A program made the position numbers and the translations under genes. A stretch of DNA of 64,000 nucleotides from a virus, in IMG/VR virus record IMGVR_UViG_3300007511_000004, positions 82,557 to 146,556 of that record. One strand, written 5' to 3'. The notes beneath the pieces were generated by a model. It saw only the letters and a list, made by a program, of their open reading frames with translations, searched no databases and was not told where the DNA came from. Each line of letters opens with the position of its first letter. Within the stretch, counting starts at the first letter, position 1. This document shows positions 1 through 64,000 of the stretch, one piece after another.

Positions 1-184
1 ATACTATTGCAACCCTTTTAAGTGACTGGGGCCTAATTGAAATTTCAACGGGTAATCCTCAGCTCTTAGCCCCATTACGTCAGATCAAGATCCTTTCATT
101 TAAAGAAAAAGATCAATGGGATCTGTGCCCGAAATATAACATAGGCTCGACCCGGTCAGTTAATGCATAGGAAACTTACCAAAA

Positions 185-850
185 ATGGACGACTTTAAAA
201 CCTTTATCCAAGAGGGGGTTAATGACCCCGCTATCTTTAAAGCAGTATTTTTGGCGGGTGGACCGGGATCAGGAAAAAGTTTCATTGTTGGTAGAACCGC
301 CCTCAGCGCGCTGGGATTTAAAGTAATTAACTCTGATGATATATTTGAAATTGCTCTTAAAAAGGCTAATATGAAGCCCGATCCTGAAACGATCTTCTCT
401 CCGAAGGGCCAAGAGATTCGATCTAAAGCAAAAGCGCTTACTGGTAAAAAATTAGAATTAGCCCTTGACGGGAGATTGGGATTGGTCATTGACGGGACTG
501 GTAAGAACTATGATAAGATCAGTAAACAGGCTACCGAACTGAGAAAACTCGGCTATGAAGTCAGTATGATCTTCGTCAATACGACAGAGGAGACCGCAGT
601 CGCTCGCAACCACGAGAGGCCTCGAAGCTTACCGGATGACACCGTTAAAAGAATGTGGAAAGATGTCCAGAAGAATCTAGGTAAATTCCAAAGCTTCTTT
701 CGTAATAAAATGTACGTAGTCGACAATTCCGAAGACGTAAACTGGCAGTCCGCCACACTTAAAGCTTATAAAGAAATCTCTAAATGGGCTAAGACGAAAC
801 CTGCATCTAAAGCAGCTAAAACCTGGATCGCTCACCAAAAGAAGAGCTGA
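185..850 (+). CDS. P-loop kinase (zeta-toxin/AAA_33-like)
   Basis: Walker A GGPGSGKS, INSDD and VIDGT motifs; N-terminus MDDFKTFIQE resembles T4 capsid-targeting sequences. Confidence 0.7.
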   Translation: MDDFKTFIQEGVNDPAIFKAVFLAGGPGSGKSFIVGRTALSALGFKVINSDDIFEIALKKANMKPDPETIFSPKGQEIRSKAKALTGKKLELALDGRLGLVIDGTGKNYDKISKQATELRKLGYEVSMIFVNTTEETAVARNHERPRSLPDDTVKRMWKDVQKNLGKFQSFFRNKMYVVDNSEDVNWQSATLKAYKEISKWAKTKPASKAAKTWIAHQKKS

Positions 851-897
851 TGAATACCAGGTATTCAAAAAAGTGTTAGCTATACCATCTATAATTG

Positions 898-905
898 TAT
901 AAATA
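898..905 (+). promoter_or_regulatory. T4-type late promoter upstream of hsp20
   Basis: TATAAATA exact match in an intergenic region. Confidence 0.7.
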
Positions 906-963
906 AAATGAGTGCGGAATAATCCGGCTCGAAATAATCTTGCTTGATCAAAAGGAGATACAC

Positions 964-1437
964 ATGACAGGCGTACAATCACTATTCCCACGTTCATCTT
1001 TCGTTGGATTTGACCATTTACTCAATGAGTTAGAGTTCACTGCTAAACACGCTCAAGACCATTATCCCCCACATAATATCATTAAAACGGGTGATCAAGA
1101 TTACCTAATTGAAATGGCTGTAGCGGGATTCGCAATGGATGAACTATCTGTTGAAGTTAAGGATCGCACCTTGACCGTAACAGGGGAACATATTTCTAAG
1201 GGTCGGGAATTTATCTATCGTGGTATTTCCACAAAGAAGTTCAAACGTACCTTTAGGCTGTCTGAACACGTAAAAGTAAACGGAGCAGATTTCAAAGACG
1301 GAGTACTGTCAGTAATTCTGAAGTACGAAGTCCCGGAAAATCAGCGTCCTCGTAAAATCGAAATCGGTCATTACGAGGAAATCACACATGACGCATCTAG
1401 TTCTAACACTAAACAACTACTTAACGAGTCCAGTTGA
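964..1437 (+). CDS. hsp20: small heat-shock protein Hsp20/IbpA family
   Basis: VGFD, YPPHNI, IEMAVAGF, YRGIS..KF.RTF.L, DGVL motifs; AGGAG RBS before ATG 964. Confidence 0.92.
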   Translation: MTGVQSLFPRSSFVGFDHLLNELEFTAKHAQDHYPPHNIIKTGDQDYLIEMAVAGFAMDELSVEVKDRTLTVTGEHISKGREFIYRGISTKKFKRTFRLSEHVKVNGADFKDGVLSVILKYEVPENQRPRKIEIGHYEEITHDASSSNTKQLLNESS

Positions 1438-1675
1438 ATACTTTCTATTAAAAGTAAAATCTATTGCTGGGCGGGTTTACGAAGCATTGATTCAAGCGCA
1501 GACTAAAAGAGCGCTTGTAGCTGTTCGCCAAGAATTGGCGAAACATCGAATGTATAAGGAAACCTATGATCAACTATGGAGGCTAAGGGATTCCGAATTG
1601 AAAGATATCGGTATCTCTCGTGGGGAAATCCACGAGATTGCCCTTCAAGCTTTTATAGACGAGAAAAATAGATAA
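1388..1675 (+). CDS. DUF1127 (YjiS-like) small protein
   Basis: C-terminal L..L.DSELKDIGISRGEI motif. Confidence 0.75.
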   Translation: MTHLVLTLNNYLTSPVEYFLLKVKSIAGRVYEALIQAQTKRALVAVRQELAKHRMYKETYDQLWRLRDSELKDIGISRGEIHEIALQAFIDEKNR

Positions 1676-1734
1676 ACTATGGGATGGGGCTCTCAGCCCT
1701 ATCCTATCACACACACAACACATGGAGAAATACG

Positions 1735-1950
1735 ATGCAGGAATATGCAACAAATTTATGGATCAATGCGATCCAAGATACTAAAAAGACTTGGGTTAAT
1801 ACCTGGATTAAAGAGGAAACCATGAACAAACCTCTTAATGAATTCATTGTAGCCCAAACAGAGTTTACTAAAGAAGCTTTCAAACAGACTACTAATTTCG
1901 CGAACGCGGCGGGTGAGGCTTTCTCAAAAATGGTACAAGCCAATGACTAA
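1735..1950 (+). CDS. hypothetical protein
   Basis: GGAG RBS, ORF in operon. Confidence 0.6.
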   Translation: MQEYATNLWINAIQDTKKTWVNTWIKEETMNKPLNEFIVAQTEFTKEAFKQTTNFANAAGEAFSKMVQAND

Positions 1951-2161
1951 GAACCCCTTTGAAATCCGAGCTGATATAGTAGCATTAGCCAAGGAATATA
2001 TGGATGCACAGCAGGACCTAAATCTTCGGCTCATCAATGATCTATATGAGCAAGGGCAGAAATCCGCTGAAGAGGTTGCAAAGGCATATAAAATGTATTC
2101 CATGGAAGACCTTATGGGCAAAGCGAAAGAAATGTACGATTTCGTTTCTAAGAAAGACTAA
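1943..2161 (+). CDS. hypothetical protein
   Basis: ORF overlapping the previous stop (MTKNPFEIR...). Confidence 0.6.
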   Translation: MTKNPFEIRADIVALAKEYMDAQQDLNLRLINDLYEQGQKSAEEVAKAYKMYSMEDLMGKAKEMYDFVSKKD

Positions 2162-2214
2162 GCTGGCTGAAACTACCCCATAAGGGGTAAAAACAGCAGA
2201 CTTATATAATAACG

Positions 2215-2253
2215 AAAAAGGGGGTTTACGCGCCCCCTTTTTTAGTGTATAAT
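2215..2253 (+). terminator. GGGGG/CCCCC hairpin plus T-run, overlapping a TTTACG..TATAAT promoter for gp43
   Basis: aaaaagggggtttacgcgccccctttttt followed by tataat. Confidence 0.6.
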
Positions 2254-2278
2254 ACTCTTAATTAAAGGAGATATTATA

Positions 2279-4738
2279 GTGAGCTTTTACACATCAGTCG
2301 ATGTCTATAATAATCGTGTTGTTTATCGAGGTTATACCGATAACGGAACCCCGGTAAGCTACAAATATAAATTTGAACCGACCCTTTTCCTACCATCGAC
2401 GGAAGAGACCGGGTGGCAATCTCTCGATGGGTATAATGTAAAACCTCGACAGTTTACTTCACCGAGCGATATGCGAAATTGGATAAAAGCCAATGGGGAT
2501 ACTGATGGCTTTAAATATTATGGTTCTGACCGGCCGGTTATGCAGTTTATCCAGGATAAATTTCCAGGAGAGATCAAGTACAAAAAAGAACAGATCAATG
2601 TAGTCAATTTTGATATCGAGGTTTACTCAGAAGATGGCTTCCCGCATGCTGAAGAGGCATTGCATCCCATCACTGCTATCACTGCTAAATCCTCCCGTTC
2701 TAGCGTATACCACGTATGGGGTCTAAAAGATTATTCGGTAGAGGAATCCAAACACAAACAACTTATAATCCAGTATCACAAATGCGAGACCGAGGAGGAA
2801 TTACTCTATAAATTCCTATCGTGGTGGAAAAAGGATTATCCAGATATTGTTACTGGGTGGAATATTCGATTCTTTGATATTCCCTACGTCATTAATCGCA
2901 TTGCCCGGATCGGATCCGAAAAGGCCGCTGAATCTCTTTCTCCATGGGGGGTGGTTCGTCAGAAACAAGTCCAATTTAAAAATCAGAATATGGATTCTTA
3001 TATGATCGTCGGGGTTAACCAGATGGATTATTATGACCTATTCAAGAAGTTTGGTTACAGTTACGGTCCTCAAGAATCCTATCGTTTGGATCATATTGCA
3101 CACGTAGTATTAGGTGAACGCAAATTATCATATGAGGAATATGGTAACCTTCGCAACCTTTATAATGGAAATCATCAGCTTTATATAGACTATAACATCA
3201 AAGATGTGGAGCTTATTGAGCGGATGGATGAGAAGATGGATCTGATCGGGCTTGCGTGCACTTTGGCGTATAAAGCTGGCGTGAATTTCACTGATGTCTT
3301 TGGTACAACCTCTATCTGGGATTCTATTGTATATAGAGAATTGACCCCAAGGCATATCGCAGTACCTGCAATGAAAGCCCGGCACCGCATTGCCAACCAA
3401 TCCGTGGGATTTGCAGGCGGGTATGTCAAAGATGTTAAACCTGATATGTATGAGTGGGTGGTATCATTTGACCTAGCATCTCTGTATCCTAATATCATTG
3501 CTCAATGGAATATGTCACCCGAGACCCTTATAGATCATCCTCGATCTGGTGATAATGTATCTCGTGCCGCAAACGGATCAAGTTATCTTAATGATTTCGA
3601 AGGGGCCTTTCCTCGGATCGTTAAGGCTTACTATGATGAACGCAAAGTCGTTAAGGAGGAAATGCTTGTTGCAATGAAACGCCAACAAGCAGAAGGTACG
3701 ACTAAAGAACTTGAACGTGAGATTTCTACCGCCCAGAATAAACAGATGGCGATTAAGATTCTTATGAACTCGCTTTTCGGAGCAATTGGAAATAAATGGT
3801 ATCGTTATTTCGATCTTAGGATTGCCGAAGGTATTACTTTAACTGGGCAGCATGTTATTAAATGGTGCGAACGCACGGTCAACGATGAGATCAATAAGAT
3901 CTTGGGTACTAATGAAGATTATGTAATAGCAATTGATACCGACTCAGTCTATGTTAATTTCAAACCATTTATTGAAAAGTTCAAACCCGCTGATCCGGTG
4001 AAGTTCTTGGACGAAGTATGCCAAGATCATTTCAATAAGTTATTTGAACGATCAATGGAAGCCCTTTTCGAAGATAGTAATTGCTTCGAGAATCGAATGG
4101 ATATGGACCGAGAGGTTATTGCCGATCGAGGGATTTGGCAGGCGAAGAAACGTTATATCCTGAACGTACACAATTCAGAGGGGGTTCAATATGAAAAGCC
4201 TAAGCTTAAGATTATGGGCATCGAAGCTATTAAATCCTCTACCCCCGAGCATGCCCGGAACTGGATGAAGGAGCTATTCCCGATCCTTATGACGGGTACC
4301 GAGAAGGAGACCCAGGATTATATCCGGGCTTGCAAAGAAAAATTCAAATCCCTTCGACCTGAAGAAGTGGCAGCGCCACGTGGTGTAAGCGATATTAATA
4401 AGTGGCAAAGCCGCGCAGAGATCTATGCAAAAGGTTGTCCTATTCACGTACGTGGTTCTTTACTTTATAATCATATGATATCTGATAAGGGTCTATCGGG
4501 GAAATACGACTACATCAAAAACGGGGAGAAGATTAAATATACATATCTTCGTAAGCCAAATCCTCTTAAGGAAAATGTAATAGCTTTCCCTGATTATCTT
4601 CCACCGGAGTTGGGCCTAGAGAGATACGTCGATTACGATCTACAATTCGACAAGGCGTTTCTTGATCCGGTAAAAGCGATCCTTGATGCGATCGGTTGGA
4701 GAGCCGAAGAAACCGCAACCCTTGAAGCATTTTTCTAG
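2279..4738 (+). CDS. 43: family B DNA polymerase (T4 gp43-like)
   Basis: FDIE exonuclease motif, SFDLASLYP, KILMNSLFG, IDTDS, KKRY, GIEAIKSSTP; C-terminal clamp-binding LEAFF. Confidence 0.97.
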   Translation: MSFYTSVDVYNNRVVYRGYTDNGTPVSYKYKFEPTLFLPSTEETGWQSLDGYNVKPRQFTSPSDMRNWIKANGDTDGFKYYGSDRPVMQFIQDKFPGEIKYKKEQINVVNFDIEVYSEDGFPHAEEALHPITAITAKSSRSSVYHVWGLKDYSVEESKHKQLIIQYHKCETEEELLYKFLSWWKKDYPDIVTGWNIRFFDIPYVINRIARIGSEKAAESLSPWGVVRQKQVQFKNQNMDSYMIVGVNQMDYYDLFKKFGYSYGPQESYRLDHIAHVVLGERKLSYEEYGNLRNLYNGNHQLYIDYNIKDVELIERMDEKMDLIGLACTLAYKAGVNFTDVFGTTSIWDSIVYRELTPRHIAVPAMKARHRIANQSVGFAGGYVKDVKPDMYEWVVSFDLASLYPNIIAQWNMSPETLIDHPRSGDNVSRAANGSSYLNDFEGAFPRIVKAYYDERKVVKEEMLVAMKRQQAEGTTKELEREISTAQNKQMAIKILMNSLFGAIGNKWYRYFDLRIAEGITLTGQHVIKWCERTVNDEINKILGTNEDYVIAIDTDSVYVNFKPFIEKFKPADPVKFLDEVCQDHFNKLFERSMEALFEDSNCFENRMDMDREVIADRGIWQAKKRYILNVHNSEGVQYEKPKLKIMGIEAIKSSTPEHARNWMKELFPILMTGTEKETQDYIRACKEKFKSLRPEEVAAPRGVSDINKWQSRAEIYAKGCPIHVRGSLLYNHMISDKGLSGKYDYIKNGEKIKYTYLRKPNPLKENVIAFPDYLPPELGLERYVDYDLQFDKAFLDPVKAILDAIGWRAEETATLEAFF

Positions 4739-4809
4739 TAGGGGGGTTTCTTTATCTAAGAAAGTATGATATAATATGAACATTCACAATGGGAAGAACG
4801 GAGAATTAT

Positions 4810-5220
4810 ATGTCTGATTGGGCAAATGATATTTATATGATGCACAATAAATTTGGGGTGCGAGAATGGTTTGAGAAAAATAAAGACAATGAAGAATTGA
4901 TGCGAGAATACCTTCAATTTCGAATGTCTATGATTATGGAAGAATTTGTTGAAACCCTGGATGCTATTGAGGCTAAAGACCCCGAAGAAATTGTTGACGG
5001 TCTGATTGATCTATGTGTCTTTGCAATTGGTACCCTGGACGTAATGGGCGTGGATGCGAATATGGCATGGGATCAGATCCATGAAGCCAATATGTCTAAA
5101 TCGCCGGGCGTGAAGCCTGGCCGTCCGAACCCGTTTGGCATGCCGGATCTTCTTAAGCCTGAGGGTTGGGTAGGACCAAGTCATGAGGGAAATCATGGCG
5201 ATCTCGCTCTCGTCGTTTAA
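4810..5220 (+). CDS. MazG/PRA-PH-like nucleotide pyrophosphohydrolase
   Basis: EE..E...A.......EIVDGLID, ANMSK, KPEGW. Confidence 0.75.
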   Translation: MSDWANDIYMMHNKFGVREWFEKNKDNEELMREYLQFRMSMIMEEFVETLDAIEAKDPEEIVDGLIDLCVFAIGTLDVMGVDANMAWDQIHEANMSKSPGVKPGRPNPFGMPDLLKPEGWVGPSHEGNHGDLALVV

Positions 5221-6121
5221 AAATCAATACGACAATAAACCTAAACAAACGGATTTCTCAGATTGGAAACATTTTGAGAGATTCCTCTATGCCCTTGCTG
5301 AAAGACCGCTAGGAGGTAAAAGGGATGCAGAACTTATTTCTCCGGCTGTATATGAGCCTGGAACCAGACGCGCAAATAAAAATGTATTATCTTGGGCAGG
5401 CTGGTGTGCTGTTGATGTTGACGATATTGAACTTGGGGATGACAATGTAAACGATTACGTTGACACCTTGTCCGATTGGCGTTACGTCTGCTATTCTACG
5501 GCTAGCTCTAAAGAAGAACAGCCTAAGTTTAGGATCGTCTTCCAATTAGATCGAGACGTAGTAACTCAAGAGATTAAACATTTCTGGTACGCCCTCCAAT
5601 CGTATTTGGATGAAGCTGGGGATAAACAGTGTAAAGATCTCAGTCGAATGTACTATGTTCCCGCAACGTATGATAGCGCGTTCAACTTCATTTTCAGTGG
5701 TGGTTCGGAGCCATTAGTGGTATCTGATCTACTTAGCAAATATCCGTATGTGGAAAAGAAAAATAGTAATAACTTTATAGATCGACTACCGGAGAAACTT
5801 CAGCGGCAGGTGATCGAACATCGTAAATCGAAGATGGAGGCAACCCAATACAATTGGTCTGGATATACCGATTGTCCATTCTGGCCAACTAAACTTGCTA
5901 ACGAGTATCGAGGGATCACTGGAACTGGTTGGTATCATAAGATGTATCAAATCATGGTAGCGATATCAGCCCGAGCTATTAGTAAGGGATACCCTATAAG
6001 AGCTGATCAGGTTGCAGAATTATGTAAGGAATTCGATCGTGAAAATGGCAATTGGTACGAGTCTCGACCCCTAGAAGTTGAAGCCGATCGCGCGCTCGAG
6101 TACGCATATAAAAACATATAG
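5195..6121 (+). CDS. primase/primase-polymerase-like (AEP-type) protein
   Basis: VDVDD, YSTASS...PKFRIVF.L, D..CKDLSRMYYVP. Confidence 0.6.
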   Translation: MAISLSSFKNQYDNKPKQTDFSDWKHFERFLYALAERPLGGKRDAELISPAVYEPGTRRANKNVLSWAGWCAVDVDDIELGDDNVNDYVDTLSDWRYVCYSTASSKEEQPKFRIVFQLDRDVVTQEIKHFWYALQSYLDEAGDKQCKDLSRMYYVPATYDSAFNFIFSGGSEPLVVSDLLSKYPYVEKKNSNNFIDRLPEKLQRQVIEHRKSKMEATQYNWSGYTDCPFWPTKLANEYRGITGTGWYHKMYQIMVAISARAISKGYPIRADQVAELCKEFDRENGNWYESRPLEVEADRALEYAYKNI

Positions 6122-6181
6122 GGGGTTTACATTTAATTCGAACTATGATATCATAGTTATATCAAATCAGGAGAATATATA

Positions 6182-6736
6182 ATGTGGACTGTAGATGATA
6201 CTGTCGCCTGTGACCGCCGGAGTTTTGAAGGTAAATCCGACGAAGTCAAAGCCTACATTGATGAAGTTGTAGCAAAAGCCGAAGCCATGGGCATGGTTGG
6301 AGATGGACGGTTTGACTTTGAAGTAGTGCACTACGTCAACGACGATTACGACTTGAATGTAAAGTACGAATTTACTCGCACTGAAACTGAAAAGGAAACC
6401 GCTCGTCGTGAAGCTGCTGAAGCAAAAGAAAAGGCTCGTAAGGCTGCTGAACGTAAGAAAGCTAGTGAAAAGCGTAAACCGAAAAACGAAGCTGAATACG
6501 AAGAATTCTTGCGTTTGAAAGCCAAGTTTGAAGGAGCTCACTATGGTATGTGGGCAATTGAAGCAAAAAGATTTGGTCACAATCCCGACTTCTTTTATAT
6601 ATCAGGATTGACTCAGGGTGAGTCTCGTAAACTTCATGCTCAGATGAGTAACTCTGGTGAATGGGCATGTGTTCGAGAGATCTTGAGAGATGTCGTCAAT
6701 GGCAAAGTGACGTGGGAGCGAATAACAAATCAATAG
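6182..6736 (+). CDS. hypothetical early protein
   Basis: follows early promoter at ~6121 and AGGAG RBS. Confidence 0.65.
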   Translation: MWTVDDTVACDRRSFEGKSDEVKAYIDEVVAKAEAMGMVGDGRFDFEVVHYVNDDYDLNVKYEFTRTETEKETARREAAEAKEKARKAAERKKASEKRKPKNEAEYEEFLRLKAKFEGAHYGMWAIEAKRFGHNPDFFYISGLTQGESRKLHAQMSNSGEWACVREILRDVVNGKVTWERITNQ

Positions 6737-6774
6737 CAAAGATCTGCTGACAAAACTAGTAGAGAAGTAGTAAT

Positions 6775-7278
6775 ATGATTTTTAATACTAACAGCCTTTC
6801 AGATGCTGATTGGGTCAAACTGGATAAAGAGATGATCAGTGAAGCCAATCGCATTTATACGAGTCCGAAAGCCCGCCGTGGCAGATCTCCAGAAGAAGTA
6901 TGGGCATGTGTCCGAAAGGGTCGCCCAGCAGAATATTTCTTGAGGAAAACCTTTAACTGGGCTGACGATCCTCGGGGATATCACGATTTACTTAGTCACG
7001 TAGGATTAAGCATAGAAGTAAAATGTTGGGATGAGTGGTGGATATCTCGGAACATAATCCAGCTATCCGAAACGCGCGCGAAGGGCACCTGGTTTAAATC
7101 TGATTGGGTATTCGTATTTACATGTGATGTGAAAAATGAAAAATACACATTATATGATATATACGAATGGAACCCAACACTTGAGACTTTTATTCCCGGC
7201 AAATTTGACTGGCCTGCTGAATATGAAGTTCATGAATCCCTAGAAGCAGACCGCAAATTTTTGGAGGAGATAGAATGA
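6775..7278 (+). CDS. hypothetical protein, possible PD-(D/E)xK nuclease fold
   Basis: HDL.....SIEVK motif. Confidence 0.4.
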   Translation: MIFNTNSLSDADWVKLDKEMISEANRIYTSPKARRGRSPEEVWACVRKGRPAEYFLRKTFNWADDPRGYHDLLSHVGLSIEVKCWDEWWISRNIIQLSETRAKGTWFKSDWVFVFTCDVKNEKYTLYDIYEWNPTLETFIPGKFDWPAEYEVHESLEADRKFLEEIE

Positions 7279-7457
7279 AATATTATTACGGCAAGGTTGT
7301 GGAGGCGGACGACGGTGAGTTAATGATCGAGTTTCCCGACGATCTAATGGAAAAACTGGCATGGGAAGAGGGCACAAGAATTAACTGGACTGATAATGGC
7401 GATGGTACCTGGACAGTCACAGCAGGCCCTGAAGAGGATAAAAAGAATGAAGAATAG
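7275..7457 (+). CDS. AbrB/MazE-like small DNA-binding protein
   Basis: DGELMIEFP..LME.L.W.EG..I.W pattern; GGAGG RBS. Confidence 0.6.
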   Translation: MKYYYGKVVEADDGELMIEFPDDLMEKLAWEEGTRINWTDNGDGTWTVTAGPEEDKKNEE

Positions 7458-7674
7458 AAGAAAGAGGCCTGGACTGATAACTCGTCTTTTCACAGACCTG
7501 TATACCGTAACACTCTACATAGAAGAGGACGGTGTGACAACCCAGACAATTTATAGACTGAAAGAGCTTAAAAAGATTAACTCCCATTATCTAAAGGGCG
7601 TGCTTGAAGATGGAACCGAAATCGAGTTTCGAATGGAGAAATCCTTTGATTATAAGGTGGTGAAACATTACTAA
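7447..7674 (+). CDS. hypothetical protein
   Basis: ORF in operon. Confidence 0.55.
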   Translation: MKNRRKRPGLITRLFTDLYTVTLYIEEDGVTTQTIYRLKELKKINSHYLKGVLEDGTEIEFRMEKSFDYKVVKHY

Positions 7675-8459
7675 TGCGGATTATTGCAGGACCGTGTCAA
7701 CACGAGAGTTTAAGTCAAAGTCTAGATATTGCAAAAGAATGTAAATGGGTATGTGATCAGTATGGCTTTGAATACATCTTCAAGGCCAGCTATGATAAAG
7801 CTAATCGTACACACGTTAACGGCAAACGAGGATTAGGGCTATATCAGACTCTCTATGACTTCAAAGATATGAAAGACGAGATCCCTGACCTAAAGATCCT
7901 TACTGATGTTCATACAAGTGCTGATGTATATGCAATAGCGGATAATATGGAACTGGCGGATGTTGTTGATATTGTACAAATCCCCGCATTCCTATGTCGC
8001 CAAACTGATTTAATCCAAGCCGCCGCAAACCGGTTTAAGATCGTTAATATTAAGAAAGGCCAGTTCCTTGCACCTTGGGATGTACAAGGCATCCTAAGTA
8101 AGACTGAAGCCTATGACATTGAAACCTGGATCACAGAAAGGGGTACCAGCTTTGGATACAACACTCTCGTTAATGACTTTGCAGGCATGCAATATCTTCA
8201 TAATTTGTTGGGCGATAACTTCGTTTACGATGTTACTCATTCAGTCCAGTCACCAGGAGGTAAAGGAGATTCTTCTGGCGGCAACCGTGATTTCGTTGCC
8301 GGTCTTAGCCGTGCAGCTGCTGCTATGGGCATTTCTTCTTTCTTTATAGAAGTTCATCCAGATCCGGACAACGCTCCAAGCGATGGGCCCAATATGATTC
8401 AACTAGATAAATTTCAACAGGTGATTGATGACATCGACCGCTATTCTTATCCCCGCTAG
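7674..8459 (+). CDS. kdsA: KDO-8-phosphate synthase
   Basis: IAGPC, FKASYDKANRT, QIPAFLCRQTDL, NIKKGQF, ERGTSFGY, DVTHSVQ, SDGPN. Confidence 0.95.
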   Translation: MRIIAGPCQHESLSQSLDIAKECKWVCDQYGFEYIFKASYDKANRTHVNGKRGLGLYQTLYDFKDMKDEIPDLKILTDVHTSADVYAIADNMELADVVDIVQIPAFLCRQTDLIQAAANRFKIVNIKKGQFLAPWDVQGILSKTEAYDIETWITERGTSFGYNTLVNDFAGMQYLHNLLGDNFVYDVTHSVQSPGGKGDSSGGNRDFVAGLSRAAAAMGISSFFIEVHPDPDNAPSDGPNMIQLDKFQQVIDDIDRYSYPR

Positions 8460-9117
8460 GATCGGGTCTAAAAGGTTTCCGGGTAAACCTTTAATCCACC
8501 TTGATGGTGTACCTATGATTCGAAGGATCTACGATATTTGTAGCTCTACGGGTCTGCGCACGTATGTTCTTACGGACTCTGAAGAGATCTGTAAGGTTAT
8601 CCCAAATGGCGATGCACTGATGACCGACGGTTATAGCGATCTTCCCCCTCGGAATGGTACTGAGCGCTGCTCAATCGCAGCGGCCCATATAAAAGATCTT
8701 GCCGAGCACGATTATTTTATCAACGTTCAGGGAGATATGCCAGACATAACCCCCGAAATGATCCATAAGGTACGTGCTTTATTGGATCACTATACTGTAT
8801 CAACGTTATATACGGATCTGCCTGAAAATATGAAGGAGGATCCAAATACGGTTAAAATGATAACCAACGGCGACATCGCACATTGGTTCGGTCGAGGGTT
8901 TAAATACGGGCATCACCACTTGGGAATCTATGGGTACCGTAAAACCGCCCTAAAAAGTTACTATCATCGTGCTCCATCTGAATATGAAATTATCGAGGAA
9001 TTGGAACAGCTAAGATGGTTCGAGGGGGGTTTACGGATAGGCGTAGATATGGTACAATTCAATGGTATCGAAATTAATACACCAGAAGACGCGGAAAGGT
9101 GGAACGCTAATGACTGA
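8425..9117 (+). CDS. kdsB: CMP-KDO synthetase
   Basis: IPAR.GSKRFPGKPL, NGTER, NVQGD, HLGIYGYR, E.LEQLR, INTPED. Confidence 0.92.
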   Translation: MMTSTAILIPARIGSKRFPGKPLIHLDGVPMIRRIYDICSSTGLRTYVLTDSEEICKVIPNGDALMTDGYSDLPPRNGTERCSIAAAHIKDLAEHDYFINVQGDMPDITPEMIHKVRALLDHYTVSTLYTDLPENMKEDPNTVKMITNGDIAHWFGRGFKYGHHHLGIYGYRKTALKSYYHRAPSEYEIIEELEQLRWFEGGLRIGVDMVQFNGIEINTPEDAERWNAND

Positions 9118-9154
9118 TAAAGCACTTTGGATGAATAACTGAGGGGGATCTTAA

Positions 9155-9502
9155 ATGAAAGCTGGAAAAGTATGGGGTATGACTGAACTCATTGAAGCCA
9201 ATGGGGCTTTAGAGTTTCACCGTATTGAAATGGATAAGGGCGGGGTTTGTTCAAAACACCTCCATGAGTTTAAGTGGAATGGATTCTACGTCGAGTCTGG
9301 TAAGATGCTTATTCGAGTATGGCAAAAAGATTATGATCTTGTAGATGAAACTATTCTATATCCTGGTGATTATACTAAGGTAAAGCCTGGGGTATACCAC
9401 CAATTCGAATGTCTTGAATCCGGGGTAGCTTATGAGCTGTACTGGGCGGAGTTTTCTCATTCAGATATCAAACGGGAGACGGTTGGGTTTCAACAACACT
9501 AG
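9155..9502 (+). CDS. cupin-fold protein (sugar isomerase-like)
   Basis: K.WG, CSKHLH..K...FYVESG, PGVYHQF. Confidence 0.7.
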   Translation: MKAGKVWGMTELIEANGALEFHRIEMDKGGVCSKHLHEFKWNGFYVESGKMLIRVWQKDYDLVDETILYPGDYTKVKPGVYHQFECLESGVAYELYWAEFSHSDIKRETVGFQQH

Positions 9503-9510
9503 GATCAAAT

Positions 9511-10068
9511 ATGAAAGAGCTAGAACCCGTTGGTATAACCTGTAGCACCTTTGATCTATTACATGCCGGTCACATACTAATGTTGAGAGAAGCAAAAAAT
9601 GTCTGCAATTATCTAATTTGTGGTTTACAAGTAGATCCAAGTTATGATAGAATATATAAGAACCCACCGGTACAGACGTTAGTAGAACGCTACTCTCAAC
9701 TGGCTGCAGTGAGGTATGTTGATGAAATTATTCCATACCAAACCGAGAAGGATTTAATGGATATATTGCAAATGTATCCTATTGATGTACGCATTATCGG
9801 CGACGAATATAAGACCCGAGATTTTACTGGTAAAGAAGAATGTCGTCGTCTAGGCATTGACATTTATTATAATAAAAGGGATCATAGATTTTCATCTTCT
9901 GATCTAAGACAAAGGGTACATGAGAATGAACAGAGTAAGCGGGAGAAATCTCTCCGAGGGGCTCAAAGCGCTAAGGACTTTATTATACAGACAGGGATAC
10001 GAGATTCAGACGGGGAGCTGGCAGGGTACGACCTCTCCGCCTACGTTCCTGGAGATTCTTCACGCTGA
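9511..10068 (+). CDS. cytidylyltransferase (TagD/RfaE-like)
   Basis: TFDLLHAGH, YVDEIIPY, FSSS motifs. Confidence 0.85.
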   Translation: MKELEPVGITCSTFDLLHAGHILMLREAKNVCNYLICGLQVDPSYDRIYKNPPVQTLVERYSQLAAVRYVDEIIPYQTEKDLMDILQMYPIDVRIIGDEYKTRDFTGKEECRRLGIDIYYNKRDHRFSSSDLRQRVHENEQSKREKSLRGAQSAKDFIIQTGIRDSDGELAGYDLSAYVPGDSSR

Positions 10069-10708
10069 CCTCGTTGCTCCTATGTATAGTAATGCGAAGA
10101 GAGCGTCAGATGAATTAGAAGCAAGTCAACCCTGGGCTGATGTACACTTTCGAGAACGGGTCGGCGGCGAACCTCTGAATCCTCCCCCATCACATACTAT
10201 GTGGCTTAAAGACACTGAGAAATATATGTCGGGTGCTAATGATACCGCATTCTCTCACTCCTACCCTGAACGTATGTGGGCACCGAGCGTCGATGGTATC
10301 CGCTTTAAAACTGGTAACCTGGGCGATGCAGTAGAGCTACTTAAAAAAGATAGCACTACCCGCCAGTGCTACGTTCCCATGTGGTTTCCCGAGGATATTG
10401 TAGCAGCCAATGCGGGAGAACGAGTACCGTGCTCATTTGGATGGCACTTTCTGGAACGTGGCGGTCAACTACACTGTTCATATCATATGCGATCTTGTGA
10501 TGTAGTCCGACACTTACATAATGATCTATACTTCGCCAATCGTCTTACTATGTGGATGATTGAGCAAAGCGGTATGGATGTTAAGCCTGGGTATCTTCAC
10601 TTCTCCTCGACCTCGCTCCATTGCTTTGCAAATGATCGTTTCGCATTGAGGCGTCTTTCGGGTGTGACCGAATATAACTGGGATAATTTTGAAGGAGCAG
10701 CCGTTTAA
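9926..10708 (+). CDS. thymidylate synthase homologue, dCMP hydroxymethylase-like
   Basis: TTRQ, catalytic VPC, MRSCDVVRHLHND (Asp at the specificity position, as in T4 gp42 MRSND...ND), SLH. Confidence 0.75.
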   Translation: MNRVSGRNLSEGLKALRTLLYRQGYEIQTGSWQGTTSPPTFLEILHADLVAPMYSNAKRASDELEASQPWADVHFRERVGGEPLNPPPSHTMWLKDTEKYMSGANDTAFSHSYPERMWAPSVDGIRFKTGNLGDAVELLKKDSTTRQCYVPMWFPEDIVAANAGERVPCSFGWHFLERGGQLHCSYHMRSCDVVRHLHNDLYFANRLTMWMIEQSGMDVKPGYLHFSSTSLHCFANDRFALRRLSGVTEYNWDNFEGAAV

Positions 10709-12003
10709 TGTGTGGACTTATTGCAGCAATTGGTTCCGAAATCGATGTAGAGGCGTTACTTGAGACCATCGCCCATCGCGGTTTACCCGGATATAAAGGA
10801 TATGAACGAAATCGGGACGTTCAGCTAGGCCATTATAGTCTACCCTTCGTCAATCTCGACCCTAACGTTGCCATTCAACCTCGAATGAATAGTAATTCGC
10901 TATTTGTTGGAGAAATCTTTAATTATGAAGAATTGGGGTTTGAGGATGATATTGAGGCAGCTTGGCAAACCTTTTGGATAAAGGGCATCCGAGAGTTTAA
11001 TAGATTTGATGGCTTCTGGACATATGTCACAGTTATGGATGGGGCACTGTTCGGGGTAACCGATCATCTTAGCATTAAACCCCTTTATTATCGTACCGAT
11101 GTAGATGCCATGGCTTCCGAGCCTGAAGTACTACGGGCATTCGGTCCAGTTACTCGTAATGAATTATTCCATGCCAATACTATGAAGTGGGGATACGATC
11201 CAACCGGTGGCACCCCGTGGAATGAGATTCAACAGGTTCCACCCGGATGTTTTGTATATAAGGGGCAAGTACACAAGTACTGGGATTGGAGGACTATCTC
11301 GCACACTAACTTGCGGGCTGATCTAATCGAATCAGTCGAACGACGACTTGGCGGCCAACGCGATCTTTCAATCCTACTATCTGGCGGACTTGATTCAACT
11401 ATCATCTATAAAATAATTACTGAAATCCTCAATCGTGATGTTACTGCGATCCATGTGGATAATCAAGAAGAAGACTACGCCCGATTGGTTTCAAATGAGA
11501 TGATCGAAGTTCGACTTGATGGTATCAGTGATGCAGACAGCGTATCGGTTCACCAATCACCCGTGGATCTGGGGAGTACTAAGCCCCAGATCGCCATGGC
11601 CCGGAAGTTGAAAGAATTAGCCTTTCATGCAGTATTGACCGGCGATGGTGCAGATGAACTTTTCGGGGGTTATCGACGCGCTAAAGAGTATGATAGTCAA
11701 GCTTCCGACATTTGGTGCGAGCTACCGTACTATCACCTACCTAAATTAGATCGTACAATGATGAAGAGTACTATTGAACTTCGCGCACCATTCCTATCTC
11801 CTAAGGTAATCGTCCATGCTCTTAATACCCCCTATGAACAACGTAATGGTGAAAAGAAAGTACTAAAGGAAGCGTTCAAAGATCTTGTGCCACAGGAAAT
11901 CTTAGATCGAGATAAACACCCTCTTAAGACCGATCAAATTCGTACTGATCCAATGAAACAACGAATTATTAATGAAAAAATCTGGAGAGAATTTAATGGA
12001 TAA
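10708..12003 (+). CDS. asparagine synthetase B-like glutamine amidotransferase
   Basis: N-terminal MCG (Ntn Cys), HRG, GEIFNY, LSGGLDS, GDGADELFGGY, ELRAPFL, EK..L. Confidence 0.9.
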   Translation: MCGLIAAIGSEIDVEALLETIAHRGLPGYKGYERNRDVQLGHYSLPFVNLDPNVAIQPRMNSNSLFVGEIFNYEELGFEDDIEAAWQTFWIKGIREFNRFDGFWTYVTVMDGALFGVTDHLSIKPLYYRTDVDAMASEPEVLRAFGPVTRNELFHANTMKWGYDPTGGTPWNEIQQVPPGCFVYKGQVHKYWDWRTISHTNLRADLIESVERRLGGQRDLSILLSGGLDSTIIYKIITEILNRDVTAIHVDNQEEDYARLVSNEMIEVRLDGISDADSVSVHQSPVDLGSTKPQIAMARKLKELAFHAVLTGDGADELFGGYRRAKEYDSQASDIWCELPYYHLPKLDRTMMKSTIELRAPFLSPKVIVHALNTPYEQRNGEKKVLKEAFKDLVPQEILDRDKHPLKTDQIRTDPMKQRIINEKIWREFNG

Positions 12004-12433
12004 GTGGGATACTCGTTATTTGAAATTGGCGAAGGAAGTCTCTACCTGGTCTAAAGATCCTTCGACCCAGATTGGAGCAGTAGCCGTCGGGAATAAGGGC
12101 GAAATATTATCGACCGGATATAACGGCTTCCCTCGCCACATTGCCGATCTTGATGAAAGATATGAAGATAGAGATATCAAATATAAATACATCGTCCATG
12201 CAGAGGCTAATTGCATATATAATGCTACATATAATGGGGTATCTCTAAGAGACAGCACCATGTACGTCTACGGTCTCCCCTGCTGTTCCGAATGTGGAAA
12301 GGCCATTATCCAAGTCGGGGTTAAACGAGTGGTCATGCACGGGGATCCTAATAATGATAGGTGGCGGGAATCTACGGAACGCACGCTAGGAATGTTTAAA
12401 GAAGCACTGATTGAATGGGAGTTTGATAATTGA
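11996..12433 (+). CDS. cd: dCMP deaminase
   Basis: SKDPSTQIGA, TGYNG, HAEAN, PCC.EC. Confidence 0.92.
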   Translation: MDKWDTRYLKLAKEVSTWSKDPSTQIGAVAVGNKGEILSTGYNGFPRHIADLDERYEDRDIKYKYIVHAEANCIYNATYNGVSLRDSTMYVYGLPCCSECGKAIIQVGVKRVVMHGDPNNDRWRESTERTLGMFKEALIEWEFDN

Positions 12434-13272
12434 AACGGATTATTATTGTCGGTCACGGCTTTGTTGGGAAGGCAGTAGATTACGGGTTTACGAATCCACA
12501 GGTAGAGAAGATCATAATTGATCCGAAATATGGTACAGATCTTTCCGACCTAAGCAATCTTATTGAAACAGACGCAATATTTGTCTGCTTACCTACCCCC
12601 ATGGATAAGGATGGATCGATCGATAGCGAAATCCTTGAATCGACATTGACCCGTCTTAAGGGTCGGATCACTGGTCTTGATAGACCTAAGGTAATTGTTA
12701 AATCAACCGTGACTCCCGACGTGCTCAAGCGGGTCTACTTCCGAGGCTTAGTTTATAATCCGGAATTCCTGACGGAGCGATCTGCAAATGAACAATTCAT
12801 CAATCCTACTATGCACATTTTAGGTGGCAGACGCGAAGATACTGAAGTGGTAGAGAAGCTAATTAATGAATATTCTCTTTGTAGCCCCGCACCCGTTTAC
12901 CATATGTCTATGTCAGAGGCGTCATTTGTTAAATATGGCATCAACGCCTTCCTTGCACTTAAGGTCCTTTTCTTCAATCAGTTGTATGATGTCGTGAATG
13001 ACGATGATGATAGTAATTTCGCACGCGTCATAAAAGCCATAGGTTCTGATCCGCGGATCGGCCACAGTCACACAAAGGTGCCGGGTTTTGATGGTAAACA
13101 AGGATTCGGTGGTGCATGTTTTCCCAAGGACATTTCTGCATTAAATACCTTCTCAGAGAGGTTTACAATCCTCGAAGAATGTGTTACAATAAACAATAAC
13201 TATCGTAAGAACTATGTATTAGACGATAGAGAGAAATCACAAAATATTTCATACAGGGAAACCAATAAATGA
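12430..13272 (+). CDS. nucleotide-sugar (UDP-glucose-like) 6-dehydrogenase, short form
   Basis: GHGFVG, CLPTP, KSTV, NPEFL, GFGGACFPKD. Confidence 0.85.
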   Translation: MKRIIIVGHGFVGKAVDYGFTNPQVEKIIIDPKYGTDLSDLSNLIETDAIFVCLPTPMDKDGSIDSEILESTLTRLKGRITGLDRPKVIVKSTVTPDVLKRVYFRGLVYNPEFLTERSANEQFINPTMHILGGRREDTEVVEKLINEYSLCSPAPVYHMSMSEASFVKYGINAFLALKVLFFNQLYDVVNDDDDSNFARVIKAIGSDPRIGHSHTKVPGFDGKQGFGGACFPKDISALNTFSERFTILEECVTINNNYRKNYVLDDREKSQNISYRETNK

Positions 13273-14180
13273 GTATTATGCAAAAGTTAAAGAAGAATAG
13301 TAGAGTTAAGTCCACCTCTATTCTATCCGAATCCAAATTCTTTAATGAAAAGGACATGATTACAACTGATGTTCCGATGATCAACGTCGCGTTATCAGGT
13401 GCAGTTGATGGTGGCCTATCATCAGGTCTTACGGTCCTTGCTGGTCCATCTAAGCACTTTAAAACTTCATTTGCTTTGTTAATGGCATCTGCATACCTGA
13501 AAAAATACGATGATGCGGTTATCCTATTCTACGATTCAGAATTCGGTTCGCCCCAATCTTACTTTGAACAGTTTGATATTGATACATCCCGAGTACTCCA
13601 TACGCCAATTACTAACGTCGAGGAACTCAAATTTGATATGATCCATCAGCTCGAAAGTCTCGAGCGAGGGGATAAGGTTGTTGTTGTCATTGACTCGATA
13701 GGCAACCTCGCATCTAAGAAGGAACTAGATGATGCTCTGAGTGAGAAATCAGTAGCAGATATGAGCCGCGCAAAAGCTCTTAAGGGGCTATTCCGAATGG
13801 CAACCCCTTATCTAACCATGAAGAACATTCCGATGCTTGCGATTAACCACACGTATCAAACCCTAGAATTATTTAGCAAAGCGGTAGTATCCGGTGGTTG
13901 TGTTGTCGAAGGAACTAAGATTCAAACGCAACGTGGTCTAATTGAAATTCAAGATGTGCGTGAAGATGACATTATCATTACCCAATACGGCGATAAAGAA
14001 GTCAAAGCGTTATGGAATCCAGATACACTTGAAGAAGGCAATCCTGAGTGTTATGAGATTGAATTTGAAGATGGGTACAAGGTAACCTGTTCAGATAAAC
14101 ACAAGTTCATCGTAAATGGGGAATGGGTTGCTGCTAAAGACTTGGTAGAAGATATGGATTGTGAAACCTTGAAATCTTAA
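13269..14180 (+). CDS. uvsX: UvsX recombinase N-extein (210 aa) fused to N-terminal half of a split intein (93 aa, 13899-14177)
   Basis: AGPSKHFKT, YDSEFG, IDSIGNLAS, DMSRAK; after VVSGG the sequence switches to intein block A (CVVEGTKIQT) and block B (VTCSDKHKF), then a stop. Confidence 0.93.
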   Translation: MSIMQKLKKNSRVKSTSILSESKFFNEKDMITTDVPMINVALSGAVDGGLSSGLTVLAGPSKHFKTSFALLMASAYLKKYDDAVILFYDSEFGSPQSYFEQFDIDTSRVLHTPITNVEELKFDMIHQLESLERGDKVVVVIDSIGNLASKKELDDALSEKSVADMSRAKALKGLFRMATPYLTMKNIPMLAINHTYQTLELFSKAVVSGGCVVEGTKIQTQRGLIEIQDVREDDIIITQYGDKEVKALWNPDTLEEGNPECYEIEFEDGYKVTCSDKHKFIVNGEWVAAKDLVEDMDCETLKS

Positions 14181-14184
14181 TTTG

Positions 14185-14192
14185 TATAAATA
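14185..14192 (+). promoter_or_regulatory. late promoter for the homing endonuclease
   Basis: TATAAATA in the 48-bp gap after the N-intein stop. Confidence 0.75.
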
Positions 14193-14228
14193 TTATCAGC
14201 AGTATAATACATAACCTGAGAGGCTGAT

Positions 14229-15059
14229 ATGAATTACAAATTACATTACGATAGATTAATAAGCAATGCAAGGTTGCGATTAAACGTGGACCAGTATACG
14301 GAAAAGCACCATATTATACCTAAGTGTATGGGTGGTGGTGATACCCCTGATAATCTGGTTAGATTAACAGCCAAGGAGCATTTCGTTGCACATCACCTAC
14401 TATGGAAAGAATACCGAACACCTGAATTGGCTCATGCCTGGTTTATGATGCTTCGGTGTGACCCTAACCAGAAAAGAGAATTTACAGCCAAACAGCATGA
14501 GGCTGCAACAATCGCGCATGTTGAAGTTCTGAGAAAAACTATGGTTGGTTCGGGTAATCATTTTTATGGAAGAAAGCATACTGAAGCGGCTAAGGCTAAA
14601 ATCAGTAGAGCCAATACAGGTAAGGCTCATACCCAAGAGTTTAGAGATGCATACTCCAAGAGATTCAAAGGTATACCTAAGACCCCAGAACATCGAGCTA
14701 AGATAGGTCGTACCGGACTTTCTATGTATCAGAACATAGAAACTGGTGAAATTGTAAGAGTAGCTAAAGGGACCTTAGACGAAACCTTGTGGGTTAACCC
14801 TAGGAAATTGAAGCCAGAAGCCCGACGCAAATGCACTTACTGTGATTTTATATCCACAGAATCCAATCTAAAGATGTGGCATGATGGTAATTGTCGGTGG
14901 AAAGATACTGGAATATATGTTAAGCCATCAAGTATAAGAACCACTAATAGGAAACGAATACCAGTTACAATAGACGGAGTACAATACAAATCGATTAACG
15001 CGGCCGCGAAGGCATTAGGAGTGAGTAAATATGAAATCAAAAAACTGGCTGCCATTTGA
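14229..15059 (+). mobile_element. free-standing HNH homing endonuclease (MobE-like) with NUMOD3-like DNA-binding repeats
   Basis: EKHHIIPKCMGG.D...NLV.LTA.EH..AH; H/KT.E.K.KI repeats; C-terminal IDGV.Y.SI..AAKALG. Confidence 0.85.
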
Positions 15060-15207
15060 GTCATTGGATAATGAACAATATATCCGTTACTTAGAACGGG
15101 CTGAAATGTTTCATGAAAAAGATTTACATACCGATAAAACTGTGATACAATTAGCTAATGTATTATATGAAAAGGAGATGGCTAAAAATGAAAGTAAAAT
15201 CAATTAA
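15031..15207 (+). CDS. 58-aa hypothetical protein between the endonuclease and the C-intein (not in ORF track)
   Basis: AGGAG RBS, MKSKNWLPFESLDNEQYIRYLERAEMF...SKIN*; overlaps both neighbours. Confidence 0.55.
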   Translation: MKSKNWLPFESLDNEQYIRYLERAEMFHEKDLHTDKTVIQLANVLYEKEMAKNESKIN

Positions 15208-15310
15208 TAATGTAGGTCGTAAACCTGTTTACGATCTTTCTGTTAATAGTAATAATTACGATGAACAGCAATACGTGCTTGAAAATGGTGTAGTAACACA
15301 TAACACGGGT
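15188..15310 (+). CDS. uvsX: exon 1 of the uvsX C-part: C-terminal split-intein half (39 aa) plus extein Thr-Gly
   Basis: AGGAG RBS; MKVKSINNVGRKPVYDLSV...YVLENGVVTHN|TG = intein blocks F/G ending His-Asn with +1 Thr. Confidence 0.92.
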
Positions 15311-15554
15311 AAATAAGTGCCCCTTAATATGGTAACATATTTCGAAAACTCCTCTAATTGCTGGGAACTCCTACGGGACAATCAGCAGCCAAGACCGAAA
15401 GGTAAGGTTCAACGACTAGTCGAAAGACGTACACTCAAGTGAGTGGAAATGGGGAGCAACCTAATTAGGTTGAAGATATAGTCTGATCTATATGGTAACA
15501 TATAGCTGGGTAGAGTCCCGGGGTAAGATTAACGACCTTATCTGAACATAAATG
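15311..15554 (+). ncRNA. ORF-less group I self-splicing intron (244 nt) in uvsX
   Basis: P AATTGCTGGGAACTCC, Q AATCAGCAGCC, R GTTCAACGACTA, S AAGATATAGTCT; P1 U15310.G15319; P3 ctcctc/ggggag; P7 gacta/tagtc; terminal G; removal restores TG-IYYSA. Confidence 0.92.
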
Positions 15555-15968
15555 ATTTACTACTCGGCCTCCAATATCTGGATCCTGGGACGACAGCAAG
15601 ATAAACAAGGTACTGAAATAAAAGGATATCATTTTGTCATTAATGTCGAAAAATCACGATACGTCAAAGAGAAATCAAAGATACCGATCTCAGTTAGTTG
15701 GGAAGGTGGGGTTCAGCGTTGGTCTGGTCTCCTTGAAGTTGCTCTTGCGGGTAATTATGTTGCAAAGCCGTCTAATGGATGGTACCAATATGTTGACCAA
15801 GAAACTGGGGAGCTTGTTGGAACAAAATGTCGAGAAAAGGAAACGCTCAATGAAAGCTTCTGGACGCCAATCCTAGAAAAGACTGATTTTAAAGAATTCA
15901 TTCGAAAGCAATATCAGATTGGTCATACAGCAATCGTTGAAATGGATAAGATTGTGGTAGAGGGATGA
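15555..15968 (+). CDS. uvsX: exon 2 of the uvsX C-part (C-extein)
   Basis: IYYSASNIWILGRQQDK.G.EI.GY.F.INVEKSR.VKEKSK...GG...WSGLL..AL...V.KP.NGWY matches the UvsX C-terminal domain. Confidence 0.93.
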   Translation: MYYSASNIWILGRQQDKQGTEIKGYHFVINVEKSRYVKEKSKIPISVSWEGGVQRWSGLLEVALAGNYVAKPSNGWYQYVDQETGELVGTKCREKETLNESFWTPILEKTDFKEFIRKQYQIGHTAIVEMDKIVVEG

Positions 15969-16231
15969 TAGAGAATACCGACTATAGATTAATCCCGGAT
16001 CAGGGTGATGGAGATGACACTTGGCAGGTCCGAATCATATCTGGGGATTTTGTAGAGACCGTAATTAAGTATGGGAAATTAGCTCTAAAGGATGACGGTC
16101 TTATGACCTTTGACTTTGATGTCGTTGTGTCACCCATCGAGGGACTAAATTCTGAAGACGGGGGTTTACAAACGGCGGCAAAAGAGATACTATTATCGAT
16201 AATGGAAAGAGTATTTGAAGAAAAAGGGTAA
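15965..16231 (+). CDS. gp40-like head vertex assembly chaperone (positional)
   Basis: small acidic ORF between uvsX and gene 41, as in T4. Confidence 0.45.
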   Translation: MIENTDYRLIPDQGDGDDTWQVRIISGDFVETVIKYGKLALKDDGLMTFDFDVVVSPIEGLNSEDGGLQTAAKEILLSIMERVFEEKG

Positions 16232-16233
16232 CT

Positions 16234-17598
16234 ATGAACATTAATCTTGAGCAGACAATCCTCCGGAATTTGCTAGTAAACGAGAAATATACACGTAAGG
16301 TTCTCCCTTATATTAGTCCCGAATATTTTGAGGGCACATATAAAACACTATATCATGAGGTAGGTAAATTTGTAGCGAAATATAATAAATTACCTACTTT
16401 AGAATCATTTAAAATCCAGGTCGACGATGCAAGCATGAGCGATGAACAATATCGCCATGCGGTAGAGATCCTACCAGCTTTATTTGATAAAGAGGAAGTA
16501 GACCAAGAATGGCTTTTAGACACTACTGAAAAATGGTGTCAGGATCGCGCGGTATTCAATGCTGTAATGGAGTCAATTACGATCATTGACGGTAAGCACC
16601 AAACTCTTACTAAAAATGCTCTTCCAGAAATCCTCAGTAAGGCACTGGGCGTATCATTCGACTCTAATGTGGGTCACGATTACCTAGAGAATTGGCTAAC
16701 TCGATACGATTTCTATCACACCCAAGAATCCCGTATCCCATTTGATCTGGATATGTTAAATAAGATTACTAAGGGCGGTTTACCAAATAAAACCCTTAAT
16801 ATAATACTTGCGGGCACTGGAACAGGTAAATCCCTATTCATGTGTCACCAGGCAGCGGCAGCTCTTTCCGAAGGTTATAACGTACTCTATATTACTATGG
16901 AGATGGCAGAAGAACGCATCGCTGAACGCATTGATGCTAATCTAATGGATATCCCGATCGATCAGCTTGAAAATATGTCTAAGAATATGTTCTCCGAAAA
17001 AGTTGCACATATCTCTAAAAAGACCACGGGTAAATTAATTGTAAAAGAGTATCCGACTGGACAAGCTAATAGCTCACACTTCCGGGCACTGATAAACGAA
17101 CTTAAGTTGAAGAAGACGTTTAAACCTAATATCATCTTTATTGACTATCTAAATATCTGTGCTTCATCGAGGATGAAGACTATGGGAGGATCCATCAATT
17201 CCTATACATACATTAAGGCAATTGCGGAAGAACTACGAGGGTTGGCGGTTGAATTTGACGTTCCGATCGTATCTGCAACTCAAACGACGCGTTCGGGTTA
17301 TTCGAATCAGGATATTGGGCTTGAGGATACCTCGGAGTCTTTTGGACTACCCGCTACAGCAGACCTCATGTTCGCACTCGTCTCAACCGAAGAACTTGAA
17401 GCCCAAGGTCAAATAGCGGTCAAACAACTAAAGAATCGATATAATGATCCCACTAAGTTCAAACGATTTGTGCTTGGGGTAGATCGGAGTAAGATGAGAT
17501 TGTATGATGTAGATGTAGATGATCAGGGGTTAGTGGACGATACGCCAGCCTTCGATAAAAGTGAAATGAATAATCGATTCAAAGATTTTAAACTATAG
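16234..17598 (+). CDS. 41: replicative DNA helicase (T4 gp41-like)
   Basis: AGTGTGKS, ITMEMAEE, IFIDYLNIC, SATQTTR, SESFGLPATAD, KQLKNRY. Confidence 0.96.
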   Translation: MNINLEQTILRNLLVNEKYTRKVLPYISPEYFEGTYKTLYHEVGKFVAKYNKLPTLESFKIQVDDASMSDEQYRHAVEILPALFDKEEVDQEWLLDTTEKWCQDRAVFNAVMESITIIDGKHQTLTKNALPEILSKALGVSFDSNVGHDYLENWLTRYDFYHTQESRIPFDLDMLNKITKGGLPNKTLNIILAGTGTGKSLFMCHQAAAALSEGYNVLYITMEMAEERIAERIDANLMDIPIDQLENMSKNMFSEKVAHISKKTTGKLIVKEYPTGQANSSHFRALINELKLKKTFKPNIIFIDYLNICASSRMKTMGGSINSYTYIKAIAEELRGLAVEFDVPIVSATQTTRSGYSNQDIGLEDTSESFGLPATADLMFALVSTEELEAQGQIAVKQLKNRYNDPTKFKRFVLGVDRSKMRLYDVDVDDQGLVDDTPAFDKSEMNNRFKDFKL

Positions 17599-17607
17599 GA
17601 GTAAATA

Positions 17608-17838
17608 ATGCAAAATACTAGTAACGCAATCCGTAAACTGGTTCGACAGGAATATCTGAAATCCCCGGATCGTATCATCAACCAGTTAAAGGCTTCTAGG
17701 AAAGGTAAGCGGACCATGGTGACTATTGAGAACCCGAATAAAGAGGAAACCAACCGCCCCTTTATCCGGATTGAGGGTAAGGCCTGGTTTAAGTCCCAGA
17801 AGAAGACCAATCAAATTACTGTAAAGGAGGCAGAATGA
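17608..17838 (+). CDS. hypothetical basic protein
   Basis: AGGAG RBS, ORF in operon. Confidence 0.6.
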   Translation: MQNTSNAIRKLVRQEYLKSPDRIINQLKASRKGKRTMVTIENPNKEETNRPFIRIEGKAWFKSQKKTNQITVKEAE

Positions 17839-18506
17839 AAGCGCGTCTAGTCGGGTATACCCAACCCACCCTAGAATTCGAGAATGAATTTCGGAACGTC
17901 CAGGATCTGATCGCTTTCTGTGCACGGGTCTCAAATCCTGCCAATCAGTTTAATAATGAGACCGGCAAGAAGCTTATTGAGTATCTGATTAAGCATAAAC
18001 ATTGGTCACCCCTTGAAATGGCGAGTGCAACCCTGGAAGTTGAAACCACTCGGGATATTGCTCGACAGCTTATCCGACATAGATCATTTTCGTTTCAGGA
18101 GTTCTCACAGCGCTATGCTGATCCGAATGACCTAGAGGAATCATTTGTATTGAGGGAAGCGCGACTCCAGGATCCTAAGAATCGTCAAAACTCTATAGAT
18201 AATGATGATGAGAAATTGCAGAAAGGCTGGCACTTTAAACAACAGCAGATTATCCATGAATGCAAGTTAGCATACAAATGGGCAATCGAAAATGGTATCG
18301 CAAAGGAACAGGCGCGAGCAGTACTTCCGGAAGGCAATACAGTATCTAAATTGTATGTCAATGGTACACTCAGATCCTGGGTGCATTATATCGAATTACG
18401 GACGGGTAACGGAACGCAAAAAGAGCACATTGAGCTAGCTAGAGAGTGCGCAATTGCAATCGCCCGCTGTTTCCCTATGGTAGAAGGATTTACAGAGAAT
18501 GGGTAA
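17835..18506 (+). CDS. thyX: flavin-dependent thymidylate synthase
   Basis: ARVS, HWSPLE, RQLIRHRSFSFQEFSQRY, EQARAVLP, TQKEH. Confidence 0.95.
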   Translation: MKARLVGYTQPTLEFENEFRNVQDLIAFCARVSNPANQFNNETGKKLIEYLIKHKHWSPLEMASATLEVETTRDIARQLIRHRSFSFQEFSQRYADPNDLEESFVLREARLQDPKNRQNSIDNDDEKLQKGWHFKQQQIIHECKLAYKWAIENGIAKEQARAVLPEGNTVSKLYVNGTLRSWVHYIELRTGNGTQKEHIELARECAIAIARCFPMVEGFTENG

Positions 18507-18714
18507 AAAACTTTCAACTTACTACGCCGAACCAAACCCTCCAGATAATGGTTGTGCGGAGGTTCATGTTGATTTCCGACATGAGAGCCTTTATATTAAA
18601 TATTATGATGATCAGGGGAAGCTATTTTTCACTGAAGAATTCCCGGGTAAATCTCTTAGGTATGTAGAAGATGCAGCAGAAAATTGGGCATTAGGGATAA
18701 AAAAGTTGGATTAG
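18499..18714 (+). CDS. hypothetical protein
   Basis: ORF with KSL.YVEDAAENW. Confidence 0.55.
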   Translation: MGKKLSTYYAEPNPPDNGCAEVHVDFRHESLYIKYYDDQGKLFFTEEFPGKSLRYVEDAAENWALGIKKLD

Positions 18715-18779
18715 GGGGTTTACAAACAATTCGTAAGATGGTATAGTAATTCATAATCAATAATCAATGAGGCAGGATT

Positions 18780-19262
18780 ATGAAGATAGATTTACGGAAC
18801 GTGGTATCCTTTGCTCTTACTGGTACAGTAGTAGCTCTAGGATCCCTTGCCGCCCAAGATAGAATGGCTTCGGCCGCCACTGAAAGAAATTGTTTGGCTA
18901 TGAACGTCTATCACGAAGCACGTGGTGAAAGCGTGATTGGTCAGATTGCCGTAGCCCAAGTGGTTATGAATCGGGTGGATCACAATTATTTTCCTGATAC
19001 AGTATGTGATGTAGTTTATCAAGATCATCAATTCTCTTGGACTCAGGATAATATTAGCGATACTACTAGTGATACTTTTGCTTGGAATCTTGCCAAGGAT
19101 ATTGCTATTACCGTATACGCGCGAGAAGAGGATGATCCTACATCCGGCGCCCTTTTCTACCATGCGGATTATATTGATACCCCACACTGGGCTAAACAAA
19201 TGGAAACCACACTCCGTGAAGAGACTCATATCTTCTATTCATGGGATGGGGTTTGGGATTAA
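18780..19262 (+). CDS. SleB-like cell wall hydrolase (Hydrolase_2)
   Basis: signal peptide, CLA.NVYHEARGE...GQ.AVAQVV.NRV...FP.T.C.VV.Q..QFSW, GALFYHA. Confidence 0.9.
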   Translation: MKIDLRNVVSFALTGTVVALGSLAAQDRMASAATERNCLAMNVYHEARGESVIGQIAVAQVVMNRVDHNYFPDTVCDVVYQDHQFSWTQDNISDTTSDTFAWNLAKDIAITVYAREEDDPTSGALFYHADYIDTPHWAKQMETTLREETHIFYSWDGVWD

Positions 19263-19280
19263 AATTAATAAGGACATAAA

Positions 19281-19865
19281 ATGAAAATGCTTCCGAAGAT
19301 TCTAGTAGTTGGTCATGGCCGACATGGTAAAGATAGCGTGGCTGAGATCCTCCAAATGTTCTATGGGATGACCTTTAGAGGATCAAGTGAGTTTTGTGCT
19401 GAGACTGTATGCTTTCCCGCAATGAAGGCCGAATATGGTTATAAAGATTATATGGAGTGTTTTGATGATCGCCATAATCATCGATCGGAGTGGTATGATC
19501 TTATCTCGCAATATTGTGCTGAAGATCCAACCCGGCTAGGTCGTGAAATCTTTAAGGTATCGGATGTCTACTGCGGACTTCGGAATAAAAGAGAATTCCA
19601 TGCACTGAAAAATGCAGGAGTATTTGATATTGCGCTATGGGTAGATCGATCCGATCATCTACCACCAGAAGATAGGGCGAGTAATACTATTGAACCTTGG
19701 ATGGCAGATTTTGTCATTGATAATAATGGCTCCAGGGATGATCTAACCCTTGCAGTGAAACAACTTATGGATAACCTATTGGGTCGAAATAGTCCCGAAG
19801 TATCTAATATGTCACATCACCAAGAATTTGCAACTGAAAATATCATTAACTTGGATAATATCTAA
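19281..19865 (+). CDS. deoxynucleoside monophosphate kinase-like protein
   Basis: N-terminal P-loop GHGRHGKD, GLR...EF, IDNNGS. Confidence 0.65.
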   Translation: MKMLPKILVVGHGRHGKDSVAEILQMFYGMTFRGSSEFCAETVCFPAMKAEYGYKDYMECFDDRHNHRSEWYDLISQYCAEDPTRLGREIFKVSDVYCGLRNKREFHALKNAGVFDIALWVDRSDHLPPEDRASNTIEPWMADFVIDNNGSRDDLTLAVKQLMDNLLGRNSPEVSNMSHHQEFATENIINLDNI

Positions 19866-19872
19866 ATCCGTC

Positions 19873-19880
19873 TATAAATA
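19873..19880 (+). promoter_or_regulatory. late promoter upstream of tmRNA
   Basis: TATAAATA. Confidence 0.7.
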
Positions 19881-19886
19881 TTTCGT

Positions 19887-20206
19887 AAACGTTGAAGCAA
19901 CGTAGACACATACTGGACCTCGGGGCAGTGCCGAGCGACTCCACCATAAGCGCCCAGTTGGTTCCGGGTCTTAATCTCTATGAAGCACGTAAGGAAGTAG
20001 CTACCGGATCGTGTGGAGGGAACTGGCCGTTTTTGATGGGGTCGAAATTTAGGATCGACAGGTGTGAAAGTGAAGTGGAGTTTACCGGCTGAGTCGCGTA
20101 ATAGACTTACTAAACTAAATGCAAACGTAAATGCAAAACCAGAGATCCGCCTAGCGGCTTAATCTCTTGCGGTATGGGCTCCACCGTATCATCAAACGGA
20201 CCCACT
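19887..20206 (+). ncRNA. ssrA: circularly permuted (two-piece) tmRNA; tag ANVNAKPEIRLAA
   Basis: acceptor 3' strand CGACTCC-ACCA (19936-19946) precedes 5' strand GGGGTCG (20038-20044) with a G3.U70 pair; AGGATCGAC; tag ORF 20121-20162 after a TAAAT resume context. Outer ends approximate. Confidence 0.9.
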
Positions 20207-20247
20207 AAAATCTTAGAAAGCTTTTCATTAATCAAAGGATATACAAA

Positions 20248-20613
20248 ATGAAAACCCTCGCTCTTGCAACCGCGCTTTCCGGCGCGCTCCTTGCGTCTTC
20301 GGCTAATGCCGGTGAAATTGGTAATACTGGCATCTCGCTGGGCGGTACTCTCGATACTAACTACACTACTGGTGAAAATGTCTTTGCAGTAGATTTCATC
20401 CCTCGTGCTCAGTTTTCAAACTGGGGCATCCTATTCGGCGCTCAAACTACTCTTGACGTAATGGGGCTAAACGATGGTGATATCTTTAAGGGTATTGACC
20501 TTGATGCATCTTATGATATTGGTACTACAGGTCTGAAGGCCTATGGTAAAATCGGTACGGATTCAGATTTCGTATTCGGTAATGCTAAGATCGGTGTATC
20601 ATTCGCATTCTAA
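20248..20613 (+). CDS. small outer-membrane beta-barrel-like protein
   Basis: signal peptide ending ANA, alternating beta-strand pattern, C-terminal GVSFAF. Confidence 0.7.
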   Translation: MKTLALATALSGALLASSANAGEIGNTGISLGGTLDTNYTTGENVFAVDFIPRAQFSNWGILFGAQTTLDVMGLNDGDIFKGIDLDASYDIGTTGLKAYGKIGTDSDFVFGNAKIGVSFAF

Positions 20614-20636
20614 TCATGTGAATATAATATGTTGAG

Positions 20637-20672
20637 AAAGAGGGCGTCGTGACAACATGACGCTCTCTTTTT
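20637..20672 (+). terminator. rho-independent terminator
   Basis: agagggcgtcgtg-acaa-catgacgctctct followed by T-run. Confidence 0.75.
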
Positions 20673-20674
20673 CG

Positions 20675-20682
20675 TATAAATA
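20675..20682 (+). promoter_or_regulatory. late promoter for the exported-protein cluster
   Basis: TATAAATA directly after the terminator. Confidence 0.75.
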
Positions 20683-20709
20683 CCCTAGAACCACATATGA
20701 GATATATCA

Positions 20710-21261
20710 ATGCTTAATAGAATTATATTGGCGATACCGGCGATCTTTATTGCAATGAGTTTATCGGCTGAGCCTATTGTGACTGAATCAACCACCACTA
20801 GTACGGTGACGTCTAATACGAATTCCAATACTACGGTTAATGCCCCGCCGCCCTCTGCAATTTCCCCTTCGATTAATACTTCTAATTCGGACTTATGCAC
20901 AGTCGGGGTGGCTGGTGCGGTACAGACACAAATCCTTGGTATTTCGATGGGAACTACCTTCACCGAGGATAACTGTATACGGCTAAAGAATGCCAAGACA
21001 TTATTTGATATGGGTATGAAGGTAGCCGCTGTTGCAGTAATGTGTGAAAACCCACAAGTATTCGATGCTATGATGAACGCAGGAACTCCGTGTCCATATG
21101 ATGGATTGATTGGCGATGCGGCGAAAGCTGCTTGGAAGGCAGATGCTGCTGCACAGCCAGAGGAAACATTTTTTGAAAAAGGTTTGAATATTGATGACAA
21201 ATCTACGCTTATGGGCGCTGGTGGTGTCGGCAGTCTGTTACTCCTCTTATTGTTCCTCTGA
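20710..21261 (+). CDS. exported Cys-containing protein with C-terminal membrane anchor
   Basis: signal peptide, Thr-rich linker, PPSAISP..DLC..G, four Cys, hydrophobic tail. Confidence 0.7.
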   Translation: MLNRIILAIPAIFIAMSLSAEPIVTESTTTSTVTSNTNSNTTVNAPPPSAISPSINTSNSDLCTVGVAGAVQTQILGISMGTTFTEDNCIRLKNAKTLFDMGMKVAAVAVMCENPQVFDAMMNAGTPCPYDGLIGDAAKAAWKADAAAQPEETFFEKGLNIDDKSTLMGAGGVGSLLLLLLFL

Positions 21262-22078
21262 AACAGTAACTGGTTCAACGAATAATGCCGCCAATGGTAC
21301 CATGATTTGGCAGATGCCGAATATCCTACCTGATGCTACTGGATTAACCGTCGAGGGAGTTTATTTTCGTTATACTACTGTAAAAGATCCCGATTCCGAT
21401 CTAATAGTGGTGATTAAGAATGAGCACGCTGAGGAAACCGGATATATCTATTATCATGAGGATGATTGGTCAGGTGTTCCCGGTAACACTATAGTAGGAT
21501 ATGATTCGCTTACTCCAACTTTAGGCACGAACTGGGGTGAAGGCAGTATTACTACAGAAGGCGAGGGCAACGTAACCGATCCTACGGTCAGATACACATA
21601 CAGGTACGACACGTGTAATAACCCATTGGACGATCCAACCTGCCCAGGATTTGAAGATGCGCTTTATAATTACATTTTAGAGAACGTCCTTGCAAAGAAA
21701 GAATTGAGCGTTGATGATCCATACTATGACGAGTGGGTCCAAATGCAACTGGAATCTAAAGCAGAAGTTACAGAAGAATCCGAAACTGAACCTGAAGAAG
21801 ATGAAAAGGAAGAAGATTTGGAACAGAAGTTCGAACCCACTACGAATATTGCGGAGCTTGGTGGGGTCGCAGGAACACAAGCTGAAATAATAGCACAGAT
21901 AGCCTATGTCCCACAATTTGGTGTATATTACACTGCCGCTATTAATGGAGGGGTATATAATGATGTGATAACCCTTCAAGATACAGAATTACCTGACAAT
22001 GGGAGAGCGTTGAGAAGCTTGGCATCTGATGCCGTTCATCGAAATATGGTTCGTTCTCAATACGAAAACGATAACTAG
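21191..22078 (+). CDS. exported acidic protein
   Basis: signal-like N-terminus, C.NPL.DP.CPG motif, Glu-rich linker. Confidence 0.65.
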   Translation: MMTNLRLWALVVSAVCYSSYCSSETVTGSTNNAANGTMIWQMPNILPDATGLTVEGVYFRYTTVKDPDSDLIVVIKNEHAEETGYIYYHEDDWSGVPGNTIVGYDSLTPTLGTNWGEGSITTEGEGNVTDPTVRYTYRYDTCNNPLDDPTCPGFEDALYNYILENVLAKKELSVDDPYYDEWVQMQLESKAEVTEESETEPEEDEKEEDLEQKFEPTTNIAELGGVAGTQAEIIAQIAYVPQFGVYYTAAINGGVYNDVITLQDTELPDNGRALRSLASDAVHRNMVRSQYENDN

Positions 22079-22088
22079 GAGAACTAAT

Positions 22089-22592
22089 ATGTTCCGGAAA
22101 TTATTAACCATTGCCACATTCCTGCCATTGTCTACCACTGCAGTATTTGCAGAGGATAGCCCGATTTATGGATCGGTTGAATCTAAGTGTACTATCTTCA
22201 CGGATGTACCTGGTGTATACGGCCAGCCAACGCCCGGCGAATTAAGTACTGCACCGACAGCGGGTGGGGTTCAACCTAAAATCCGTTATGATGTAGTCCA
22301 GGCAGGATACTATGTTGCTAAAATCTCGTGGCCGGTGAGCTTTCTATCGTCCCCAAGTCTAACCGATACGGTTGTTTGGGACGGTGAAGTAGAGGCCACT
22401 GAAGTTACAGATCCAGCAATGTCAGCCTATGAAACGGATAAGATAGAATATAATAACACAACAGAATTCGATTTATCTGTTGCAGGTACGGTTTGGTTCG
22501 AAGTAACCTCTACCGCCAATTATGGATACGATAAAGCATTTCCGGCCGGTTCTTACCAAGCCGCGGTGACTGCGGAGTGCATTGCTCAATAA
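22089..22592 (+). CDS. exported protein, pilin/fimbrial-subunit-like
   Basis: signal peptide, I.GSV.S.C near the N-terminus, C-terminal FPAGSY.A.VTAEC. Confidence 0.5.
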   Translation: MFRKLLTIATFLPLSTTAVFAEDSPIYGSVESKCTIFTDVPGVYGQPTPGELSTAPTAGGVQPKIRYDVVQAGYYVAKISWPVSFLSSPSLTDTVVWDGEVEATEVTDPAMSAYETDKIEYNNTTEFDLSVAGTVWFEVTSTANYGYDKAFPAGSYQAAVTAECIAQ

Positions 22593-22601
22593 GGATTATT
22601 A

Positions 22602-22985
22602 ATGTTACGATATGTACTTGCTATGGCGCTGGGGCTGGCTGCTCCGGTCGCCAAAGCGCATGAATTGACCCCAACTTATTTCGAATTAAGTCCCGCTTTA
22701 GTAGATAATGTACTAACTACTCGGATGAATGTATTCAACCGACGCGAGGACATTGTGGACTACCGATTCGAGGTGTATACAGCAGATTGGGAGCCGGTGG
22801 CCTTTGCCTCGTTTGATAGAGTGTTTACTTTAGACTACCAAACTGGTACGCAAATCCCTCTTTATTTTAGATCTAGGGATCGGTCTAAAGTAGTTTATAT
22901 TTGTACTCGATCAGTTCCAGAGGCCGATGAATCTGATGGGGCAGTGAATTCATTGATCTGCTCCAAGATAAGGAGTGACGAATGA
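22602..22985 (+). CDS. exported protein, pilus-chaperone-like Ig fold
   Basis: signal peptide ending AKA, LTPTY.EL, V.N, YICT.S...ICSK. Confidence 0.45.
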   Translation: MLRYVLAMALGLAAPVAKAHELTPTYFELSPALVDNVLTTRMNVFNRREDIVDYRFEVYTADWEPVAFASFDRVFTLDYQTGTQIPLYFRSRDRSKVVYICTRSVPEADESDGAVNSLICSKIRSDE

Positions 22986-23407
22986 GAATACTTTCCATAA
23001 TCATTTTTTCAATGTTTGCAACTGTAGCGTATGGACAATCCCTGCCCGACGCCTCAGGTGCTCTTACATTGGGTATGCCGTCAGCTCCGGGTAACTATCA
23101 ATCGGACAAATTCAAGGCAAATAATCTCGATTGCTCGAATGCGATCGGGTCTGCCACTAATCTCGAATTCGGTGTAATGGGGTTAATTAACCAGGGCGAT
23201 TACTATGATGCTCTTAATAACTATATCAATACCCCCTTCCGTGACGTAGGGGTTTATGCTCGGATTGTGATACCATTAGGACAAAAACCTAGGGCAAGAA
23301 TTGACTGTAATAGACTATTTGAACTTGAACTTCAGGCTCGAGAGCTCGAAGTCATTAAACTCCAAAGAGAACTGGATGCTCTAAAATCGTTAGAATTCGG
23401 AGAATAA
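22982..23407 (+). CDS. exported protein with C-terminal coiled coil
   Basis: signal peptide, DCSNAIG, GVYARI.IP, C..L.ELEL. Confidence 0.6.
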   Translation: MRILSIIIFSMFATVAYGQSLPDASGALTLGMPSAPGNYQSDKFKANNLDCSNAIGSATNLEFGVMGLINQGDYYDALNNYINTPFRDVGVYARIVIPLGQKPRARIDCNRLFELELQARELEVIKLQRELDALKSLEFGE

Positions 23408-23410
23408 AAT

Positions 23411-24160
23411 ATGGCAGAATTAGAATTTGGTGGGATGACCTTTCGAGGCGGAAAGATATTTGCGATACTGACTGCTTTAAGTACTTTGGGCGGTGGTGCA
23501 TGGGCTGGGTTTGAGTTTTATGCTGATTATATGGATATGAAAGAGATAGTCCAGAATATCGACATTGACGAAATCGCTGCGGCTAATGAGCTACAGGTTC
23601 AGAAGCTGGATGATGCTATCCAATATACCCAAGATATCAAAAACGATCTCAGGGCTGATATCATTAGAATAGAGGGGCTGGTATCCGGTTTAGAGGACCG
23701 AATTAATGAGTCCGAGTCCACTATACGAGCCTTTCGAAACGAGATTTATGATAAGCTAGATGCCTTTGAAGCTAGATTCAGATCCGTTTTAAAGGATAAT
23801 CAGGATGCTATGGCGGCATCAGAAGAGCGGCTTAGGATCGAATTGAAGAGTAATCAGGATACCATGGCTGCTATGCGAGATACGATTGCAACTCGCTTAG
23901 AAGAATCTGAATCAAGGATTAAGGCCACACAGGGTAGTATAGAAACAACCCTTGAAGGCGTCCGGAACGAAATGAATCAAGTGCAGAAGGATGTCACTGC
24001 ATCTATCCGAGAAGTTGAAGGCACTATACGAGTTTCTGAAAAGGATGTTCGTAATACAATGCGAGAGACCGAGTCCCGGATTGATAATGAGATGGGAACC
24101 CTCGAAAGGGATCTAAAAGAAATTATCCAAGAATCGTTGGATAACCCATTGGCAAATTGA
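23411..24160 (+). CDS. membrane-anchored coiled-coil protein
   Basis: N-terminal TM, long heptad repeats, C-terminal LDNPLA. Confidence 0.7.
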   Translation: MAELEFGGMTFRGGKIFAILTALSTLGGGAWAGFEFYADYMDMKEIVQNIDIDEIAAANELQVQKLDDAIQYTQDIKNDLRADIIRIEGLVSGLEDRINESESTIRAFRNEIYDKLDAFEARFRSVLKDNQDAMAASEERLRIELKSNQDTMAAMRDTIATRLEESESRIKATQGSIETTLEGVRNEMNQVQKDVTASIREVEGTIRVSEKDVRNTMRETESRIDNEMGTLERDLKEIIQESLDNPLAN

Positions 24161-24167
24161 TCATGAT

Positions 24168-24554
24168 ATGATATACGAAATAGACGAAACTATATCAGAA
24201 CATCAGGCCCGAGACATAGATGATACTATGTCTCGGGTTATTAGTATGCTCGATCTAAAAGAATCAGTGTTCGTAACGTTTGTCAGATCCGAAAATACCT
24301 CGGGCGGATGTATAGAACTCGAGGGTGATGAATATCTTGTAGAAATCCCGGTCACAGATGATACCGAGCTATTTGTGTTACACGAGATGAAACACGTCGA
24401 ACAATATAATACTGGCCGATTAAAACAAGGTGAAATATGGTTGGGAAAATCATATAGGGGAGTACCGTATTATTCTAAACCTTGGGAAAAAGAAGCATAT
24501 AAATTCGAAAAAAATGTAAAAAGGGATTTACTATTGATCCCGGATTTGGTATAA
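24168..24554 (+). CDS. zinc metallopeptidase-like protein
   Basis: HEMKH..Q and PWE.EA. Confidence 0.7.
   Translation: MIYEIDETISEHQARDIDDTMSRVISMLDLKESVFVTFVRSENTSGGCIELEGDEYLVEIPVTDDTELFVLHEMKHVEQYNTGRLKQGEIWLGKSYRGVPYYSKPWEKEAYKFEKNVKRDLLLIPDLV
24469..24520 (+). repeat. 52-bp direct repeat, left copy
   Basis: identical to 29831-29882. Confidence 0.95.
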
Positions 24555-24569
24555 TAAACTATGATTAAA
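24523..24569 (+). promoter_or_regulatory. sigma70-like promoter, 47-bp exact duplicate of the rnh promoter
   Basis: gggatttactattgatcccggatttggtataataaactatgattaaa also at 43097-43143. Confidence 0.85.
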
Positions 24570-24654
24570 CGATATATACATTGTAGTTCGGGTGATGCCG
24601 TAACACATCCGCGGGGAGCCACGGTTAGTCCCCATTTTTTTATAAGAGGGACTA

Positions 24655-25590
24655 ATGAACTATTTTGAGATTGAACCAGAACAAAATACCTTCTCTAATA
24701 TAGTAGTAGATCTCACCCATCGCTGCAATATGGAATGTGCTAACTGCTATATTCCTAACCGTGATATCCCTGACCTAGATAAAGATAAGCTGTTCCAATT
24801 CTTATCCAAACTCCCCAGTAGAACATACATTCGTTTAATTGGTGCAGAACCAACTATGCGAGGAGATCTCCCCGAAATTATTGCAATGGTCAAAAAGCTT
24901 GGACATAGACCCAGCTTAACCACTAATGGTCTAAAGCTTGCAAATCTTTCCTACGTTAAAACATTAAAAGAATCCGGACTTCGCTTGCTACTCCATAGTA
25001 TGAATGGTGCGGACGATGATATGGTCTATAAAGCACTAGATAATGGCAAATGGGCAACTGTAAAGGTCCGAGCTCTAAACAATATATTTGCCGAAAGACT
25101 TCCAATCAATACCGGTACTATTATTGCTCGTGGCGTAAATGAATACGTTATGAATAGACAGGTAGAAGTATTTGCTGAAAGAGCAATCGCAAATGGAATC
25201 AATTTTAATACAACACCTCCATACAATAAAATAACTCCGGTTCTCAGAATGAAATCGGTTGGTATGATCGGAAGATATATGGAAGGTGTATCTTATACAA
25301 TTGATGAGTTATCAGATATGGCAGTTTATAGATTAGGTATAGATAAATCTGATATCATAAAAACATCAGCAGGTGTAGTAAAAGCCGGACCTCAATCCGG
25401 TGAAGCTTTGACCTCTTATATGTTCCCATATCAAACCAAAGCGGGTAAAGTCTTAATTAGACTTATCGATTGGCAGACGGATGACGAAGGAGTCATTGAT
25501 CATGACAATCCCAATCGTGGTAGATTAACCCAGAACTTTAAAATCGCACCATTTTTTGAGCATGTGAAAAAGAATGAAAACGGCTATTAG
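24655..25590 (+). CDS. radical SAM protein (MoaA-like fold)
   Basis: CNMECANC CxxxCxxC, GAEPT, TTNG. Confidence 0.9.
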   Translation: MNYFEIEPEQNTFSNIVVDLTHRCNMECANCYIPNRDIPDLDKDKLFQFLSKLPSRTYIRLIGAEPTMRGDLPEIIAMVKKLGHRPSLTTNGLKLANLSYVKTLKESGLRLLLHSMNGADDDMVYKALDNGKWATVKVRALNNIFAERLPINTGTIIARGVNEYVMNRQVEVFAERAIANGINFNTTPPYNKITPVLRMKSVGMIGRYMEGVSYTIDELSDMAVYRLGIDKSDIIKTSAGVVKAGPQSGEALTSYMFPYQTKAGKVLIRLIDWQTDDEGVIDHDNPNRGRLTQNFKIAPFFEHVKKNENGY

Positions 25591-26068
25591 ATATACCCCA
25601 CAGTTTGACCAATTCGTCGGTACAATTAAAGAAATGGTAAGTGGTTTACCTGACGATAAACTAAAAGGCAATTACTCACTTGAAAATCTGATAGTCGACG
25701 AATGGATAGCCGTATCGGTTTTCGAAGGGGGATTTTCTTCTGTAGCTTGGCGGCCTTGGTGGGGTAATAATTGCAGAATCTTAAATAGGTTTTATAAAAA
25801 GCCTGGATATAGGTTCGAAAATGATAAGCGTAAGGTATCACAAGAAACCCTAGATATGATTGAACAGCAATTAAGAGCTGCTTTTCATTTAGGATATGAT
25901 TGTGCTTTTATGAGTCGAGAAACCAAAACTCAATCATTCAATCACTATAAGAAACATCTACAACAACCTTGGTATTCTTCAGATGAAAAGTATAGGATGA
26001 CTGAAAATTCTTATCAAAACATTATGTGGACACCGCTAAATAGCAATGAATTAATCATGGAGAAATAA
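25574..26068 (+). CDS. hypothetical protein, possibly GNAT-like
   Basis: RILNRFY...R and G...AFMSRE pattern; weak. Confidence 0.45.
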   Translation: MKTAIRYTPQFDQFVGTIKEMVSGLPDDKLKGNYSLENLIVDEWIAVSVFEGGFSSVAWRPWWGNNCRILNRFYKKPGYRFENDKRKVSQETLDMIEQQLRAAFHLGYDCAFMSRETKTQSFNHYKKHLQQPWYSSDEKYRMTENSYQNIMWTPLNSNELIMEK

Positions 26069-26971
26069 ATGCATTATGTGATAGAAGATTTCGACTATAG
26101 TTCGGGTGCTGAAGAAGTACGCGATCTTATCGGTGAATATCGAACTGTAGTTATTCGAAATAAATCTGCTAGAACCCCGGAACAATTAATTGAATTTTAT
26201 AAAAAGATCGGTAATGTAGTAGCCCAGAATAATAAGGTTACTGGTACTATTGCAACTGGTGAACTTGTCAAAGTTAGACAGGATGGACTATTTTCCGGTA
26301 AAGACGATGGTGAATTAGAATGGCACAGCGCCGGCATGAACAGAATTGGCCATGATGATATTGTAGCAATGTATATGCACCAGGTTGCAGAATCCGGCGG
26401 CGTAACGTATTTTACTGATCATCAACAAGCTTTTGCGGATTTAGATGAAGATACCCAAAAGGTTCTTAGACAATTAAAGTCTAAAATCGTTACGTACAAT
26501 GCTAAAATGAAACTTCAAAAAATGCATTATAAAAATGTATTTAATGATGAACAGACTATGATGGAATTCAAAGATATTGACGGAAAGACCTCATTTGAAA
26601 AGCAAACCCCTAGGAAAGATTTAGTAACAAGACACCCAATTAATGGTAAAGAAGGTTTATATTTTCCATGGAGTGTCATACGAGGTTTCTCCGGATTATC
26701 CCATGATGAATCGCAAATATCTTTCCGCCCCGATCAGCACGATATTTACTATATGTTGAAACATCATACACTACAAGACAAATACGTGTACGCGCACGAG
26801 TGGCATCCGTACGATATTATTTTAAGTGATCAACATCACAGTTTACATAAGAGGGACGCATATGTTGGAGACCGTGAGCTATGGAGAGCTGGAATCTGGA
26901 TACGATCTGAAGACAAGCTCACTGAACAATGGACTTGTGAAAGTCTCGTGCCCGAAGCCTCTGACTCTTGA
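26069..26971 (+). CDS. TauD/TfdA-family dioxygenase-like protein
   Basis: LEWH, GG.T.F.D...AF..L, LVTRHP..G..GLY, Y.HEW...DI...D....LH.R. Confidence 0.8.
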   Translation: MHYVIEDFDYSSGAEEVRDLIGEYRTVVIRNKSARTPEQLIEFYKKIGNVVAQNNKVTGTIATGELVKVRQDGLFSGKDDGELEWHSAGMNRIGHDDIVAMYMHQVAESGGVTYFTDHQQAFADLDEDTQKVLRQLKSKIVTYNAKMKLQKMHYKNVFNDEQTMMEFKDIDGKTSFEKQTPRKDLVTRHPINGKEGLYFPWSVIRGFSGLSHDESQISFRPDQHDIYYMLKHHTLQDKYVYAHEWHPYDIILSDQHHSLHKRDAYVGDRELWRAGIWIRSEDKLTEQWTCESLVPEASDS

Positions 26972-27560
26972 AGAATTCGAAGCTGTAGCACATTCGCTAG
27001 GCAAACCTCTGGTTACTTCTAAACACGTTTTAAACGAATCTCGGACAGTCCAGGAGCTTAGCAACAATGGTCTATTCGGTGATGGAGAAGTAGATTGGCA
27101 CCACGACTGGTCATACGGTCGTGGCAACTATTTCGGCACAATTTTATATAACGTAAAAAATGCTCATCTATCGCCAACCTGGTTTTGTGATATGAGCAAA
27201 GCACCAGAATCTTTAAAGGATCTATATCGAGAAGCAGTTGGTGAATACTATCCGCCACAGCATCTTCATGATACGTGTTTTACCAGTAAACAGTTACGGC
27301 TACTAGAAAAACAAAAAGTTACTAGACCTTATCTGATTAACCACCACGTAACAGGTGAAGAAATTTTATATTGCAGTTGGAGCACCTTACGTAATCCTAC
27401 CGTTGATATTACCCCAATTAAAGAATGGGTAGAAGCAAATGCTTATAAGCACGAATGGGAAGAAAATGATATCCTAGTTTGGGATAACCTAAAAATGAAT
27501 CATAAAAGAGTTGCATTTGAAGGAAAAAGATTGTTATGGAGAACCCAGTTTATAATATAG
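26862..27560 (+). CDS. TauD/TfdA-family dioxygenase
   Basis: WHHD, T.F.DM, H..TG...LY, Y.HEW...D.LVWDN....H.R; start uncertain. Confidence 0.82.
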   Translation: MLETVSYGELESGYDLKTSSLNNGLVKVSCPKPLTLEEFEAVAHSLGKPLVTSKHVLNESRTVQELSNNGLFGDGEVDWHHDWSYGRGNYFGTILYNVKNAHLSPTWFCDMSKAPESLKDLYREAVGEYYPPQHLHDTCFTSKQLRLLEKQKVTRPYLINHHVTGEEILYCSWSTLRNPTVDITPIKEWVEANAYKHEWEENDILVWDNLKMNHKRVAFEGKRLLWRTQFII

Positions 27561-27982
27561 CAGTTATTAGTTTCCCTAGAACTGCTTCTAAGTCTTTAGC
27601 GGAATGGTATGGTAAAAAGTACAATAAACCGGTGGCACTAGGAAGCTTACATCAGCCGGAATATCTTGGGAAGAATTTTTGGAATACAAAAGACCTCGTC
27701 TTTTCTAAAACCCACATATTGCATGGACACTGGCACAGTTTAGATAAATTGGATGAAGAGACATTAGAATGTCTTCGATCAGATTATAAAATAGTAACCA
27801 GTTATAGAGAAGCCAACTTGGTATACGACTCTTTATTACGGATAACTCAAAAGCCAGATTTGTTTAGTAGTACGATGATTAAATCGTTAGAGGAAAAAGA
27901 AAAATGGGATATATGGAAACATCACGTATTGAATGGAGACCACGTTGAAACTGTTCAAGGTACACCCAAAGGTTTCTGTTGA
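27536..27982 (+). CDS. sulfotransferase-like protein
   Basis: N-terminal ISFPRTASKSL (PAPS 5'-PSB-like) and IV..YR motif. Confidence 0.5.
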   Translation: MENPVYNIAVISFPRTASKSLAEWYGKKYNKPVALGSLHQPEYLGKNFWNTKDLVFSKTHILHGHWHSLDKLDEETLECLRSDYKIVTSYREANLVYDSLLRITQKPDLFSSTMIKSLEEKEKWDIWKHHVLNGDHVETVQGTPKGFC

Positions 27983-28586
27983 TGACTATGTGATTCCTTT
28001 AAGTTACCCTGAATGGGATCAGGAAAAACTTATTCAAGGATTTAAAAGAGATTATTCTGAACGAAATAGATTAACGTTCTATCCGTATTGGGCAGCTAAT
28101 GAAGAACTGAAGCAAGTTGTTCCACCTAATGTTGTAGAGCATATGCGGCCTAATCCCTTAATCGTTCATTATCATAGAGAACGACCGACTAAAATGTTCG
28201 TTCCTATTCATATAGATGGGAAAGATAGCGATCCTGAAGCTAATTTTAACGCTGCTATTAATATCCCGGTTATCGGATGCGATCATAAGTGCTTAACAAA
28301 TTTTTGGTATGCTCCAGACGGATATCAATATGAAGAAAAGGCTCAAGCTAGAATATACCAATCAGGATTTCTAGAAAATGCAGTCGAATATTGTATGACA
28401 GATCAACCAATTCTATTCAACACAAAAGAGCTGCACTCAACTGCTAATTATAATACGTGGGAAAGAGAACGTTGTATTATATCTTGGAGATTTAATCGGT
28501 ATGTCTCTTGGAACGATGCGAAAGATATGCTTCGTGAATTTCTTCAACCGGTTCCACAAATGACAGACTTAGCACAACTCGATTAG
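27933..28586 (+). CDS. Fe(II)/2OG oxygenase-like (DSBH) protein
   Basis: IHID, AINIP, LHS, R.IISWRF. Confidence 0.65.
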   Translation: METTLKLFKVHPKVSVDDYVIPLSYPEWDQEKLIQGFKRDYSERNRLTFYPYWAANEELKQVVPPNVVEHMRPNPLIVHYHRERPTKMFVPIHIDGKDSDPEANFNAAINIPVIGCDHKCLTNFWYAPDGYQYEEKAQARIYQSGFLENAVEYCMTDQPILFNTKELHSTANYNTWERERCIISWRFNRYVSWNDAKDMLREFLQPVPQMTDLAQLD

Positions 28587-28995
28587 TATCACATAAGATA
28601 TGATCTACCCGATGGGGGATATCAACTCTCCAACATTTAGGCGAGTTCAAGTCTAAAGATTCTACTGGTACTTCATCTTCCATATATTGGAATTTAGAAT
28701 CGGGATGTACTTGGATTGGGATATTGATTGCTGAAATGCGCTGCTTAATACCATTTTTTTCTGCAACATCATCGATATGGGTTTTACAAGCCGTATTAGC
28801 CGGTACCATAATAATTGCAGCATAACTGGGCTTGACACCTATCTGATCAGTTAAATAAGAGATTCTTTCCATCTCTTCGTCATTTAACTTGTATGGTCTT
28901 ATGGTCCAATTTGGTTCGGTTATATTGTTGCCGATATTAAAAGCCCATTCAATATCTTCGAGTCTAAGATTCACATCTACATCAAACCATTTCAT
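28492..28995 (-). CDS. Fe(II)/2OG oxygenase-like (DSBH) protein
   Basis: HID, AINIP, PHRV, RVVLSL. Confidence 0.65.
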   Translation of the reverse strand: MKWFDVDVNLRLEDIEWAFNIGNNITEPNWTIRPYKLNDEEMERISYLTDQIGVKPSYAAIIMVPANTACKTHIDDVAEKNGIKQRISAINIPIQVHPDSKFQYMEDEVPVESLDLNSPKCWRVDIPHRVDHILCDTNRVVLSLSFVEPVEEIHEAYLSHRSKRHTD

Positions 28996-29386
28996 CTGTT
29001 ATCCCCACAATATGATATCTCAAAAAATCGGATCTGTTACCGTTCAAAGCTGTATGTTTTTTTCTCGTATCAACATAATAGGCATTACCAGCCGGCAGCT
29101 GATAAACTTCATCTTCTAATACGAATAAACAACTTGAGTTGGTTATAAGAGGAAAATGTATTCTTGGCGTAGTATCATGATGCCATGAATAACATTCTTT
29201 AGGCTTTAGACGCATAATCCTTGCCATACTTATATTATACTTTTTCAATAAAGAATTGGTATATGGCAAATCATATAAACAGAATGTGCCCTTTTGAATT
29301 AATACGTGTCCATCCTGGCCCATTAAATGTGAAACTTCACTTAGTATAAGGTCAGTGTCGATTGAATCAAGCGTCTGAAAATCCAT
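28982..29386 (-). CDS. aspartyl/asparaginyl beta-hydroxylase-like oxygenase
   Basis: RIM.L.P..CYSWHHD..RIH.PL.TN, HTALN, RYHIV. Confidence 0.75.
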   Translation of the reverse strand: MDFQTLDSIDTDLILSEVSHLMGQDGHVLIQKGTFCLYDLPYTNSLLKKYNISMARIMRLKPKECYSWHHDTTPRIHFPLITNSSCLFVLEDEVYQLPAGNAYYVDTRKKHTALNGNRSDFLRYHIVGITDEMV

Positions 29387-29675
29387 AAGTCACCGAGCTA
29401 ACATGATCTAGACTTTCTATCAGAGATTTAATTTCAGATTCCGATGAGATATCAAGCAATTTTTGAAAGCGAGAGTCTGACCATAATCTAGAAACGTATA
29501 AAGTTAATCCGTCTTCAGAAAGAGTAGCGGTTTCTTCTGTAATATCTCCAATAAGAATCCCCGCCACAGTTATCTCTCGAAGTTCACCGAAAGTGTGACC
29601 AATCGAATACATTGCTGAAAGCGGATCCTCTTGCTTGTGCACGAAAATGATTTCATATTGTTGTAATTTAGGCAT
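29367..29675 (-). CDS. hypothetical protein
   Basis: GAGG RBS on the minus strand; first gene of the 3-gene minus operon. Confidence 0.55.
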   Translation of the reverse strand: MPKLQQYEIIFVHKQEDPLSAMYSIGHTFGELREITVAGILIGDITEETATLSEDGLTLYVSRLWSDSRFQKLLDISSESEIKSLIESLDHVSSVTYGFSDA

Positions 29676-29830
29676 TTTTTACCTCTGGTGTTACAGTAAG
29701 TTCTTTTACTATATATGTTATTATATATGGTTGTTTTAATACCACTCTATTCACTCTATAACTAAAAATGGAATAGGAATTTTAGGCCGTTCTGCATAAA
29801 CCTTTTTACCAACAATACCATTCGCTGCCA

Positions 29831-29882
29831 ATTATTCTAAACCTTGGGAAAAAGAAGCATATAAATTCGAAAAAAATGTAAA
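29831..29882 (+). repeat. 52-bp direct repeat, right copy
   Basis: identical to 24469-24520. Confidence 0.95.
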
Positions 29883-29884
29883 TA

Positions 29885-29939
29885 GGGGGTTTACAAATGA
29901 GTCGAAAAGGTTTATATTAGTAGGGTAACCGAGGAGATA
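29885..29939 (+). promoter_or_regulatory. repeated early promoter-RBS cassette
   Basis: gggggTTTACAaatgagtcgaaaaggttTATATTagtagggtaaccgAGGAG. Confidence 0.85.
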
Positions 29940-29943
29940 TACG

Positions 29944-30330
29944 ATGTTCGATATTATCAGTGATCTACATAAAGACGCTCGCGGGTTTCGGCCTACCAAT
30001 GATTGGATGGAAATGTTCGATAAGGTTTCCTCCTCCGAGCAAGAGAAGATCTTCGATGATCTTATCGAAGAGTTAAAAGAAGCCGAAGAAGATGCCCGCA
30101 GAGCCGAGCAACAAGCGATTTACGATTTCGATGATCATCTTGCTGCAGTTCGTCGCGAAGGCGCGCCAGACCGCGCTACTGCTCTTCGTTGGATGACTCA
30201 GCTCTATACGTTCTGTCATGAACAAGACGTAGAACACTTTGTTTGGGAATGGGGGTTCTTATTCACCGATGAAGGCCGTGCTCTAGTGAAAGAGCTTATG
30301 GATATCGTAGAAATGGAGGATATACAATGA
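29944..30330 (+). CDS. hypothetical early protein
   Basis: SDLHKDA.GFRP N-terminus; follows promoter cassette. Confidence 0.7.
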   Translation: MFDIISDLHKDARGFRPTNDWMEMFDKVSSSEQEKIFDDLIEELKEAEEDARRAEQQAIYDFDDHLAAVRREGAPDRATALRWMTQLYTFCHEQDVEHFVWEWGFLFTDEGRALVKELMDIVEMEDIQ

Positions 30331-30623
30331 ATATCATGAAAGGCGATTCCGACCTAATTGAAGATGATGGCTTTATAACCATTTACCCTAAAGAATTCCA
30401 ACGGGGTATAATCCCACTTAGTTCTTCAGAAATACCCGAACACGGGTCACCACAAGATCGCGGTAGTGCTGATGCATACTATAGTCGGCGTTTCGACCCA
30501 CACTATTATCCACGAGGAACTGGTGTTGGAGAAAGAATCCCGATGACTAAGATGACTGCAGATGAAATTGCCCAGTATAGCTATGGGTTCAGAAACGAGG
30601 ACAATCGAAAAGATTGGAATTAA
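30327..30623 (+). CDS. hypothetical protein
   Basis: HGSP.DRGSAD.YY.R...PHYY motif. Confidence 0.65.
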   Translation: MNIMKGDSDLIEDDGFITIYPKEFQRGIIPLSSSEIPEHGSPQDRGSADAYYSRRFDPHYYPRGTGVGERIPMTKMTADEIAQYSYGFRNEDNRKDWN

Positions 30624-30642
30624 TTCGAAAAAAATGTAAAAA

Positions 30643-30697
30643 GGGGGTTTACAAACGATTCGTAATAGCTTATATTAGTAGTATCAACAAAGGAGAT
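30643..30697 (+). promoter_or_regulatory. repeated early promoter-RBS cassette (variant)
   Basis: TTTACA-17-TATATT then AAGGAG. Confidence 0.8.
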
Positions 30698-30702
30698 ACC
30701 CA

Positions 30703-30840
30703 ATGGTTAAAGAATTCCTCGTTTTCACCACTTCCGGCGACATGATCGTTACTGCTGCAAAAACCAAAGAGGCAGCTATCGCACAGGTTCAGAAAGAGCT
30801 TCGTGCTGGTGAATCCATCGAATCTGTTGACCGTCTCTAA
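30703..30840 (+). CDS. 45-aa hypothetical early protein (not in ORF track)
   Basis: MVKEFLVFTTSGDMIV...; strong RBS. Confidence 0.6.
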   Translation: MVKEFLVFTTSGDMIVTAAKTKEAAIAQVQKELRAGESIESVDRL

Positions 30841-30863
30841 TCTAAATCCCAGGAGAATATATT

Positions 30864-31174
30864 ATGGCGCTTACAACTGATCAAATGGCTCAAGTACAAC
30901 TTCTTTTTGCTGATGCCGATAGCAATGATCTTGACAAAATCGCTAATATGTTCAATGCCGCTCGCCGATCGGCTGAAAACTCAATTAAAAATGAGTTTTC
31001 TGTAGGTCAAAAGGTTACTTGGGTTTCCACCCGAATCCAGCGTCCAATGGCTGGTACAATTACTAAAATTAATCGTAGGCAATGGGCGAGGGGATCGCGC
31101 GCGAAAATATTGTCGTAAATACTGGTGATGCTGGTACGTGGAACGTTCCTCCATCACTTTTACAAACTGCTTAA
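30864..31174 (+). pseudogene. small early gene frameshifted by a 26-bp GC-rich insertion
   Basis: removing 31078-31103 gives a 94-aa ORF ending ...GTITKINRKNIVVNTGDAGTWNVPPSLLQTA*. Confidence 0.6.
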
Positions 31175-31186
31175 GGAGAATATATT

Positions 31187-32143
31187 ATGGCCCATATGGT
31201 TGAAACTATGGCATACGCTGGCGAAACACCTTGGCATGGTCTCGGTGAAGAGGTCTCCAATGAACTTACGCCGGTCCAAATGATGAAAAAAGCCGGAGTG
31301 GATTGGCGCGTCAACGCAGTCGAATCATTTGTAGAATACGATGGCGAAAAGATTCCGACGGGACAAAAGTCGCTTATTCGTTCCACTGATGGTCGTATCC
31401 TCACAAACATCGGGGAAAATTGGAACCCAGTTCAAAACGAAACTGCCTTCGAATTCTTTTCAGAATTTGTAATGGCGGGTGACATGGAGATGCACACCGC
31501 TGGATCACTTCGCGATGGTGAATACGTTTGGGCGTTGGCGAAGGTGAATGATTGGTTTGACGTATTCGGCGGTGACCGAGTCGATTCTTATCTACTTTTT
31601 TCTAACCCCCACAAATATGGGAAGTCGATCGACGTTCGCTTTACACCAATTCGGGTCGTTTGCAACAACACTCTTACGTTCTCTTTGAGCCAAGGGACCA
31701 AGAACGGGGTACGTCTATCACACCGGACAGAGTTCGATCCGGATATGGTAAAAGAAACCTTGGGCCTCGCTCACGAGAAATTTGCTATGTATAAGGAAAT
31801 GGCAGAATTCATTGGATCGCGTCCGGTTACTGCCGAAGCGCTTATTCAATACTATAACGAAGTGTTTCCTAATACATCTCGTACCGAACAACCTAAGGAC
31901 GTTAAAAGTTACGGCGATCTTTCTCGAAACGCAAAGCTTTGCTATGATGCACTAGAGGTTCAACCCGGTGCGGAATATGCGGCTGGCACTTGGTGGAGCG
32001 CATTCAATAGCGTAACCTATGTTACGGACCACGTACAAGGTCGCAATAAAGATAACCGATTGCAATCGCAGTGGTTTGGTCAAAACGCGGCTCGGAAGGT
32101 CACAGCGGCAGAAAAGGCAGTGCAATACGCTACTCTCGCTTAA
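31187..32143 (+). CDS. DUF932 (TIGR03299-like) phage/plasmid protein
   Basis: ETMAY.GE.PWHGLG, TAGSL..G, TPIRVVCNNTL, GTWW.AFN.VT...DH. Confidence 0.88.
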   Translation: MAHMVETMAYAGETPWHGLGEEVSNELTPVQMMKKAGVDWRVNAVESFVEYDGEKIPTGQKSLIRSTDGRILTNIGENWNPVQNETAFEFFSEFVMAGDMEMHTAGSLRDGEYVWALAKVNDWFDVFGGDRVDSYLLFSNPHKYGKSIDVRFTPIRVVCNNTLTFSLSQGTKNGVRLSHRTEFDPDMVKETLGLAHEKFAMYKEMAEFIGSRPVTAEALIQYYNEVFPNTSRTEQPKDVKSYGDLSRNAKLCYDALEVQPGAEYAAGTWWSAFNSVTYVTDHVQGRNKDNRLQSQWFGQNAARKVTAAEKAVQYATLA

Positions 32144-32191
32144 TTACCAATCACGTAAACCCCCACGAAAAAAATCGAAAAAAGTTGATTT

Positions 32192-32258
32192 AGGGGGTTT
32201 ACAAATGAGTCGAAAAGGCTTATATTAGTAGTGTAACCAAGGAGATACTGATATGATC
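32192..32258 (+). promoter_or_regulatory. repeated early promoter-RBS-start cassette
   Basis: 67 bp identical to 59325-59391; preceded by inverted copy gtaaaccccc (32155-32164). Confidence 0.9.
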
Positions 32259-32504
32259 ATCAACGAAAACCGTACTGATTCTTATATGGGCACCGTGGAC
32301 CTTTCGAACGCTGATGATATGAACATGGTGACTATTGCTCGTAAACTGGTTAAGGAAGCAAATGTTAAGCTCCGTGAATCCGGTAAACGTCAGATGTATG
32401 TCAAACTTCAAGGTCGTGGTCACCGTCAAGGCGTACGGCGCTATAATCAATCTCTGCCGCTGAAATACGCTACATCAGCAGACGTTTACATTTATAACCG
32501 TTAA
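32253..32504 (+). CDS. hypothetical early protein
   Basis: RT..Y.GT, VKLQGRG.R, DVYIY.R. Confidence 0.65.
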   Translation: MIINENRTDSYMGTVDLSNADDMNMVTIARKLVKEANVKLRESGKRQMYVKLQGRGHRQGVRRYNQSLPLKYATSADVYIYNR

Positions 32505-32509
32505 TCTTT

Positions 32510-32541
32510 AACCCGGGGGTTTACAAACTCTCGGGTTTTTT
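32510..32541 (+). terminator. terminator hairpin containing the promoter -35 motif
   Basis: aacccggggg-tttacaaa-ctctcgggtt followed by T-run. Confidence 0.65.
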
Positions 32542-32583
32542 GTATCCTAAAAATATCATAAATAAAGGAGAACAGTTATAGTT

Positions 32584-33948
32584 ATGGATGGAACTATGCC
32601 AGTAGCAATGACCCCCGCCCAATGGAATAAGCCGAACTCTCAAACCAAGGAGCATCGGTTAGATATTTTGGTAAAGGCCATTAAAGCCGGCACCAAGTTG
32701 GTTACGGTTGATAATAAAGAGATAGTTGTTAAAAATGATAAGAACAACCTCCGAGCAATTGAGATGTTCAAAAAAGATAATAAACCATTTGATCTGCTCC
32801 TAAAATCTGGCCGGAAAATTAGTTCTTCCCAGATTGGTAAGTCGGCGGTTTTCGGTGGAGGAGGAGCTGGTAAAGGTGGTGGAACCCTTCAAACCGCCCT
32901 CGCTGAAAGTTTACAATGTTTATATTGTGCTGCAGTAATGGGTGAACCAGTAAATAAGCCAATTTCGCACTTTACCCCATCGATACTTAAAAAACATGCA
33001 GGAAAAGCCAATTTGGGTGGTACTACTTTTAATGCAGCGATAGAATTGGATGAGACCTGGCATCTATCGGCATATTGGACTGCGGCATTAACACGTAGGG
33101 AGGGTTATATTAAATCGAATCACACGTATCACCGGGATGATGCCCAGATGAAGAAGATATATAAAGCGAAATCAGCCGCCTTTAAAAATTCTGGTATGCT
33201 AGTGCTTTCGGACGATAAATGGAATCCGGGGGATATTTGGGCAATAGATAGATCAGCCGTTCTTGATAAGGTCCTTGACGATACTACCATTACGAATTTA
33301 AATACTAAATTGAAAGAAGAGTTTGATAAACGAAAAATCGTTGGCATCTCACTCAAGAAAGTGGTGGATGAAAAGCGGATACGCTCCTCGGTGTTAAACG
33401 ACGGTAAAAGGCCGCTTGATAAACATAAGTTGACGTCTGCATCTTTAATGGCAGATAACATCAGCACCGCTACTTTTTTTCGGTCAAAAGGTGCTACCCT
33501 GCTCGTTGACCAAAATATTAAGATCGGCTTCAGAACTCCGAGCTACCTGGGACCATTAAACGCAGAAATTGAGCTTGCCACTGCTCGCGGCGGGCGGGCT
33601 GGATTCACGCAAATCATCGATGCCGCAAATCGTTATATGCGATATTCTATCCCGGACAATAATGCTTTGAAACAGGAAGCTAAAAAGATTATGGACGGTG
33701 ATGAAGATACCATTAAGGCGTTCTCTAAAATGGCGACCTTCTGTGCTAACGTAACTGATATCGATTTTCGAACTGAATTAAAAGCCCAGGATATAGATCG
33801 AATTCATAGCAAGCTGGGGTCTACCTATGTAGTTTACGGCCTTAAGAAGGCAAATAAAAATAAGGCGGATGAGTTTGTGTCATATATTATGAATTACGCA
33901 GGATCCAAATTAGAAGAATCATCCGTATACGTAAAAGTTTATCAATAG
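32584..33948 (+). CDS. hypothetical protein with PD-(D/E)xK nuclease-like motif
   Basis: DKWNPGDIW...IVGISLKK; CATAAATA late-like promoter upstream. Confidence 0.5.
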   Translation: MDGTMPVAMTPAQWNKPNSQTKEHRLDILVKAIKAGTKLVTVDNKEIVVKNDKNNLRAIEMFKKDNKPFDLLLKSGRKISSSQIGKSAVFGGGGAGKGGGTLQTALAESLQCLYCAAVMGEPVNKPISHFTPSILKKHAGKANLGGTTFNAAIELDETWHLSAYWTAALTRREGYIKSNHTYHRDDAQMKKIYKAKSAAFKNSGMLVLSDDKWNPGDIWAIDRSAVLDKVLDDTTITNLNTKLKEEFDKRKIVGISLKKVVDEKRIRSSVLNDGKRPLDKHKLTSASLMADNISTATFFRSKGATLLVDQNIKIGFRTPSYLGPLNAEIELATARGGRAGFTQIIDAANRYMRYSIPDNNALKQEAKKIMDGDEDTIKAFSKMATFCANVTDIDFRTELKAQDIDRIHSKLGSTYVVYGLKKANKNKADEFVSYIMNYAGSKLEESSVYVKVYQ

Positions 33949-33997
33949 GAGAAATTAATGTCTCAGTATAGTATACAGAATACAGATGGAACCGATT

Positions 33998-35236
33998 ATG
34001 CAAGACTTTAATGCGTTTTTAACAGAACAAAAAAATACCCATATGCGGCATATTGAAGATTCTGTCATCTACGGTGGGGTTAAGGGTACCCGGCAAGCCA
34101 TCTTTGCCCTTAGAGATTTAAGAGATATGCTAGCCGGGCACGATGGTAAGGTTTCGGTTAAATGGGATGGCGCGCCCGCGATATTTGCGGGGACAGATCC
34201 TCGCGATGGAAAATTCTTCGTTGCGAAGAAGGGGATTTTTAATAAAGAACCCAAAGTATATAAGACCCCCGCAGACGTTGATGCTGATACCTCGGGAGAT
34301 CTTTCTATAAAATTAAAACAGGCACTTCAATACCTACCAGAATTAGGTATTAAAGGCATTATACAGGGGGACTTTTTATTCGGTCCCGGCGATATTTCCA
34401 ATGAGCTTATCCATGGGCAGAAATATATTACTTTCCATCCTAATACTATCATTTATGCTATTCCTAGTAGTTCGGCTACCGCAAAAACGATACGAAGATC
34501 CAAAATCGGGATCGTATGGCATACTACCTATGCCTTCTCCGGTGGAAGTAACGATTTTGCCTCCCTACGAGCCAGTTACGGAGTAAACGTATCTAAGTTC
34601 AAGAAGTCAGCCAACGTCTGGTCTCAGGATGCAATGCTAAGGGATCTGACTAAATACTCCATGTCGAAAAGAGATACTCAGGAGGTAAATAATTACCTCA
34701 CACAAGCGGGTAAGATATTCAATCAGATTGCCGGCACTACTCTTCGGGAATTGGAGAATAATCAACAGCTTGCTCAACACATTGAGACTTTTAATAACTC
34801 GTTTGTTCGTGAAGGTCAAGTTATCACTAATACTACTGCTCACGTTAATAAGCTTATTAAGTGGATCAAAGCTCGTTATCAAAAAGAAATAGATAAGCGT
34901 AAGACTGAAAAGGGCAAATCCGTTCAGATCCAGAAACTCAATGATCTATTGAAATTTTTCTCTGAATCTAATAAAAAATCGCTAAAAAGCATATTCGATT
35001 TACAGAAAGTAATCGTTTTAGCGAAATTAAAACTTATAAATACTTTGAATAAATTGAATAACGTGGATACCTTCGTTAAGACTAAGGATGGCTATAAAGT
35101 TACTGGACATGAGGGCTTTGTAGCAATCGATAAATTAGGTGGTGATGCTGTTAAGATTGTTGATAGATTAGAATTCTCATACAACAACTTCAGCAAAGAT
35201 GTACTAAAAGGATGGGATAAACCGGGAAGAAAATAA
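33998..35236 (+). CDS. conserved T4-like protein with nucleotidyltransferase/ligase-like motifs (DUF6267-like)
   Basis: NTHM.HIED, VKWDGAP, QGD, HEGFV, KIVDR.EFS..NF. Confidence 0.65.
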   Translation: MQDFNAFLTEQKNTHMRHIEDSVIYGGVKGTRQAIFALRDLRDMLAGHDGKVSVKWDGAPAIFAGTDPRDGKFFVAKKGIFNKEPKVYKTPADVDADTSGDLSIKLKQALQYLPELGIKGIIQGDFLFGPGDISNELIHGQKYITFHPNTIIYAIPSSSATAKTIRRSKIGIVWHTTYAFSGGSNDFASLRASYGVNVSKFKKSANVWSQDAMLRDLTKYSMSKRDTQEVNNYLTQAGKIFNQIAGTTLRELENNQQLAQHIETFNNSFVREGQVITNTTAHVNKLIKWIKARYQKEIDKRKTEKGKSVQIQKLNDLLKFFSESNKKSLKSIFDLQKVIVLAKLKLINTLNKLNNVDTFVKTKDGYKVTGHEGFVAIDKLGGDAVKIVDRLEFSYNNFSKDVLKGWDKPGRK

Positions 35237-35605
35237 ATGGATAAATCTTTTAAAAATTTTCTAGAGAATTACGACGAGTGCATGGACGAGGCATTAAACC
35301 TTGGCCAGCGTCGGCGAAAAGCTATTCAGATGCGGAAGATGAAGGGTAAAATCGCTATCGGGCAACGTCGAGCCAAAATGAGGGTAGCCGATTCATCACG
35401 TCTTCAAAAGCGAGCAAGAAAACATGCTCGTACCTTCTTACTTAAAAAACTGACTAAGGGTAAGGGTAAAAAGGATCTCGATTACGCTCGGAGAGAGGCA
35501 ATTGAGAAAAGACTAGATAAGATGAAGGGTAAGGTTGATCAGTTAGCCAAAAAGCTGCTACCCAAACTCCGTAGAGCTGAAATGACTAAAAGACAGAAAA
35601 AATGA
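35237..35605 (+). CDS. basic hypothetical protein
   Basis: SFKNFLE N-terminus, very K/R-rich. Confidence 0.65.
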   Translation: MDKSFKNFLENYDECMDEALNLGQRRRKAIQMRKMKGKIAIGQRRAKMRVADSSRLQKRARKHARTFLLKKLTKGKGKKDLDYARREAIEKRLDKMKGKVDQLAKKLLPKLRRAEMTKRQKK

Positions 35606-36441
35606 TCAATTCATTTAAAAATTTCCTGGTCGAGGAAGAAAAGACCGTTTACTTCACGTTTGGGAGAATGAATCCCCCTACGATCGGACACGGTAAGCTG
35701 ATGGATACATTATCCTCTAAGTCGGGTAATAACCCATATAGGATCTTTTTATCCCAGTCTAGTGATCCTAAGAAAAATCCTTTGACCTATGTAGATAAGG
35801 TCAAATTCGTTAGAAAAATGTTCCCAAAACACGCTCGATCCGTTATTTTGAATCGTAAAGTAAAGAACGTATTTGATATTGCGGTAATCCTCTACAATGA
35901 AGGCTATAAGAACGTAGTCATGGTCGTGGGTTCAGATCGTGTAACTGAATTTAAAACCCTCCTTCAAAAATATAATGGTAAAGACGCTCGTCATGGCCAT
36001 TATAACTTCAAAAAAATTATGGTAATATCTGCAGGCGATCGTGACCCAGATGCCGAGGGCGTTTCAGGTATGTCAGCTTCTAAAATGCGCAACTTTGCGG
36101 CAGATAATGATTTTACCCAATTTGCCCAGGGGCTTCCTAAAAGAGTGTCTAATGCTGATGCCAAGACCTTATTTAATACTGTCCGGAAGGGGCTGGGACT
36201 CAAAGAAGAAACTAGTTTTAAGAAGCATGTTCAGTTATTCCCTGTATCAGAAACCCGCGAGGAATATGTATTGGGAAATATGTTTAATGTTGGCGACCAG
36301 GTCGTTATAAAAGAGTCTAGTGAGATCGTTGTTATTGCAAGCCGAGGTCCGAACTTCCTAGTATTGGAAACGACTGATGGTAAGAAATTGCGTAAGTGGT
36401 TAAATGATGTAGAATTACTAAACGGAGATAAAGATGACTGA
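35602..36441 (+). CDS. cytidyltransferase-like (HxGH) nucleotidyltransferase
   Basis: FGRMNPPTIGH, KNPL, VGSDRV, SAG.RDPD, MSASKMR. Confidence 0.85.
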   Translation: MINSFKNFLVEEEKTVYFTFGRMNPPTIGHGKLMDTLSSKSGNNPYRIFLSQSSDPKKNPLTYVDKVKFVRKMFPKHARSVILNRKVKNVFDIAVILYNEGYKNVVMVVGSDRVTEFKTLLQKYNGKDARHGHYNFKKIMVISAGDRDPDAEGVSGMSASKMRNFAADNDFTQFAQGLPKRVSNADAKTLFNTVRKGLGLKEETSFKKHVQLFPVSETREEYVLGNMFNVGDQVVIKESSEIVVIASRGPNFLVLETTDGKKLRKWLNDVELLNGDKDD

Positions 36442-36811
36442 TGTAAAATCGGCCGATAAAAAAGCCCAGCTCTACACCGATCCCACAGGGAAAAGACGGA
36501 TTCGCATGGTTCCCAGCGATTCGAAGGTTGTAGATCCAGCTAAAAAATCCAAACCCGCGGTGTCAGAATGCAACGAATCAGTAGATGTTAACCGAGTTAA
36601 GCAGCTCGGCGCTATCGGTCTGGTCAATAAAAAAGACGTCCAACGGCTTATGATTATCATGAAAAAGTTAGACTCTGATAAAGAACTTAATATTCGGGAG
36701 AAGAACTTGGTCGTTAAGATGTTCCAACAACTCATTTCGGTAGTCACCGGTGACGTGTCAGTCTTTGCTAAAACTAAAAAAGCCGTCACTGGCTCGAAAG
36801 AGGAATCATAA
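36434..36811 (+). CDS. hypothetical protein
   Basis: GGAG RBS, ORF in operon. Confidence 0.6.
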   Translation: MTDVKSADKKAQLYTDPTGKRRIRMVPSDSKVVDPAKKSKPAVSECNESVDVNRVKQLGAIGLVNKKDVQRLMIIMKKLDSDKELNIREKNLVVKMFQQLISVVTGDVSVFAKTKKAVTGSKEES

Positions 36812-36812
36812 T

Positions 36813-37094
36813 ATGACTTCGGAAGCACAGACCCGACTAGATCGGATTGAAGAGAAGATTGATCGTCTTTCAGAAGCATTGGTGGCTATTGCTAGAACTG
36901 AAGAAAAACTGGTCAGCATTGAACAAAAATATAGTTCTCAATATGATCGTATGAACCGACTTTCGGAAAAGATCGATCAACTTGAGCAGACGGTAATTTT
37001 AAATTCTGAGACCGTATCGAATATCACAAAAATAAGTTGGGTAGTGGTTGTCGCTATTGTCGGTGCAATTATAACCCAGTTCTACAATTTTTAG
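36813..37094 (+). CDS. coiled-coil protein with C-terminal TM helix
   Basis: RLDRIE.KID.L heptads, hydrophobic tail. Confidence 0.65.
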   Translation: MTSEAQTRLDRIEEKIDRLSEALVAIARTEEKLVSIEQKYSSQYDRMNRLSEKIDQLEQTVILNSETVSNITKISWVVVVAIVGAIITQFYNF

Positions 37095-37103
37095 GAGTAA
37101 AAA

Positions 37104-37718
37104 ATGGACAGAGAAGAAATAGAAAAGATGCGGATCGCCTACCAAGAAGTTCAGGAAGGCAAAAAGAAAAAACTAGATCCCGTCGATAAAGATGAACTTA
37201 AAGGTGATCATGAGGATCGCGACGATAAAGATATCGATAATGATGGTGACACCGATGATGCGGATGAATATCTGCACAATCGGCGTAAGGCCATTAAGAA
37301 AGCTATAAAAAAAGAAGAAGTAGAGCTTGATGAAAAGATGTCTGAAGCCCAAAAGGAAAAGCGTGAAGAGATTGTAAAATCCCTAAAAGATAAAGAAGCC
37401 GAGTTCAAAGAAAAATACGGAGAGCGGTGGAAAGAAGTTATGTATGCTACCGCTACAAAAATGGCAATGAAGGAAGAGGTTATGGAAGAATCTAATCAGA
37501 ACCCAAATGCAGCGGATGCGGAAAAAATGGACGATCGTCTTACTGCATGTGATAAGAAATTCGCTGATGTCCATGGCGGAATTGATCCAAAAGTTCCGGC
37601 AGTAGATGGCTACAAGGCTGCAGAGGATACTGCAGACAATATCAAGAAGTCCAAGCCAAGCAAAGTGGCAGAAGCGAAAACGTTCCCTGAATTGATGAGA
37701 GCATTGATGGAGAAATAA
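37104..37718 (+). CDS. charged internal/prohead-core-like protein
   Basis: D.DIDNDGD.D..D.YL..RR.AI and YG....VMYATATK.A motifs; several xxE sites. Confidence 0.55.
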   Translation: MDREEIEKMRIAYQEVQEGKKKKLDPVDKDELKGDHEDRDDKDIDNDGDTDDADEYLHNRRKAIKKAIKKEEVELDEKMSEAQKEKREEIVKSLKDKEAEFKEKYGERWKEVMYATATKMAMKEEVMEESNQNPNAADAEKMDDRLTACDKKFADVHGGIDPKVPAVDGYKAAEDTADNIKKSKPSKVAEAKTFPELMRALMEK

Positions 37719-37719
37719 T

Positions 37720-37983
37720 ATGATTGTGAGACCTAGTTGGGCCGCAGGAGCTGTTCCAACCGCTCGAGGTTGGATGAAGGGTAATGAACTACTTAAGGCA
37801 ATTAAGTTTACCCAAGCTCAGATTGATGAGTGGCATGCTGCACAAAATCCAGTTAAGCCTGTAGAAGCTCTGACCAAGAAAGAGCTAGATGAATACGCGC
37901 TTACAAAGGGGGTTGTTCTGGATCGCCGTCAAGGCAAACAGAAGATGGTGAAAAGTTTCCTTAGTAAGCTTTCAGCAAGATAA
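37720..37983 (+). CDS. hypothetical protein
   Basis: ORF in operon. Confidence 0.6.
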   Translation: MIVRPSWAAGAVPTARGWMKGNELLKAIKFTQAQIDEWHAAQNPVKPVEALTKKELDEYALTKGVVLDRRQGKQKMVKSFLSKLSAR

Positions 37984-37990
37984 AACTGAA

Positions 37991-38356
37991 ATGAAATTTG
38001 AAGAGCTTAATGATGAGAACTTTCTGTTATTTGCCGCGGCTCATTTTTACGATCCCCGATGTAGTGAGGTAGAAGATTTTTACGAAGATCTTCATAGAAT
38101 CAAATACATCAAAAGATTGATCAATAGATACTATGAGAACGGCAGAATATCTGAGAGGCTCCTATTAAACCATATTATCATTTTTACAAATTCGTTTACG
38201 GTTCCGGCTACCCTACGAATTTTCGAATATAAGATCGAAAAAGATTTTTGGCCTGTTTTAAAACCATTTTTAATATACCTTAAACATATCCATGAGGATG
38301 ATTATCCTGATATAGAATCGGAGATCCTTGTGATGGAAGCATTGGAAAGAATATAA
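37991..38356 (+). CDS. conserved T4-like hypothetical protein
   Basis: NF.LFAA..Y..P.C....EF..DL.R.KYIKRL, ERL.LNH. Confidence 0.7.
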   Translation: MKFEELNDENFLLFAAAHFYDPRCSEVEDFYEDLHRIKYIKRLINRYYENGRISERLLLNHIIIFTNSFTVPATLRIFEYKIEKDFWPVLKPFLIYLKHIHEDDYPDIESEILVMEALERI

Positions 38357-38943
38357 TGAGTATTGGAACGAGAGCGGCAGATCTAGCCTATACCTTTAGA
38401 TTCCTTAAGATCCTCACTACTCCGTGGGAAGAAACTAGTGCGTATAAGCTAGGTATTATCGATGATAAGGGTAAAAGGAATAAATCCCAGAAATTGGATA
38501 CAAGTAAACATAAGAGTGCGTATACGACGTTCTTACGGCTTGTATATAATATCAAACGATTGATTCAGAAAGTTCCGGGCGCAGGGGGCAAGCTCGGTAA
38601 TCTAGCTGCAGGTCTATGGCTAATTAAAGAAAACTTCAATATGAGTGATAAAGCTTTAGAGAAGATGTTGAGTGAAATGGGCGTAGACCCCTTGGATCTT
38701 TTGCAGGAAGAATCTCAGTGGTTCCTCCTGGAAGATAAAAGAATCTCGCCGGGCGTATATAGGGTTTCCTCGGATAAGATTGTTAATAGTACTTATGAGG
38801 AAGTTGTCAGAGCTAAAGACCCTATCCGGATCAGCGAAAAGTGCTACCCAATCGGCGAAGTCCTTGGATTGGATATCTATAAGGCAACACATATCCGCTC
38901 TAATCAGGAGATATATATTACTGCATCGGAGTTAATTAAATGA
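38356..38943 (+). CDS. conserved T4-like hypothetical protein
   Basis: D..Y.FRFLK.LT.PW....AY.LGIID..G. Confidence 0.7.
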   Translation: MSIGTRAADLAYTFRFLKILTTPWEETSAYKLGIIDDKGKRNKSQKLDTSKHKSAYTTFLRLVYNIKRLIQKVPGAGGKLGNLAAGLWLIKENFNMSDKALEKMLSEMGVDPLDLLQEESQWFLLEDKRISPGVYRVSSDKIVNSTYEEVVRAKDPIRISEKCYPIGEVLGLDIYKATHIRSNQEIYITASELIK

Positions 38944-39194
38944 AAAAGAAGAAGAAAATCCCAGAATGGGGAACGCCCGAAGCAACTAAGAAAGCTCGAG
39001 ATATGGTACCGGGACAGGAAGATATGGATATTGTTGAAGATGGTATGACTTCTGCAGATGCCGGTATACCCCATGATACTAAAGACATGGGACCGAGGTT
39101 GAAATTAATTAATGTAACCGATCGTAGAAGGAAGAAGGATAAGCCTCCGGTTCTTCTAAAAAGGTTTAGGAAATTCGTGGATTCAGATGCTTAG
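38940..39194 (+). CDS. hypothetical protein
   Basis: EWGT motif, ORF in operon. Confidence 0.55.
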   Translation: MKKKKKIPEWGTPEATKKARDMVPGQEDMDIVEDGMTSADAGIPHDTKDMGPRLKLINVTDRRRKKDKPPVLLKRFRKFVDSDA

Positions 39195-39696
39195 ATTATA
39201 TCTTTTAGTATTCATAATTATGACCGTGGGTGGGGTAGGATTTACTGCGTATTCTTATTACCAGAATACTCAAGAGACTATCCGCATTCTAAGAGAAAAT
39301 GAAGTAAAATTAAAAGCTGCAGTAGAGACCCAAGAGGAAGCAATTGCGTCACTGCAGTCTGATTATCAATCCATTATGGAAGAGAATAATCGGATCAATG
39401 AGGCGTACGCTGATATTCGAAGACAGAATAGTAGATTATCAAGTAAGCTAGCCGGAATGGACTTAGGACTGATTGCTGCAGAAAAGCCTGATAGTATCGA
39501 ACGTGCAGTTAATCGAGGAACAGTTAATGCTGGAAGATGCTTTGAACTGTTATCAGGTGCAGAATTAAGCGAGGAAGAAATTAATGCAACAAGTGATACC
39601 GACTTTAACAAAGAGTGCCCTTGGTTGTGGCCTGGTCCTCCTACTGACGGCGTGCGGGATGACGAATCAACCCCCACAGGAGATAACAGTCAGTAG
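39187..39696 (+). CDS. i-spanin (Rz-like)
   Basis: N-terminal TM plus periplasmic coiled coil, two C-terminal Cys; overlaps a lipoprotein gene. Confidence 0.7.
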   Translation: MLRLYLLVFIIMTVGGVGFTAYSYYQNTQETIRILRENEVKLKAAVETQEEAIASLQSDYQSIMEENNRINEAYADIRRQNSRLSSKLAGMDLGLIAAEKPDSIERAVNRGTVNAGRCFELLSGAELSEEEINATSDTDFNKECPWLWPGPPTDGVRDDESTPTGDNSQ

Positions 39697-39973
39697 TGCA
39701 CCTATTGACCGACCTGAATTAGTTCTCCCACCCGTAGATGAGTTGAATATGAGATTGGTCGAGTGGGTTATCGTCAATGAGGAGAATCTGGAAGAGAAGG
39801 TTGCCGAACTGACCTCTGCAGGCCAACCTCTTGCTATGTTTGTTCTTACTGGTGATGGGTATTCTAATCTAGGTTTAAACTTCAGTGATATACGTGCATT
39901 AGTGCAGCAACAGCAGGAAATCATTCTGGCCTATGAAAGATACTACAAAGAGACCGAAGAGGACCTTGAGTAG
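39584..39973 (+). CDS. o-spanin (Rz1-like lipoprotein)
   Basis: lipobox LLTAC, Pro-rich segment; overlaps the i-spanin 3' end. Confidence 0.7.
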   Translation: MQQVIPTLTKSALGCGLVLLLTACGMTNQPPQEITVSSAPIDRPELVLPPVDELNMRLVEWVIVNEENLEEKVAELTSAGQPLAMFVLTGDGYSNLGLNFSDIRALVQQQQEIILAYERYYKETEEDLE

Positions 39974-40003
39974 TATTCTATCCCACCCAAAAGGGTCTTT
40001 TAT

Positions 40004-40037
40004 ATTATACCGGGATTTGCAAGATTTGTAAACCCCC
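40004..40037 (-). promoter_or_regulatory. antisense early-type promoter pointing into the spanin genes
   Basis: minus strand reads gggggTTTACA-17 nt-TATAAT. Confidence 0.75.
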
Positions 40038-40210
40038 TGTGACGAAAAGTTAAGAGATATTTTTTGAAATCTTCCCCAATATGATGTTTACAAGCTCTGA
40101 AATTTTATATATAATATCACTAATTAAAATTCAAACCACACAGTTCAATTGTCCGTAAACCCGTATCCTACGGCGTGAACCTATTTGTCCGTTAAGAAAG
40201 GTACTCCTCC

Positions 40211-42448
40211 ATGCTCAAAGCCCTCCCCTACTCCCAAGATAAGAATGCACGAAAGTTAATGTCAGAGACTAAATTTTACGAGGGGTACAGTAGGTGGAAC
40301 GAAGACGAAGATAGGTACGAGACTTGGGAGGAGGCTGTTGCTCGAGTAATGGATATGCACCGTGCTTTCTATGCTGATAAAATGAGTCCGGAACTAACTC
40401 GTTTAATAGATGAAGCAGAAGCTCTTTATAAACTACAGTACGCTTTAGGCGCACAGCGCGCGTTACAGTTTGGTGGTGAGCAACTTATTAAACATCAGAT
40501 GCGCATGTACAATTGTACGTCTTCGTATGCCGACCGAGCAAGGTTCTTTTCAGAAGTATTCTATATCCTCCTTTGTGGGGCAGGCGCAGGTTTTTCTGTG
40601 CAGAAACACCATGTAGCTAAAGTGCCGCAGATTGCAGAGCGTAAAAAGCAAGCTAAGGTTTGGGTAGTTGAAGACTCCATCGAAGGATGGGCTGATGCAC
40701 TGGGCGCATTAATGTCTTCCTATTTCGTTGGCGGTGGTCAATTCCCAGAAATGGAGGGACGAAAGGTTTATTTCGATCTTCAGAGCATTAGACCAAAAGG
40801 TGCTAAGATCTCAGGCGGATATAAGGCACCGGGACCAGATCCCCTTCGTCGAGCATTAGATAAGATTGAACATCTAATTCAAGGAATCGTACTAACCGGC
40901 CGGAATTATCTAAAGGCGATCGATGTTTATGATATTGTTATGTTTGCTGCAGATGCTGTTCTTTCTGGTGGGGTTCGTCGCAGTGCCACCATTTGTCTAT
41001 TCTCCCCCGATGATAAAGAAATGATTAATGCCAAGACCGGAAATTGGTTTGCTGACAATCCACAGCGGGGTAGATCTAATAACTCTGCAGTTATTGTTCG
41101 TGATGAAATCTCACGTGACCAATTTAAAGATATTATGAAGTCTGTTAAGGAATTTGGTGAGCCTGGCTTCTATTTCGTAGAGGATAAAGATTTCACTACT
41201 AATCCCTGTGTTGAAATCGGCATGTACCCTCAGATCAAGGGGAAATCTGGATGGCAAGGCTGTAATCTAACTGAAATTAACGGGGGTAAGTGTACTACTA
41301 AAGAGGAATTCTACAAAGCATGCCGTGCTGGGGCAATCATGGGCACACTGCAGGCAGGTTATACAGACTTTAAATATCTGGATAAGACCACTAAAGATAT
41401 TTTCGATCGAGAAGCACTACTTGGGGTATCAGTTACTGGTTGGATGAATAATCCAGACGTATTGTTAGATGGAGATACCCAACAAGAAGGCGCCAAGATT
41501 GTAAAAGAGGTTAACGCTGAAGTAGCAGATCTAATTGGCATTAACCCGGCAGCTCGTACAACTTGTGTGAAGCCCTCAGGAAATGCATCTGTACTCTTAC
41601 AGACCTCATCGGGTATCCATGCAGAGCATTCCCCTCGATACCTTCGCCACGTCCAATTGAATAAAGAAACCGAAGTGGCACAATTGATCGCAAAGTCAAA
41701 TCCCTATATGATTGAAGAAGCCGTGGGCTCGTCGGGTAATACGGACTATGCTATTGCATTCCCAATTGTTGCCCAACCAGACTCAATCTATAAAGAGGAA
41801 CTATTCGGAACTAATCTTCTAGAAAAGGTACGTCTCGTTCAGCAAAATTGGGTAGAAGGTGGTACTAACCCTGAACTCTGTGCCGATAGTAGGATCCGCC
41901 ACAATGTGTCGAATACGGTTACTGTTCAAGAACATATGTGGCCACAAGTTGAAGATTACGTCTACGATAACCGCCATGATTTTGCCGGTATCAGTTTCCT
42001 ATCCGGCACCGGTGATAAAGACTATCCACAGGCGCCATTTACCTCTATTCCAACTGCATCAGAGATTGTTGAGACGTATGGCCGCGCAGCTCTATTTGCT
42101 TCGGGCTTGATTGTAGATTCCCCTAAATCTGGATTCAGAGATATTTGGGAAGCTTGTACAATTGCCAAACAGGATGAGGAGGATGAACAGCATATTGGAG
42201 AGATCTCCGATATCCATAAAGAGTGGATCCGCCGATATCGGAAGTTCGCAGATAATTACTTTAATGGTGATATTAAGCAGGCCGAATACTGTCTTAAAGA
42301 TGTATATCTACTCCATAAATGGACGAAGATCCAACAGAACTATACCCCCGTGGATTTCGTGACGCAGCTGACCGAAAAGAAATATACTGAGATTGATACC
42401 ATGGGCGCAATTGCGTGTCAGGGTGGTAGTTGTGAGATACAATTCTAA
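40211..42448 (+). CDS. nrdJ: ribonucleotide reductase, class II (B12-dependent, monomeric RTPR-like)
   Basis: YNC, GAG.GFS, GGVRRSA, NPCVEI, CNLTE, TCVKPSG, Y.QAPF, C-terminal ACQGGSCEI; no nrdB adjacent. Confidence 0.8.
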   Translation: MLKALPYSQDKNARKLMSETKFYEGYSRWNEDEDRYETWEEAVARVMDMHRAFYADKMSPELTRLIDEAEALYKLQYALGAQRALQFGGEQLIKHQMRMYNCTSSYADRARFFSEVFYILLCGAGAGFSVQKHHVAKVPQIAERKKQAKVWVVEDSIEGWADALGALMSSYFVGGGQFPEMEGRKVYFDLQSIRPKGAKISGGYKAPGPDPLRRALDKIEHLIQGIVLTGRNYLKAIDVYDIVMFAADAVLSGGVRRSATICLFSPDDKEMINAKTGNWFADNPQRGRSNNSAVIVRDEISRDQFKDIMKSVKEFGEPGFYFVEDKDFTTNPCVEIGMYPQIKGKSGWQGCNLTEINGGKCTTKEEFYKACRAGAIMGTLQAGYTDFKYLDKTTKDIFDREALLGVSVTGWMNNPDVLLDGDTQQEGAKIVKEVNAEVADLIGINPAARTTCVKPSGNASVLLQTSSGIHAEHSPRYLRHVQLNKETEVAQLIAKSNPYMIEEAVGSSGNTDYAIAFPIVAQPDSIYKEELFGTNLLEKVRLVQQNWVEGGTNPELCADSRIRHNVSNTVTVQEHMWPQVEDYVYDNRHDFAGISFLSGTGDKDYPQAPFTSIPTASEIVETYGRAALFASGLIVDSPKSGFRDIWEACTIAKQDEEDEQHIGEISDIHKEWIRRYRKFADNYFNGDIKQAEYCLKDVYLLHKWTKIQQNYTPVDFVTQLTEKKYTEIDTMGAIACQGGSCEIQF

Positions 42449-42495
42449 TCGCATAAATAACCTTCAAATCATCATAGTAAATTAAGGTCTCTACC

Positions 42496-42633
42496 ATGAA
42501 TAAAGAAGATATCCTATGCCCCCATTGCGAAGCAGAATTTTATATAGAAAGCGAGGAATCCGCGATTTACTGTATATGTTGTGGGGACGAGATTGGGGAT
42601 GATGAGGACGAGGATGTCTATTGGGAGGAATAG
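42496..42633 (+). CDS. 45-aa zinc-ribbon protein (not in ORF track)
   Basis: CPHC...CICCG plus acidic tail. Confidence 0.6.
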   Translation: MNKEDILCPHCEAEFYIESEESAIYCICCGDEIGDDEDEDVYWEE

Positions 42634-43077
42634 ATGTGGTATTATAATGATGAAGAGTATCATCCATCAGCCGAAGAATTAGATGGATGGATAGGATTCG
42701 TTTATGTTATTACCGATAAGAGCAATAACAAAAAGTATGTGGGAAAGAAACTATTCTGGTCGAAGAAGACCCTTCCACCACTCAAAGGTAAAACACGAAA
42801 AAGACGAAAAATCATTGAATCCGATTGGCAGAAATATTATGGATCGAGTGACCTTGTCAAACAACTCCTTGTCGAGCACGGGGAGTCTAACTTCCATCGA
42901 GAAATATTATACTTCTGCAAATCGAAAGGTGAGATGGGATACCTCGAATTAAGAGAACAAGTATTACGTAACGTTCTTTTGGATGACGATTATTATAATG
43001 GTATCGTTAACGCTAGAGTGCACCGGAACCACGTTAAAAGGGTGAAGGAGCTTTGGGAAGATGGAAAACTGGATTAA
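42634..43077 (+). CDS. GIY-YIG endonuclease (T4 endonuclease II-like)
   Basis: GFVYVIT......KYVGKK, YYGSS, F.REIL, YYN. Confidence 0.8.
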   Translation: MWYYNDEEYHPSAEELDGWIGFVYVITDKSNNKKYVGKKLFWSKKTLPPLKGKTRKRRKIIESDWQKYYGSSDLVKQLLVEHGESNFHREILYFCKSKGEMGYLELREQVLRNVLLDDDYYNGIVNARVHRNHVKRVKELWEDGKLD

Positions 43078-43096
43078 TCAAAATATTTTGAAATGG

Positions 43097-43143
43097 GGGA
43101 TTTACTATTGATCCCGGATTTGGTATAATAAACTATGATTAAA
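43097..43143 (+). promoter_or_regulatory. promoter for rnh (duplicated at 24523-24569)
   Basis: TTTACT-17-TATAAT. Confidence 0.8.
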
Positions 43144-43162
43144 AATGGAAAGCGAGTTTATA

Positions 43163-44020
43163 ATGTTGTTGCTTGATTTTAGTGGTATCTCTATTGCACC
43201 TGTTGCAATGGGGCACGTACATTCCGGCGATGAGAATCTGATCCGTCATATGATCCTCAATTCAATCCGCATGTATCGTCAGAAGTTTAAGGATAAGTAT
43301 GGGGAAATCGTCATTGTTGCTGATGGTGGCGGTAACTGGAGAAAAGAGGTTTACCCCGAATATAAGGGTAAACGGAGGTCTACCCGTGAGGCTTCTAAGA
43401 TTGATTGGGCGGAAGCTTTCCGCATTATCAATATGGTTATCCAAGAACTCAAGGATGAGTTTCCGTATAAGGTTATTCACCAGTGGGGATGTGAGGCAGA
43501 TGATTCTATTGCAGAATTGGTTCATTATACCCAGGAGTTTGGCAATTGGGAAGATGTGATGATCATCTCTGCTGATAAAGATTTCCGCCAATTGCAAGTC
43601 TTCGATAATGTTGACCAGTTTACCCCAATGTTTAAGAAGCTGATCAAAGAGGATAATCCTCGAGGATATCTTGCTGAACACATCCTCAAAGGCGACGACG
43701 GCGACGGCGTACCTAATGCCCTATCTGACGATGATACCTTTATGGTCGAAGGTAAGCGTCAAAATATCCTATCCAAGAAAAAGAAAGAAGCGCTCCTAGC
43801 CGATCCTAAGGCTTTAGGAGAACAGGTCTATCGCAATTACCAACGCAATAGGCAAATGATTGATCTAATTAATCCTTCTACCCCCGATCGTATCCGCAAA
43901 GAAATTATAAATAGCTTCGAGAGCCAAGATGAAGGAGATAAAAAGGGTAAGGTATTCCCGTATCTCATTAAAAATAATTGCCGGCTCTTGCTAGAGAATG
44001 TAAAGGAGTTCATTGATTAA
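43163..44020 (+). CDS. rnh: T4 RNase H (5'-3' exonuclease)
   Basis: NWRK..YP.YK..R, EADD, ISADKDF.QL, GD.GDGVPN. Confidence 0.93.
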   Translation: MLLLDFSGISIAPVAMGHVHSGDENLIRHMILNSIRMYRQKFKDKYGEIVIVADGGGNWRKEVYPEYKGKRRSTREASKIDWAEAFRIINMVIQELKDEFPYKVIHQWGCEADDSIAELVHYTQEFGNWEDVMIISADKDFRQLQVFDNVDQFTPMFKKLIKEDNPRGYLAEHILKGDDGDGVPNALSDDDTFMVEGKRQNILSKKKKEALLADPKALGEQVYRNYQRNRQMIDLINPSTPDRIRKEIINSFESQDEGDKKGKVFPYLIKNNCRLLLENVKEFID

Positions 44021-44438
44021 GATGAAATATGTATTTGAAGTGCTGGAAGATGTAGTAAAAGCGAAGACCCGACAGGATAAGATTCAGATTCTGAAAAAGA
44101 ATGAATCCTGGGCATTAAAAGATATCCTAAAGGGAACGCTTGATCCTAAGATTGAATGGGATCTTCCGGCGGGCACCCCGCCTTATACCGCATCCGACCC
44201 TCACAATGCCCCCTCGAATCTTCTCAAACGAAATAAGCAATTTAAGTACTTTGTTAAGGGGGGTCCAGCGCGTGATCTACCCAAATACAAACGTGAATCG
44301 ATATTCATCGGTCTTTTGGAAGCAATTCATCCAAAGGATGCTGAATTGGTAGTGTCTATGATTAATAAGCAGAAGCCCGGTAAAGGTATTACCGCTAAAC
44401 TTGTTAACGAGGCATTTCCTAACCTAGTGAGTTCTTGA
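44013..44438 (+). CDS. conserved T4-like hypothetical protein
   Basis: LP.G.PPY, KRE..FI.LLE.IHP.DA. Confidence 0.7.
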   Translation: MIKMKYVFEVLEDVVKAKTRQDKIQILKKNESWALKDILKGTLDPKIEWDLPAGTPPYTASDPHNAPSNLLKRNKQFKYFVKGGPARDLPKYKRESIFIGLLEAIHPKDAELVVSMINKQKPGKGITAKLVNEAFPNLVSS

Positions 44439-44697
44439 TTATGGAGTAAACCGAAACTAAAAAGGAGAATGCACATGGTAGCAGCTCAAATCGAAAGACT
44501 GGAATCCGACCTTAGAGAAATTAGGGACTTTGAAAAGGAACTTAAATCTGAAGGCAATTCTAATCTATCAGCAAAGGTCTCTTCGAAGAGGCAATACCTA
44601 CAGCAATATCTGGAAGAAGTTACAGCATAGGGGTTTACATGTTTTTGCCATTATGGTAAAATAATAAGGGTAGGGGAAGAGATTCTCCTACCCTTTT

Positions 44698-45108
44698 ATG
44701 CGGGAAATTATATTGGCTGGAAAGAAAAAGAGGGCAACCGCCCAGGAGCAAGAAACCTTATTCGAAGTAGTAGAACTAAAGGTTCTCGAGGAAATAGCAT
44801 ATGGTGACACTAAAAAAAGATTAGTGTCCTCCCCTTCCGGGAAATCATCATATATACAATTATGGTCAAGTCTGTCGAAGGAATGGAGAACCACCTCTCG
44901 GCACAATATAGAAGAAAACTGGTTAAAATGGAAAAAACATGCCGCAATATACCATGAAGAACAAAGAGACCGGGGAGACCCAAAACATGATTCTCAAAAT
45001 AAGCGAAAGAGAAGAGTGGCTAAAAAACAACCCGGGATGGATGCAAATCATAACAACCGCTCCAAGAATAGTAAGCGGACAAGGAAGTCTCCTGTCAAAA
45101 ACAAGTGA
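44698..45108 (+). CDS. hypothetical protein
   Basis: follows promoter at ~44633; 3' third overlaps the next gene. Confidence 0.45.
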   Translation: MREIILAGKKKRATAQEQETLFEVVELKVLEEIAYGDTKKRLVSSPSGKSSYIQLWSSLSKEWRTTSRHNIEENWLKWKKHAAIYHEEQRDRGDPKHDSQNKRKRRVAKKQPGMDANHNNRSKNSKRTRKSPVKNK

Positions 45109-45175
45109 TGGCTGGAAAGAAGTATTAGGCCGGGTGAAATCCGGGGCATCTAAAGAACATACAATTAAAGATTGA
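44939..45175 (+). CDS. FmdB-like small protein
   Basis: MP.Y...N..TGE, DGW.EVL. Confidence 0.6.
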   Translation: MPQYTMKNKETGETQNMILKISEREEWLKNNPGWMQIITTAPRIVSGQGSLLSKTSDGWKEVLGRVKSGASKEHTIKD

Positions 45176-45185
45176 TATACCTCGG

Positions 45186-45869
45186 ATGAAAAAAAGTAAT
45201 GCGGCGCACATTGTGCCCTGGGAAATTGATGAATTTACGCCAGTTACGGAGAACCAGGAGTTAGCTGTCAAAGGCTGGGAGAATGGTCATAACCTGGCTT
45301 TAGTTGGGAGTGCCGGTACGGGTAAAACCTATATGGCCTTAAATCTTGCGCTCAAAGAGCTTTTCGACAATCTCGATGTCTATAGAAGCATAATGATAGT
45401 TAGATCTGTTGTTCCGACTCGTGATGCAGGACACCTCCCCGGAGCCAAGGAAGAAAAAGAAGAACCATATCAATTACCATATCAGAATCTTTGCGATGAG
45501 ATCTTTGGCTATAGAGGCGCATATAATAAACTAATATCCGCTAATAAGGTTAGATTCGAAACTACTTCTTATATCCGCGGCGCTACATTTGATCAGACTA
45601 TCATCATCGTTGATGAGATGCAGAATATGAATTTCCATGAATTGGATTCGATTATTACTCGTATCGGGAATGATTGTAAGATCATATTCTGTGGCGATCA
45701 TAAGCAGTCTGATTTTAAATATGATGATGAAAAGGAGGGGATTATGAAATTCCTTTCGATCATCGAAACTATGAGATCTTTCCGGTTAGTTGAATTCGGA
45801 TGGATAGATATTGTTCGTTCAGATTTTGTAAGAGATTATATCATGACGAAGGAAATGTTAGATCTATAG
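45186..45869 (+). CDS. phoH: PhoH-family ATPase
   Basis: GSAGTGKT, G.LPG..EEK, RG.TF, DEMQN, TRIG, GD..QSD, DIVRS. Confidence 0.93.
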   Translation: MKKSNAAHIVPWEIDEFTPVTENQELAVKGWENGHNLALVGSAGTGKTYMALNLALKELFDNLDVYRSIMIVRSVVPTRDAGHLPGAKEEKEEPYQLPYQNLCDEIFGYRGAYNKLISANKVRFETTSYIRGATFDQTIIIVDEMQNMNFHELDSIITRIGNDCKIIFCGDHKQSDFKYDDEKEGIMKFLSIIETMRSFRLVEFGWIDIVRSDFVRDYIMTKEMLDL

Positions 45870-45879
45870 GAGAGGGTAG

Positions 45880-46134
45880 ATGGTTATAATCTATGGAGCG
45901 GAATGGTGTTCCTTTTGTAAAAAAGCAAAAGAGCTTTGTCAAGACTATGGAATAGGGTATGAATGGCGAAATGTGGATGACCCGGAATATAAAGAAGAGC
46001 TTAAGCTTAAACTTCCAGATGTTAAAACGATACCTCAAATATATTGGCATCATCGATACATCGGTGGATATCAGGAATTAGCAACTACAATTGAAGAAGA
46101 TAATATAGGTAATTACGGTCAAGGAACTTTCTAA
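45880..46134 (+). CDS. glutaredoxin
   Basis: CSFC, TIPQI, IGGY. Confidence 0.9.
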   Translation: MVIIYGAEWCSFCKKAKELCQDYGIGYEWRNVDDPEYKEELKLKLPDVKTIPQIYWHHRYIGGYQELATTIEEDNIGNYGQGTF

Positions 46135-46344
46135 TGACAAAATTCACTAGGTTCGATGTACGCAATAAGAAAAAGGGTAGACAGAAGAAAAAATCCCTAG
46201 AACGAGATAAGCGAATGGCTCCCGTTCCAGCGGCGAAGACCCGAGAGGAGAAACATTATAACCCGGCGTCCCAAATGAATACTGAAAGGGTGTTGCAAGA
46301 TGAAATGTAAGGACTATTTAAAAAATTCGAAAAAAATATAAAAA

Positions 46345-46392
46345 GGGGGTTTACAAATGAGTCGAAAAGGCTTATATTAGTAGTGTAACCAA
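46345..46392 (+). promoter_or_regulatory. repeated early promoter cassette
   Basis: gggggtttacaaatgagtcgaaaaggcttatattagtagtgtaaccaa. Confidence 0.88.
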
Positions 46393-46412
46393 AAGAGATA
46401 AAGGAATCGATC

Positions 46413-46724
46413 ATGCAGACCTCTACTGATTTCACGCCAAATCTTACTAAACTGGAACGCGAATATATGGACCTGATCGCATACTGCGAGATGAACACTT
46501 CTAACGGTTCGCGTCCTGAAAGTTACATCGAGGTTAACACCTATAATTGGGCCGATGAACGGGCAGCAGAACTGGGTATCAGTGAAAAAGCCCTTGGTGG
46601 TGTTATGGCTTCGCTGGCTCAGAAAGGTTTGATCGATTCGTACCCTGCTGGTCGCGACGATCCTGACGGGGGCGTCTGGTTTACCGAAGAGGGCTTCAAA
46701 GTCTGGGAGGTTGGTAATGAGTAA
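46413..46724 (+). CDS. hypothetical early protein, winged-helix-like
   Basis: A.ELGIS...LGGV.ASL..KGLI...V.FT.EG. Confidence 0.55.
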   Translation: MQTSTDFTPNLTKLEREYMDLIAYCEMNTSNGSRPESYIEVNTYNWADERAAELGISEKALGGVMASLAQKGLIDSYPAGRDDPDGGVWFTEEGFKVWEVGNE

Positions 46725-46898
46725 AAAAACATGTGACGCTTTCTTTTGCACTAAACGAATTCCTGCCAAATATAGATACTGTTATGATTGTGCCAAGGCA
46801 CGAGGCCATATAGGCGATAATGGAATAGGCATTTTTGGCTGGATTTCCATACTTGTAATTTTATGGGCAGTGTTTGGATGAATTGATGGAGATATATA

Positions 46899-47489
46899 AT
46901 GTGTGATTATAATAAAGTAATCCTAACCGATTGCGATGGTGTACTACTAAATTGGGAATATGCCTTTAACACCTGGATGGCTCGGCATGGGTATTCTGCT
47001 GATGGTGAAGCCGGATTGATTTACGATATGTCCGAACGGTATAAGATGCCGAAATCCGAAATGTCTCGGCTGATTAAACACTTTAATGAATCTTCGGCTA
47101 TTGGATTCCTCCCGCCTCTTCGGGATGCTATGTACTACATTGATCTACTCCACCGGAAATTCGGCTATGTCTTTCATATGATTACCTCACTATCCCTAGA
47201 GCCATCCGCTCAGACTCTGCGGATACAAAACACAAAGAAACTATTTGGTGAGACTGCTTTCGAGAAGTTCATCTTCTGTGATACTGGCGCCGATAAAGAC
47301 GAAGCGCTTCAGCCTTATCAAGATAGTGGATATTTTTGGGTTGAAGATAAAGTCGAAAACTGCGACCTAGGTAGTGAAATGGGTCTTAATTCTATTCTAA
47401 TGGAGCATGGGCATAATATGGATAATACCGATCACCAATTGGTTAAGAACTGGAAGGAGATCTACGAATTAGTTTCTTCGAATTATTAA
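46899..47489 (+). CDS. HAD-family 5'-nucleotidase-like phosphatase (T4 30.2-like)
   Basis: DCDGVL, ITS, WVEDK. Confidence 0.8.
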   Translation: MCDYNKVILTDCDGVLLNWEYAFNTWMARHGYSADGEAGLIYDMSERYKMPKSEMSRLIKHFNESSAIGFLPPLRDAMYYIDLLHRKFGYVFHMITSLSLEPSAQTLRIQNTKKLFGETAFEKFIFCDTGADKDEALQPYQDSGYFWVEDKVENCDLGSEMGLNSILMEHGHNMDNTDHQLVKNWKEIYELVSSNY

Positions 47490-47658
47490 ACCTTAGAAGT
47501 CAATGGGAAGAATACGCTCGTAATTTTGTGGGGGTAGATCGATCCGGTACAATTGAATCACTAAGGTACTTTGTCGCGGACGGACCACGAAAGAACCGGT
47601 TCCGCCCAAAATTTAATGAAGCAATGGATATTGCTAAAAGTATTCTGGATGAGACCAA

Positions 47659-48444
47659 ATGAAACGACTGATCTATCAGGTATCCGTAGGAGCTCCTTCG
47701 AAGCTGTATCAGCATTGTACGGCGTCAGTAGAAGAATACTGTAAAAAGTACGGTATTGACTATATTAAACAGACCACGCCGAGTCTATGTATTCGACCTG
47801 ACCCTTTCACTTCGAATCGATCTGCGGAATGTCAGGCCAGAGCTCTACCCCTTCCAATTTACGAGAAAGAGAATGCCCTTGCGTACTTCCCGGAGTACGA
47901 TCAAATTGCCATTATTGATTCTGATATTTGGATTCGGGATACCGCGCCTAACATATTTGACACAATCAGCGTGAAACCGAAAACGGACTTTGCTGCTGTT
48001 GTTGAAAGAGATATGCCCATTACTGATCAATACAAGGGGAAGATCTTAAACTACTCTAGGATGCAGTACAGCACTCTACACCCAAAGGTAAACTTTGAGC
48101 CTAATCATTTAGGTTATGAGTTTATGAATATGGGGGTAATGGTAATGAATAAATCTATTACAAAATATCTGAAAGGTCAGAGTCCCAAGGAGTTCCTCGA
48201 TCGACCCGAGTTCAAACCGTTTATTGACGGGGTAGGTCCCTGGAAATGGAGTACCGACCAAACCCTGTTAAATTGGTGGATCCGCAAAGAAAAAATGAAC
48301 ATCCAAAGAATGCATTGGAAGTGGAACGGGCTCTATACGGCCAATAGGAAGATTAAACATTGTCACTTTGTCCACTTCTTCCTTAAGGATAAGCTACCTA
48401 ATCGAGGCGAGAATGTAGCTGACCTAATGAGCGCAATAGAATGA
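47659..48444 (+). CDS. glycosyltransferase (GT-A)
   Basis: YC..YG.DY, IDSDI, NMGVMV, DQ.LLN, FVHF. Confidence 0.8.
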   Translation: MKRLIYQVSVGAPSKLYQHCTASVEEYCKKYGIDYIKQTTPSLCIRPDPFTSNRSAECQARALPLPIYEKENALAYFPEYDQIAIIDSDIWIRDTAPNIFDTISVKPKTDFAAVVERDMPITDQYKGKILNYSRMQYSTLHPKVNFEPNHLGYEFMNMGVMVMNKSITKYLKGQSPKEFLDRPEFKPFIDGVGPWKWSTDQTLLNWWIRKEKMNIQRMHWKWNGLYTANRKIKHCHFVHFFLKDKLPNRGENVADLMSAIE

Positions 48445-49112
48445 AGAACCTTATCCTACAGCATTATAGCGGGGATATAGATCCACTGGCCCGATTATCT
48501 ATTGAGAATATCGAGGAATATGCGGACCTCAATTGGAACGACTATAAGTTACTCCGAGGCCCAGTATTTAATGCGAGCCTGTCTCCCCAATGTCAGAAGC
48601 TTGCAATTCTTGACGAGCAATTCGATGATTATGATAATGTGGTGATGCTCGATGCGGATATGTTTGCCAGAACCTCTAAGAACATTTTTGATGCAACTGG
48701 AATGGGCCGACATACTAAAATACAAGCTAAATTGCTAAGCCGTATTAGCTACCGATATCCAGACTTTGCCAATAAAGACGCACCTTATTGGGGTGGCGCG
48801 GTATATAAGTTCGATAGAAAAACTCGACAGAAGTTGCGGGCAGTAATACCTGATATAGGTAAGTTAATTGAAATGGATCGGATGCTAAGGGATGAAAGCA
48901 TCATGCATTACCTTGCATGGAAGGCTAAAATTCCGGTAGACGATGAGACCTACTTCTCGGGAGATTGTGGTGGCGAGGAATGGGACATGAACAGTTTTGA
49001 TGATCCCATTAATGGAAACATTATCCATATCCGACCCAAGTGGACACTGACGGGACCAAAGGCAACCAAGTTGGAAATCTATAGGGATCTAGTTAAGAAA
49101 TGCGTAATCTAA
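48441..49112 (+). CDS. glycosyltransferase (GT-A)
   Basis: YA.....Y, QKL, LDADM, DE. Confidence 0.7.
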   Translation: MKNLILQHYSGDIDPLARLSIENIEEYADLNWNDYKLLRGPVFNASLSPQCQKLAILDEQFDDYDNVVMLDADMFARTSKNIFDATGMGRHTKIQAKLLSRISYRYPDFANKDAPYWGGAVYKFDRKTRQKLRAVIPDIGKLIEMDRMLRDESIMHYLAWKAKIPVDDETYFSGDCGGEEWDMNSFDDPINGNIIHIRPKWTLTGPKATKLEIYRDLVKKCVI

Positions 49113-49888
49113 TATATCAATTCTGGAACGGTAGGTTACCTTATTATGCCAATGCTTCTAGACAAGTAATAGAAGAATATGCAAAGAACATTGGGGCCGA
49201 GTATCGATGCGATATTAATGAGCCCTTCTTTAAAGGCCCTAATTCCAATTATCTGAATTGTCTTCGACCAGTTTATGATCGGGAATTCGATGCATATGAT
49301 AAGGTACTATTCCTTGATATGGATATCTTTACGGTCGAAGACGTAACTGATAATATCTTTGATGTGCCAGTGGATGGTATTGGTATGGTTCAGGAAATAC
49401 TGCAGCCATCCCTACGTGAAAAATCCCCATCAGCTATCAACACTCGTAATGATAAGGAATGGGCGAATCTCCTGGAAAAGAAGTGGGACATTGTGGTACC
49501 ACGGGATACCAAGAATCGACCGTTAGTCTATAACTCGGGAGTGGTTCTATATACACGGGAGGCAAGGGTTGCAGCCCGGAAGAACTGGCTGACATACGAA
49601 GCTTATCATAAATCCACGAATCGATTTAATAAGTTTTATCAACTTGATCAGAATTACCTCGGAGCAGTAGCTTTCTCGGGAATTACACCATTTACGGAAC
49701 TTGATCTTAAATGGAATGCCCAAGTCCACTATACCGGAGATAATCGCCCTCGCAGTGTTATCGATAATCGGAAAAAAGGTACCGTCTTCGTCCACATCCA
49801 AACCCGCCCTAGAGATATCTTGGATGATACGATGATCTATGATATTGTTAATCGCCCCGTACAGGACTGGAGACATCGAAATGATTAA
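49100..49888 (+). CDS. glycosyltransferase (GT-A)
   Basis: LDMDI, YNSGVV, DQNYL, KWN, FVH. Confidence 0.8.
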   Translation: MRNLIYQFWNGRLPYYANASRQVIEEYAKNIGAEYRCDINEPFFKGPNSNYLNCLRPVYDREFDAYDKVLFLDMDIFTVEDVTDNIFDVPVDGIGMVQEILQPSLREKSPSAINTRNDKEWANLLEKKWDIVVPRDTKNRPLVYNSGVVLYTREARVAARKNWLTYEAYHKSTNRFNKFYQLDQNYLGAVAFSGITPFTELDLKWNAQVHYTGDNRPRSVIDNRKKGTVFVHIQTRPRDILDDTMIYDIVNRPVQDWRHRND

Positions 49889-50462
49889 TTCCGAATTAGG
49901 ACATGTAACTTCTGTTCAGGAGTTCAATCCTGAAATCCGCCGACAACAGGAGGAAGCCCACGGTGAAAATTACTGCGCCATTCACGACGCCATCCGCAAG
50001 TATGCAAAGAAAGCCGATTGTAAAAATTACATGGAGATTGGCGTACATCAAGGTGGCACTGCATCGGTAGCTCTTTTATCGGGCTTCGATCGAGTACAAT
50101 TAGTAGATATCGATCTTTCTCGATATAACAAATTTCTTAGACCACTTGCTGAAAAACATGTAGAAGAGAATAATATTGAATTAGTGACTATTCAGGGGGA
50201 TGGACGAAAATTGGAGTCATTGGGATACTCCGATATGCTAGTAATCGATTCGTACCATCACCCGCATCACATGATCGAGGAGCTAAAGCTTCATGGTCCC
50301 ACGGTTAGAAAATACATTATCGCGCATGATACCGCTATCATTAATGGGAAGGCTGATAATTCACTATATCGTTGTTTAAAGAATTGGGGCGATCAAAATG
50401 GATGGGTGTTAATAGAGAACTGTACCGATAACGTTGGCTATACTGTTATAGGGAGATTATAA
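49881..50462 (+). CDS. class I SAM-dependent methyltransferase
   Basis: MEIGV..G.T, VDID, IDS.H, IAHDT. Confidence 0.75.
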   Translation: MINSELGHVTSVQEFNPEIRRQQEEAHGENYCAIHDAIRKYAKKADCKNYMEIGVHQGGTASVALLSGFDRVQLVDIDLSRYNKFLRPLAEKHVEENNIELVTIQGDGRKLESLGYSDMLVIDSYHHPHHMIEELKLHGPTVRKYIIAHDTAIINGKADNSLYRCLKNWGDQNGWVLIENCTDNVGYTVIGRL

Positions 50463-50463
50463 T

Positions 50464-51402
50464 ATGAAAGTAGTAATCACGGGCCTTGCGGGCTTTATTG
50501 GTTACCACACCGCCCTCAAATTCACGGAAATGGGGCATGAGGTATATGGTTTTGATAATTATAATCCCTACTATAACCCAGATCTGAAGCATGATCGGGC
50601 TGCAGAACTTAGGAAGGTTGGTATCCAAACCCCCAATATGGACCTACTAGCACCTAATGAGGTTCGTAATTTCTTAGAAGAGATTAAGCCGGATTTGGTC
50701 ATTCACCTGGCAGCATCCGCCGGGATTCGGGTGTCATTAAAAGAACCAATTGCTTATATTAATAACAATATTGTTGCGACGCAAAATCTGATCAATGCAT
50801 GTGAAGCCGTTGGGGTAGAGAATGTTATCTACGCTTCAACCTCTTGTGTGATGCAGGGGTGCCCAACCCCGTGGACTGAAGATATGATATCAGAGCATCA
50901 TCTTAGCCCCTATGGATACACCAAGGCAACTAATGAGCATCAGTTCCACGTGTCTAAGGTTACAAATACTGTCGGTCTTAGGTTCTTTACTGTCTATGGG
51001 CCATGGGGTAGGCCTGACATGGCTTTATTCACATTCACAGAAAAGATGATTAATAATGAGCCAATTACGGTATATAATAACGGCAATATGAAGCGGGATT
51101 TCACATATGTCGATGATATCGTTCAGGGGATTTATCTAGTATCCCAGAATATGACCGAACGGAATATCTATAATATCGGATATGGGAAGCCGGTAGACCT
51201 AATGGATTTTATCCAAGAGATTGAATCCAATGTTGGCAACGGTAAGGCCGAGTATGATTTCCAACCTCATCATCCGGCCGATGCCAAAGAGACCTGGAGC
51301 GATACGAGTAAATTGCAAAAGCTAGGATATAGACCGACGACCCCAGTTAAAGCCGGAGTAAGGAACTTTGTTAATTGGTATAGGGAGTATTACAAATGTT
51401 GA
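50464..51402 (+). CDS. NAD-dependent nucleotide-sugar epimerase (UDP-glucuronate 4-epimerase-like)
   Basis: TGLAGFIG, HLAA.AG.R.S, YGYTK, RFFTVYGPWGRPDMA, RDFTYVDD. Confidence 0.92.
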   Translation: MKVVITGLAGFIGYHTALKFTEMGHEVYGFDNYNPYYNPDLKHDRAAELRKVGIQTPNMDLLAPNEVRNFLEEIKPDLVIHLAASAGIRVSLKEPIAYINNNIVATQNLINACEAVGVENVIYASTSCVMQGCPTPWTEDMISEHHLSPYGYTKATNEHQFHVSKVTNTVGLRFFTVYGPWGRPDMALFTFTEKMINNEPITVYNNGNMKRDFTYVDDIVQGIYLVSQNMTERNIYNIGYGKPVDLMDFIQEIESNVGNGKAEYDFQPHHPADAKETWSDTSKLQKLGYRPTTPVKAGVRNFVNWYREYYKC

Positions 51403-52073
51403 GTTACGCGATTGTAATCAAAGATCATCCAGTTTCTGAAAAGGCTTTTGAAAGATTACAATCAAGCACTGAACTAAAGATTAATCGCTTCGATGCAATT
51501 GTCCCAGAGGAAGTTGAAGAGAAGCTTGCCCTATTTGGTGTCGAATGGGATTATCCTTGGACCGGCCAGGAGGTATCCATTACAGCAGGCTTAAGGAAGT
51601 CCGCATATCCCACCAAAAATAAAAAAGCTAGAATCGCTGCTGCTCTTAGTCATTATACCCTTTGGCATATGACTCTGGTCCACAACTCCCCCGTCTTAAT
51701 TCTTGAGCATGATGCAATCTTCGATCGACCGATTAACTTTGATCCTGATTCGTATAGGTATGACGTCATCGGGATAAACAATCCAATCGGTGCAACTCGG
51801 CGATCTGCTCAATTCCATTCAACTGTACAATTATCCGAGGGAAGAATTGTACCAGTGCCGTGGATCGATGATAAGATGGTACCACAAGGACTGGCCGGGA
51901 ACTCTGCATATATAATTAAACCACGAGGTGCAAAGGCTCTTATAAAAGCCGTAGATGACTACGGACTTTGGCCAAATGATGCAATTATGTGTAAACAGCT
52001 AATCCCTAATATGGGGGTAACCAAGGAATACTATACTCGGGTTCAGGGAACTAGGAGCACTACTACACTATGA
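51396..52073 (+). CDS. glycosyltransferase family 25-like
   Basis: RFDA, ALSHY.LW, ILEHDA, AY.I.P.GA..L. Confidence 0.8.
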   Translation: MLSYAIVIKDHPVSEKAFERLQSSTELKINRFDAIVPEEVEEKLALFGVEWDYPWTGQEVSITAGLRKSAYPTKNKKARIAAALSHYTLWHMTLVHNSPVLILEHDAIFDRPINFDPDSYRYDVIGINNPIGATRRSAQFHSTVQLSEGRIVPVPWIDDKMVPQGLAGNSAYIIKPRGAKALIKAVDDYGLWPNDAIMCKQLIPNMGVTKEYYTRVQGTRSTTTL

Positions 52074-52714
52074 AGACATATGTGATTACAATAGAAAGTA
52101 TGTTAGAATCGGTTCAAACCGCAAACCGTTGTATAAAATCTGGCCTACCCTTTGGTCTTACTATTGAAAAGCATCGGGCGACAACGCCCGCAGACGATCC
52201 AGAACGAATTATGGAAAAGCTGGGGATTCTGAATACTGTCCAATTCAACGAGATATATTCTCGCCGATTGAATTGCATGTCAGCTTTCTTATCACATTAC
52301 TCATTGTGGGAGAAATCGGTTGAAACGAATGAAGATATCTTAATCCTAGAACACGACGCAATAATTAAAGGGCATGTTCCCGATATCCCATTCAAAGGGT
52401 GTATATCATATGGCGCACCATCTTATGGTAGATATAATATTCCCATGACTTTGGGTGTTGGTCCGCTGGTCAGCAAACCATATTTCCCGGGCGCACATGC
52501 ATATAAGATATCACCTTGGGGTGCAAAGCGCCTAATCAAAAAGGCTAAACTGGCAGCGGGTCCAACGGATACTTTTCTTAATATTGAAAATTTCCCATTC
52601 CTTCAAGAATATTATCCGTGGCCAATAGTTGCCCGGGATAATTTCACTACTATCCAGAACCCAAATGGTTGCTTTGCTAAACATAATTACGGGGAAGCTT
52701 ATGAAATACTCTAA
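52070..52714 (+). CDS. glycosyltransferase family 25-like
   Basis: FLSHY.LW, ILEHDA, GAHAY.I.P.GA..L. Confidence 0.8.
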   Translation: MKTYVITIESMLESVQTANRCIKSGLPFGLTIEKHRATTPADDPERIMEKLGILNTVQFNEIYSRRLNCMSAFLSHYSLWEKSVETNEDILILEHDAIIKGHVPDIPFKGCISYGAPSYGRYNIPMTLGVGPLVSKPYFPGAHAYKISPWGAKRLIKKAKLAAGPTDTFLNIENFPFLQEYYPWPIVARDNFTTIQNPNGCFAKHNYGEAYEIL

Positions 52715-53300
52715 TCTATTCATTACGGGATGTGATAGTAATACTAGGTGGCAACTGGAATGGTTTAAAAAGAATTTTTATTTACATATGCCAGACGCCC
52801 ATTTATATGTTTTCGACTTTGATACATTTTTACCCGAACTTAAGGGTTGGTTTAAAAAGCCGGGTGCAATGTACGAAGCATCTAAGCTATCTAGAAACGT
52901 ATGCTGGCTAGATACTGATTGTGAGATCCGGGCGGATATTTCAGACATATGGGATAATGTCGGGCCTAATACTTTGGGTATGGTTGAAGACCGACCTTGG
53001 TCCACACGCAGAGGTGAACCGTGGCATAATAGTGGGGTAGTAGCATATAAAGGTGGTCGACCAGATATTTTAAGTGAATGGGCAACCGCTTGTTACACTA
53101 ATCCTCAGGATGGCGACCAACAGGTTCTTCATAGTCTGTTGAATGGGTTAAGAAGGGTAATTCATATCAGTGATCTACCCAGACAATATAACACGTTACG
53201 ACTTGATCTGATAGATAATACTGCTCCAAAGAATATTAAAGTTATGCACTGGACTGGACGCAAAGGTAATGAGAAGATTAGAGAGATGATAAATGAGTAA
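52701..53300 (+). CDS. glycosyltransferase (GT-A)
   Basis: WF.KP, WLDTD, NSGVV, GDQ..L, YN, HWTG..G. Confidence 0.78.
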   Translation: MKYSNLFITGCDSNTRWQLEWFKKNFYLHMPDAHLYVFDFDTFLPELKGWFKKPGAMYEASKLSRNVCWLDTDCEIRADISDIWDNVGPNTLGMVEDRPWSTRRGEPWHNSGVVAYKGGRPDILSEWATACYTNPQDGDQQVLHSLLNGLRRVIHISDLPRQYNTLRLDLIDNTAPKNIKVMHWTGRKGNEKIREMINE

Positions 53301-53916
53301 GATTGTTCATATTATTGGTAACGGCCCGACATCAGCAATGACGTACGATCCTAACGTTCCCGGGGACAAGTACACCTGTAACCTCCCACCGTTTCCCGTA
53401 CCGGGCGCAAAGGCTACTTTTATGGTAGACTTCAAGATGATGAACGCGATCACTCTAGGCGAGCTACAAGTGCCTGGTGAGTGGATCGTTGGAATGAGAC
53501 CAAAGAAATGGTGTGAGTCTCGACCTAACTTTTATCTTAAGTTTGCTCGCCAGATTAAAGAATTCTTTTTAGAGAAACCCCCATATGTAGCAAACTATAC
53601 CGACTTTAACTGTGGACATATGGGAGTATATTATATTGCAAAGAAATTAAAGGCGGATGAGATCCACATGTATGGGTTCGACTCAATCTTCGATTTCGAT
53701 CTAAGAAGCTGTACAGATTTCTACTTAGGCTCAGATAGGAGTACAGGTAATAACGCAAGGCTGACCGGCAACTGGCGTCCCGTCTGGAATGAAATGTTTA
53801 AAGAATTCAAGAATACCAAGTTTATTCTTTACCATAAGCATAACAATATTAAGCTCAATATTCCCGACAACGTAGAGATAAAAGTCATAAATAAAAATAC
53901 CCGGAAAATTAGCTGA
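53293..53916 (+). CDS. glycan-related protein (sialyl/KDO-transferase- or DUF115-like)
   Basis: IIGNGP, N.G, EI..YGFD. Confidence 0.45.
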   Translation: MSKIVHIIGNGPTSAMTYDPNVPGDKYTCNLPPFPVPGAKATFMVDFKMMNAITLGELQVPGEWIVGMRPKKWCESRPNFYLKFARQIKEFFLEKPPYVANYTDFNCGHMGVYYIAKKLKADEIHMYGFDSIFDFDLRSCTDFYLGSDRSTGNNARLTGNWRPVWNEMFKEFKNTKFILYHKHNNIKLNIPDNVEIKVINKNTRKIS

Positions 53917-53930
53917 AAAAAGTTGAATTA

Positions 53931-53964
53931 GGGGGTTTACAAATGACCCGAAAAGCCTTATATT
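53931..53964 (+). promoter_or_regulatory. early promoter (variant)
   Basis: gggggTTTACA-17-TATATT. Confidence 0.8.
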
Positions 53965-53987
53965 GATAAGGTGAAAGGGGATACATT

Positions 53988-54188
53988 ATGAATGGATTTG
54001 ATATTCAGGGGGCTATGGAAATTAGCACCCGTCTCAGAGAAATGGCTTCGCTGGCAGCTGCTGGTGATATTGAGGTCCTTCTAAAAGAACTATATGTAGA
54101 TATTAATCGTTATGACCAGATCATAGAGGAAATAGATGCATACCAATTCGCCGAATACAACGGACAAGGATGCAATTCCTATGGCTAA
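53988..54188 (+). CDS. hypothetical protein
   Basis: follows early promoter. Confidence 0.55.
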   Translation: MNGFDIQGAMEISTRLREMASLAAAGDIEVLLKELYVDINRYDQIIEEIDAYQFAEYNGQGCNSYG

Positions 54189-54362
54189 TGTAATTGATGA
54201 CCCCTGCGATGATTGCGTAGAAAACCTCCAAGGATGGATTAGACCTGATGCTAAAGCCGATAAAAACGTGTCCCACGAAAAACCGACTAAATGGAATGGA
54301 TACATCTGGGAATGGAGTGAATCCATTCGAGTATGATAATGGATACAAAGGAGAGCAACCTT

Positions 54363-54848
54363 ATGCCGAATTTGAAGAAGAGTGTGGCTGCAACGGCAAT
54401 TGCAATTGCAACTGTGGCTGCGATAACAACTGCGACGACTGCAAATGCAGCTGAAAGCTTTCGATCTAACACAGTAAAGAATGTCTGGATTCAAGACGTT
54501 TATACTGAAATAGAAAGCGTTCAACCCTATGAGAGTCAAGAATGTGTAATGGTCCGCTCTGGTGGTGGTGACGCCGCAACTGGTGCTCTATTCGGAATGA
54601 TACTTGGCGGATTGGCTGGCAAAGGCGCTACCGGTGATGACAACGGTGCCGCAGCCGGGGCAGTGATTGGTGGGATAATTGGAGCCGATCGTGCAGCAAG
54701 GCTGGGGCCAGGACATCTAACTGAAAAATGTACAGATGTTACCAGATACTATTCAACGATCCAAACAGTCTATGACTATTCAGTTATCACTTTCAAGTAT
54801 GAAGGCGTTGAATACTCCTTAACCTTCATCAAACAAAATTTCAAATAA
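54363..54848 (+). CDS. glycine-zipper exported protein
   Basis: Ala/Thr signal peptide; GALFGMILGG...GAAAGAVIGGIIG. Confidence 0.75.
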   Translation: MPNLKKSVAATAIAIATVAAITTATTANAAESFRSNTVKNVWIQDVYTEIESVQPYESQECVMVRSGGGDAATGALFGMILGGLAGKGATGDDNGAAAGAVIGGIIGADRAARLGPGHLTEKCTDVTRYYSTIQTVYDYSVITFKYEGVEYSLTFIKQNFK

Positions 54849-54857
54849 AAAATAAAA

Positions 54858-54934
54858 GTCTCCGTAGCTCAGCAGGATAGAGCATGTGCCTTCTAAGCAT
54901 AGGGTCGAGGGTTCGAATCCTTCCGGGGACGCCA
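54858..54934 (+). tRNA. tRNA-Arg(UCU)
   Basis: cloverleaf, anticodon loop CT-TCT-AA, GTTCGAATC, encoded CCA. Confidence 0.95.
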
Positions 54935-54938
54935 AATT

Positions 54939-55013
54939 AGTTCTGGGGTGTGATGGTTGCACGCAGCGCTCATAACGCTTGTAGATAGGGTTCGAGTCCC
55001 TACGGAACTACCA
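54939..55013 (+). tRNA. tRNA with CAU anticodon (Met or Ile2)
   Basis: agttctg/cggaact acceptor stem, CT-CAT-AA loop, GTTCGAGTC, ACCA. Confidence 0.85.
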
Positions 55014-55051
55014 AAAGCGGACGTGATGGTAACCAAACCATGTAGTCCATA

Positions 55052-55136
55052 GCAGGTGAGTGCATTAGAGTTAGTGTGCTTAAAGTGACGAGCTGGATGG
55101 TTGCAAACATGGACCAGTCTCCGCTCACCTGTGCCA
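55052..55136 (+). ncRNA. CCA-ending structured RNA of unknown class
   Basis: 11-bp terminal stem gcaggtgagtg/cgctcacctgt followed by GCCA; no canonical cloverleaf. Confidence 0.55.
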
Positions 55137-55143
55137 AATAAAT

Positions 55144-55220
55144 GCGGACGTGATGGAACTGGTATACATACAACACTTAAAATGTTGGTTTTGCGGGTTC
55201 GAGTCCCGCCGTCCGTACCA
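55144..55220 (+). tRNA. tRNA-Leu(UAA), short variable loop
   Basis: gcggacg/cgtccgt stem, caaca-CT-TAA-AA-tgttg, GTTCGAGTC, ACCA. Confidence 0.9.
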
Positions 55221-55237
55221 CTACCAGGAGATAAGCT

Positions 55238-55966
55238 ATGAAGGTTAAACTGGGGCCTTATGTAAATTGGTATGGCCCCTATCAGCTGGCTGAAACGTTG
55301 ATGTTCTGGGTACCAGATAAGAAAGACGAATATGGGATTACTACCCCCGCTGATTGTGTGCACAATTTCGGGGAATGGCTTGCTTTTGGTAAAGTTCTAC
55401 CCGAACCCGGTGAAGGCGAGGTCTACACTATATGGGAAGACCGTCCGAAAACCTGGTTGTATAAGCTCCTATTATGGATACATAGTAAGAAGAAGCGGAC
55501 CGTCGATGTGCATATCGATCGATGGGATACCTGGTCCATGGATGTTACACTGGGTCACATTATTCGACCTATGCTTAAGCACTTAAAGGCGAATAAGCGG
55601 GGCGCTCCGAACGTAGATCGCGATGATGTACCTAAAGGACTATCACCCACAAGGAAAGAAGCGAACGCCTACAATAAAAACGGCACCACGGATGACAAGT
55701 TCTTTGAGCGTTGGGATTGGGTTGTTGATGAGATGATCTTCGCATTCGAAAGCCTCGAGGGTGGGGCTAACGCTGGTTGGGAGAACCAGTTTACCACGGG
55801 GAAATCTGACCTTCAGTGGAGAAAAAATAATGATAATACCAGCACCATGGTTAAGGGGCCTAATCATACGGCCGAAACGGATTGGGATGCATGCAAAGCA
55901 TACCATAAGAGGGTAGAAAATGGGTTCCGACTCTTTGGTAAATATTTCGGAGCTTTATGGCACTAA
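55238..55966 (+). CDS. conserved phage hypothetical protein
   Basis: ID.WDTWSMD.TL..II.PML, RWDW..DEMIFAF, NGF.LFGKY...LW. Confidence 0.75.
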   Translation: MKVKLGPYVNWYGPYQLAETLMFWVPDKKDEYGITTPADCVHNFGEWLAFGKVLPEPGEGEVYTIWEDRPKTWLYKLLLWIHSKKKRTVDVHIDRWDTWSMDVTLGHIIRPMLKHLKANKRGAPNVDRDDVPKGLSPTRKEANAYNKNGTTDDKFFERWDWVVDEMIFAFESLEGGANAGWENQFTTGKSDLQWRKNNDNTSTMVKGPNHTAETDWDACKAYHKRVENGFRLFGKYFGALWH

Positions 55967-55990
55967 AATTATAAATCCATAAATATCCGT

Positions 55991-56452
55991 ATGAGATATT
56001 TAACGACTTTCTTTATATGGTTACTAACTGCTAACGCGGGATACTCTGAAGGTCAGAGAATATTGCATGAAGCAGTACAATATATCGGATTAAATGAAAG
56101 AGATGACACAGATCAATTAGAAGACCTTTTAGGACTCAACCCGCTAGAAACACCTTGGTGCGCAACCTTTCTCAATGCGATATTAGTCGACATTGGCCTT
56201 GAGGGCACGGATTCTAACCTCGCGAGAAGTTTCCAAGAATGGGGGCAGGAGGTTGAGATTCCCGAAATGGGAGATCTGGCAGTATTAAGCCGTCCGCCAG
56301 TAAGTTGGCAAGGCCATGTCGGTATCTATATCGATCAAATAAACATCGATGACGTCGATTATTTGGTACTATTGGGCGGAAATCAGGATGACAGGGTGGG
56401 TCTTAAACTGTACCCTGCCCATCGATTACTTTCAATTAGGAGAATACCTTAA
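55991..56452 (+). CDS. NlpC/P60-CHAP peptidoglycan peptidase (TIGR02594-like)
   Basis: signal peptide, TPWCA.F.N, ARSF..WG, QGHVG, LGGNQ. Confidence 0.85.
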   Translation: MRYLTTFFIWLLTANAGYSEGQRILHEAVQYIGLNERDDTDQLEDLLGLNPLETPWCATFLNAILVDIGLEGTDSNLARSFQEWGQEVEIPEMGDLAVLSRPPVSWQGHVGIYIDQINIDDVDYLVLLGGNQDDRVGLKLYPAHRLLSIRRIP

Positions 56453-56694
56453 TGGATCAAGAATGCTGGAATTCTGCCGAGCGGCTGGGGCATATCGCTT
56501 TCGATGTGATTCGTAATGATTTCCACCGACCAATTACTTCTGGTAAATGCGATAGGGAAAACATCGAGAATCACGTCCTGGATGGGGTGTATCAGGCTGA
56601 ACTACCACCAATGAATGAAGCCGATGTAGCTTTTATATGTGATATTGTTGATGATCTGATTATAATAAATACGAATAATGGGGAGGTCACATGA
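56452..56694 (+). CDS. hypothetical protein
   Basis: ORF in operon. Confidence 0.5.
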   Translation: MDQECWNSAERLGHIAFDVIRNDFHRPITSGKCDRENIENHVLDGVYQAELPPMNEADVAFICDIVDDLIIINTNNGEVT

Positions 56695-56951
56695 CCGATA
56701 TGTTCGATTTCGGCTTTACTTGCGTTGATGAATCTGAATTAGAAGCGGTTCAGGCGCTTGGAGCTACAGCCAAGGATGAAGAGACCAAGGCTGATAAGGC
56801 CCAGGATAAGCTTGATGCACTATATAATGCTGTTGTGCCTCTATTAAACAATCTTAAAAAGAATCCAGAAAAGGCCTATATCCTTTGGCCGGATCGTCTC
56901 AAGAAGGTTGAGGAGTTTGAGACTCACTTATTAGAGATCTATCGATCTTAA
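56691..56951 (+). CDS. conserved hypothetical protein
   Basis: FDFGF..VDE.EL, PLL.NL..NPEK.YI.WP.R. Confidence 0.65.
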   Translation: MTDMFDFGFTCVDESELEAVQALGATAKDEETKADKAQDKLDALYNAVVPLLNNLKKNPEKAYILWPDRLKKVEEFETHLLEIYRS

Positions 56952-57172
56952 GGGGAAGTCGAAAGAACTGATGATATAGCTGGAGCGAATGTTGCAATAG
57001 CCCAAAGAGCTGCAGATACCGCTCCCACGCCTACTACGACCCATTTCATTTTCATATCATCAACCATCATCTTGATACCGATCAATTCATTACCTAATAC
57101 CCGTAATGATAACTCCAGTTTTCCTGGGGGTTGATCGATTATTTTCTCTGGTTCATTTCCCATCTTTTCCAT
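56948..57172 (-). CDS. small membrane protein
   Basis: LE..LR.LGNEL plus TM helix. Confidence 0.55.
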   Translation of the reverse strand: MEKMGNEPEKIIDQPPGKLELSLRVLGNELIGIKMMVDDMKMKWVVVGVGAVSAALWAIATFAPAISSVLSTSP

Positions 57173-57500
57173 CCTTTTTCTTTCCTGAGTATGCTTGAGC
57201 GCCGTAGAAGGCCGCTACAATGGCTGCTACTGATACGAAGTAAGTTGGTGCCATATCTCCCAGAATCTGTCCGGCGGTCGGAATTTTGAAGATAGAGACG
57301 ATTATGATTGCTACGGGATAGAGTAGCATACCAAAAAGCGCGAACCACGCCATTCGTCTTTGCGCATCTTGCTTGGCATCTTCATTCTCCATTCGGATAA
57401 TACGTTCCGCCTGTTCCATTTCTTCATCGGTGACAACCCCGTCCCCGTCAGTATCATATTGTGCGTATATTGAATTGGATTGTAATGTTTTAGGAGACAT
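57153..57500 (-). CDS. EF-hand-like plus two-TM membrane protein (holin-like)
   Basis: DTDGDGVVTDEE, two hydrophobic helices, basic tail; CATAAATA upstream on the minus strand. Confidence 0.6.
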   Translation of the reverse strand: MSPKTLQSNSIYAQYDTDGDGVVTDEEMEQAERIIRMENEDAKQDAQRRMAWFALFGMLLYPVAIIIVSIFKIPTAGQILGDMAPTYFVSVAAIVAAFYGAQAYSGKKKDGKDGK

Positions 57501-57621
57501 AAAATTTACCCCGGATATTGCTCGATATCTTTATTTATGATGAATATTTATGATGAAAGGGGTTTACAATGGGTATGTTATATGGTATGATATACTACGT
57601 AAACAATTGAATGGATATATT

Positions 57622-58059
57622 ATGAATAATATTGCACATCGACCGTTGTTCGATACCGATAAGGTCTGCTCGATCTATGCGAAAAAAGATGGGATTCCAG
57701 TCAAATATGTATGCACCTCTGCATTAGACCAAGAGGCTCAAGCGATGGATATCTTCTATCGCGATACGCCTCATCCAATGTTCGGTAATCGATACTTCGG
57801 ATTATACATGTCTGGCGATGACTTAATGATCGCTAACGCAGATAAGATCGAATCGGCCGAATTCGGTATGAAAGAGGTCGGTGAATACTGTCATTATAGT
57901 CAACACCGTCACGATTTCTATACTGTCGGTAACGTATCAATCGACGGCGGACGGGCATACTTCCGCACGATCGGGGCAATTCATGAGAACCCAACTAAAT
58001 GGTTTTCTGTGAAAGATGGAGAGTTCGTTGAAGACACTCAATATCCGACTCATCCGTAA
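57622..58059 (+). CDS. hypothetical protein
   Basis: FY...PHP.FGNRYF, S.HRHD, IDGGR.Y. Confidence 0.65.
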   Translation: MNNIAHRPLFDTDKVCSIYAKKDGIPVKYVCTSALDQEAQAMDIFYRDTPHPMFGNRYFGLYMSGDDLMIANADKIESAEFGMKEVGEYCHYSQHRHDFYTVGNVSIDGGRAYFRTIGAIHENPTKWFSVKDGEFVEDTQYPTHP

Positions 58060-59158
58060 AGGCACTAATCTCTATAAACGTGATCGAACAGGCGGCATCC
58101 GCAAGTGGTATTATGAGATCGGGAGTGATGGAGAATCCTATGCATGGCGAGCGATCTCAGGCCTACAAGATGGTGCAAAGGTTCAATCCGGTTGGAAAGT
58201 AGTAGAGCCGAAGAACGTCGGACGTGCAAATGCTACGACCGCGGGCGAACAAGCCCGTTTCGAAGCGGAAGCGGCCGCCAAGAAGAAATGTGATACTGGC
58301 TACTTCGAAGACGTCAATAAGATTGATACGTTTACTAAATTTAAGCCTATGTTGGCATATGAGTATTCGAAGGTAAAGGATATACAGTTTCCGGTTGTAG
58401 CCCAACCCAAGCTTGACGGCATCCGATGTATTGCACGGGCCGACGGTCTTTGGACCCGGGCCGGGAAAGAGCTTGTGTCAGTACCACATATATCAAACGC
58501 ATTAAAAGAATTCTTTTCGACGAACCCTGATGCAATTCTAGACGGGGAGTTATATAATCACGACCTTCGTAATGACTTTAATAAGCTCTCGTCCTTGATT
58601 CGCAAGACGAAGCCAACCAAGGCTGATATTGACGAGTGTATGGGGGCGGTCGAATATCACGTATACGATTGCTATACCGATCAAGGATTAGAGGATCGAA
58701 TGGTCCGGCTCATTCACCTCTCTGACGATCCGGCCGTTATCAGGGTGCCTTCGATCTCATGTGACGATATAAAAGCCCTTGATGATCTATATGGTTTGTG
58801 GCTCGAGGAGGGATATGAGGGTCAAATGGTTCGTATACCCGGATCACTATACGAAGTAAATAAACGATCTAAGAACCTTTTAAAACGCAAAGAGTTTCTT
58901 GACGCAGAATTTAAAGTGTTGCGCGTTGAGGAAGGCGTGGGTAACTGGGCTGGATACATTAAGCGGTTTGTTTTAGAGCTTCCTGATGGTAGGGAATTCG
59001 GTTCGAACGTGCGAGGTACCCAGTCCATATTAAAGGAATTACTGGAAAGCAGTATTACCCCAGACTGGGCAACTTGTCGATACTTTACCCCAACACCCGA
59101 CGGAATACCTCGTTTCCCAGTGGTTACAGACTGGGGTGTGGGTGAGCGTGATGACTGA
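58016..59158 (+). CDS. 30: ATP-dependent DNA ligase
   Basis: PMLA, QPKLDGIRC, LDGELY, GYEG.M.R, LLK.K, G.PRFP. Confidence 0.93.
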   Translation: MESSLKTLNIRLIRKGTNLYKRDRTGGIRKWYYEIGSDGESYAWRAISGLQDGAKVQSGWKVVEPKNVGRANATTAGEQARFEAEAAAKKKCDTGYFEDVNKIDTFTKFKPMLAYEYSKVKDIQFPVVAQPKLDGIRCIARADGLWTRAGKELVSVPHISNALKEFFSTNPDAILDGELYNHDLRNDFNKLSSLIRKTKPTKADIDECMGAVEYHVYDCYTDQGLEDRMVRLIHLSDDPAVIRVPSISCDDIKALDDLYGLWLEEGYEGQMVRIPGSLYEVNKRSKNLLKRKEFLDAEFKVLRVEEGVGNWAGYIKRFVLELPDGREFGSNVRGTQSILKELLESSITPDWATCRYFTPTPDGIPRFPVVTDWGVGERDD

Positions 59159-59324
59159 ACCACAAGAACGTTATCATGAGTGGATCCTCCGTATGTTGAG
59201 GGAGGAACGTGAGAACTCGGCAAATCCAGACGACCCCGCGGCACTTGACAACAAGGCTGATGCTGAACAGAAAGAAGGTAAACTGTAACATAAAAATTCG
59301 AAAAAAATGCATTTTTTCATCTAG

Positions 59325-59391
59325 AGGGGGTTTACAAATGAGTCGAAAAGGCTTATATTAGTAGTGTAACCAAGGAGATACTGATATGATC
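59325..59391 (+). promoter_or_regulatory. repeated early promoter-RBS-start cassette
   Basis: 67 bp identical to 32192-32258. Confidence 0.9.
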
Positions 59392-59901
59392 GTCAAAGAA
59401 GACATCACCCCAGTGAAAAAGTATGAACTAACAGATGAAACAGTAAACTGTTTCGGTGTCACGAGGCTTGAGATATTATATCGAATTAGAGCATTAGTCG
59501 ATATTCCCGGTAAAGTGAAAGCGGGTGATCTTGGTGGATATGTCCAAGGGGAAAAGAACCTGTCCCATACCGGATCGAGTTGGATTTATGACAATGCTCG
59601 TGTTTTTGGCAATGCATATGTTTATGGTAATGCACAGGTTTCTGGTAATGCACAGGTTTCTGGCAATGCACAGGTTTTTCGCGATGCACAGGTTTCTGGC
59701 AACGCTTTTGTTCATGGTAGGATAAATGCTACTGTTGCTGGCAATGCACGTGTTTCTGGCGATGCACAGGTTTATGGCTATGTTTATGGCAATGCACATG
59801 TTTATGGCAATGCATTGGTTTCTGAGAGAGCTCTTGTTTCTCAGGGTGTTGTATCATTTGGAAGATGGCAGGGTGACCCAAAAGAGATGCATAATGACTG
59901 A
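59386..59901 (+). CDS. left-handed beta-helix (hexapeptide repeat) protein
   Basis: KYELT, LYRI.AL, GDLGG.V..E.NLS, GNA.V. repeats. Confidence 0.85.
   Translation: MIVKEDITPVKKYELTDETVNCFGVTRLEILYRIRALVDIPGKVKAGDLGGYVQGEKNLSHTGSSWIYDNARVFGNAYVYGNAQVSGNAQVSGNAQVFRDAQVSGNAFVHGRINATVAGNARVSGDAQVYGYVYGNAHVYGNALVSERALVSQGVVSFGRWQGDPKEMHND
59590..59822 (+). repeat. imperfect 18-bp tandem repeats encoding GNA(Q/H/R)V(S/Y)
   Basis: ggcaatgcacaggtttct-like units. Confidence 0.85.
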
Positions 59902-59939
59902 CCTACACCAATCAACCAAACAAACAAAGGAGGGAAAGA

Positions 59940-60209
59940 ATGATCAGTAATATGTCACTTCTTGAAGTAAAGGCTATGAAAACCCTTGTTTGGTGCCTTG
60001 CTCTATTCGCTGTAGTGGGCCTTGCGCCCTGCTATGTTTTTGGGTGGATCTGGCTCTACGTTGTTGTGCTTACAATCTCAACCGTCGTTACGGGTGCTGG
60101 GATTCTCGTATTTTTATGGGCAATCATTTTACTCATTCTTGAAACACGAGAAGCGGAGAGAAGTGGTGAGCCTGAAGAGTACAAATGGTCCCCTTTCTGG
60201 AAAAAGTAA
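59940..60209 (+). CDS. membrane protein
   Basis: two hydrophobic segments, GGAGG RBS. Confidence 0.55.
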   Translation: MISNMSLLEVKAMKTLVWCLALFAVVGLAPCYVFGWIWLYVVVLTISTVVTGAGILVFLWAIILLILETREAERSGEPEEYKWSPFWKK

Positions 60210-60234
60210 CTTTTTTTGAAAAAAGTTCATTAGG

Positions 60235-60289
60235 GGGGGTTTACAAATGAGTCGAAAAGGCTTATATTAGTAGTGTAACCAAGGAGATA
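60235..60289 (+). promoter_or_regulatory. repeated early promoter-RBS cassette
   Basis: same core as 32192 and 59325. Confidence 0.9.
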
Positions 60290-60292
60290 ACG

Positions 60293-60688
60293 ATGACAAT
60301 TTCAATCTACCAGATCCAGCTTACTGATGATCAAATTGATCAGGTCAATAAGCATGGCCACGATTCGGTTCCAGCTCAAAAAGCCCGGTTGGATGTTATG
60401 TTCGGAAGTGAGGGATTTAAACCTGAAAACTTCCGGTTCTATACTAAGACCATGTCGATCGACGTATTGGATCTCGACACCGCGTTTGAATATACTCAAT
60501 TTGGTGTTCCTGGCATCGGAAACAACTCAACCGTCCAACACTTCGTTGAACAGTTCGTTCCTAGTGTCTCCTCGACGTCAGTAGGCGACATCTTCTACAA
60601 CGATGAAACTGAAGAATTCTATATGGTCGATGCCTTCGGCTTTGCTAAAGTTGAACCAGAATATGGATTGGAATTGGAAGCAGCATGA
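60293..60688 (+). CDS. hypothetical early protein
   Basis: IYQI, L..AF, S.SVGDI, MVD.FGF. Confidence 0.65.
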   Translation: MTISIYQIQLTDDQIDQVNKHGHDSVPAQKARLDVMFGSEGFKPENFRFYTKTMSIDVLDLDTAFEYTQFGVPGIGNNSTVQHFVEQFVPSVSSTSVGDIFYNDETEEFYMVDAFGFAKVEPEYGLELEAA

Positions 60689-60885
60689 AACAACATAAAG
60701 ATTTTACCTATCGCGAATTTTGGCGAAAGGGCGAACAGCTTTGGGCAGTATACGTCGGTGTGAATATTCTTAAAACAATATGTCGCACCGAGGCGGAGGC
60801 CAAAGCCACTGCCGATATGTTAAACTACGACCCATACTTTTTTGAAAAACAAGACTGGAAACAGTTTCTTGACCAGAGGACTTAA
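60685..60885 (+). CDS. hypothetical protein
   Basis: ORF in operon. Confidence 0.5.
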   Translation: MKQHKDFTYREFWRKGEQLWAVYVGVNILKTICRTEAEAKATADMLNYDPYFFEKQDWKQFLDQRT

Positions 60886-60886
60886 T

Positions 60887-61153
60887 ATGACTAAAGACGA
60901 ACGCCTTGCGCTTATCGCATCACTTGCTCCTAAATACAACGCTCGTACCAATATGAAGAAAAAGGTTAAAGCCTCTTCTAGGCGCGCTGCTCGGTACGTC
61001 GATTCACCTGAAAGGGAAAAGGTTAAACGAGACTTCATGAGCACACCCGATGGGACTAACTGGAACCATTGGACCGACGCTTCGAAGTACGCTAAAGAGT
61101 ACTATGGCGAAGTTATGTACGAAACAACTCGCTTTGATAATGATTGGGGATAA
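60887..61153 (+). CDS. hypothetical protein
   Basis: GAGG RBS. Confidence 0.55.
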   Translation: MTKDERLALIASLAPKYNARTNMKKKVKASSRRAARYVDSPEREKVKRDFMSTPDGTNWNHWTDASKYAKEYYGEVMYETTRFDNDWG

Positions 61154-61156
61154 AAT

Positions 61157-61405
61157 ATGTCAGATCTAAATAAACGACAAATTGCAGACATGCTTAAAGA
61201 AGGTATTCGAACAGTTAAGTTTACGAAAGTAGATGGTACTGAGCGGACCATGAAATGCACACTAATGAAATCACACCTACCCGAGCAAGTTGACATCGAA
61301 GAGTATGTTGCCCGAGATCAGAACAATGAAGTTTGTGCAGTGTGGGATGTAGAAGCAGAGGGTTGGCGATCATTCCGGATCGCTTCAATCATTGAAATAG
61401 TTTAG
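61157..61405 (+). CDS. WYL_2/SH3-barrel protein (DUF2693-like)
   Basis: V.FTK.DG.ER.M.CTL, VWD.E..GWRSFR. Confidence 0.75.
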   Translation: MSDLNKRQIADMLKEGIRTVKFTKVDGTERTMKCTLMKSHLPEQVDIEEYVARDQNNEVCAVWDVEAEGWRSFRIASIIEIV

Positions 61406-61414
61406 GATATTAGT

Positions 61415-61636
61415 ATGATCGAATACCTCGAGGTATCTCCGCTTTTGCTGGCTGGTATCATGTCGGCCGTGGCGTACCTTTCATATACGATCGGTACTCG
61501 TAAGGGAGCGTCCGATCATGCCGCGATCATCGATTCGACTATCGTCTACCTTATCAGCAAAGGTTACATTAAATCTTACATAGAAGATGGCGAAGTATGT
61601 CTGGAGAAACTTGACGAAGATAATGAATCCGAGTAG
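61415..61636 (+). CDS. small membrane-anchored protein
   Basis: N-terminal TM. Confidence 0.55.
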   Translation: MIEYLEVSPLLLAGIMSAVAYLSYTIGTRKGASDHAAIIDSTIVYLISKGYIKSYIEDGEVCLEKLDEDNESE

Positions 61637-61644
61637 GAGATATT

Positions 61645-62781
61645 ATGGCAGTAGCTAAAAAACAATCTGGCAAACGCAAAAAGGTCAAAAAGGTCTTCAG
61701 TCGTCGTGCACGGACCGGGCTCCAAGCCGCTATGGTTTCCTGGGGATGGCATTATTTCTATGAATATATTCGTCTCGAGGTTGATCGGAAGGATGTTGCG
61801 TATTGTGCCAAAGCCCACATTAAGGAGCTATATAAAGGCAACAAGAAGGAACGTGATTTTCTTTTAAGCGGGCCTGAGTGGGTATATGGCACATCATATG
61901 CTTTTGTTGGTCTTCTTACATGGCGCGGGCACAACGAAGAACTTCCAGAAGGTTGGGACTTCGAAAGGGTACAGGCGTTTTTCATCAATCGTATCCGTGA
62001 GGCGTGTGAGACCAAGGCGGAACGAGATATAGAAGAAGCCAAAAAGCCCAAGAAAATATCTAAATCCCCCATGGAGATTATCCGTGAAAAAACTTCGGAG
62101 TTCATTGGGGAATGTGAGTATGCACTTGATACTCAAAATCCCGAATGGTCAGTGTACGATAAGCTTAAAATCATGAACGCTGCTTCAAATATTGCTCGGG
62201 CGACGTATGATCATTACATTCCCCTTCGGGATGAGCTTCTGGAACTAAATGGAAAGAAACCTGATCCGGATCTCGTCGAAGGCTATTCCCACTTAAAGGT
62301 AAAGGAGAGAAAAGCCCTACTCGCATACGTACAGAATATGATGGACGATGCTGAACGTTATATGGAATCAAAGAAAGCTACTCGCAAGGCTACCATTAAG
62401 ACGCCTAAATCTGCCGAGAAGCAGATCGAAAAGGTCGTATACCTAAAAGAGTCAAACGAGTATAAAGTTACTTCTATCCATCCAGTGAGGGTGGTCGGAT
62501 CGGAACGGGTATTCCTCTTCAATGAGAAAGAACGATATATCATCGAACTTAAAACCAACTCAGGGAGAGGCCTAGAGATCTCTGGTACTACTATCAAGAA
62601 CATCGACATGGGCGCTTCGAGAGCAACACGACTTCGTAAACCCATGGAGTTCTTACCTATCGTACTATCGAAGACCCCTTTGCAAATTGATAAGGAGTGG
62701 AAGAAACTTACCACTAAGCCAGCGTCCTTTACTGGGCGTATAAATAAGCATACTGTAATCTTGAAGGTATTTGATAAATGA
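61645..62781 (+). CDS. conserved T4-like hypothetical protein
   Basis: DLVEGYSH, SI.P....G, G..I.GTT, LRKP.E.L, GRIN. Confidence 0.75.
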   Translation: MAVAKKQSGKRKKVKKVFSRRARTGLQAAMVSWGWHYFYEYIRLEVDRKDVAYCAKAHIKELYKGNKKERDFLLSGPEWVYGTSYAFVGLLTWRGHNEELPEGWDFERVQAFFINRIREACETKAERDIEEAKKPKKISKSPMEIIREKTSEFIGECEYALDTQNPEWSVYDKLKIMNAASNIARATYDHYIPLRDELLELNGKKPDPDLVEGYSHLKVKERKALLAYVQNMMDDAERYMESKKATRKATIKTPKSAEKQIEKVVYLKESNEYKVTSIHPVRVVGSERVFLFNEKERYIIELKTNSGRGLEISGTTIKNIDMGASRATRLRKPMEFLPIVLSKTPLQIDKEWKKLTTKPASFTGRINKHTVILKVFDK

Positions 62782-63008
62782 TCGAACAGCAGTTTATGAA
62801 CCGAACAACTTTTACCGGCCTGGTAGAAGATGCGGTTTTCAAAAAGAATATGACGTACATCGATGCAGTAGCATACGTGTGCGAATCGGAGTCCATTGAG
62901 CCCGAGGATGTAAAGAAATTTATTTCCCCGATGATCAAAGGCAAACTCGAAGGTGAGGCAATTAGTTTAAACTTTTTACCTCGACAGAATACTTTGAACT
63001 TTGAGTAA
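62778..63008 (+). CDS. 33: late promoter transcription coactivator (gp33-like)
   Basis: F...VE..V......YIDA....CE...IE.E......S...K.KLE.EA..LNFL; position before gene 32. Confidence 0.85.
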   Translation: MIEQQFMNRTTFTGLVEDAVFKKNMTYIDAVAYVCESESIEPEDVKKFISPMIKGKLEGEAISLNFLPRQNTLNFE

Positions 63009-63079
63009 TTTTGTTATTTACAAACCTCAAAATATATTGTATAATACAGTACATATCTTAAAATACGGAGAACTAAAAT

Positions 63080-64000
63080 ATGTCATTCGCAGAACTAAAA
63101 CAGCGCCGTAAGAGCGCAATCGGAAAACTCACTGCAGCTGCTGAAGCCGTTGGTGGTGAGAAGAAGAATTATAATGATGATCGTATCTGGAAACTTCAGC
63201 GTGATAAACAGGGTAATGGTTATGCGGTCCTTCGCTTCCTTCCTGCAGCCGAGGGTAACGATCTTCCATGGAACCGTTATTGGGACCACGGATTCCAGGG
63301 CCCAACAGGTCAATGGTACATTGAGAGATCCCTTACCTCAATCGGTCAAGAGGATCCAGTAGGTCAGTTAAATGGTCGTTTGTGGAACTCTGGCATCGAA
63401 TCAGATAAGGATAAAGCCCGCAAACAGAAACGTCGACTACATCACGTTGCTAATGTGATGGTGATCAGTGATCCAGCTAATCCTCAGAACGAGGGTAAGA
63501 TCATGATCTATCAATTCGGCAAAAAGATCTTTGATAAGATTATGGATGCAATGCAGCCAGAATTCCAAGATGAAGAGCCTATGAATCCTTTTGACTTCTG
63601 GACCGGTGCAGACTTTAAGCTGAAAGCTCGTGTAGTAGATGGTTGGGTGAATTATGACAAGTCCGAGTTTACTTCATCGCGTGCTATTTCGGATGATGAC
63701 GCAGAACTGGAAAAGGTCTATAATAAGCTGTACGATCTTCGGGAGTTTACCGACCCAGGTCAATACAAATCATATGACGAACTTAACACTCGTCTAATGA
63801 CCGTATTGGGTAATACTGTTAATGGTGGTTCTACAACTATCCGAGAGGAGACCCAGCTGGGCGTCGAAGAGGCACCACGCGAATTCCGGGCAGAAGACGC
63901 TGATGTACCTACAGAAGAGGTTTCATCATTTACTTCTGCCGATCAGGATCCGGGTGAGGAAGATACCCTGTCCTACTTCGCTAAGCTAGCCGCCGGTTAA
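63080..64000 (+). CDS. 32: single-stranded DNA-binding protein (gp32)
   Basis: D.R.WK, GNGYAV.RFLP, HGF, WYIE, GKKIFDKI, PFD.W.GA.FKLK, NYD.S.F, acidic tail. Confidence 0.96.
   Translation: MSFAELKQRRKSAIGKLTAAAEAVGGEKKNYNDDRIWKLQRDKQGNGYAVLRFLPAAEGNDLPWNRYWDHGFQGPTGQWYIERSLTSIGQEDPVGQLNGRLWNSGIESDKDKARKQKRRLHHVANVMVISDPANPQNEGKIMIYQFGKKIFDKIMDAMQPEFQDEEPMNPFDFWTGADFKLKARVVDGWVNYDKSEFTSSRAISDDDAELEKVYNKLYDLREFTDPGQYKSYDELNTRLMTVLGNTVNGGSTTIREETQLGVEEAPREFRAEDADVPTEEVSSFTSADQDPGEEDTLSYFAKLAAG

Follow-up and report, generated by a model that had tools for sequence, protein, structure and literature searches.

Two overlapping genes in an uncultured marine T4-like phage, encoding a thymidylate synthase (TS)-fold enzyme and an AsnB-like enzyme, probably supply the phage DNA with a nitrogen-bearing cytosine that has not been described before. 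We lean modestly towards a reading in which the two enzymes catalyse consecutive steps that replace deoxycytidine by a modified deoxycytidine before replication. The pair lies in a 64,000-nucleotide stretch (the window) of a complete 146.6-kb genome, and our literature search found no paper describing a TS-AsnB cassette.

Gene order at the locus

The genes of this locus, and those for ThyX, the MazG-like enzyme and the upstream sugar-nucleotide insert, lie on the plus strand. The TS-fold gene (9926-10708) is followed by the AsnB-like gene (10708-12003), a dCMP deaminase gene (cd, 11972-12433) and a short UDP-glucose/GDP-mannose-dehydrogenase-like gene (12430-13272), and the first two meet at a TAATG junction in which the TS stop codon TAA (10706-10708) shares a base with the AsnB-like ATG (10708-10710). 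We read a GGAG about 10 nt 5′ of the AsnB-like start as a Shine-Dalgarno sequence. A first-pass annotation of the window had described these four genes and their junction, and all were found where it had placed them.

The TS-fold protein

The TS-fold ORF (9920/9926-10708) matches Pfam Thymidylat_synt (PF00303) with 31.3 bits against a gathering cut-off of 24.3, and the 146.6-kb genome holds no second gene of the PF00303 type. Homologues and high pLDDT across residues 1-60 of the AlphaFold model (pLDDT 88) favour the start at 9926 (MNRVSG); the public annotation carries a truncated call of 208 aa. The translation contains RVPCSFGWHF and HMRSCDVVRHLHND. The best Foldseek matches of the model are the cytosine-specific MilA (5jnh) and the HY126 dCMP hydroxylase (9iqu/9iqc), with a probability of 1.0 against MilA, AfhB and ThyA. 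With positions numbered after E. coli ThyA, the catalytic Cys146 and the phosphate-binding Arg166 and Arg126 align without variation in 36 homologues, in which C146, D169, D177, R143, R172, H173, Q127 and F209 are all invariant. Where ThyA has Asn177, the alignment thereby confirms the cytosine-type Asp that the first-pass annotation had picked out.

Assignment as a bona fide ThyA converting dUMP to dTMP fails on the Asp for Asn177 and an Arg for Leu143, and no NCBIfam equivalog scores above 34 bits, where the cut-offs run from 108 to 405. A gp42-type dCMP hydroxymethylase is recognised by having both Asp177 and an acidic residue 143 (PMC13326640); the window protein has Asp177 but carries an invariant Arg143 where T4 gp42 has Asp, and also departs from gp42 at residues 127, 172, 173 and 209. 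The D169N change diagnostic of 5-hydroxy-dCMP synthases of the RB69 gp48 type (PMC13326640) is missing as well, Asp169 being invariant in this subfamily. These synthases (RB69 gp48, DLP3 gp80, HY126 AfhB) and MilA, cytosine-specific TS-fold enzymes that feed hypermodification, are the closest structures (Foldseek TM 0.65-0.70) at a sequence identity of about 15%, and MilA differs, as gp42 does, by an acidic residue at 143 in place of Arg. The signature was unmatched among T4 gp42, the 5-hydroxy-dCMP synthases and the TS of Xanthomonas phage Bosa, a comparison enzyme with a canonical core whose gene adjoins DHFR. By its residue signature, the protein is a divergent member of a distinct ‘R143/D177’ subfamily, and it is predicted to modify dCMP at C5. 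ThyX, a flavin-dependent thymidylate synthase that had been noted at 17835, is indeed encoded at 17835-18506 (Thy1 E = 4.2e-42), and DHFR was not found in the 146.6-kb genome, so the TS-fold gene would be dispensable for dTMP.

The AsnB-like protein

The second gene encodes 431 aa that start with MCGL, with an Ntn-amidotransferase domain followed by a PP-loop adenylating domain. Asn_synthase matches at E = 2e-31, and GATase_7 falls slightly under its cut-off. The AlphaFold model (pLDDT 95.8) has the full two-domain AsnB fold, with a TM of 0.78 to E. coli AsnB (1ct9), and the protein retains Cys2, G75, E76, D98, the PP-loop SGGLDS and the ATP lysines K429 and K449. It differs from E. coli AsnB at the acceptor site, where T322 is changed to D, E348 to D, D384 to H and K376 to I (I/V in the family), with H at 384 and D at 348 invariant in the family; following the E. 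coli AsnB literature, we take K376, D384 and E348 to be aspartate-site residues.

A full Ntn-glutaminase joined to a PP-loop domain had been proposed for this gene. The two-domain fold, the Cys and SGGLDS bear this out, and 117 of 132 family members as well as all 120 of the close clade keep the Ntn Cys. Yet every one of the 120 clusters of the window's T4-like clade has S/A in place of the canonical glutamine-site residue R49 and V/A in place of N74, which makes glutamine use uncertain there. R49 is retained in most distant members.

The public annotation calls the product ‘asparagine synthase’, and together with the Pfam match and the AsnB fold this would suit an auxiliary metabolic gene making asparagine for the infected cell. 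We find that reading barely credible: the protein scores 165.9 bits on TIGR01536 against a cut-off of 267.1, is 120 residues shorter than AsnB, has its acceptor-site residues replaced and always occurs in a context of nucleotide metabolism. On these scores and residues, it is not an asparagine synthetase.

Conservation across phages

The pairing of TS-fold and AsnB-like genes is far above chance. Among 69 viral AsnB-like loci with at least 1 kb of upstream flank, 66 have an R143/D177 TS in the locus and/or a Tmk-like kinase beside or near AsnB, a positive answer to the co-occurrence check that had been suggested for the pair; a MazG or dUTPase_2 gene is found in 28 of the 69, and a dCMP deaminase is also a frequent companion of the AsnB-like gene. 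In T4-like relatives the TS-AsnB-cd trio is kept at 42-86% AsnB identity, and the neighbouring sugar genes vary. The deaminase, which lies 3′ of AsnB in every relative with at least 42% AsnB identity and a downstream flank, is the conserved third member of this trio. In the window it matches dCMP_cyt_deam_1 (PF00383; E = 7e-21, 74.5 bits against a cut-off of 25) and phrog_174 (E = 1.6e-44), with the zinc motifs HAE and PCxxC present in translation as VHAE and PCCSEC. An N177D TS within 3 kb of a dCMP deaminase has been reported in 70% of cytosine-modified viral contigs versus 6% of unmodified ones (bioRxiv 10.1101/2024.12.05.627091).

The link extends to AsnB-like homologues of as little as 31% identity and to unrelated phage types. 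Gene orders include TS, Tmk-like kinase, AsnB and cd in another T4-like type (L025); kinase, AsnB, dUTPase_2, MTase, TS and cd in 45-48-kb PolA phages (L028, L030); dUTPase_2, TS and AsnB in phages of about 36 kb (L064 and similar); and kinase, AsnB and TS with overlapping junctions in L086. In a group of 350-kb phages the kinase adjoins AsnB, and an R143/D177 TS lies elsewhere in two of the ten records searched, one of these being the sole complete record (348,582 bp) and the other eight records being 39-59% complete. The R143/D177 signature is common to all aligned TS partners. The AsnB-adjacent kinases carry a DR motif and are homologous to the tmk of the Serbin, Muddy and Zuko TS clusters (phmmer E-values about 1e-5 to 1e-14), which points to mononucleotide substrates. 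The functional link between TS and AsnB that had been suggested from the window is thus borne out by a pair that travels with a dNMP kinase, a dNTP pyrophosphatase and a dCMP deaminase across unrelated phages.

The TS subfamily is also found without AsnB, in Mycobacterium phage Muddy, Streptomyces phage Zuko, Serratia phage Serbin, Gordonia phages and Clostridium phages, which indicates that its product needs no AsnB. The first four have TS-deaminase-Tmk-dUTPase/MazG clusters whose TS shares 32-42% identity and the R143/D177/R172/H173 signature with ours, and whose kinase and deaminase families recur in the AsnB-like loci; unlike those loci, they lack the AsnB-like gene and have an unrelated hypothetical protein 5′ of TS. 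We found no paper on the DNA chemistry of these phages. Many phages use the TS subfamily without AsnB, and glutamine-site residues are changed in the window's clade; both points would fit an AsnB-like enzyme serving nucleotide or amino-acid metabolism with no new base involved, for instance by rebalancing pools through amination of a pyrimidine carbonyl or by amidating another small metabolite, with the TS making 5-methyl- or 5-hydroxymethyl-dCMP. PP-loop enzymes outside the AsnB family, such as GMP synthetase and TilS, do aminate base carbonyls. We nevertheless consider this unlikely: a dCMP deaminase next door would simply undo the amination of dUMP-type substrates, in a futile cycle; the family shares a strictly conserved acceptor pocket that differs from that of AsnB; and it is found on phage-like contigs only, nearly always with an R143/D177 TS or a kinase.

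Proposed pathway

Gene anatomy, residue signatures, folds and conserved co-occurrence are what the data show; from them we infer a four-step route, including its substrates and product, the sequence of its reactions and the placing of those reactions on free nucleotides. The dCTP/dCMP supply would come from a MazG-type pyrophosphatase and from host DNA breakdown; the MazG-like enzyme listed in the first-pass annotation is present as a MazG/PRA-PH-type nucleotide pyrophosphohydrolase (4789-5220; PRA-PH E = 8e-12, phrog_671 E = 5e-26) and is a candidate for the dCTP-clearing, dCMP-supplying enzyme of the module. The TS-fold enzyme would then add a group at C5 of dCMP by covalent catalysis through its conserved Cys, with cytosine selected by the Asp at position 177. 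Next, the AsnB-like enzyme would convert the C5 substituent into a nitrogen-bearing one using ATP and PP-loop adenylation, receiving the amide nitrogen via its Ntn domain with glutamine as the probable donor; by analogy, the chemistry is most likely carboxyl to carboxamide. Phosphorylation by a dNMP kinase would then let the phage polymerase insert the product into DNA, and dTMP would be handled by dCMP deaminase and ThyX.

This scheme resembles the hydroxymethyl-dC pathway of T4 (gp56 dCTPase, gp42, gp1 dNMP kinase, cd and alpha/beta-glucosyltransferases) in the proposed action of an Asp177 TS-fold enzyme on dCMP before replication and in the presence of both a dCMP deaminase and a pyrophosphatase. 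The pair also occupies the T4 gene 42/beta-gt position, lying between uvsX and the DNA polymerase gene, with the second modifying enzyme at the beta-gt site; here that enzyme is ATP-dependent and amidotransferase-like, whereas in T4 it is a glycosyltransferase. Homologues of T4 gp1 and gp56 were not found in the window's genome, nor did the whole genome yield a clear dNMP kinase or a dCTPase. The dNMP kinase expected from the first reading has a weak PHROG match to offer (ORF 19281-19865, phrog_139, 5e-13), with no Pfam match and nothing from BLAST to T4 gp1, and its endonuclease II-like nuclease was not found, the sole GIY-YIG match in the genome being 12.8 bits and under cut-off. What stands of that base-modification interpretation is Asp177 and the TS-AsnB link; the nuclease drops out, the dehydrogenase is not conserved with the pair, and the kinase is weak. 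Altered R49/N74, the TS subfamily without AsnB elsewhere and the want of a clear dNMP kinase or dCTPase count against the pathway.

A precedent for AsnB-family chemistry on cytosine is the CmoA-CmoX-CmoY system of Synechococcus phage S-B43, which leads from 5-carboxymethyl-C to 5-glycyl-carboxymethyl-C; CmoY, an AsnB homologue, joins glycine to the 5-carboxymethyl-C of phage DNA, and a sister ligase cluster with a glutamine-hydrolysing domain is predicted to use ammonia (PMC12783734). Both systems would employ an AMP-forming AsnB-family enzyme to decorate C5 of cytosine. They differ in that S-B43 obtains its carboxylate on DNA, from a SAM-type C5-methyltransferase homologue and Cx-SAM, whereas the window's AsnB-like enzyme is partnered by a TS-fold enzyme and, in relatives, by dNMP-kinase neighbours. 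A CmoY-type system with CmoA and CmoX was rejected, as neither is matched in the complete 146.6-kb genome (PF00145 for C5-methyltransferases and TIGR00740 for CmoA), and a tblastn search of the AsnB-like protein against the phage collection gave 13 weak matches, none in a Synechococcus phage.

The same two enzymes could instead act on either side of replication, the modified dCMP being incorporated and the AsnB-like enzyme flipping the base out to amidate or aminate it as CmoY acts on DNA. CmoY is the sole characterised phage AsnB homologue (PMC12783734), and C5-DNA-methyltransferase-like genes neighbour some distant homologues (P0285, L027, L059, L060, L062), though these neighbours may be incidental. 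We hold such a division rather improbable, since the tightest neighbours are mononucleotide enzymes (Tmk-like dNMP kinase, dUTPase or MazG, TS-fold) and a C5-methyltransferase was not found in the window's genome.

For the nucleotide-level pathway, the nature of the C5 group matters. AsnB-family enzymes require a carboxylate, and to our knowledge none of the known TS-fold reactions (methyl, hydroxymethyl, hydroxyl) yields one. No carboxylate is evident for AsnB-type chemistry, and the genome is without CmoA, C5-methyltransferase and TET/JBP genes able to make one; both observations speak against the pathway. Very tentatively, the TS subfamily might itself add a carboxyl-bearing group to C5 of dCMP, either carboxy or carboxymethyl, in what may be a reaction new for the TS fold, and the AsnB-like enzyme would amidate it, so that 5-carbamoyl- or 5-carbamoylmethyl-deoxycytidine replaces cytosine. 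The invariant Arg143 and Arg/Lys172 would then hold the carboxylate, and ATP-dependent amidation would pull the TS reaction forward. If true, an abundant uncultured marine T4-like lineage and several other phage groups would carry carbamoylated cytosine in their DNA.

Sugar genes around the cassette

The first-pass annotation listed a nucleotide-sugar dehydrogenase after the deaminase. The gene is present at 12430-13272 but is not conserved among relatives: it occurs in L001, L003-L008, L014, L015 and L017 and is absent from L002, L009-L013 and L018-L021, which keep TS-AsnB-cd, making it probably a variable neighbour outside the cassette. Its 280-aa product contains the catalytic Cys motif GGACFPKD and matches the N-terminal and central UDPG_MGDP_dh domains only, so a three-domain UDP-glucose/GDP-mannose dehydrogenase was rejected; the short form, without the C-terminal UDP-binding domain, is conserved in relatives at 276-281 aa.

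With this gene two genes 3′ and Kdo-pathway genes 5′ of it, the AsnB-like enzyme might be supposed to amidate a uronic acid from the dehydrogenase, with the resulting uronamide sugar destined for a glycan that decorates the virion, the host surface or DNA, the alternative already raised in the earlier reading. Pairs of a dehydrogenase and an AsnB-like amidotransferase are known from O-antigen loci. We judge this very unlikely, because close relatives differ in whether they carry the dehydrogenase and Kdo genes but keep the trio: L002 (82% AsnB identity), L009-L013 and L019-L021 keep it without the dehydrogenase and/or the Kdo genes. Other phage lineages have the AsnB-like gene without sugar genes, and the dehydrogenase itself is without a UDP-binding domain. 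The KdsA, KdsB, cupin and cytidylyltransferase-like genes (7674-10068; DAHP_synth_1 6.5e-49, CTP_transf_3 2.9e-24, Cupin_2, CTP_transf_like), missing from L019-L021 and partial in other relatives, are a variable sugar-nucleotide insert upstream, outside the cassette.

Gene layout of the TS-AsnB-deaminase cassette

The viral record is complete (146,556 bp, direct terminal repeats, 41.7% GC), and the window makes up its final 64 kb. The phage is T4-like, and no isolate has a DNA polymerase more than 49% identical to its own; the next closest are those of cyanomyoviruses, at ~45%. No close cultured relative was found in the phage collection, and blastn gave only a 138-nt match in the deaminase gene. 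On the plus strand, genes for DNA polymerase (2279-4738), a MazG/PRA-PH pyrophosphatase (4789-5220) and a primase (5183-6121; phrog_9765, 2e-37) are followed by KdsA (7674-8459), KdsB (8425-9117), a cupin (9155-9502) and a cytidylyltransferase-like ORF (9511-10068). Next come a thymidylate-synthase-fold (TS-fold) gene (9926-10708), an AsnB-like gene (10708-12003), a dCMP deaminase gene, cd (11972-12433), and a gene for a 280-aa UDP-sugar-dehydrogenase-like protein (12430-13272), and then, on the same strand, uvsX (from 13269), interrupted by an intein and an HNH gene, the gp41 helicase (16234-17598) and ThyX (17835-18506). The TS stop and the AsnB-like start share TAATG, preceded by GGAG, and further overlaps join AsnB to cd (32 nt), cd to the dehydrogenase (4 nt) and the dehydrogenase to uvsX (4 nt). 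The order of TS-fold, AsnB-like, deaminase and dehydrogenase genes, with the TAATG overlap, is thus as the first-pass annotation had described it. T4 itself has the order 43, imm, 42 (dCMP hydroxymethylase), beta-gt, segA, uvsX, 40, 41; by comparison, the TS-fold gene here holds the position of gene 42 and the AsnB-like gene that of beta-gt.

The cytidylyltransferase-like ORF overlaps the TS-fold gene by 143 nt, out of frame, and its Pfam domain stops at residue 135, immediately ahead of the TS start. The public gene call (P0146) shortens the TS gene to 208 aa, despite the first 50 residues being conserved and confidently folded. The uvsX ORF (13269-15059) has Hint/intein-splicing matches past residue 210, and an HNH/NUMOD homing endonuclease gene follows it. 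The replication and nucleotide region also holds a Zeta-toxin/AAA_33-type P-loop kinase (185-850), an Hsp20 gene (940-1437) and a radical-SAM-like ORF (24655-25590).

A distinct cytosine-type TS subfamily

The TS-fold protein scores slightly over the Pfam cut-off and far under that of every NCBIfam ThyA model. Its AlphaFold model, built with 36 homologues as input (pLDDT 88, pTM 0.87), finds its best structural matches in cytosine-specific enzymes, namely the CMP hydroxymethylase MilA and the dCMP hydroxylase of phage HY126 (TM 0.65-0.70, ~15% identity). We derived a residue signature, in E. coli ThyA numbering, from an alignment with E. coli ThyA, T4 gp42 and the canonical-core TS of Xanthomonas phage Bosa, which adjoins DHFR. 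Cys146, Arg166 and Arg126 are retained, and the cytosine-type Asp in place of Asn177, previously proposed from the sequence, was confirmed. Asp169 is also retained, so the protein lacks the D169N change that marks 5-hydroxy-dCMP synthases (PMC13326640). Position 143, which is Leu in ThyA, Asn in Bosa and Asp or Glu in hydroxymethylases (PMC13326640), is an invariant Arg, and further changes are Leu172 to Arg/Lys, Gly173 to His/Phe, Arg127 to Gln and Tyr209 to Phe. By this signature the protein is assigned to a distinct subfamily. ThyX is present and neither a second TS-fold gene nor DHFR was found in the genome; the TS-fold gene is therefore not required for thymidylate, in line with the earlier proposal that ThyX at 17835 covers this need.

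An AsnB-like enzyme with an altered acceptor site

The model of the AsnB-like protein (pLDDT 95.8) superposes in both domains on the E. coli and human asparagine synthetases (TM 0.78). Among 132 family members, in AsnB numbering, Cys1 is present in 117 and Gly75, Glu76 and Asp98 in 122-131, while the S, D and S of the PP-loop SGGLDS, Lys429 and Lys449 are invariant. The same members carry mostly invariant substitutions, T322 to D, E348 to D, D384 to H and K376 to V/I, at positions that we take to serve aspartate binding or catalysis in E. coli AsnB. These residues predict an adenylating amidotransferase with an acceptor unlike that of AsnB. True asparagine synthesis, the function that the fold would suggest, is highly improbable given the acceptor-site residues and a score of 165.9 bits, where the asparagine-synthase equivalog model sets its cut-off at 267.1. 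Across the 120 clusters of the clade that includes the window's protein (at least 57% identity), R49 is Ser/Ala and N74 is Val/Ala without exception, though Cys1 is kept in 120/120, and use of glutamine is therefore likely but not certain.

Among viral structures, the best match to the model is entry F2Y1H0 and the second an AsnB-like protein of Achromobacter phage Motura (TM 0.75). The Motura gene (L118 18037-19317, 426 aa) lies between QueC and a DpdA-type transglycosylase in a 7-deazaguanine cluster, and its product may amidate 7-carboxy-7-deazaguanine. We rejected it as a family member and keep it as an analogy only, since its acceptor-site signature differs and a canonical TS is encoded nearby.

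Conservation of the gene neighbourhood

Comparative genomics provides the main evidence for reading these genes as a cassette. The AsnB-like family is large, with at least 4939 proteins at E ≤ 0.001 in a word-seeded search that scored the best 8000 word-sharing candidates, and 188 fifty-percent clusters under 1e-30 in a full, exhaustive profile-free search. Marine and estuarine metagenomes are the source of most members, and many lie on contigs of 110-157 kb. The TS-AsnB-deaminase trio does not vary among IMG/VR relatives at 74-86% identity, whereas the genes for KdsA, KdsB, cupin, cytidylyltransferase and dehydrogenase come and go. At 62% identity, one relative lacks every sugar gene and carries the trio flanked by polymerase/MazG/primase on one side and uvsX/gp41/ThyX on the other. 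The sugar genes are hence not part of the cassette, and the patchy distribution of the dehydrogenase and Kdo genes also speaks against amidation of a uronic acid by the AsnB-like enzyme, which we consider very unlikely. The UDP-glucose-dehydrogenase-like protein has NAD-binding and central domains only, retains the catalytic Cys motif GGACFPKD, and is conserved in this short form (276-281 aa) in the relatives that carry it; a role as a 5-hydroxymethyl to 5-carboxyl oxidase was rejected because many relatives lack it. In one group of close relatives (L009-L011), an insert of ~500 bp separates the TS stop from the AsnB start (e.g. L011 5503-6001), and the overlap, present elsewhere, is lost.

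The association extends to other phages in different arrangements. A different T4-like phage (L025) has the order TS, Tmk-like kinase, AsnB, deaminase; L027 and L062 have a kinase fusion, AsnB, a C5/N6 methyltransferase, TS and MazG. In 45-48-kb PolA phages (L028, L030) the order is kinase, AsnB, dUTPase_2, N6/N4 methyltransferase, TS, deaminase, SSB, PolA. L064 and similar contigs of about 36 kb have dUTPase_2, TS and AsnB, and L086 has kinase, AsnB, TS and dUTPase with overlapping junctions. In a large-phage group, kinase and AsnB are adjacent and the TS subfamily lies ~100 kb off in two of ten records searched, these being a half-complete record and the only complete one (348,582 bp, TS 267 bits); the other eight are 39-59% complete. 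Of the 69 loci whose sequence reaches at least 1 kb past the AsnB-like gene on its upstream side, 43 have this TS in the locus, 32 have a kinase beside or near AsnB, and 66 have either or both. The adjacent kinases are homologous to tmk of the TS clusters of phages Serbin, Muddy and Zuko, with P-loop and DR motifs in common, which favors mononucleotide substrates.

In the base-modification reading of the first-pass annotation, two elements are well supported, namely that TS and AsnB are coupled and that both belong with nucleotide metabolism. A metabolic role of the AsnB-like enzyme unrelated to DNA is, in our estimate, unlikely. The 'dNMP kinase' also invoked there is only a weak PHROG match: the ORF at 19281-19865 (194 aa) matches phrog_38514 (7e-58), with phrog_139 (dNMP kinase) weaker and no Pfam match. 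In phrog_38514 the domain of this ORF is fused behind a MazG-like domain, and the ORF is possibly a nucleotide-metabolism partner of the MazG gene. Searches of the genome with tblastn and phrog_761 gave no significant T4 gp1-type or Tmk-type kinase, and the endonuclease II-like nuclease once proposed was not found there.

A candidate pathway to a nitrogen-bearing cytosine

Three bases are known to replace cytosine by a pre-replicative route: 5-hydroxymethyl-, 5-methyl- and 5-hydroxycytosine. A dCMP deaminase gene no more than 3 kb from an N177D TS homologue is a mark of cytosine-modified viral contigs (bioRxiv 10.1101/2024.12.05.627091). A pelagimyophage survey reported 'two thymidylate synthases and a dCMP deaminase' in one group, with no comment on the AsnB-like gene (PMC7029224), and our literature search found no description of the TS and AsnB-like pairing. 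The conserved set of dNTP pyrophosphatase, cytosine-type TS-fold enzyme, adenylating amidotransferase, dNMP kinase and dCMP deaminase is the one expected of a pathway that replaces a base before replication, and for this reason we read the TS and AsnB-like pair as, most likely, two consecutive steps on dCMP. The TS-fold enzyme would put a substituent on C5, and the AsnB-like enzyme would bring in nitrogen by ATP-dependent chemistry. Because the cassette joins an ATP-dependent amidotransferase to a new TS-fold branch, its product is likely a further nitrogen-bearing cytosine derivative.

The reaction of AsnB-family enzymes begins with adenylation of a carboxylate and ends in an amide. In Synechococcus phage S-B43, the AsnB homologue CmoY joins glycine to 5-carboxymethylcytosine (PMC12783734); together with Motura, by gene context only, this suggests that such enzymes can act on major-groove base carboxylates. 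By analogy, the TS partner may install a carboxyl-bearing group, held by the invariant Arg143 and Arg/Lys172 beside C5, and the product may be 5-carbamoyl-dC or 5-carbamoylmethyl-dC. Alternatively, glutamine-derived ammonia could be added to an exocyclic methylene or activated hydroxymethyl, giving 5-aminomethyl-dC. The CmoY precedent, and the C5-methyltransferase-like genes that adjoin some AsnB-like homologues, would also fit an AsnB-like enzyme acting post-replicatively, on DNA, though we give this a low probability.

Several points weigh against a simple version of the two-step reading on dCMP. We know of no TS-fold reaction that yields a carboxylate, and the genome has no CmoA, C5-methyltransferase or TET/JBP; a CmoA/CmoX (the carboxymethylating partners of CmoY) or TET route to the carboxylate was rejected for this genome since the genes are missing. 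In addition, the TS subfamily occurs without AsnB in many isolates, and the glutaminase site is altered in the window's clade. If the base is real, it would bear on evasion of host restriction and CRISPR by abundant phages and on how well sequencing recovers them, and would widen the choice of enzymes for labelling DNA.

A NodU/CmcH-type carbamoyltransferase (Carbam_trans_N, 152 bits summed) is encoded ~52 kb upstream of the window start (G000:C1:30180-30965). Pairs of a TS homologue and a carbamoyltransferase make 5-carbamoyloxymethylcytosine in other phages (PMC8670742), and a link of this gene to the TS product is therefore conceivable.

The TS subfamily in cultured phages

The same TS subfamily is found at 32-42% identity in Mycobacterium phage Muddy (gp46; L022 35270-36043), Streptomyces phage Zuko, Serratia phage Serbin and many Gordonia phages, and at ~28% in Clostridium phages. 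The clusters of Muddy, Serbin and Zuko, the three isolates examined, have the order Tmk, dUTPase or MazG, hypothetical gene, TS, deaminase, PolA, and no AsnB. Our literature search found no paper on DNA modification in phages with Muddy-type TS clusters; the cytosines of Muddy and of many actinophages with an Arg143/Asp177 TS beside a deaminase, a Tmk and a dUTPase or MazG may be modified. As the subfamily also occurs in Muddy, a therapeutic phage, the identity of the TS product is a question that extends past marine phages. Pfam gave no family for Muddy gp47, Serbin 051 or Zuko 75. The 312-aa ORF after MazG in the window was considered as a gp47-like pathway member and rejected, being a primase by its PHROG match and unrelated to gp47 by BLAST. 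Upstream of TS, Muddy, Serbin and Zuko each encode an unannotated protein of 270-350 aa.

Follow-up and report, generated by a model that had tools for sequence, protein, structure and literature searches.

Organization of the fractured uvsX locus

The recombinase gene uvsX of an uncultured T4-like phage, whose complete genome comprises 146.5 kb, is fractured within the window, the 64,000-nt stretch analysed here (IMG/VR record IMGVR_UViG_3300007511_000004, positions 82,557 to 146,556). Three selfish elements are confirmed to break the gene at one conserved loop: a split intein, a free-standing HNH homing-endonuclease gene and a group I intron. The parts of the locus, numbered by window position, are as follows.

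13269-13898, plus strand: ORF encoding the UvsX N-extein, 210 aa, ending in VVSGG
13899-14177, plus strand: N-intein, 93 aa, starting with CVVEG (Cys1) and carrying block B CSDKH; stop codon at 14178-14180
14185-14192, plus strand: T4-late-promoter-like motif TATAAATA, read from the sequence
14194-14200 with 14223-14229, plus strand: hairpin over the ribosome-binding site and the first base (A) of the start codon of the HNH gene
14229-15059, plus strand: free-standing gene for a 276-aa HNH homing endonuclease that has a DNA-binding tail of NUMOD type
15031-15207, plus strand: 58-aa ORF overlapping the end of the HNH gene and the start of the C-intein; doubtful gene
15173-15177, plus strand: ribosome-binding site AGGAG of the C-intein, 10 nt 5' of the ATG at 15188
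15188-15304, plus strand: C-intein, 39 aa, ending in VVTHN and followed by Thr-Gly at 15305-15310
15305-15310, plus strand: micro-exon ACGGGT (Thr+1, Gly+2), which doubles as the 5' strand of helix P1 in the intron and takes part in the U.G pair at the splice site
15311-15554, plus strand: ORF-less IA2-type group I intron, 244 nt, starting 6 nt past the intein site
15307-10/15319-22 (P1), 15349-54/15451-56 (P3), 15414-18/15479-83 (P7) and 15314-18/15555-59 (P10), plus strand: helices of the intron fold
15555-15968, plus strand: exon 2, encoding the UvsX C-extein, 137 aa, starting with IYYSA, and the stop codon

All positions that an earlier note on this DNA had given hold, as does its description of a C-intein ORF at 15188 with a ribosome-binding site of its own.

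The N-extein is 79% identical to residues 1-210 of the UvsX of phage C48C1 and scores 25.1 bits against the Pfam RecA model, slightly below the 27-bit cut-off, while the C-extein is 68% identical to the C48C1 protein and reaches 49 bits against T4_UVSX_C (cut-off 27 bits). In silico removal of the inserted elements yields the colinear 349-aa UvsX that had been proposed, which aligns with the uninterrupted 350-aa UvsX of C48C1 over its full length at 75% identity and with no gap, the junction VSGGTGIYYSA being the same in both. No second RecA-like gene is present in the whole 146.5-kb genome. uvsX therefore appears to be the only recombinase gene of this phage and, since it is broken by three elements, an intact product is expected only after self-splicing of the RNA and trans-splicing of the protein. 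Support for this two-step requirement, which the earlier note had postulated, comes from homology to a solved trans-splicing intein, invariant catalytic residues, strong covariation in the intron, a near-isogenic allele that lacks the intron, the gapless reconstruction and the single RecA-like gene.

The split intein

The intein site lies between Gly210 and Thr in the conserved GG|TG loop of UvsX. The two intein halves are encoded in separate ORFs 1007 nt apart, with the HNH gene in the gap, and translation signals of its own (start codon and ribosome-binding site) precede the C half, the layout of a fractured gene. An N-terminal Cys, a block B (T/S)xxH motif, a C-terminal His-Asn pair and a +1 nucleophile are all present; C1 and the block B residues S65 and H68 of the N-intein show no variation in 19 alleles, and H38, N39 and the +1 Thr at the C-intein end show none in 22.

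Profile scans, which had been suggested as a check, gave a divided outcome. In the window, the N-intein matches Pfam Hint_2 and Intein_splicing weakly, under their curated cut-offs, and the C-intein matches positions 122-155 of Intein_splicing with a score that is likewise under the cut-off. Contiguous mini-intein versions were found in two related alleles (L008 and L009), and that of L008 matches the solved gp41-1 intein (PDB 6qaz) with an E value of 1.3e-11 and DnaE inteins at 5e-8. These data support the assignment of the uvsX element as a naturally split, gp41-1-type intein that is predicted to trans-splice.

Selection on the locus was gauged by dN/dS, for which the values are only rough because synonymous sites are saturated (dS > 1.5) in most pairs: about 0.11 for the N-intein, 0.08 for the C-intein, 0.15 for the C-terminal half of the HNH gene, 0.43 for the 58-aa ORF and 0.18 for the C-extein, the last pointing to purifying selection with intron-bearing alleles included.

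The endonuclease gene and its surroundings

The HNH protein matches phrog_655 ('homing endonuclease') with an E value of 3e-50 and exceeds the Pfam cut-off for NUMOD3 (25.2 versus 20.4 bits), but it remains below that for HNH (17.9 versus 21.4 bits) and also below that for NUMOD1; in addition, it weakly resembles the HNH domain of McrA. Within the window alone, evidence for a control region upstream of the gene is weak: the hairpin over the start (-9.4 kcal/mol, z -1.48) is not significant, and TATAAATA occurs nine times against seven expected, so that it is not enriched. It is the comparison between alleles that supports a control region, with a hairpin over the endonuclease gene start recurring in most alleles despite differing sequences and TATAAATA present in 8 of 14.

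The type of endonuclease varies among alleles; the nuclease head of the other type found in allele L118 has no match in Pfam or the PDB. The 58-aa ORF was rejected as a functional gene and is not counted as a relevant part of the locus because it has no family match in Pfam or phrog, is weakly constrained and contains three stop codons in the homologous frame of L118.

The group I intron and its micro-exon

The covariance-model scan that the earlier note had called for places the 244-nt element firmly among group I introns, with 103.8 bits against Rfam RF00028 (cut-off 50, E 4e-27); the homologous intron at the same site in another allele (L083) scores 113.9 bits. Besides P1, P3, P7 and P10, the fold includes P7.1, P7.2, P8, P9, P9.1 and P9.2. 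A hand-drawn P1-P10 fold of 72 pairs leaves 98.3% of cells paired across 10 alleles, and 19 of its pairs show compensatory changes, compared with 3.4 in shuffled alignments (none of 500 as high) and 0-3 in slid controls. P7.1 and P7.2, the extra hairpins that mark subgroup IA2, both lie between P7 and P3' and contain three compensatory pairs. The splice-site features, namely the pairing of U15310 with G15319, the terminal G15554 and a 5-bp P10 formed with the 3' exon, are kept in 8-10 alleles.

Exon bases flanking the intron pair with its guide sequence, and the codons chosen for Thr-Gly differ between alleles: ACGGGT is fixed in every intron-bearing allele and occurs in 0 of 80 intron-less ones. 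The intron-less DNA allele reads ACAGGA|ATTTAC at this junction. A stop codon follows the 5' splice site directly in all 10 intron alleles. The intron is predicted to self-splice, joining ACGGGU to AUUUAC. Its DNA resembles the nrdB-intron regions of T4-like phages, and a 33-mer from its core has 31 exact matches in IMG/VR, related introns being common in other phage genes.

Allelic variation and intron gain or loss

Ten assemblies that differ in sample and pipeline (IMG/VR, Logan, ENA, JGI) carry a homologous intron at the identical phase-0 site, the nine besides the window being metagenomic alleles that combine intein and intron with or without the endonuclease gene. Because the same layout recurs in nine other assemblies, the locus is neither a chance occurrence nor an assembly artefact, and the chimera that the earlier note had named as a refutation is set aside. 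Searches by DNA pattern for further intron alleles returned no match, either with four junction/core patterns in IMG/VR, one of them designed to detect a uvsX allele with the intron and no intein, or with one in prokaryote genomes, an absence that applies to those collections.

The proposed survey of related uvsX genes for intermediate states did recover them. The alleles form a series that comprises uninterrupted genes, a contiguous mini-intein, a split intein with the endonuclease gene, a split intein without it, and each split form with or without the intron. Taken together, they illustrate successive states of the gene-breaking model, all at one position in the gene.

The most informative allele, contig L002, is 99.7% identical to the window over 7.1 kb and lacks exactly positions 15311-15554, with the reading frame kept at the DNA level; the ends of the intron are exactly defined because this near-isogenic relative is without precisely those 244 nt. 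Five synonymous differences between the two fall within the 19 nt directly 5' of the intron (Poisson P ~1e-9 for such clustering), the 151 nt that precede it hold 8 of the 11 differences in the left flank, and the last 31 exon bases of the window equal those of another intron-bearing allele, L115. The pattern suggests that the intron is recent and mobile, and that its gain or loss came about when alleles carrying the intein recombined, a short tract on the 5' side being co-converted; the window and L002, as a pair set apart only by the intron and this tract, would then capture a recent event of this kind.

Proposed mechanism and alternative explanations

The reading we favour, to which we assign a probability of about 0.85, is that of a fractured uvsX in which a gp41-1-type intein was split by an HNH gene and an IA2 intron was added later, two codons downstream. 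The N half (UvsX 1-210 plus N-intein) would be translated from the first ORF, while the hairpin at the start of the HNH gene may keep it silent early, its expression probably being late. The intron is expected to excise itself from the RNA, leaving ACGGGU joined to AUUUAC, and an in-frame UAA two codons into the intron would bar ribosomes from the ribozyme. The spliced message could then yield C-intein-TG-UvsX(213-349) from its own ribosome-binding site, after which the intein halves would associate and trans-splice through Cys1, the block B Ser/His, the terminal His-Asn and Thr+1 to give the 349-aa enzyme. The predicted product has a mass of ~39 kDa and a junction peptide containing VVSGGTGIYYSA, and its predicted ligated peptide for mass spectrometry is AVVSGGTGIYYSASNIWILGR.

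One alternative holds that the intein halves no longer splice and serve solely as interaction domains, making UvsX a non-covalent two-piece enzyme comparable to the mobE-split NrdA of Aeh1. Genes in pieces that work without splicing are indeed known from T4-like phages (PMC3045599), yet the residues required for splicing chemistry are all invariant across 19-22 diverged alleles. The nearest solved relative, gp41-1, is reported to be an active split intein, which also counts against this explanation, and some 130 extra residues would hardly be tolerated at the break, since it falls within a loop that is conserved in the RecA fold; loss of splicing is consequently regarded as improbable. Even less probable is a dead intron in a decaying pseudogene, with exon 2 either untranslated or read from an ATG formed by the last three intron bases. 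That ATG shares the reading frame of exon 2, is found in all 8 of 8 complete alleles, and is used by gene callers to annotate a 138-143-aa ORF; against this, no Shine-Dalgarno motif lies 5' of it, and the N half could not be ligated to a C-terminal fragment that lacks the C-intein. Moreover, the full catalytic core is maintained by compensatory changes, the exon codons in P1 are fixed, and purifying selection acts on the C-extein of the alleles that have the intron. A chimera in which an intron from another gene or phage was joined to a fractured uvsX during assembly might draw on the abundance of related introns in phage genes, but it can hardly be reconciled with ten independent assemblies carrying a homologous intron at the identical site or with flanking exon bases that pair with the intron guide, and it is given almost no credence.

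In an extension of the favoured account, regarded as rather improbable, intron and fractured intein would cooperate as a single mobile element with coupled RNA and protein splicing. Here, P1 is built from the +1 and +2 codons of the intein, so that the two splicing processes would be coupled, and the ORF-less intron might spread by collaborative homing via the endonuclease in the intein gap. Such an enzyme would cut intron-less or intein-less uvsX near GG|TG|IYY, and the intron would shield its carrier. From RNA that keeps the intron, a C-intein-TGK peptide of 42 aa would be made, with the potential to cap the N half, and UvsX output would therefore depend on ribozyme efficiency.

The gene product appears to depend, as is rare, on a ribozyme and a trans-splicing intein that are 6 nt (two codons) apart, which shows to what extent a single conserved site can accumulate selfish elements while the essential gene survives.

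Relation to known systems

Genes fractured in this manner were described for eight host gene types by Dassa, London, Stoddard, Schueler-Furman and Pietrokovski in 2009 (PMC2677866). As in the present locus, those phage genes consist of two same-strand ORFs with a split intein and a free-standing endonuclease gene in the gap, a hairpin precedes the endonuclease gene, the C half has its own translation signals, and endonuclease-free forms exist. Unlike here, uvsX is not among the host genes, being mentioned only as a neighbour of gp41, and no locus has a group I intron beside the intein site (PMC2677866).

The earlier note had considered the nested arrangement to be undescribed, and this claim stands in part. 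A split intein and an endonuclease gene in uvsX are already present, unremarked, in GenBank data from ~25 cultured T4-like phages, including Escherichia phage HY03 (NC_031047), Proteus phage Pm5461 (NC_028762), Shewanella phage Thanatos-1 and ~20 more. These share with the window a homologous intein at GG|TG, two ORFs and an endonuclease gene between them; in Pm5461, for instance, the N half reads MTGG|CVVAGTKI and the C half VVTHN|TGVMYSAD. Their endonuclease types differ, that of Thanatos-1 being a GIY-YIG enzyme, and, unlike here, the products are annotated merely as RecA-like protein or recombinase. None of these cultured phages has the intron, as no phage in GenBank reaches a query coverage above 31%.

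A group I intron together with an intein in one gene is likewise known, from nrdE of Bacillus phage SPbeta (Lazarevic et al. 1998; Derbyshire and Belfort 1998, 'Lightning strikes twice', both via PMC3653736), which, on that account, resembles uvsX as one phage gene needing both RNA self-splicing and protein splicing. The uvsX intein is split and its intron begins 6 nt past the intein site. The SPbeta intein, by contrast, is reportedly contiguous and cis-splicing, and its intron and intein are said to occupy different sites. Of the claim to novelty there remains the close packing of an intron against the site of a split intein, which is absent from the papers searched: full-text searches returned none that describes an intein in uvsX or places an intron next to a split intein. 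'VidaL UvsX' split inteins have reportedly been found in Lake Vida metagenomes. The three-element arrangement, whose elements are each of a familiar type, is real and recurrent, with splicing as its predicted consequence.

With the T4-type IA2 introns of td, nrdB and nrdD, the uvsX intron shares the fold, including P7.1 and P7.2, an early in-frame stop, a target at a conserved site and flanking co-conversion; it differs from them in its host gene and in a 5' exon that is a 6-nt extein remnant after the intein codons. Collaborative homing of ORF-less introns with free-standing endonucleases has been reviewed (PMC2988022). Because cultured coliphages of the HY03 type carry the same intein, both the present model and a possible collaboration between endonuclease and intron are amenable to bench testing.

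gp41-1 (PDB 6qaz, 6riz) is similar to the uvsX intein in size and split point and has the THN end, and in block B both carry Ser in place of Thr (CSEEH versus CSDKH here). It differs in its helicase host gene and in having Ser+1 rather than Thr+1, and identity is only ~30%; a gp41-1-like split intein with Thr+1 may be of interest to protein engineers.

Organization of the interrupted uvsX gene

The uvsX gene of this T4-like phage is broken by a split intein, a free-standing HNH gene lying in its gap and a group I intron, each of which was found where the earlier note had placed it.

Elements of the uvsX locus in the window
13269-14180, +, uvsX N part and N-intein ORF: UvsX to VVSGG, then a 93-aa Cys-started stretch and a stop
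14229-15059, +, endonuclease ORF, 276 aa, 3' of the uvsX N-part ORF
15031-15207, +, 58-aa ORF, after the 276-aa ORF
ATG at 15188, +, C-intein start, AGGAG 5' of the ATG; 39 aa to VVTHN, then Thr-Gly
15311-15554, +, group I intron
15555 onward, +, UvsX C-terminal domain resumes (Pfam T4_UVSX_C, 49 bits)

In-silico joining of 13269-13898, 15305-15310 and 15555-15965 yields a 349-aa protein. The uninterrupted UvsX of the Kyanoviridae phage C48C1 aligns with it at 75% identity and with zero gaps, and the junction VSGGTGIYYSA is the same in both. The source record is a complete 146,556-bp IMG/VR virus genome with terminal repeats, in which the broken uvsX is the only RecA-like gene and its intron the only group I intron. 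The locus probably works in this order: the N half would be translated, the intron would excise itself from the RNA, the C half would be translated from its own ribosome-binding site, and the intein halves would associate and trans-splice to give UvsX. The endonuclease would probably be produced late, serving only its own spread.

Split intein and endonuclease gene

The proposed split intein received divided answers from profile comparison: a Pfam scan of the window's two halves returned matches below threshold only, but in two relatives (L008 and L009) the halves are fused in frame, and this contiguous form matches the solved split intein gp41-1 (E 1.3e-11) and DnaE inteins (~1e-7). Cys1 and the block B Ser and His are invariant in 19 N halves, as are the terminal His-Asn and Thr+1 in 22 C halves. 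In the intein, dN/dS is ~0.11 (N half) and ~0.08 (C half), against ~0.18 in the C-extein; saturation of synonymous sites makes these estimates rough.

The 276-aa ORF matches a phage homing endonuclease family (phrog_655, E 3e-50) and contains a NUMOD3 motif. In several other alleles, conservation is limited to the C-terminal half (~residues 129-276), and the N-terminal part is an unrelated domain, phrog_7504, for which searches of Pfam and PDB gave no match. Because the N-terminal part is replaced and the C-terminal half conserved, the presumed nuclease head appears to have been swapped on a common DNA-binding tail that acts as the targeting module. The endonucleases of two intron-bearing contigs (L118:2021-2890 and L119:890-1762) share 54-62% identity with window 14229-15056 in the C-terminal DNA-binding half, their N-terminal parts being unrelated.

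The region 5' of the endonuclease gene carries TATAAATA, a T4-late-promoter-like motif, and a hairpin over the ribosome-binding site and start codon, neither of which is significant when tested within this window alone. Across alleles, a start-occluding hairpin recurs with differing sequences, and 8 of 14 alleles carry TATAAATA; both agree with the control elements described in fractured genes of the Dassa type (PMC2677866). The 58-aa ORF was rejected as a functional part, given its weak constraint and its stop codons in L118.

Group I intron

The predicted intron was recovered by the Rfam covariance model at 103.8 bits (cut-off 50). The IMG/VR contig L002 matches window 12069-19421 at 99.7% identity and is missing precisely 15311-15554, reading ...CAT AAT ACA GGA ATT TAC..., so that both splice sites are fixed independently of any model. 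Homologous introns, 84-93% identical, occupy the same phase-0 site, 6 nt 3' of the C-intein, in nine further assemblies (L083 and L115-L122).

An IA2-type fold drawn by hand on the 10-allele alignment (P1-P10, including P7.1, P7.2, P9.1 and P9.2) has standard pairs in 98.3% of cells. Changes on both sides occur in 19 of its 72 pairs, compared with 3.4 in shuffles (0 of 500 as high) and 0-3 in a slid-partner control, and three compensatory pairs set P3 of the window intron apart from the other alleles. The Thr-Gly codons read ACGGGT in every intron-bearing allele and in 0 of 80 intron-less ones; judged from these alignments, the exon side of P1 is under constraint. A stop codon (AAA or AAG, then TAA) directly follows the 5' splice site in 10/10 intron alleles and should keep ribosomes off the ribozyme core. 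The element contains no ORF. It is an ordinary IA2 phage intron, and other phage genes hold 31 exact matches to a 33-mer from its core.

Hairpins P2 and P9 (window 15328-15341 and 15490-15503) both contain the 14-nt palindromic unit ATATGGTAACATAT, which has a GUAA loop. Several viral contigs in IMG/VR (L095, L097, L102 and L103) have intron-dense phage genes, with 2-4 related introns within a few kb.

Allele states and precedents

A survey of 80 IMG/VR relatives and other loci for intermediate states, as the earlier note had proposed, brought out contiguous and split forms, with and without the endonuclease gene and the intron.

Allele states of uvsX (sampling was not unbiased, and counts are not frequencies)
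Uninterrupted uvsX: 61 loci
Contiguous mini-intein: L008, L009
Split intein and endonuclease gene: 13 loci
Split intein without endonuclease gene: L016-L019 (spacer 27-111 nt)
Split intein, endonuclease gene and intron: the window, L118 and L119; L115, L116 and L120 (N end missing); L122 (endonuclease gene reduced to a remnant at the contig edge)
Split intein and intron, without endonuclease gene: L083, L117

L121, whose sequence breaks off just 5' of the C-intein, was left out of the endonuclease-presence classes. None of the 80 relatives and other loci carries an intron-only allele.

The intein and endonuclease part of uvsX corresponds to what Dassa et al. 2009 (PMC2677866) call a fractured gene; they described eight host gene types, uvsX not among them. 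In GenBank, the same intein, likewise split by an endonuclease gene, sits at the identical uvsX site in about 25 cultured T4-like phages, such as HY03, Pm5461, PM2, PspYZU05, ELT1, TG1 and Thanatos-1. Annotation there goes no further than RecA-like protein or recombinase, and the intron is absent from all of them. The novelty claimed for the nested stack is thus narrowed, since intein and endonuclease already occur together in those phages and an intron and an intein share one gene in SPbeta nrdE (as cited in PMC3653736), but an intron two codons from a split-intein site was not found in the literature searched, which lacked most subscription journals. The part without a precedent found there is the double role of the micro-exon, as extein nucleophile and as ribozyme P1.

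The gp41 helicase gene immediately 3' of uvsX is broken too in two other intron-bearing phages (L121:876-2679 and L117:5787-7740). After it come a Hint-like ORF plus a GIY-YIG gene in the former and an HNH/NUMOD3 gene in the latter, so that uvsX has the classic fractured gp41 as its neighbour. The large terminase gene of the window's own genome (L128, G000:C1 ~62300-64800, outside the window) is apparently fractured by a split intein as well. After ...RQSGK at the end of its N part come a short tail that starts with Cys and a 143-aa T5orf172-like ORF, and its C part opens with ~133 intein-like residues ending ILSHN|S before TerL resumes, an arrangement that resembles the atypically split TerL inteins of metagenomes.

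Mobility of the intron

On a tree of the N part, the intron label needs 4 changes, at least 2 of them forced by well-supported branches. Eleven positions on the left flank of the intron distinguish the window from L002. Of these, 8 lie in the last 151 nt and 5, each of them synonymous, in the last 19 nt, a clustering with a Poisson probability of ~1e-9; to the right there are zero differences for 309 nt. The last 31 exon bases of the window are those of intron-bearing L115, and 2 of the 5 changes in the last 19 nt create P1 pairing. This pattern bears the signature of a recombination, in gain or loss, that carried the intron along with a short 5' tract; because that tract falls within the C-intein coding sequence, either the donor or the recipient was itself an intein-bearing allele. 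Further 3', 9 of the 12 right-flank differences from L002 fall within 28 nt (window 18845-18872), which suggests a second small recombination patch.

What the first reader, a model, noticed from the sequence alone, without database searches (positions are those of the whole stretch)
24469..29882. 5.3-kb tailoring-enzyme cassette between perfect 52-bp direct repeats
Seen: identical 52-mers at 24469-24520 (3' end of the peptidase gene) and 29831-29882. They bracket a radical SAM enzyme, a possible GNAT, two TauD-like dioxygenases, a sulfotransferase-like protein and three more Fe(II)/2OG-like oxygenases, arranged as two convergent operons. The region looks more AT-rich than its flanks, and no integrase is present. 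Inference: a recently acquired, excisable module resembling a miniature biosynthetic or modification cluster. The substrate is unknown (protein, glycan, nucleotide or small molecule).
Basis: partly seen in the sequence, partly recalled or inferred. Interest (0 to 1): 0.78.

Follow-up and report, generated by a model that had tools for sequence, protein, structure and literature searches.

The report
Repeat-flanked enzyme cassette, present or absent
A 5.3-kb block of nine oxidative "tailoring" enzyme genes in an uncultured marine T4-like phage lies between two identical 52-base repeats, and wild relatives that are otherwise 99.5-99.9% identical lack the block exactly at one repeat copy, so it is a dispensable module gained or lost by ordinary phage recombination; what the enzymes act on is still unknown.

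Summary
The exact 52-mers lie at 24469-24520 and 29831-29882, and both are present in an independent strain assembly.

The main new result is the empty site. Four metagenome contigs from four samples in two projects carry left flank, one 52-mer, then right flank. They are 99.2-99.98% identical to the window. Presence or absence of the cassette is unlinked to SNPs as close as about 160 nt.

The repeat is the last 33 nt of upstream gene A plus the AT-rich upstream part of a multi-copy sigma70-like early-promoter cassette. This matches PeSL-mediated modular shuffling described for T4-type phages. There is no integrase and no inverted ends, and the right junction cuts a decayed reductase-like (SDR) gene.

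"Recently acquired" is not shown. The nine genes stay linked, in the same variable region, in relatives at 50-90% protein identity. The low GC travels with the module.

I add an ABM-fold protein.

In Alphaproteobacteria the radical SAM-TauD pair sits in RTX/HlyC/type-I-secretion loci. This hints at acyl-chain or protein-acylation tailoring.

The scan had noted this same stretch from an overlapping window (e1-5861479). It has not been noted on other DNA.

The parts
24168..24554 (+). Gene A (128 aa; HExxH motif; low GC). Its last ~17 homologous codons lie inside the left repeat, and the reading frame then runs on through the promoter to a stop.
   Evidence: phrog_16532 and phrog_10499, unknown function; homologues align to residues 1-115..126.
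24469..24520 (+). Left copy of the exact 52-bp direct repeat. It consists of 33 nt of the 3' coding end of gene A plus 19 nt of the promoter's AT-rich upstream element.
24523..24569 (+). P2 early-promoter core (TTTACT, 17-nt spacer, TATAAT). It is a 47-nt exact copy of w43097-43143.
24586..24642 (+). Leader upstream of c1. It holds a GC-rich hairpin (24613-24633) with a conserved loop, followed by a run of T. It looks like a terminator or attenuator and travels with the cassette in relatives.
   Evidence: 7 pairs, 4 of them with compensatory changes.
24655..25590 (+). c1, a radical SAM enzyme (CxxxCxxC at residues 24-31). It has no other cysteine, so it has no SPASM or twitch domain.
   Evidence: (best solved relative GDGT-MAS/Tes 7tol at 1.4e-16, then MoaA).
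25574..26068 (+). c2, a GNAT-fold protein (probable acyltransferase). The CoA-binding motif is not recognisable.
   Evidence: pLDDT 90.8; VIA Z up to 10.2, all 50 top entries from the GNAT acyltransferase superfamily.
26069..26971 (+). c3, a TauD/TfdA-family protein with invariant His-Ser-Ala in place of His-x-Asp (halogenase-like iron site).
   Evidence: H86, A88 and G89 invariant in 12 orthologues; aligned to WHSDS of TfdA, 5bke.
26937..27560 (+). c4, a TauD-family dioxygenase with the canonical His-x-Asp. The 207-aa start follows the public gene calls.
   Evidence: It pairs with c1 in distant phages and in bacteria.
27536..27982 (+). c5, a small protein with a sulfotransferase or P-loop-kinase fold. 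It has an invariant PRTxS loop and Arg-x7-Ser.
   Evidence: TM 0.66-0.72 to shikimate kinases and to viral sulfotransferase clusters.
27933..28586 (+). c6, a cupin-like protein with the His-x-Asp...His...Arg motif.
   Evidence: 2 of 9 family members hit Asp_Arg_Hydrox weakly.
28492..28995 (-). c7, a cupin-like protein with the His-x-Asp...His...Arg motif. The evidence is at motif level only.
28982..29386 (-). c8, a cupin of the aspartyl/asparaginyl beta-hydroxylase family (the LpxO/OlsC kind).
29367..29675 (-). c9, a 102-aa protein with a ferredoxin-like, ABM-type (ActVA-Orf6/SnoaB) fold.
   Evidence: pLDDT 91.2; E from 4e-4, TM about 0.5.
29676..29830 (-). Decayed 3' remnant of a short-chain dehydrogenase-like gene, with a stop and a frameshift. 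The gene is intact upstream of c9 in L098 and L089. The right junction of the cassette cuts it.
29831..29882 (+). Right copy of the exact 52-bp direct repeat.
29885..29918 (+). P1 early-promoter core (GGGGG-TTTACA, 17-nt spacer, TATATT). It belongs to a family of at least 7 near-identical copies that also share the ribosome-binding site.
29944..30330 (+). Gene B, the first gene after the cassette. In the empty allele it directly follows gene A.

Best explanation
The 5,310-bp block (w24521-29830) is a dispensable accessory module in a hyperplastic (variable) region of a marine T4-like phage. Its borders are set by the phage's own repeated early-promoter cassettes.

Shown:
- The 52-bp repeat is real.
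- Otherwise near-identical wild genomes carry either [A-52mer-P2-cassette-52mer-P1-B] or [A-52mer-P1-B].
- The two states are unlinked to SNPs about 160 nt and 1.65 kb away.
- The right junction lies inside a decayed gene.
- The left junction is a chimera of two resident promoter types.
- The nine genes are a conserved linkage group in related phages.

Inferred:
- The states interconvert by general homologous recombination of the UvsX type between the two 52-bp copies. That would give a precise deletion and a 5.4-kb circle. The reverse would be re-insertion of such a circle, or a copy-choice exchange with a co-infecting relative. This is the process described for PeSL cassettes of T4-type phages.
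- The first joining event was illegitimate at the right end and promoter-homology-guided at the left end.
- Deletion is probably the commoner direction today. This is my judgement.

Function is inferred only. The left arm (c1-c6) would be transcribed early from P2 through a terminator-like leader hairpin. The enzymes are one radical SAM, one GNAT-fold acyltransferase, two TauD proteins (one with a halogenase-like iron site), a sulfotransferase-like protein, three cupin-type oxygenases and an ABM-fold protein. I think they most likely tailor an aliphatic or acyl substrate, such as an N-acyl amino acid, a lipid, or the acyl group of an acylated protein. The steps would be C-H functionalisation: hydroxylation, possibly halogenation, and sulfation.

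My odds on the substrate:
- about 35% an acyl or lipid target
- about 25% a protein or peptide side chain
- about 20% a free small metabolite
- the rest unknown
For: Repeat and independent assemblies.

Empty site: L188/L235, L190, L236 and L237 hold exactly one 52-mer between flanks that are 99.2-99.98% identical to the window.

Four-gamete pattern: filled and empty alleles both occur with either base at w24311 and at w22814. L188 and L190 carry private SNPs on both sides, at w24051 and w31058.

Promoter family: about 14 copies of the form GGG(G/A)(G/A)TTTAC(A/T)-N-TATA(A/T)T, with AT-rich upstream parts and shared ribosome-binding sites. Most long dispersed exact repeats of the genome (67, 55, 55, 52, 49, 49, 48, 47 and 42 nt) are these cassettes.

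PeSL model and the statement that T4 needs only small (<50 bp) patches of homology: PMC2839356 and PMC4122927.

No integrase or transposase family and no terminal inverted repeats. The right end is a reductase-like (SDR) gene remnant.

Conserved linkage in L089, L090, L091, L093 and L098, in the same region. Relatives lacking the cassette: L012, L013, L018, L036, L037 and L038.

Dispensability: the empty alleles, and a filled strain with a 19-nt deletion that removes the invariant C-terminal residues of c1.

Function leads:
- Protein folds and families.
- c1 homologues at 50-55% identity sit beside TauD in 5 of 7 Geminicoccaceae, Rhodospirillales, other alphaproteobacterial and gammaproteobacterial MAG loci. 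In the six alphaproteobacterial loci they are accompanied by HlyC or GNAT acyltransferases, RTX-repeat proteins and a C39-ABC/HlyD exporter.
- In Bdellovibrionales, c1 homologues sit beside a fatty-acid-desaturase-family protein and Asp/Arg-hydroxylase-family proteins.
- In Acidobacteriota, they sit beside a haem-oxygenase-like iron enzyme.
Against: No circle junction or read-level data could be examined, so recombination is inferred from end states only.

I do not know which assemblers or k-mer sizes made the empty-site contigs. With k below 52 a false path through the repeat is conceivable. Private SNPs on both sides, four samples and two projects argue against that.

The direction of the event (gain or loss) is not resolved.

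Relatives that carry the cassette have no long flanking repeats, so the repeat is specific to this lineage and is not a general feature of the module.

The stem-loop component that defines PeSLs is clear in only some copies.

For function:
- c2 shows no sequence similarity to HlyC.
- The phage encodes no RTX-repeat protein.
- No cultured phage has c1 or c3.
- c6 and c7 are assigned by motif only.
- The right arm (c9-c7) may have lost its native promoter with the truncation.
Confidence: 0.72

Rival explanations
1. Recent gain. The empty allele is ancestral. The cassette entered once, from a co-infecting relative, by template switching: out of the recipient at the promoter and back in 52 nt upstream. 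This duplicated the 52 nt. Today's empty genomes never had the cassette.
For: The right-hand repeat contains a fragment of resident gene A, so A-P1-B must predate the filled arrangement. Both repeat copies are still identical. The cassette is the lowest-GC stretch of the genome. The right junction is illegitimate and lies inside a gene.
Against: Empty and filled alleles share flanking haplotypes as close as about 160 nt. That needs either many recombinations or recurrent deletion. The module sits in the same region in diverged relatives. No near-identical donor was found: the closest cassette has c1 at 91% protein identity. This rival concerns direction only. It is compatible with the main explanation, since once formed the repeat also allows loss.
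Confidence: 0.4
2. Assembly artefact. The repeat, or the empty site, is produced by the assembler.
For: Several contigs start or stop at the repeat. L182 starts 3 nt before it, and L184 ends inside it.
Against: Both copies occur inside long contigs from independent samples that have their own SNPs (L185). At 52 nt the repeat is shorter than a read. Empty contigs come from four samples in two projects. They have private SNPs on both sides in L188 and L190 and on the right side in L237.
Confidence: 0.03
3. A self-mobile element (transposon, integrative element or homing cassette) with a 52-bp target duplication.
For: Direct repeats flank a discrete block that is present or absent.
Against: No cassette protein matches an integrase, transposase or homing-endonuclease family. 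There are no inverted terminal repeats. One end is a truncated, decayed gene. The other end is a resident promoter duplicated from w43097. The repeat is far longer than usual target duplications (my knowledge). Other carriers lack such repeats.
Confidence: 0.03
4. The enzymes mature a ribosomal peptide or modify a phage or host protein (RiPP-like or virion modification) rather than a lipid or metabolite.
For: Radical SAM plus oxygenases is a common RiPP theme. The bacterial c1-TauD pairs lie next to secreted RTX proteins and a C39-peptidase ABC exporter. c8 belongs to a family that includes protein Asp/Asn hydroxylases.
Against: c1 has no SPASM or auxiliary-cluster cysteines. No precursor-like small gene was seen. 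c9 has an enzyme-like ABM fold and is not a peptide. The phage has no RTX-repeat protein. Partner families in other bacteria act on acyl chains (desaturase, LpxO/OlsC-type; my knowledge of those families).
Confidence: 0.25

Closest known systems
PeSL (promoter-early stem-loop) mediated modular shuffling in T4-type phages (phi1/RB49; PST/T4; nt-1/KVP40). Arbiol et al. 2010, PMC2839356; Comeau et al. 2014, PMC4122927.
   Same: Both have repeated, strong sigma70-like early promoters. These have AT-rich upstream parts that contain the stop of the upstream gene, and a ribosome-binding site and start at the 3' end. They are concentrated in variable regions in front of orphan genes. In both, indels between near-identical genomes are bounded by two such cassettes and leave one chimeric copy. 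Neither has a dedicated recombinase. Crossover in the AT-rich part was proposed for RB49 ORF192, as here.
   Different: Here the identical stretch reaches 33 nt into the coding end of the upstream gene, which is not part of the promoter family. The two flanking promoters are of different subtypes (P2 and P1). The unit is large: 5.3 kb, nine genes and two convergent arms, against one to four orphan genes. One border is an illegitimate junction in a gene remnant. Stem-loops are evident in only some copies. The evidence comes from natural populations, not from inverse PCR.
Spontaneous loss of the 'ORFanage' region in cyanophage S-PM2 (Puxty et al. 2015, PMC4503421).
   Same: A marine T4-like phage loses a block of accessory genes of unknown function. 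The block is dispensable.
   Different: The authors thought PeSLs an unlikely cause of acquisition there, and they found that synteny of those ORFs is rarely conserved. Here the linkage is conserved and the repeat is explicit.
Fe(II)/2-oxoglutarate halogenases (SyrB2, WelO5, BesD type). From my own knowledge, not tested against them here.
   Same: c3 keeps both His ligands and the 2OG-binding Arg but has Ala where the carboxylate ligand sits. This is invariant in all 12 orthologues.
   Different: c3 belongs to the TauD/TfdA sequence family. I know of no characterised halogenase in that family. No activity, halide site or substrate is known.
RTX toxin loci hlyCABD (acyltransferase HlyC, RTX protein, ABC exporter, HlyD).
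   Same: Bacterial homologues of c1 and c4 are embedded among HlyC-family or GNAT acyltransferases, RTX-repeat proteins, C39-ABC exporters and HlyD. The phage places a GNAT-fold protein between its c1 and its TauD genes.
   Different: Classical hly operons have no radical SAM or TauD gene (my knowledge). c2 is not detectably related to HlyC. The phage has no RTX protein or exporter.

Membership tests
PeSL-type promoter cassette and PeSL-mediated indel | Sigma70-like -35 and -10 boxes with an AT-rich region upstream that holds the stop of the upstream gene, and a ribosome-binding site and start codon at the 3' end | tested here: met
   TTTACA, 17-nt spacer, TATATT, and TTTACT, 17-nt spacer, TATAAT (10 of 12 matches). 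The upstream element is A-rich, and shared GGAG and ATG follow. Promoter activity was not tested.
PeSL-type promoter cassette and PeSL-mediated indel | A stem-loop within or next to the promoter (terminator or attenuator) | tested here: inconclusive
   2 of 9 copies fold significantly better than shuffles. One of them (w32150) has a 10-bp GTAAACCCCC/GGGGGTTTAC stem. [quoted passage not shown]: a covarying GC hairpin plus a T run lies downstream of P2.
PeSL-type promoter cassette and PeSL-mediated indel | Many copies, concentrated in variable regions in front of genes of unknown function | tested here: met
   about 14 copies, 10 of them in the window's early or variable part. They make up most long dispersed exact repeats of the genome.
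PeSL-type promoter cassette and PeSL-mediated indel | Indel between near-identical genomes bounded by two cassettes, leaving one copy | tested here: met
   four empty-site contigs with exactly one 52-mer.
PeSL-type promoter cassette and PeSL-mediated indel | Excised mini-circles detectable | not testable with these tools
   This needs reads or inverse PCR. The pattern scans of the collections found only the left junction.
Integrase- or transposase-borne mobile element | Encodes a recombinase and has defined (inverted or att) ends | tested here: not met
Radical SAM superfamily (c1) | CxxxCxxC cluster motif and a Pfam PF04055 score above the cut-off | tested here: met
   (53.2 bits against a cut-off of 29.5). 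(C24, C28 and C31 invariant).
SPASM/twitch peptide-maturase radical SAM (c1) | C-terminal auxiliary Fe-S cysteines | tested here: not met
   no cysteine outside the CxxxCxxC motif; all SPASM models score far below their cut-offs.
TauD/TfdA Fe(II)/2OG dioxygenases (c3, c4) | A Pfam PF02668 score above the cut-off, and the His-x-Asp...His triad | tested here: met
   (99.8 and 64.4 bits against a cut-off of 27). c4 has WHHD. c3 fails the Asp position (see the next row).
Fe(II)/2OG halogenase (c3) | Carboxylate ligand replaced by Ala or Gly, with both His ligands and the 2OG-binding Arg kept | tested here: met
   This is a signature only.
Fe(II)/2OG halogenase (c3) | Halide-dependent halogenation of a substrate | not testable with these tools
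   An enzyme assay is needed.
GNAT acyltransferases (c2) | GNAT fold | tested here: met
   (Z 8.2-10.2 over about 117-148 residues, and all 50 top entries are GNAT-superfamily acyltransferases).
GNAT acyltransferases (c2) | Acyl-CoA pyrophosphate-binding motif (Q/R-x-x-G-x-G/A) | tested here: inconclusive
   only a degenerate K-K-P-G-Y-R at the expected place. No Pfam GNAT model matches any of the 18 members.
Sulfotransferases (c5) | 5'-phosphosulfate-binding loop and the Arg-x7-Ser 3'-phosphate motif on a P-loop-like fold | tested here: inconclusive
   PRTxS, R91 and S99 are invariant; structural neighbours are shikimate kinases and viral sulfotransferase clusters (TM about 0.7). There is no Pfam or PDB sequence hit.
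Cupin/2OG oxygenases (c6, c7) | Double-stranded beta-helix with His-x-Asp...His | tested here: inconclusive
   The motifs are invariant. Profile comparisons to c8 are weak (E 0.12 and 0.6), and c6 against c7 gives E 0.0022. Two of nine c6 relatives hit PF05118 weakly. No structure was predicted.

The most novel reading that the evidence does not exclude
The radical SAM, acyltransferase-fold and TauD core is an undescribed acyl-chain tailoring system. It is shared between marine phages and the RTX/type-I-secretion loci of Alphaproteobacteria. In the phage it is extended by a halogenase-like TauD, a sulfotransferase-like protein and cupin oxygenases. The phage version would make or remodel a hydroxylated, possibly halogenated and sulfated, acyl product (lipid, N-acyl amino acid or protein-bound acyl group) early in infection. 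It would be carried as a recombination-mobilised module that is optional at population level.
Probability: 0.15. Interest if true: 0.8.

Novelty: new variant of a known kind. Interest (0 to 1): 0.58.

Why it matters
PeSL-type shuffling was shown in cultured coliphages and vibriophages, mostly for single orphan genes. Here the two end states of such an exchange are caught in wild marine populations, for a nine-gene enzyme module. The allele is unlinked to neighbouring SNPs. This gives a natural with/without pair for asking what the module does, by comparing filled and empty phages on the same host.

The module itself is common in marine viromes: 1,145 c1 homologues at E <= 1e-10. It is absent from all 50,697 deposited phage records searched. 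It contains a conserved halogenase-like Fe/2OG enzyme. Its core pair recurs in bacterial RTX/HlyC loci, where no radical SAM or TauD step is known to me. So it may point to unknown chemistry in both settings.

Tried and rejected
- Megablast and blastn of the region against 50,697 phage records gave no match.
- tblastn of c1 and c3 against the same records gave only one weak hit each.
- An exact 32-mer scan of the viral and metagenome collections found only the sister contig's left junction. The empty site was found instead by exact look-up of protein B and of the empty-allele protein A.
- Homologues of gene A elsewhere share no context.
- A search for repeats of 24 nt or more flanking the cassette in eleven relatives found none.
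- Rfam on the cassette found nothing.
- Profile searches of c2, c5 and c9 against PDB sequences found nothing meaningful.
- hhalign of c2 against HlyC found no relation.
- No RTX repeats were found in the phage genome.
- No paralogues of cassette genes occur elsewhere in the genome, including the other radical SAM operon.
- The Atlas search for c9 gave nothing.
- My first reading, that the empty alleles form one lineage, was withdrawn after two further empty contigs on other haplotypes.
- I rejected c9 as a precursor peptide after its fold prediction.

Full report
SETTING. The window is bases 82557-146556 of a 146,556-bp IMG/VR virus record with a 119-bp terminal overlap. It encodes a T4-type DNA polymerase, a gp41-type helicase and a ribonucleotide reductase. 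The polymerase is at most 49% identical to any deposited phage. The nearest named relatives are marine cyanomyoviruses at about 45%. It is therefore an uncultured marine T4-like phage.

THE OBSERVATION. The 52-mer at 24469-24520 recurs exactly at 29831-29882 and extends on neither side. About 5e-22 such pairs are expected by chance.

The repeat has two parts:
- The first 33 nt are the last homologous codons of gene A (24168-24554). Homologues of A align only to about residue 115-126.
- The last 19 nt are the A-rich upstream element of a promoter family.

After the left copy comes promoter core P2 (TTTACT, 17-nt spacer, TATAAT). Forty-seven nt of P2 are identical to w43097-43143. After the right copy comes promoter core P1 (GGGGG-TTTACA, 17-nt spacer, TATATT). 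P1 has at least seven near-identical copies that also share the ribosome-binding site. Apart from the terminal overlap and some tandem coding repeats, the longest dispersed exact repeats of the genome (67, 55, 55, 52, 49, 49, 48, 47 and 42 nt) are all such promoter cassettes.

NOT AN ARTEFACT. Exact-protein look-ups recovered independent assemblies:
- L185 (ENA ERZ23499038, a 29.6-kb contig) differs from the window by 14 SNPs and a 19-nt deletion. It still carries both 52-mers exactly.
- Other contigs cover the left junction (L180, L183, L239, L240, L241) or the right junction (L187, L189).
- The Logan contig L184 runs from w24540 to w29860. Those are the points where 31-mers stop being unique at the 47-nt and 52-nt repeats (my inference).

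THE EMPTY SITE. A look-up of protein B returned two contigs in which gene A is followed directly by gene B. They are L188 (ENA ERZ23498677, 16 kb) and L190 (JGI 3300007512). Both hold left flank, exactly one 52-mer, then P1 and B. Their flanks are 99.5-99.95% identical to the window.

In this allele, gene A reads through P1 to give 132 residues. Looking that protein up found two more empty contigs from further samples, L236 and L237.

L188 and L190 share SNPs at w24051 and w31058, on either side of the site, that no filled contig has. This argues against chimeric assembly.

L236 and L237 lack those SNPs. They carry w22814 T>C and w24311 T>C instead, and these also occur in filled contigs (L185; L180 and L241). 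All four combinations of cassette state and SNP therefore exist, at distances of about 160 nt and 1.65 kb. Either recombination is frequent around the site, or the indel is recurrent.

WHAT KIND OF BORDER. Pfam, PHROGs and NCBIfam assign no cassette protein to an integrase, transposase or homing-endonuclease family. The block has no inverted ends.

The 155 nt between c9 and the right repeat are a decayed 3' remnant of a gene. The remnant carries a stop, a frameshift and a 12-nt insertion. In L098 and L089 the gene is intact: a 147-residue short-chain dehydrogenase-like gene upstream of c9, with TGxxxGxG-like and YxxxK motifs. So the right junction is an illegitimate cut inside a longer ancestral module.

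The left junction reads as a hybrid of a P1-type upstream element and the P2 core. It is joined where the two promoter types share GGG..TTTAC.

Relatives that carry the cassette show no exact flanking repeat of 24 nt or more. Their sequence upstream of c1 aligns with the window only from the leader hairpin onward, not through P2.

COMPARISON WITH PeSLs. Arbiol et al. (PMC2839356) describe cassettes in the variable regions of T4-type phages, made of these parts:
- a strong sigma70-like promoter
- an AT-rich upstream part that contains the upstream gene's stop
- a stem-loop
- the ribosome-binding site and start of the next gene

They show that recombination between two such cassettes deletes the genes between them, leaves a chimeric copy and releases a mini-circle. 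They note that T4 recombination needs only small (<50 bp) patches of homology. Comeau et al. (PMC4122927) extend this to other T4-like pairs.

The present case meets the promoter, distribution and indel criteria. The stem-loop criterion is met only in part. One copy has a 10-bp GTAAACCCCC/GGGGGTTTAC stem. Four copies have a weak 7-pair hairpin between the boxes. P2 is followed by a GC hairpin plus a T run, and that hairpin shows four compensatory pairs across relatives. Mini-circles could not be tested.

IS IT RECENT? The cassette is the lowest-GC 5.3-kb stretch of the genome: 0.373 against a mean of 0.416, at the 0.3 percentile. Its GC3 is about 0.30, against 0.35-0.46 in flanking genes u1, B, d2, d5, d7 and d8. 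Gene A is as AT-rich as the cassette (GC3 0.33).

However, c1-c9 occur as a block, in the same order and orientation, in L089, L090, L091, L093 and L098 at 29-91% protein identity. They lie between the same conserved six-gene operon (u6-u1) and d5. Core genes in those contigs are just as diverged: d5 at 62-73% and d8 at 69%. In most of these carriers the cassette is again AT-richer than its flanks. Many other relatives have no cassette between u1 and d5.

The module is therefore old and patchy in this phage clade. What is recent is the formation, or homogenisation, of the 52-bp repeat and the present polymorphism. The fragment of gene A at the right end shows that an A-P1-B arrangement preceded the filled one. 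Whether today's empty genomes are ancestral or revertant is open.

A filled strain seen in two projects has a 19-nt deletion. It removes the invariant C-terminal residues of c1 (R288, G289, R290, T292, P299, K305, E308). This fits with the module being dispensable.

THE GENES.
- c1 is a radical SAM enzyme with one CxxxCxxC motif and no other cysteine. Its core resembles GDGT-MAS/Tes (7tol, 1.4e-16) and MoaA. It reaches no NCBIfam cut-off.
- c2 has no sequence match. It folds confidently (pLDDT 90.8) into a GNAT fold. Foldseek gives probability 1.0. VIA gives Z up to 10.2, and the list includes N-acyl amino acid and acyl-homoserine-lactone synthases at Z about 8.5.
- c3 and c4 are TauD/TfdA-family proteins. 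c3 has His-Ser-Ala where TfdA has His-Ser-Asp. The Ala is invariant in 12 orthologues down to 51% identity, and the distal His and the Arg are kept. c4 has the usual His-His-Asp.
- c5 has an invariant PRTxS loop and Arg-x7-Ser. Its Atlas model resembles shikimate kinases and viral sulfotransferase clusters (TM about 0.7).
- c8 is a cupin of the Asp/Asn beta-hydroxylase family.
- c6 and c7 share the His-x-Asp...His...Arg pattern with c8. Statistical support for the relationship is weak.
- c9 folds (pLDDT 91.2) as a ferredoxin-like ABM-type domain. The nearest structures are ActVA-Orf6 and SnoaB, with E from 4e-4.

None of these genes has a paralogue elsewhere in the genome. c1 has 1,145 homologues at E <= 1e-10 in public metagenomes. 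It has none among deposited phage genomes beyond one weak hit.

CONTEXT IN BACTERIA. Full-length c1 homologues at 35-55% identity occur in MAGs.
- In the six alphaproteobacterial loci (Geminicoccaceae, Rhodospirillales and another alphaproteobacterium), four have c1 directly followed by a c4-like TauD. All six carry at least one of the following: an HlyC-family acyltransferase (PF02794, 3e-29) or GNAT protein; RTX-repeat proteins of 777-1010 residues; a C39-peptidase ABC exporter; HlyD.
- In Bdellovibrionales the partners are a fatty-acid-desaturase-family protein and Asp/Arg-hydroxylase-family proteins.
- In Acidobacteriota the partner is a haem-oxygenase-like iron enzyme.

From my knowledge of these families, HlyC uses acyl-ACP, LpxO and OlsC hydroxylate lipid acyl chains, and Tes joins lipid tails. 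The common thread is an acyl chain. I therefore favour acyl or lipid tailoring, with low confidence. Against this, c2 is not detectably related to HlyC, and the phage has no RTX protein.

VERDICT. The block is a real unit that is present or absent at population level, bounded by a 52-bp repeat that belongs to a PeSL-like promoter network. 'Recently acquired' is not shown. The mechanism of mobility is a known kind. The enzyme set and its bacterial RTX connection are the unexplained and more interesting part.

Noticed in passing
window 24586-24642: The leader hairpin upstream of c1 has a conserved loop (CCACGGTTAG) and four compensatory stem pairs across eight phage loci. A run of T follows it. 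It may be an attenuator or a binding site. It has no Rfam match.
   Followed up: partly
window 26069-26971: The TauD-family protein c3 has invariant His-Ser-Ala-Gly at the iron-binding position (TfdA has His-Ser-Asp). This is a halogenase-like signature in a family where I know of no halogenase.
   Followed up: partly
L185:3600-3670 and L240 (equivalent to window 25510-25528): A strain variant found in two sequencing projects has a 19-nt deletion. It replaces the invariant C-terminal 26 residues of the radical SAM enzyme, which suggests decay of the module in some lineages.
   Followed up: partly
L192:5514-13922; L194:7911-10111; L196 and L197: In alphaproteobacterial MAGs the c1-like radical SAM gene, followed in most of these loci by a TauD gene, sits among RTX-repeat proteins, HlyC or GNAT acyltransferases and a C39-ABC/HlyD exporter. 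I found no paper describing this arrangement.
   Followed up: partly
window 32192-32258, 59325-59391, 60235-60289, 46344-46392: Promoter cassettes share 48-67 nt exactly, including the ribosome-binding site and, in the 67-nt pair, the first two codons. They are further potential deletion or exchange points. Strain variation there was not examined.
   Followed up: no
window 28492-28586: The convergent genes c6 and c7 overlap by 95 nt at their 3' ends. A similar overlap is kept in L090.
   Followed up: no
window 24168-24554: Gene A is as AT-rich as the cassette (GC3 0.33). It has an HExxH motif. Among relatives that share the upstream operon it occurs only in this strain cluster, and its distant homologues sit in unrelated contexts. 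It looks like another imported orphan gene.
   Followed up: partly
window 20710-24160: The six-gene operon u6-u1 just upstream is conserved in order in dozens of related contigs, while everything downstream of it varies. It marks the edge of the variable region.
   Followed up: partly
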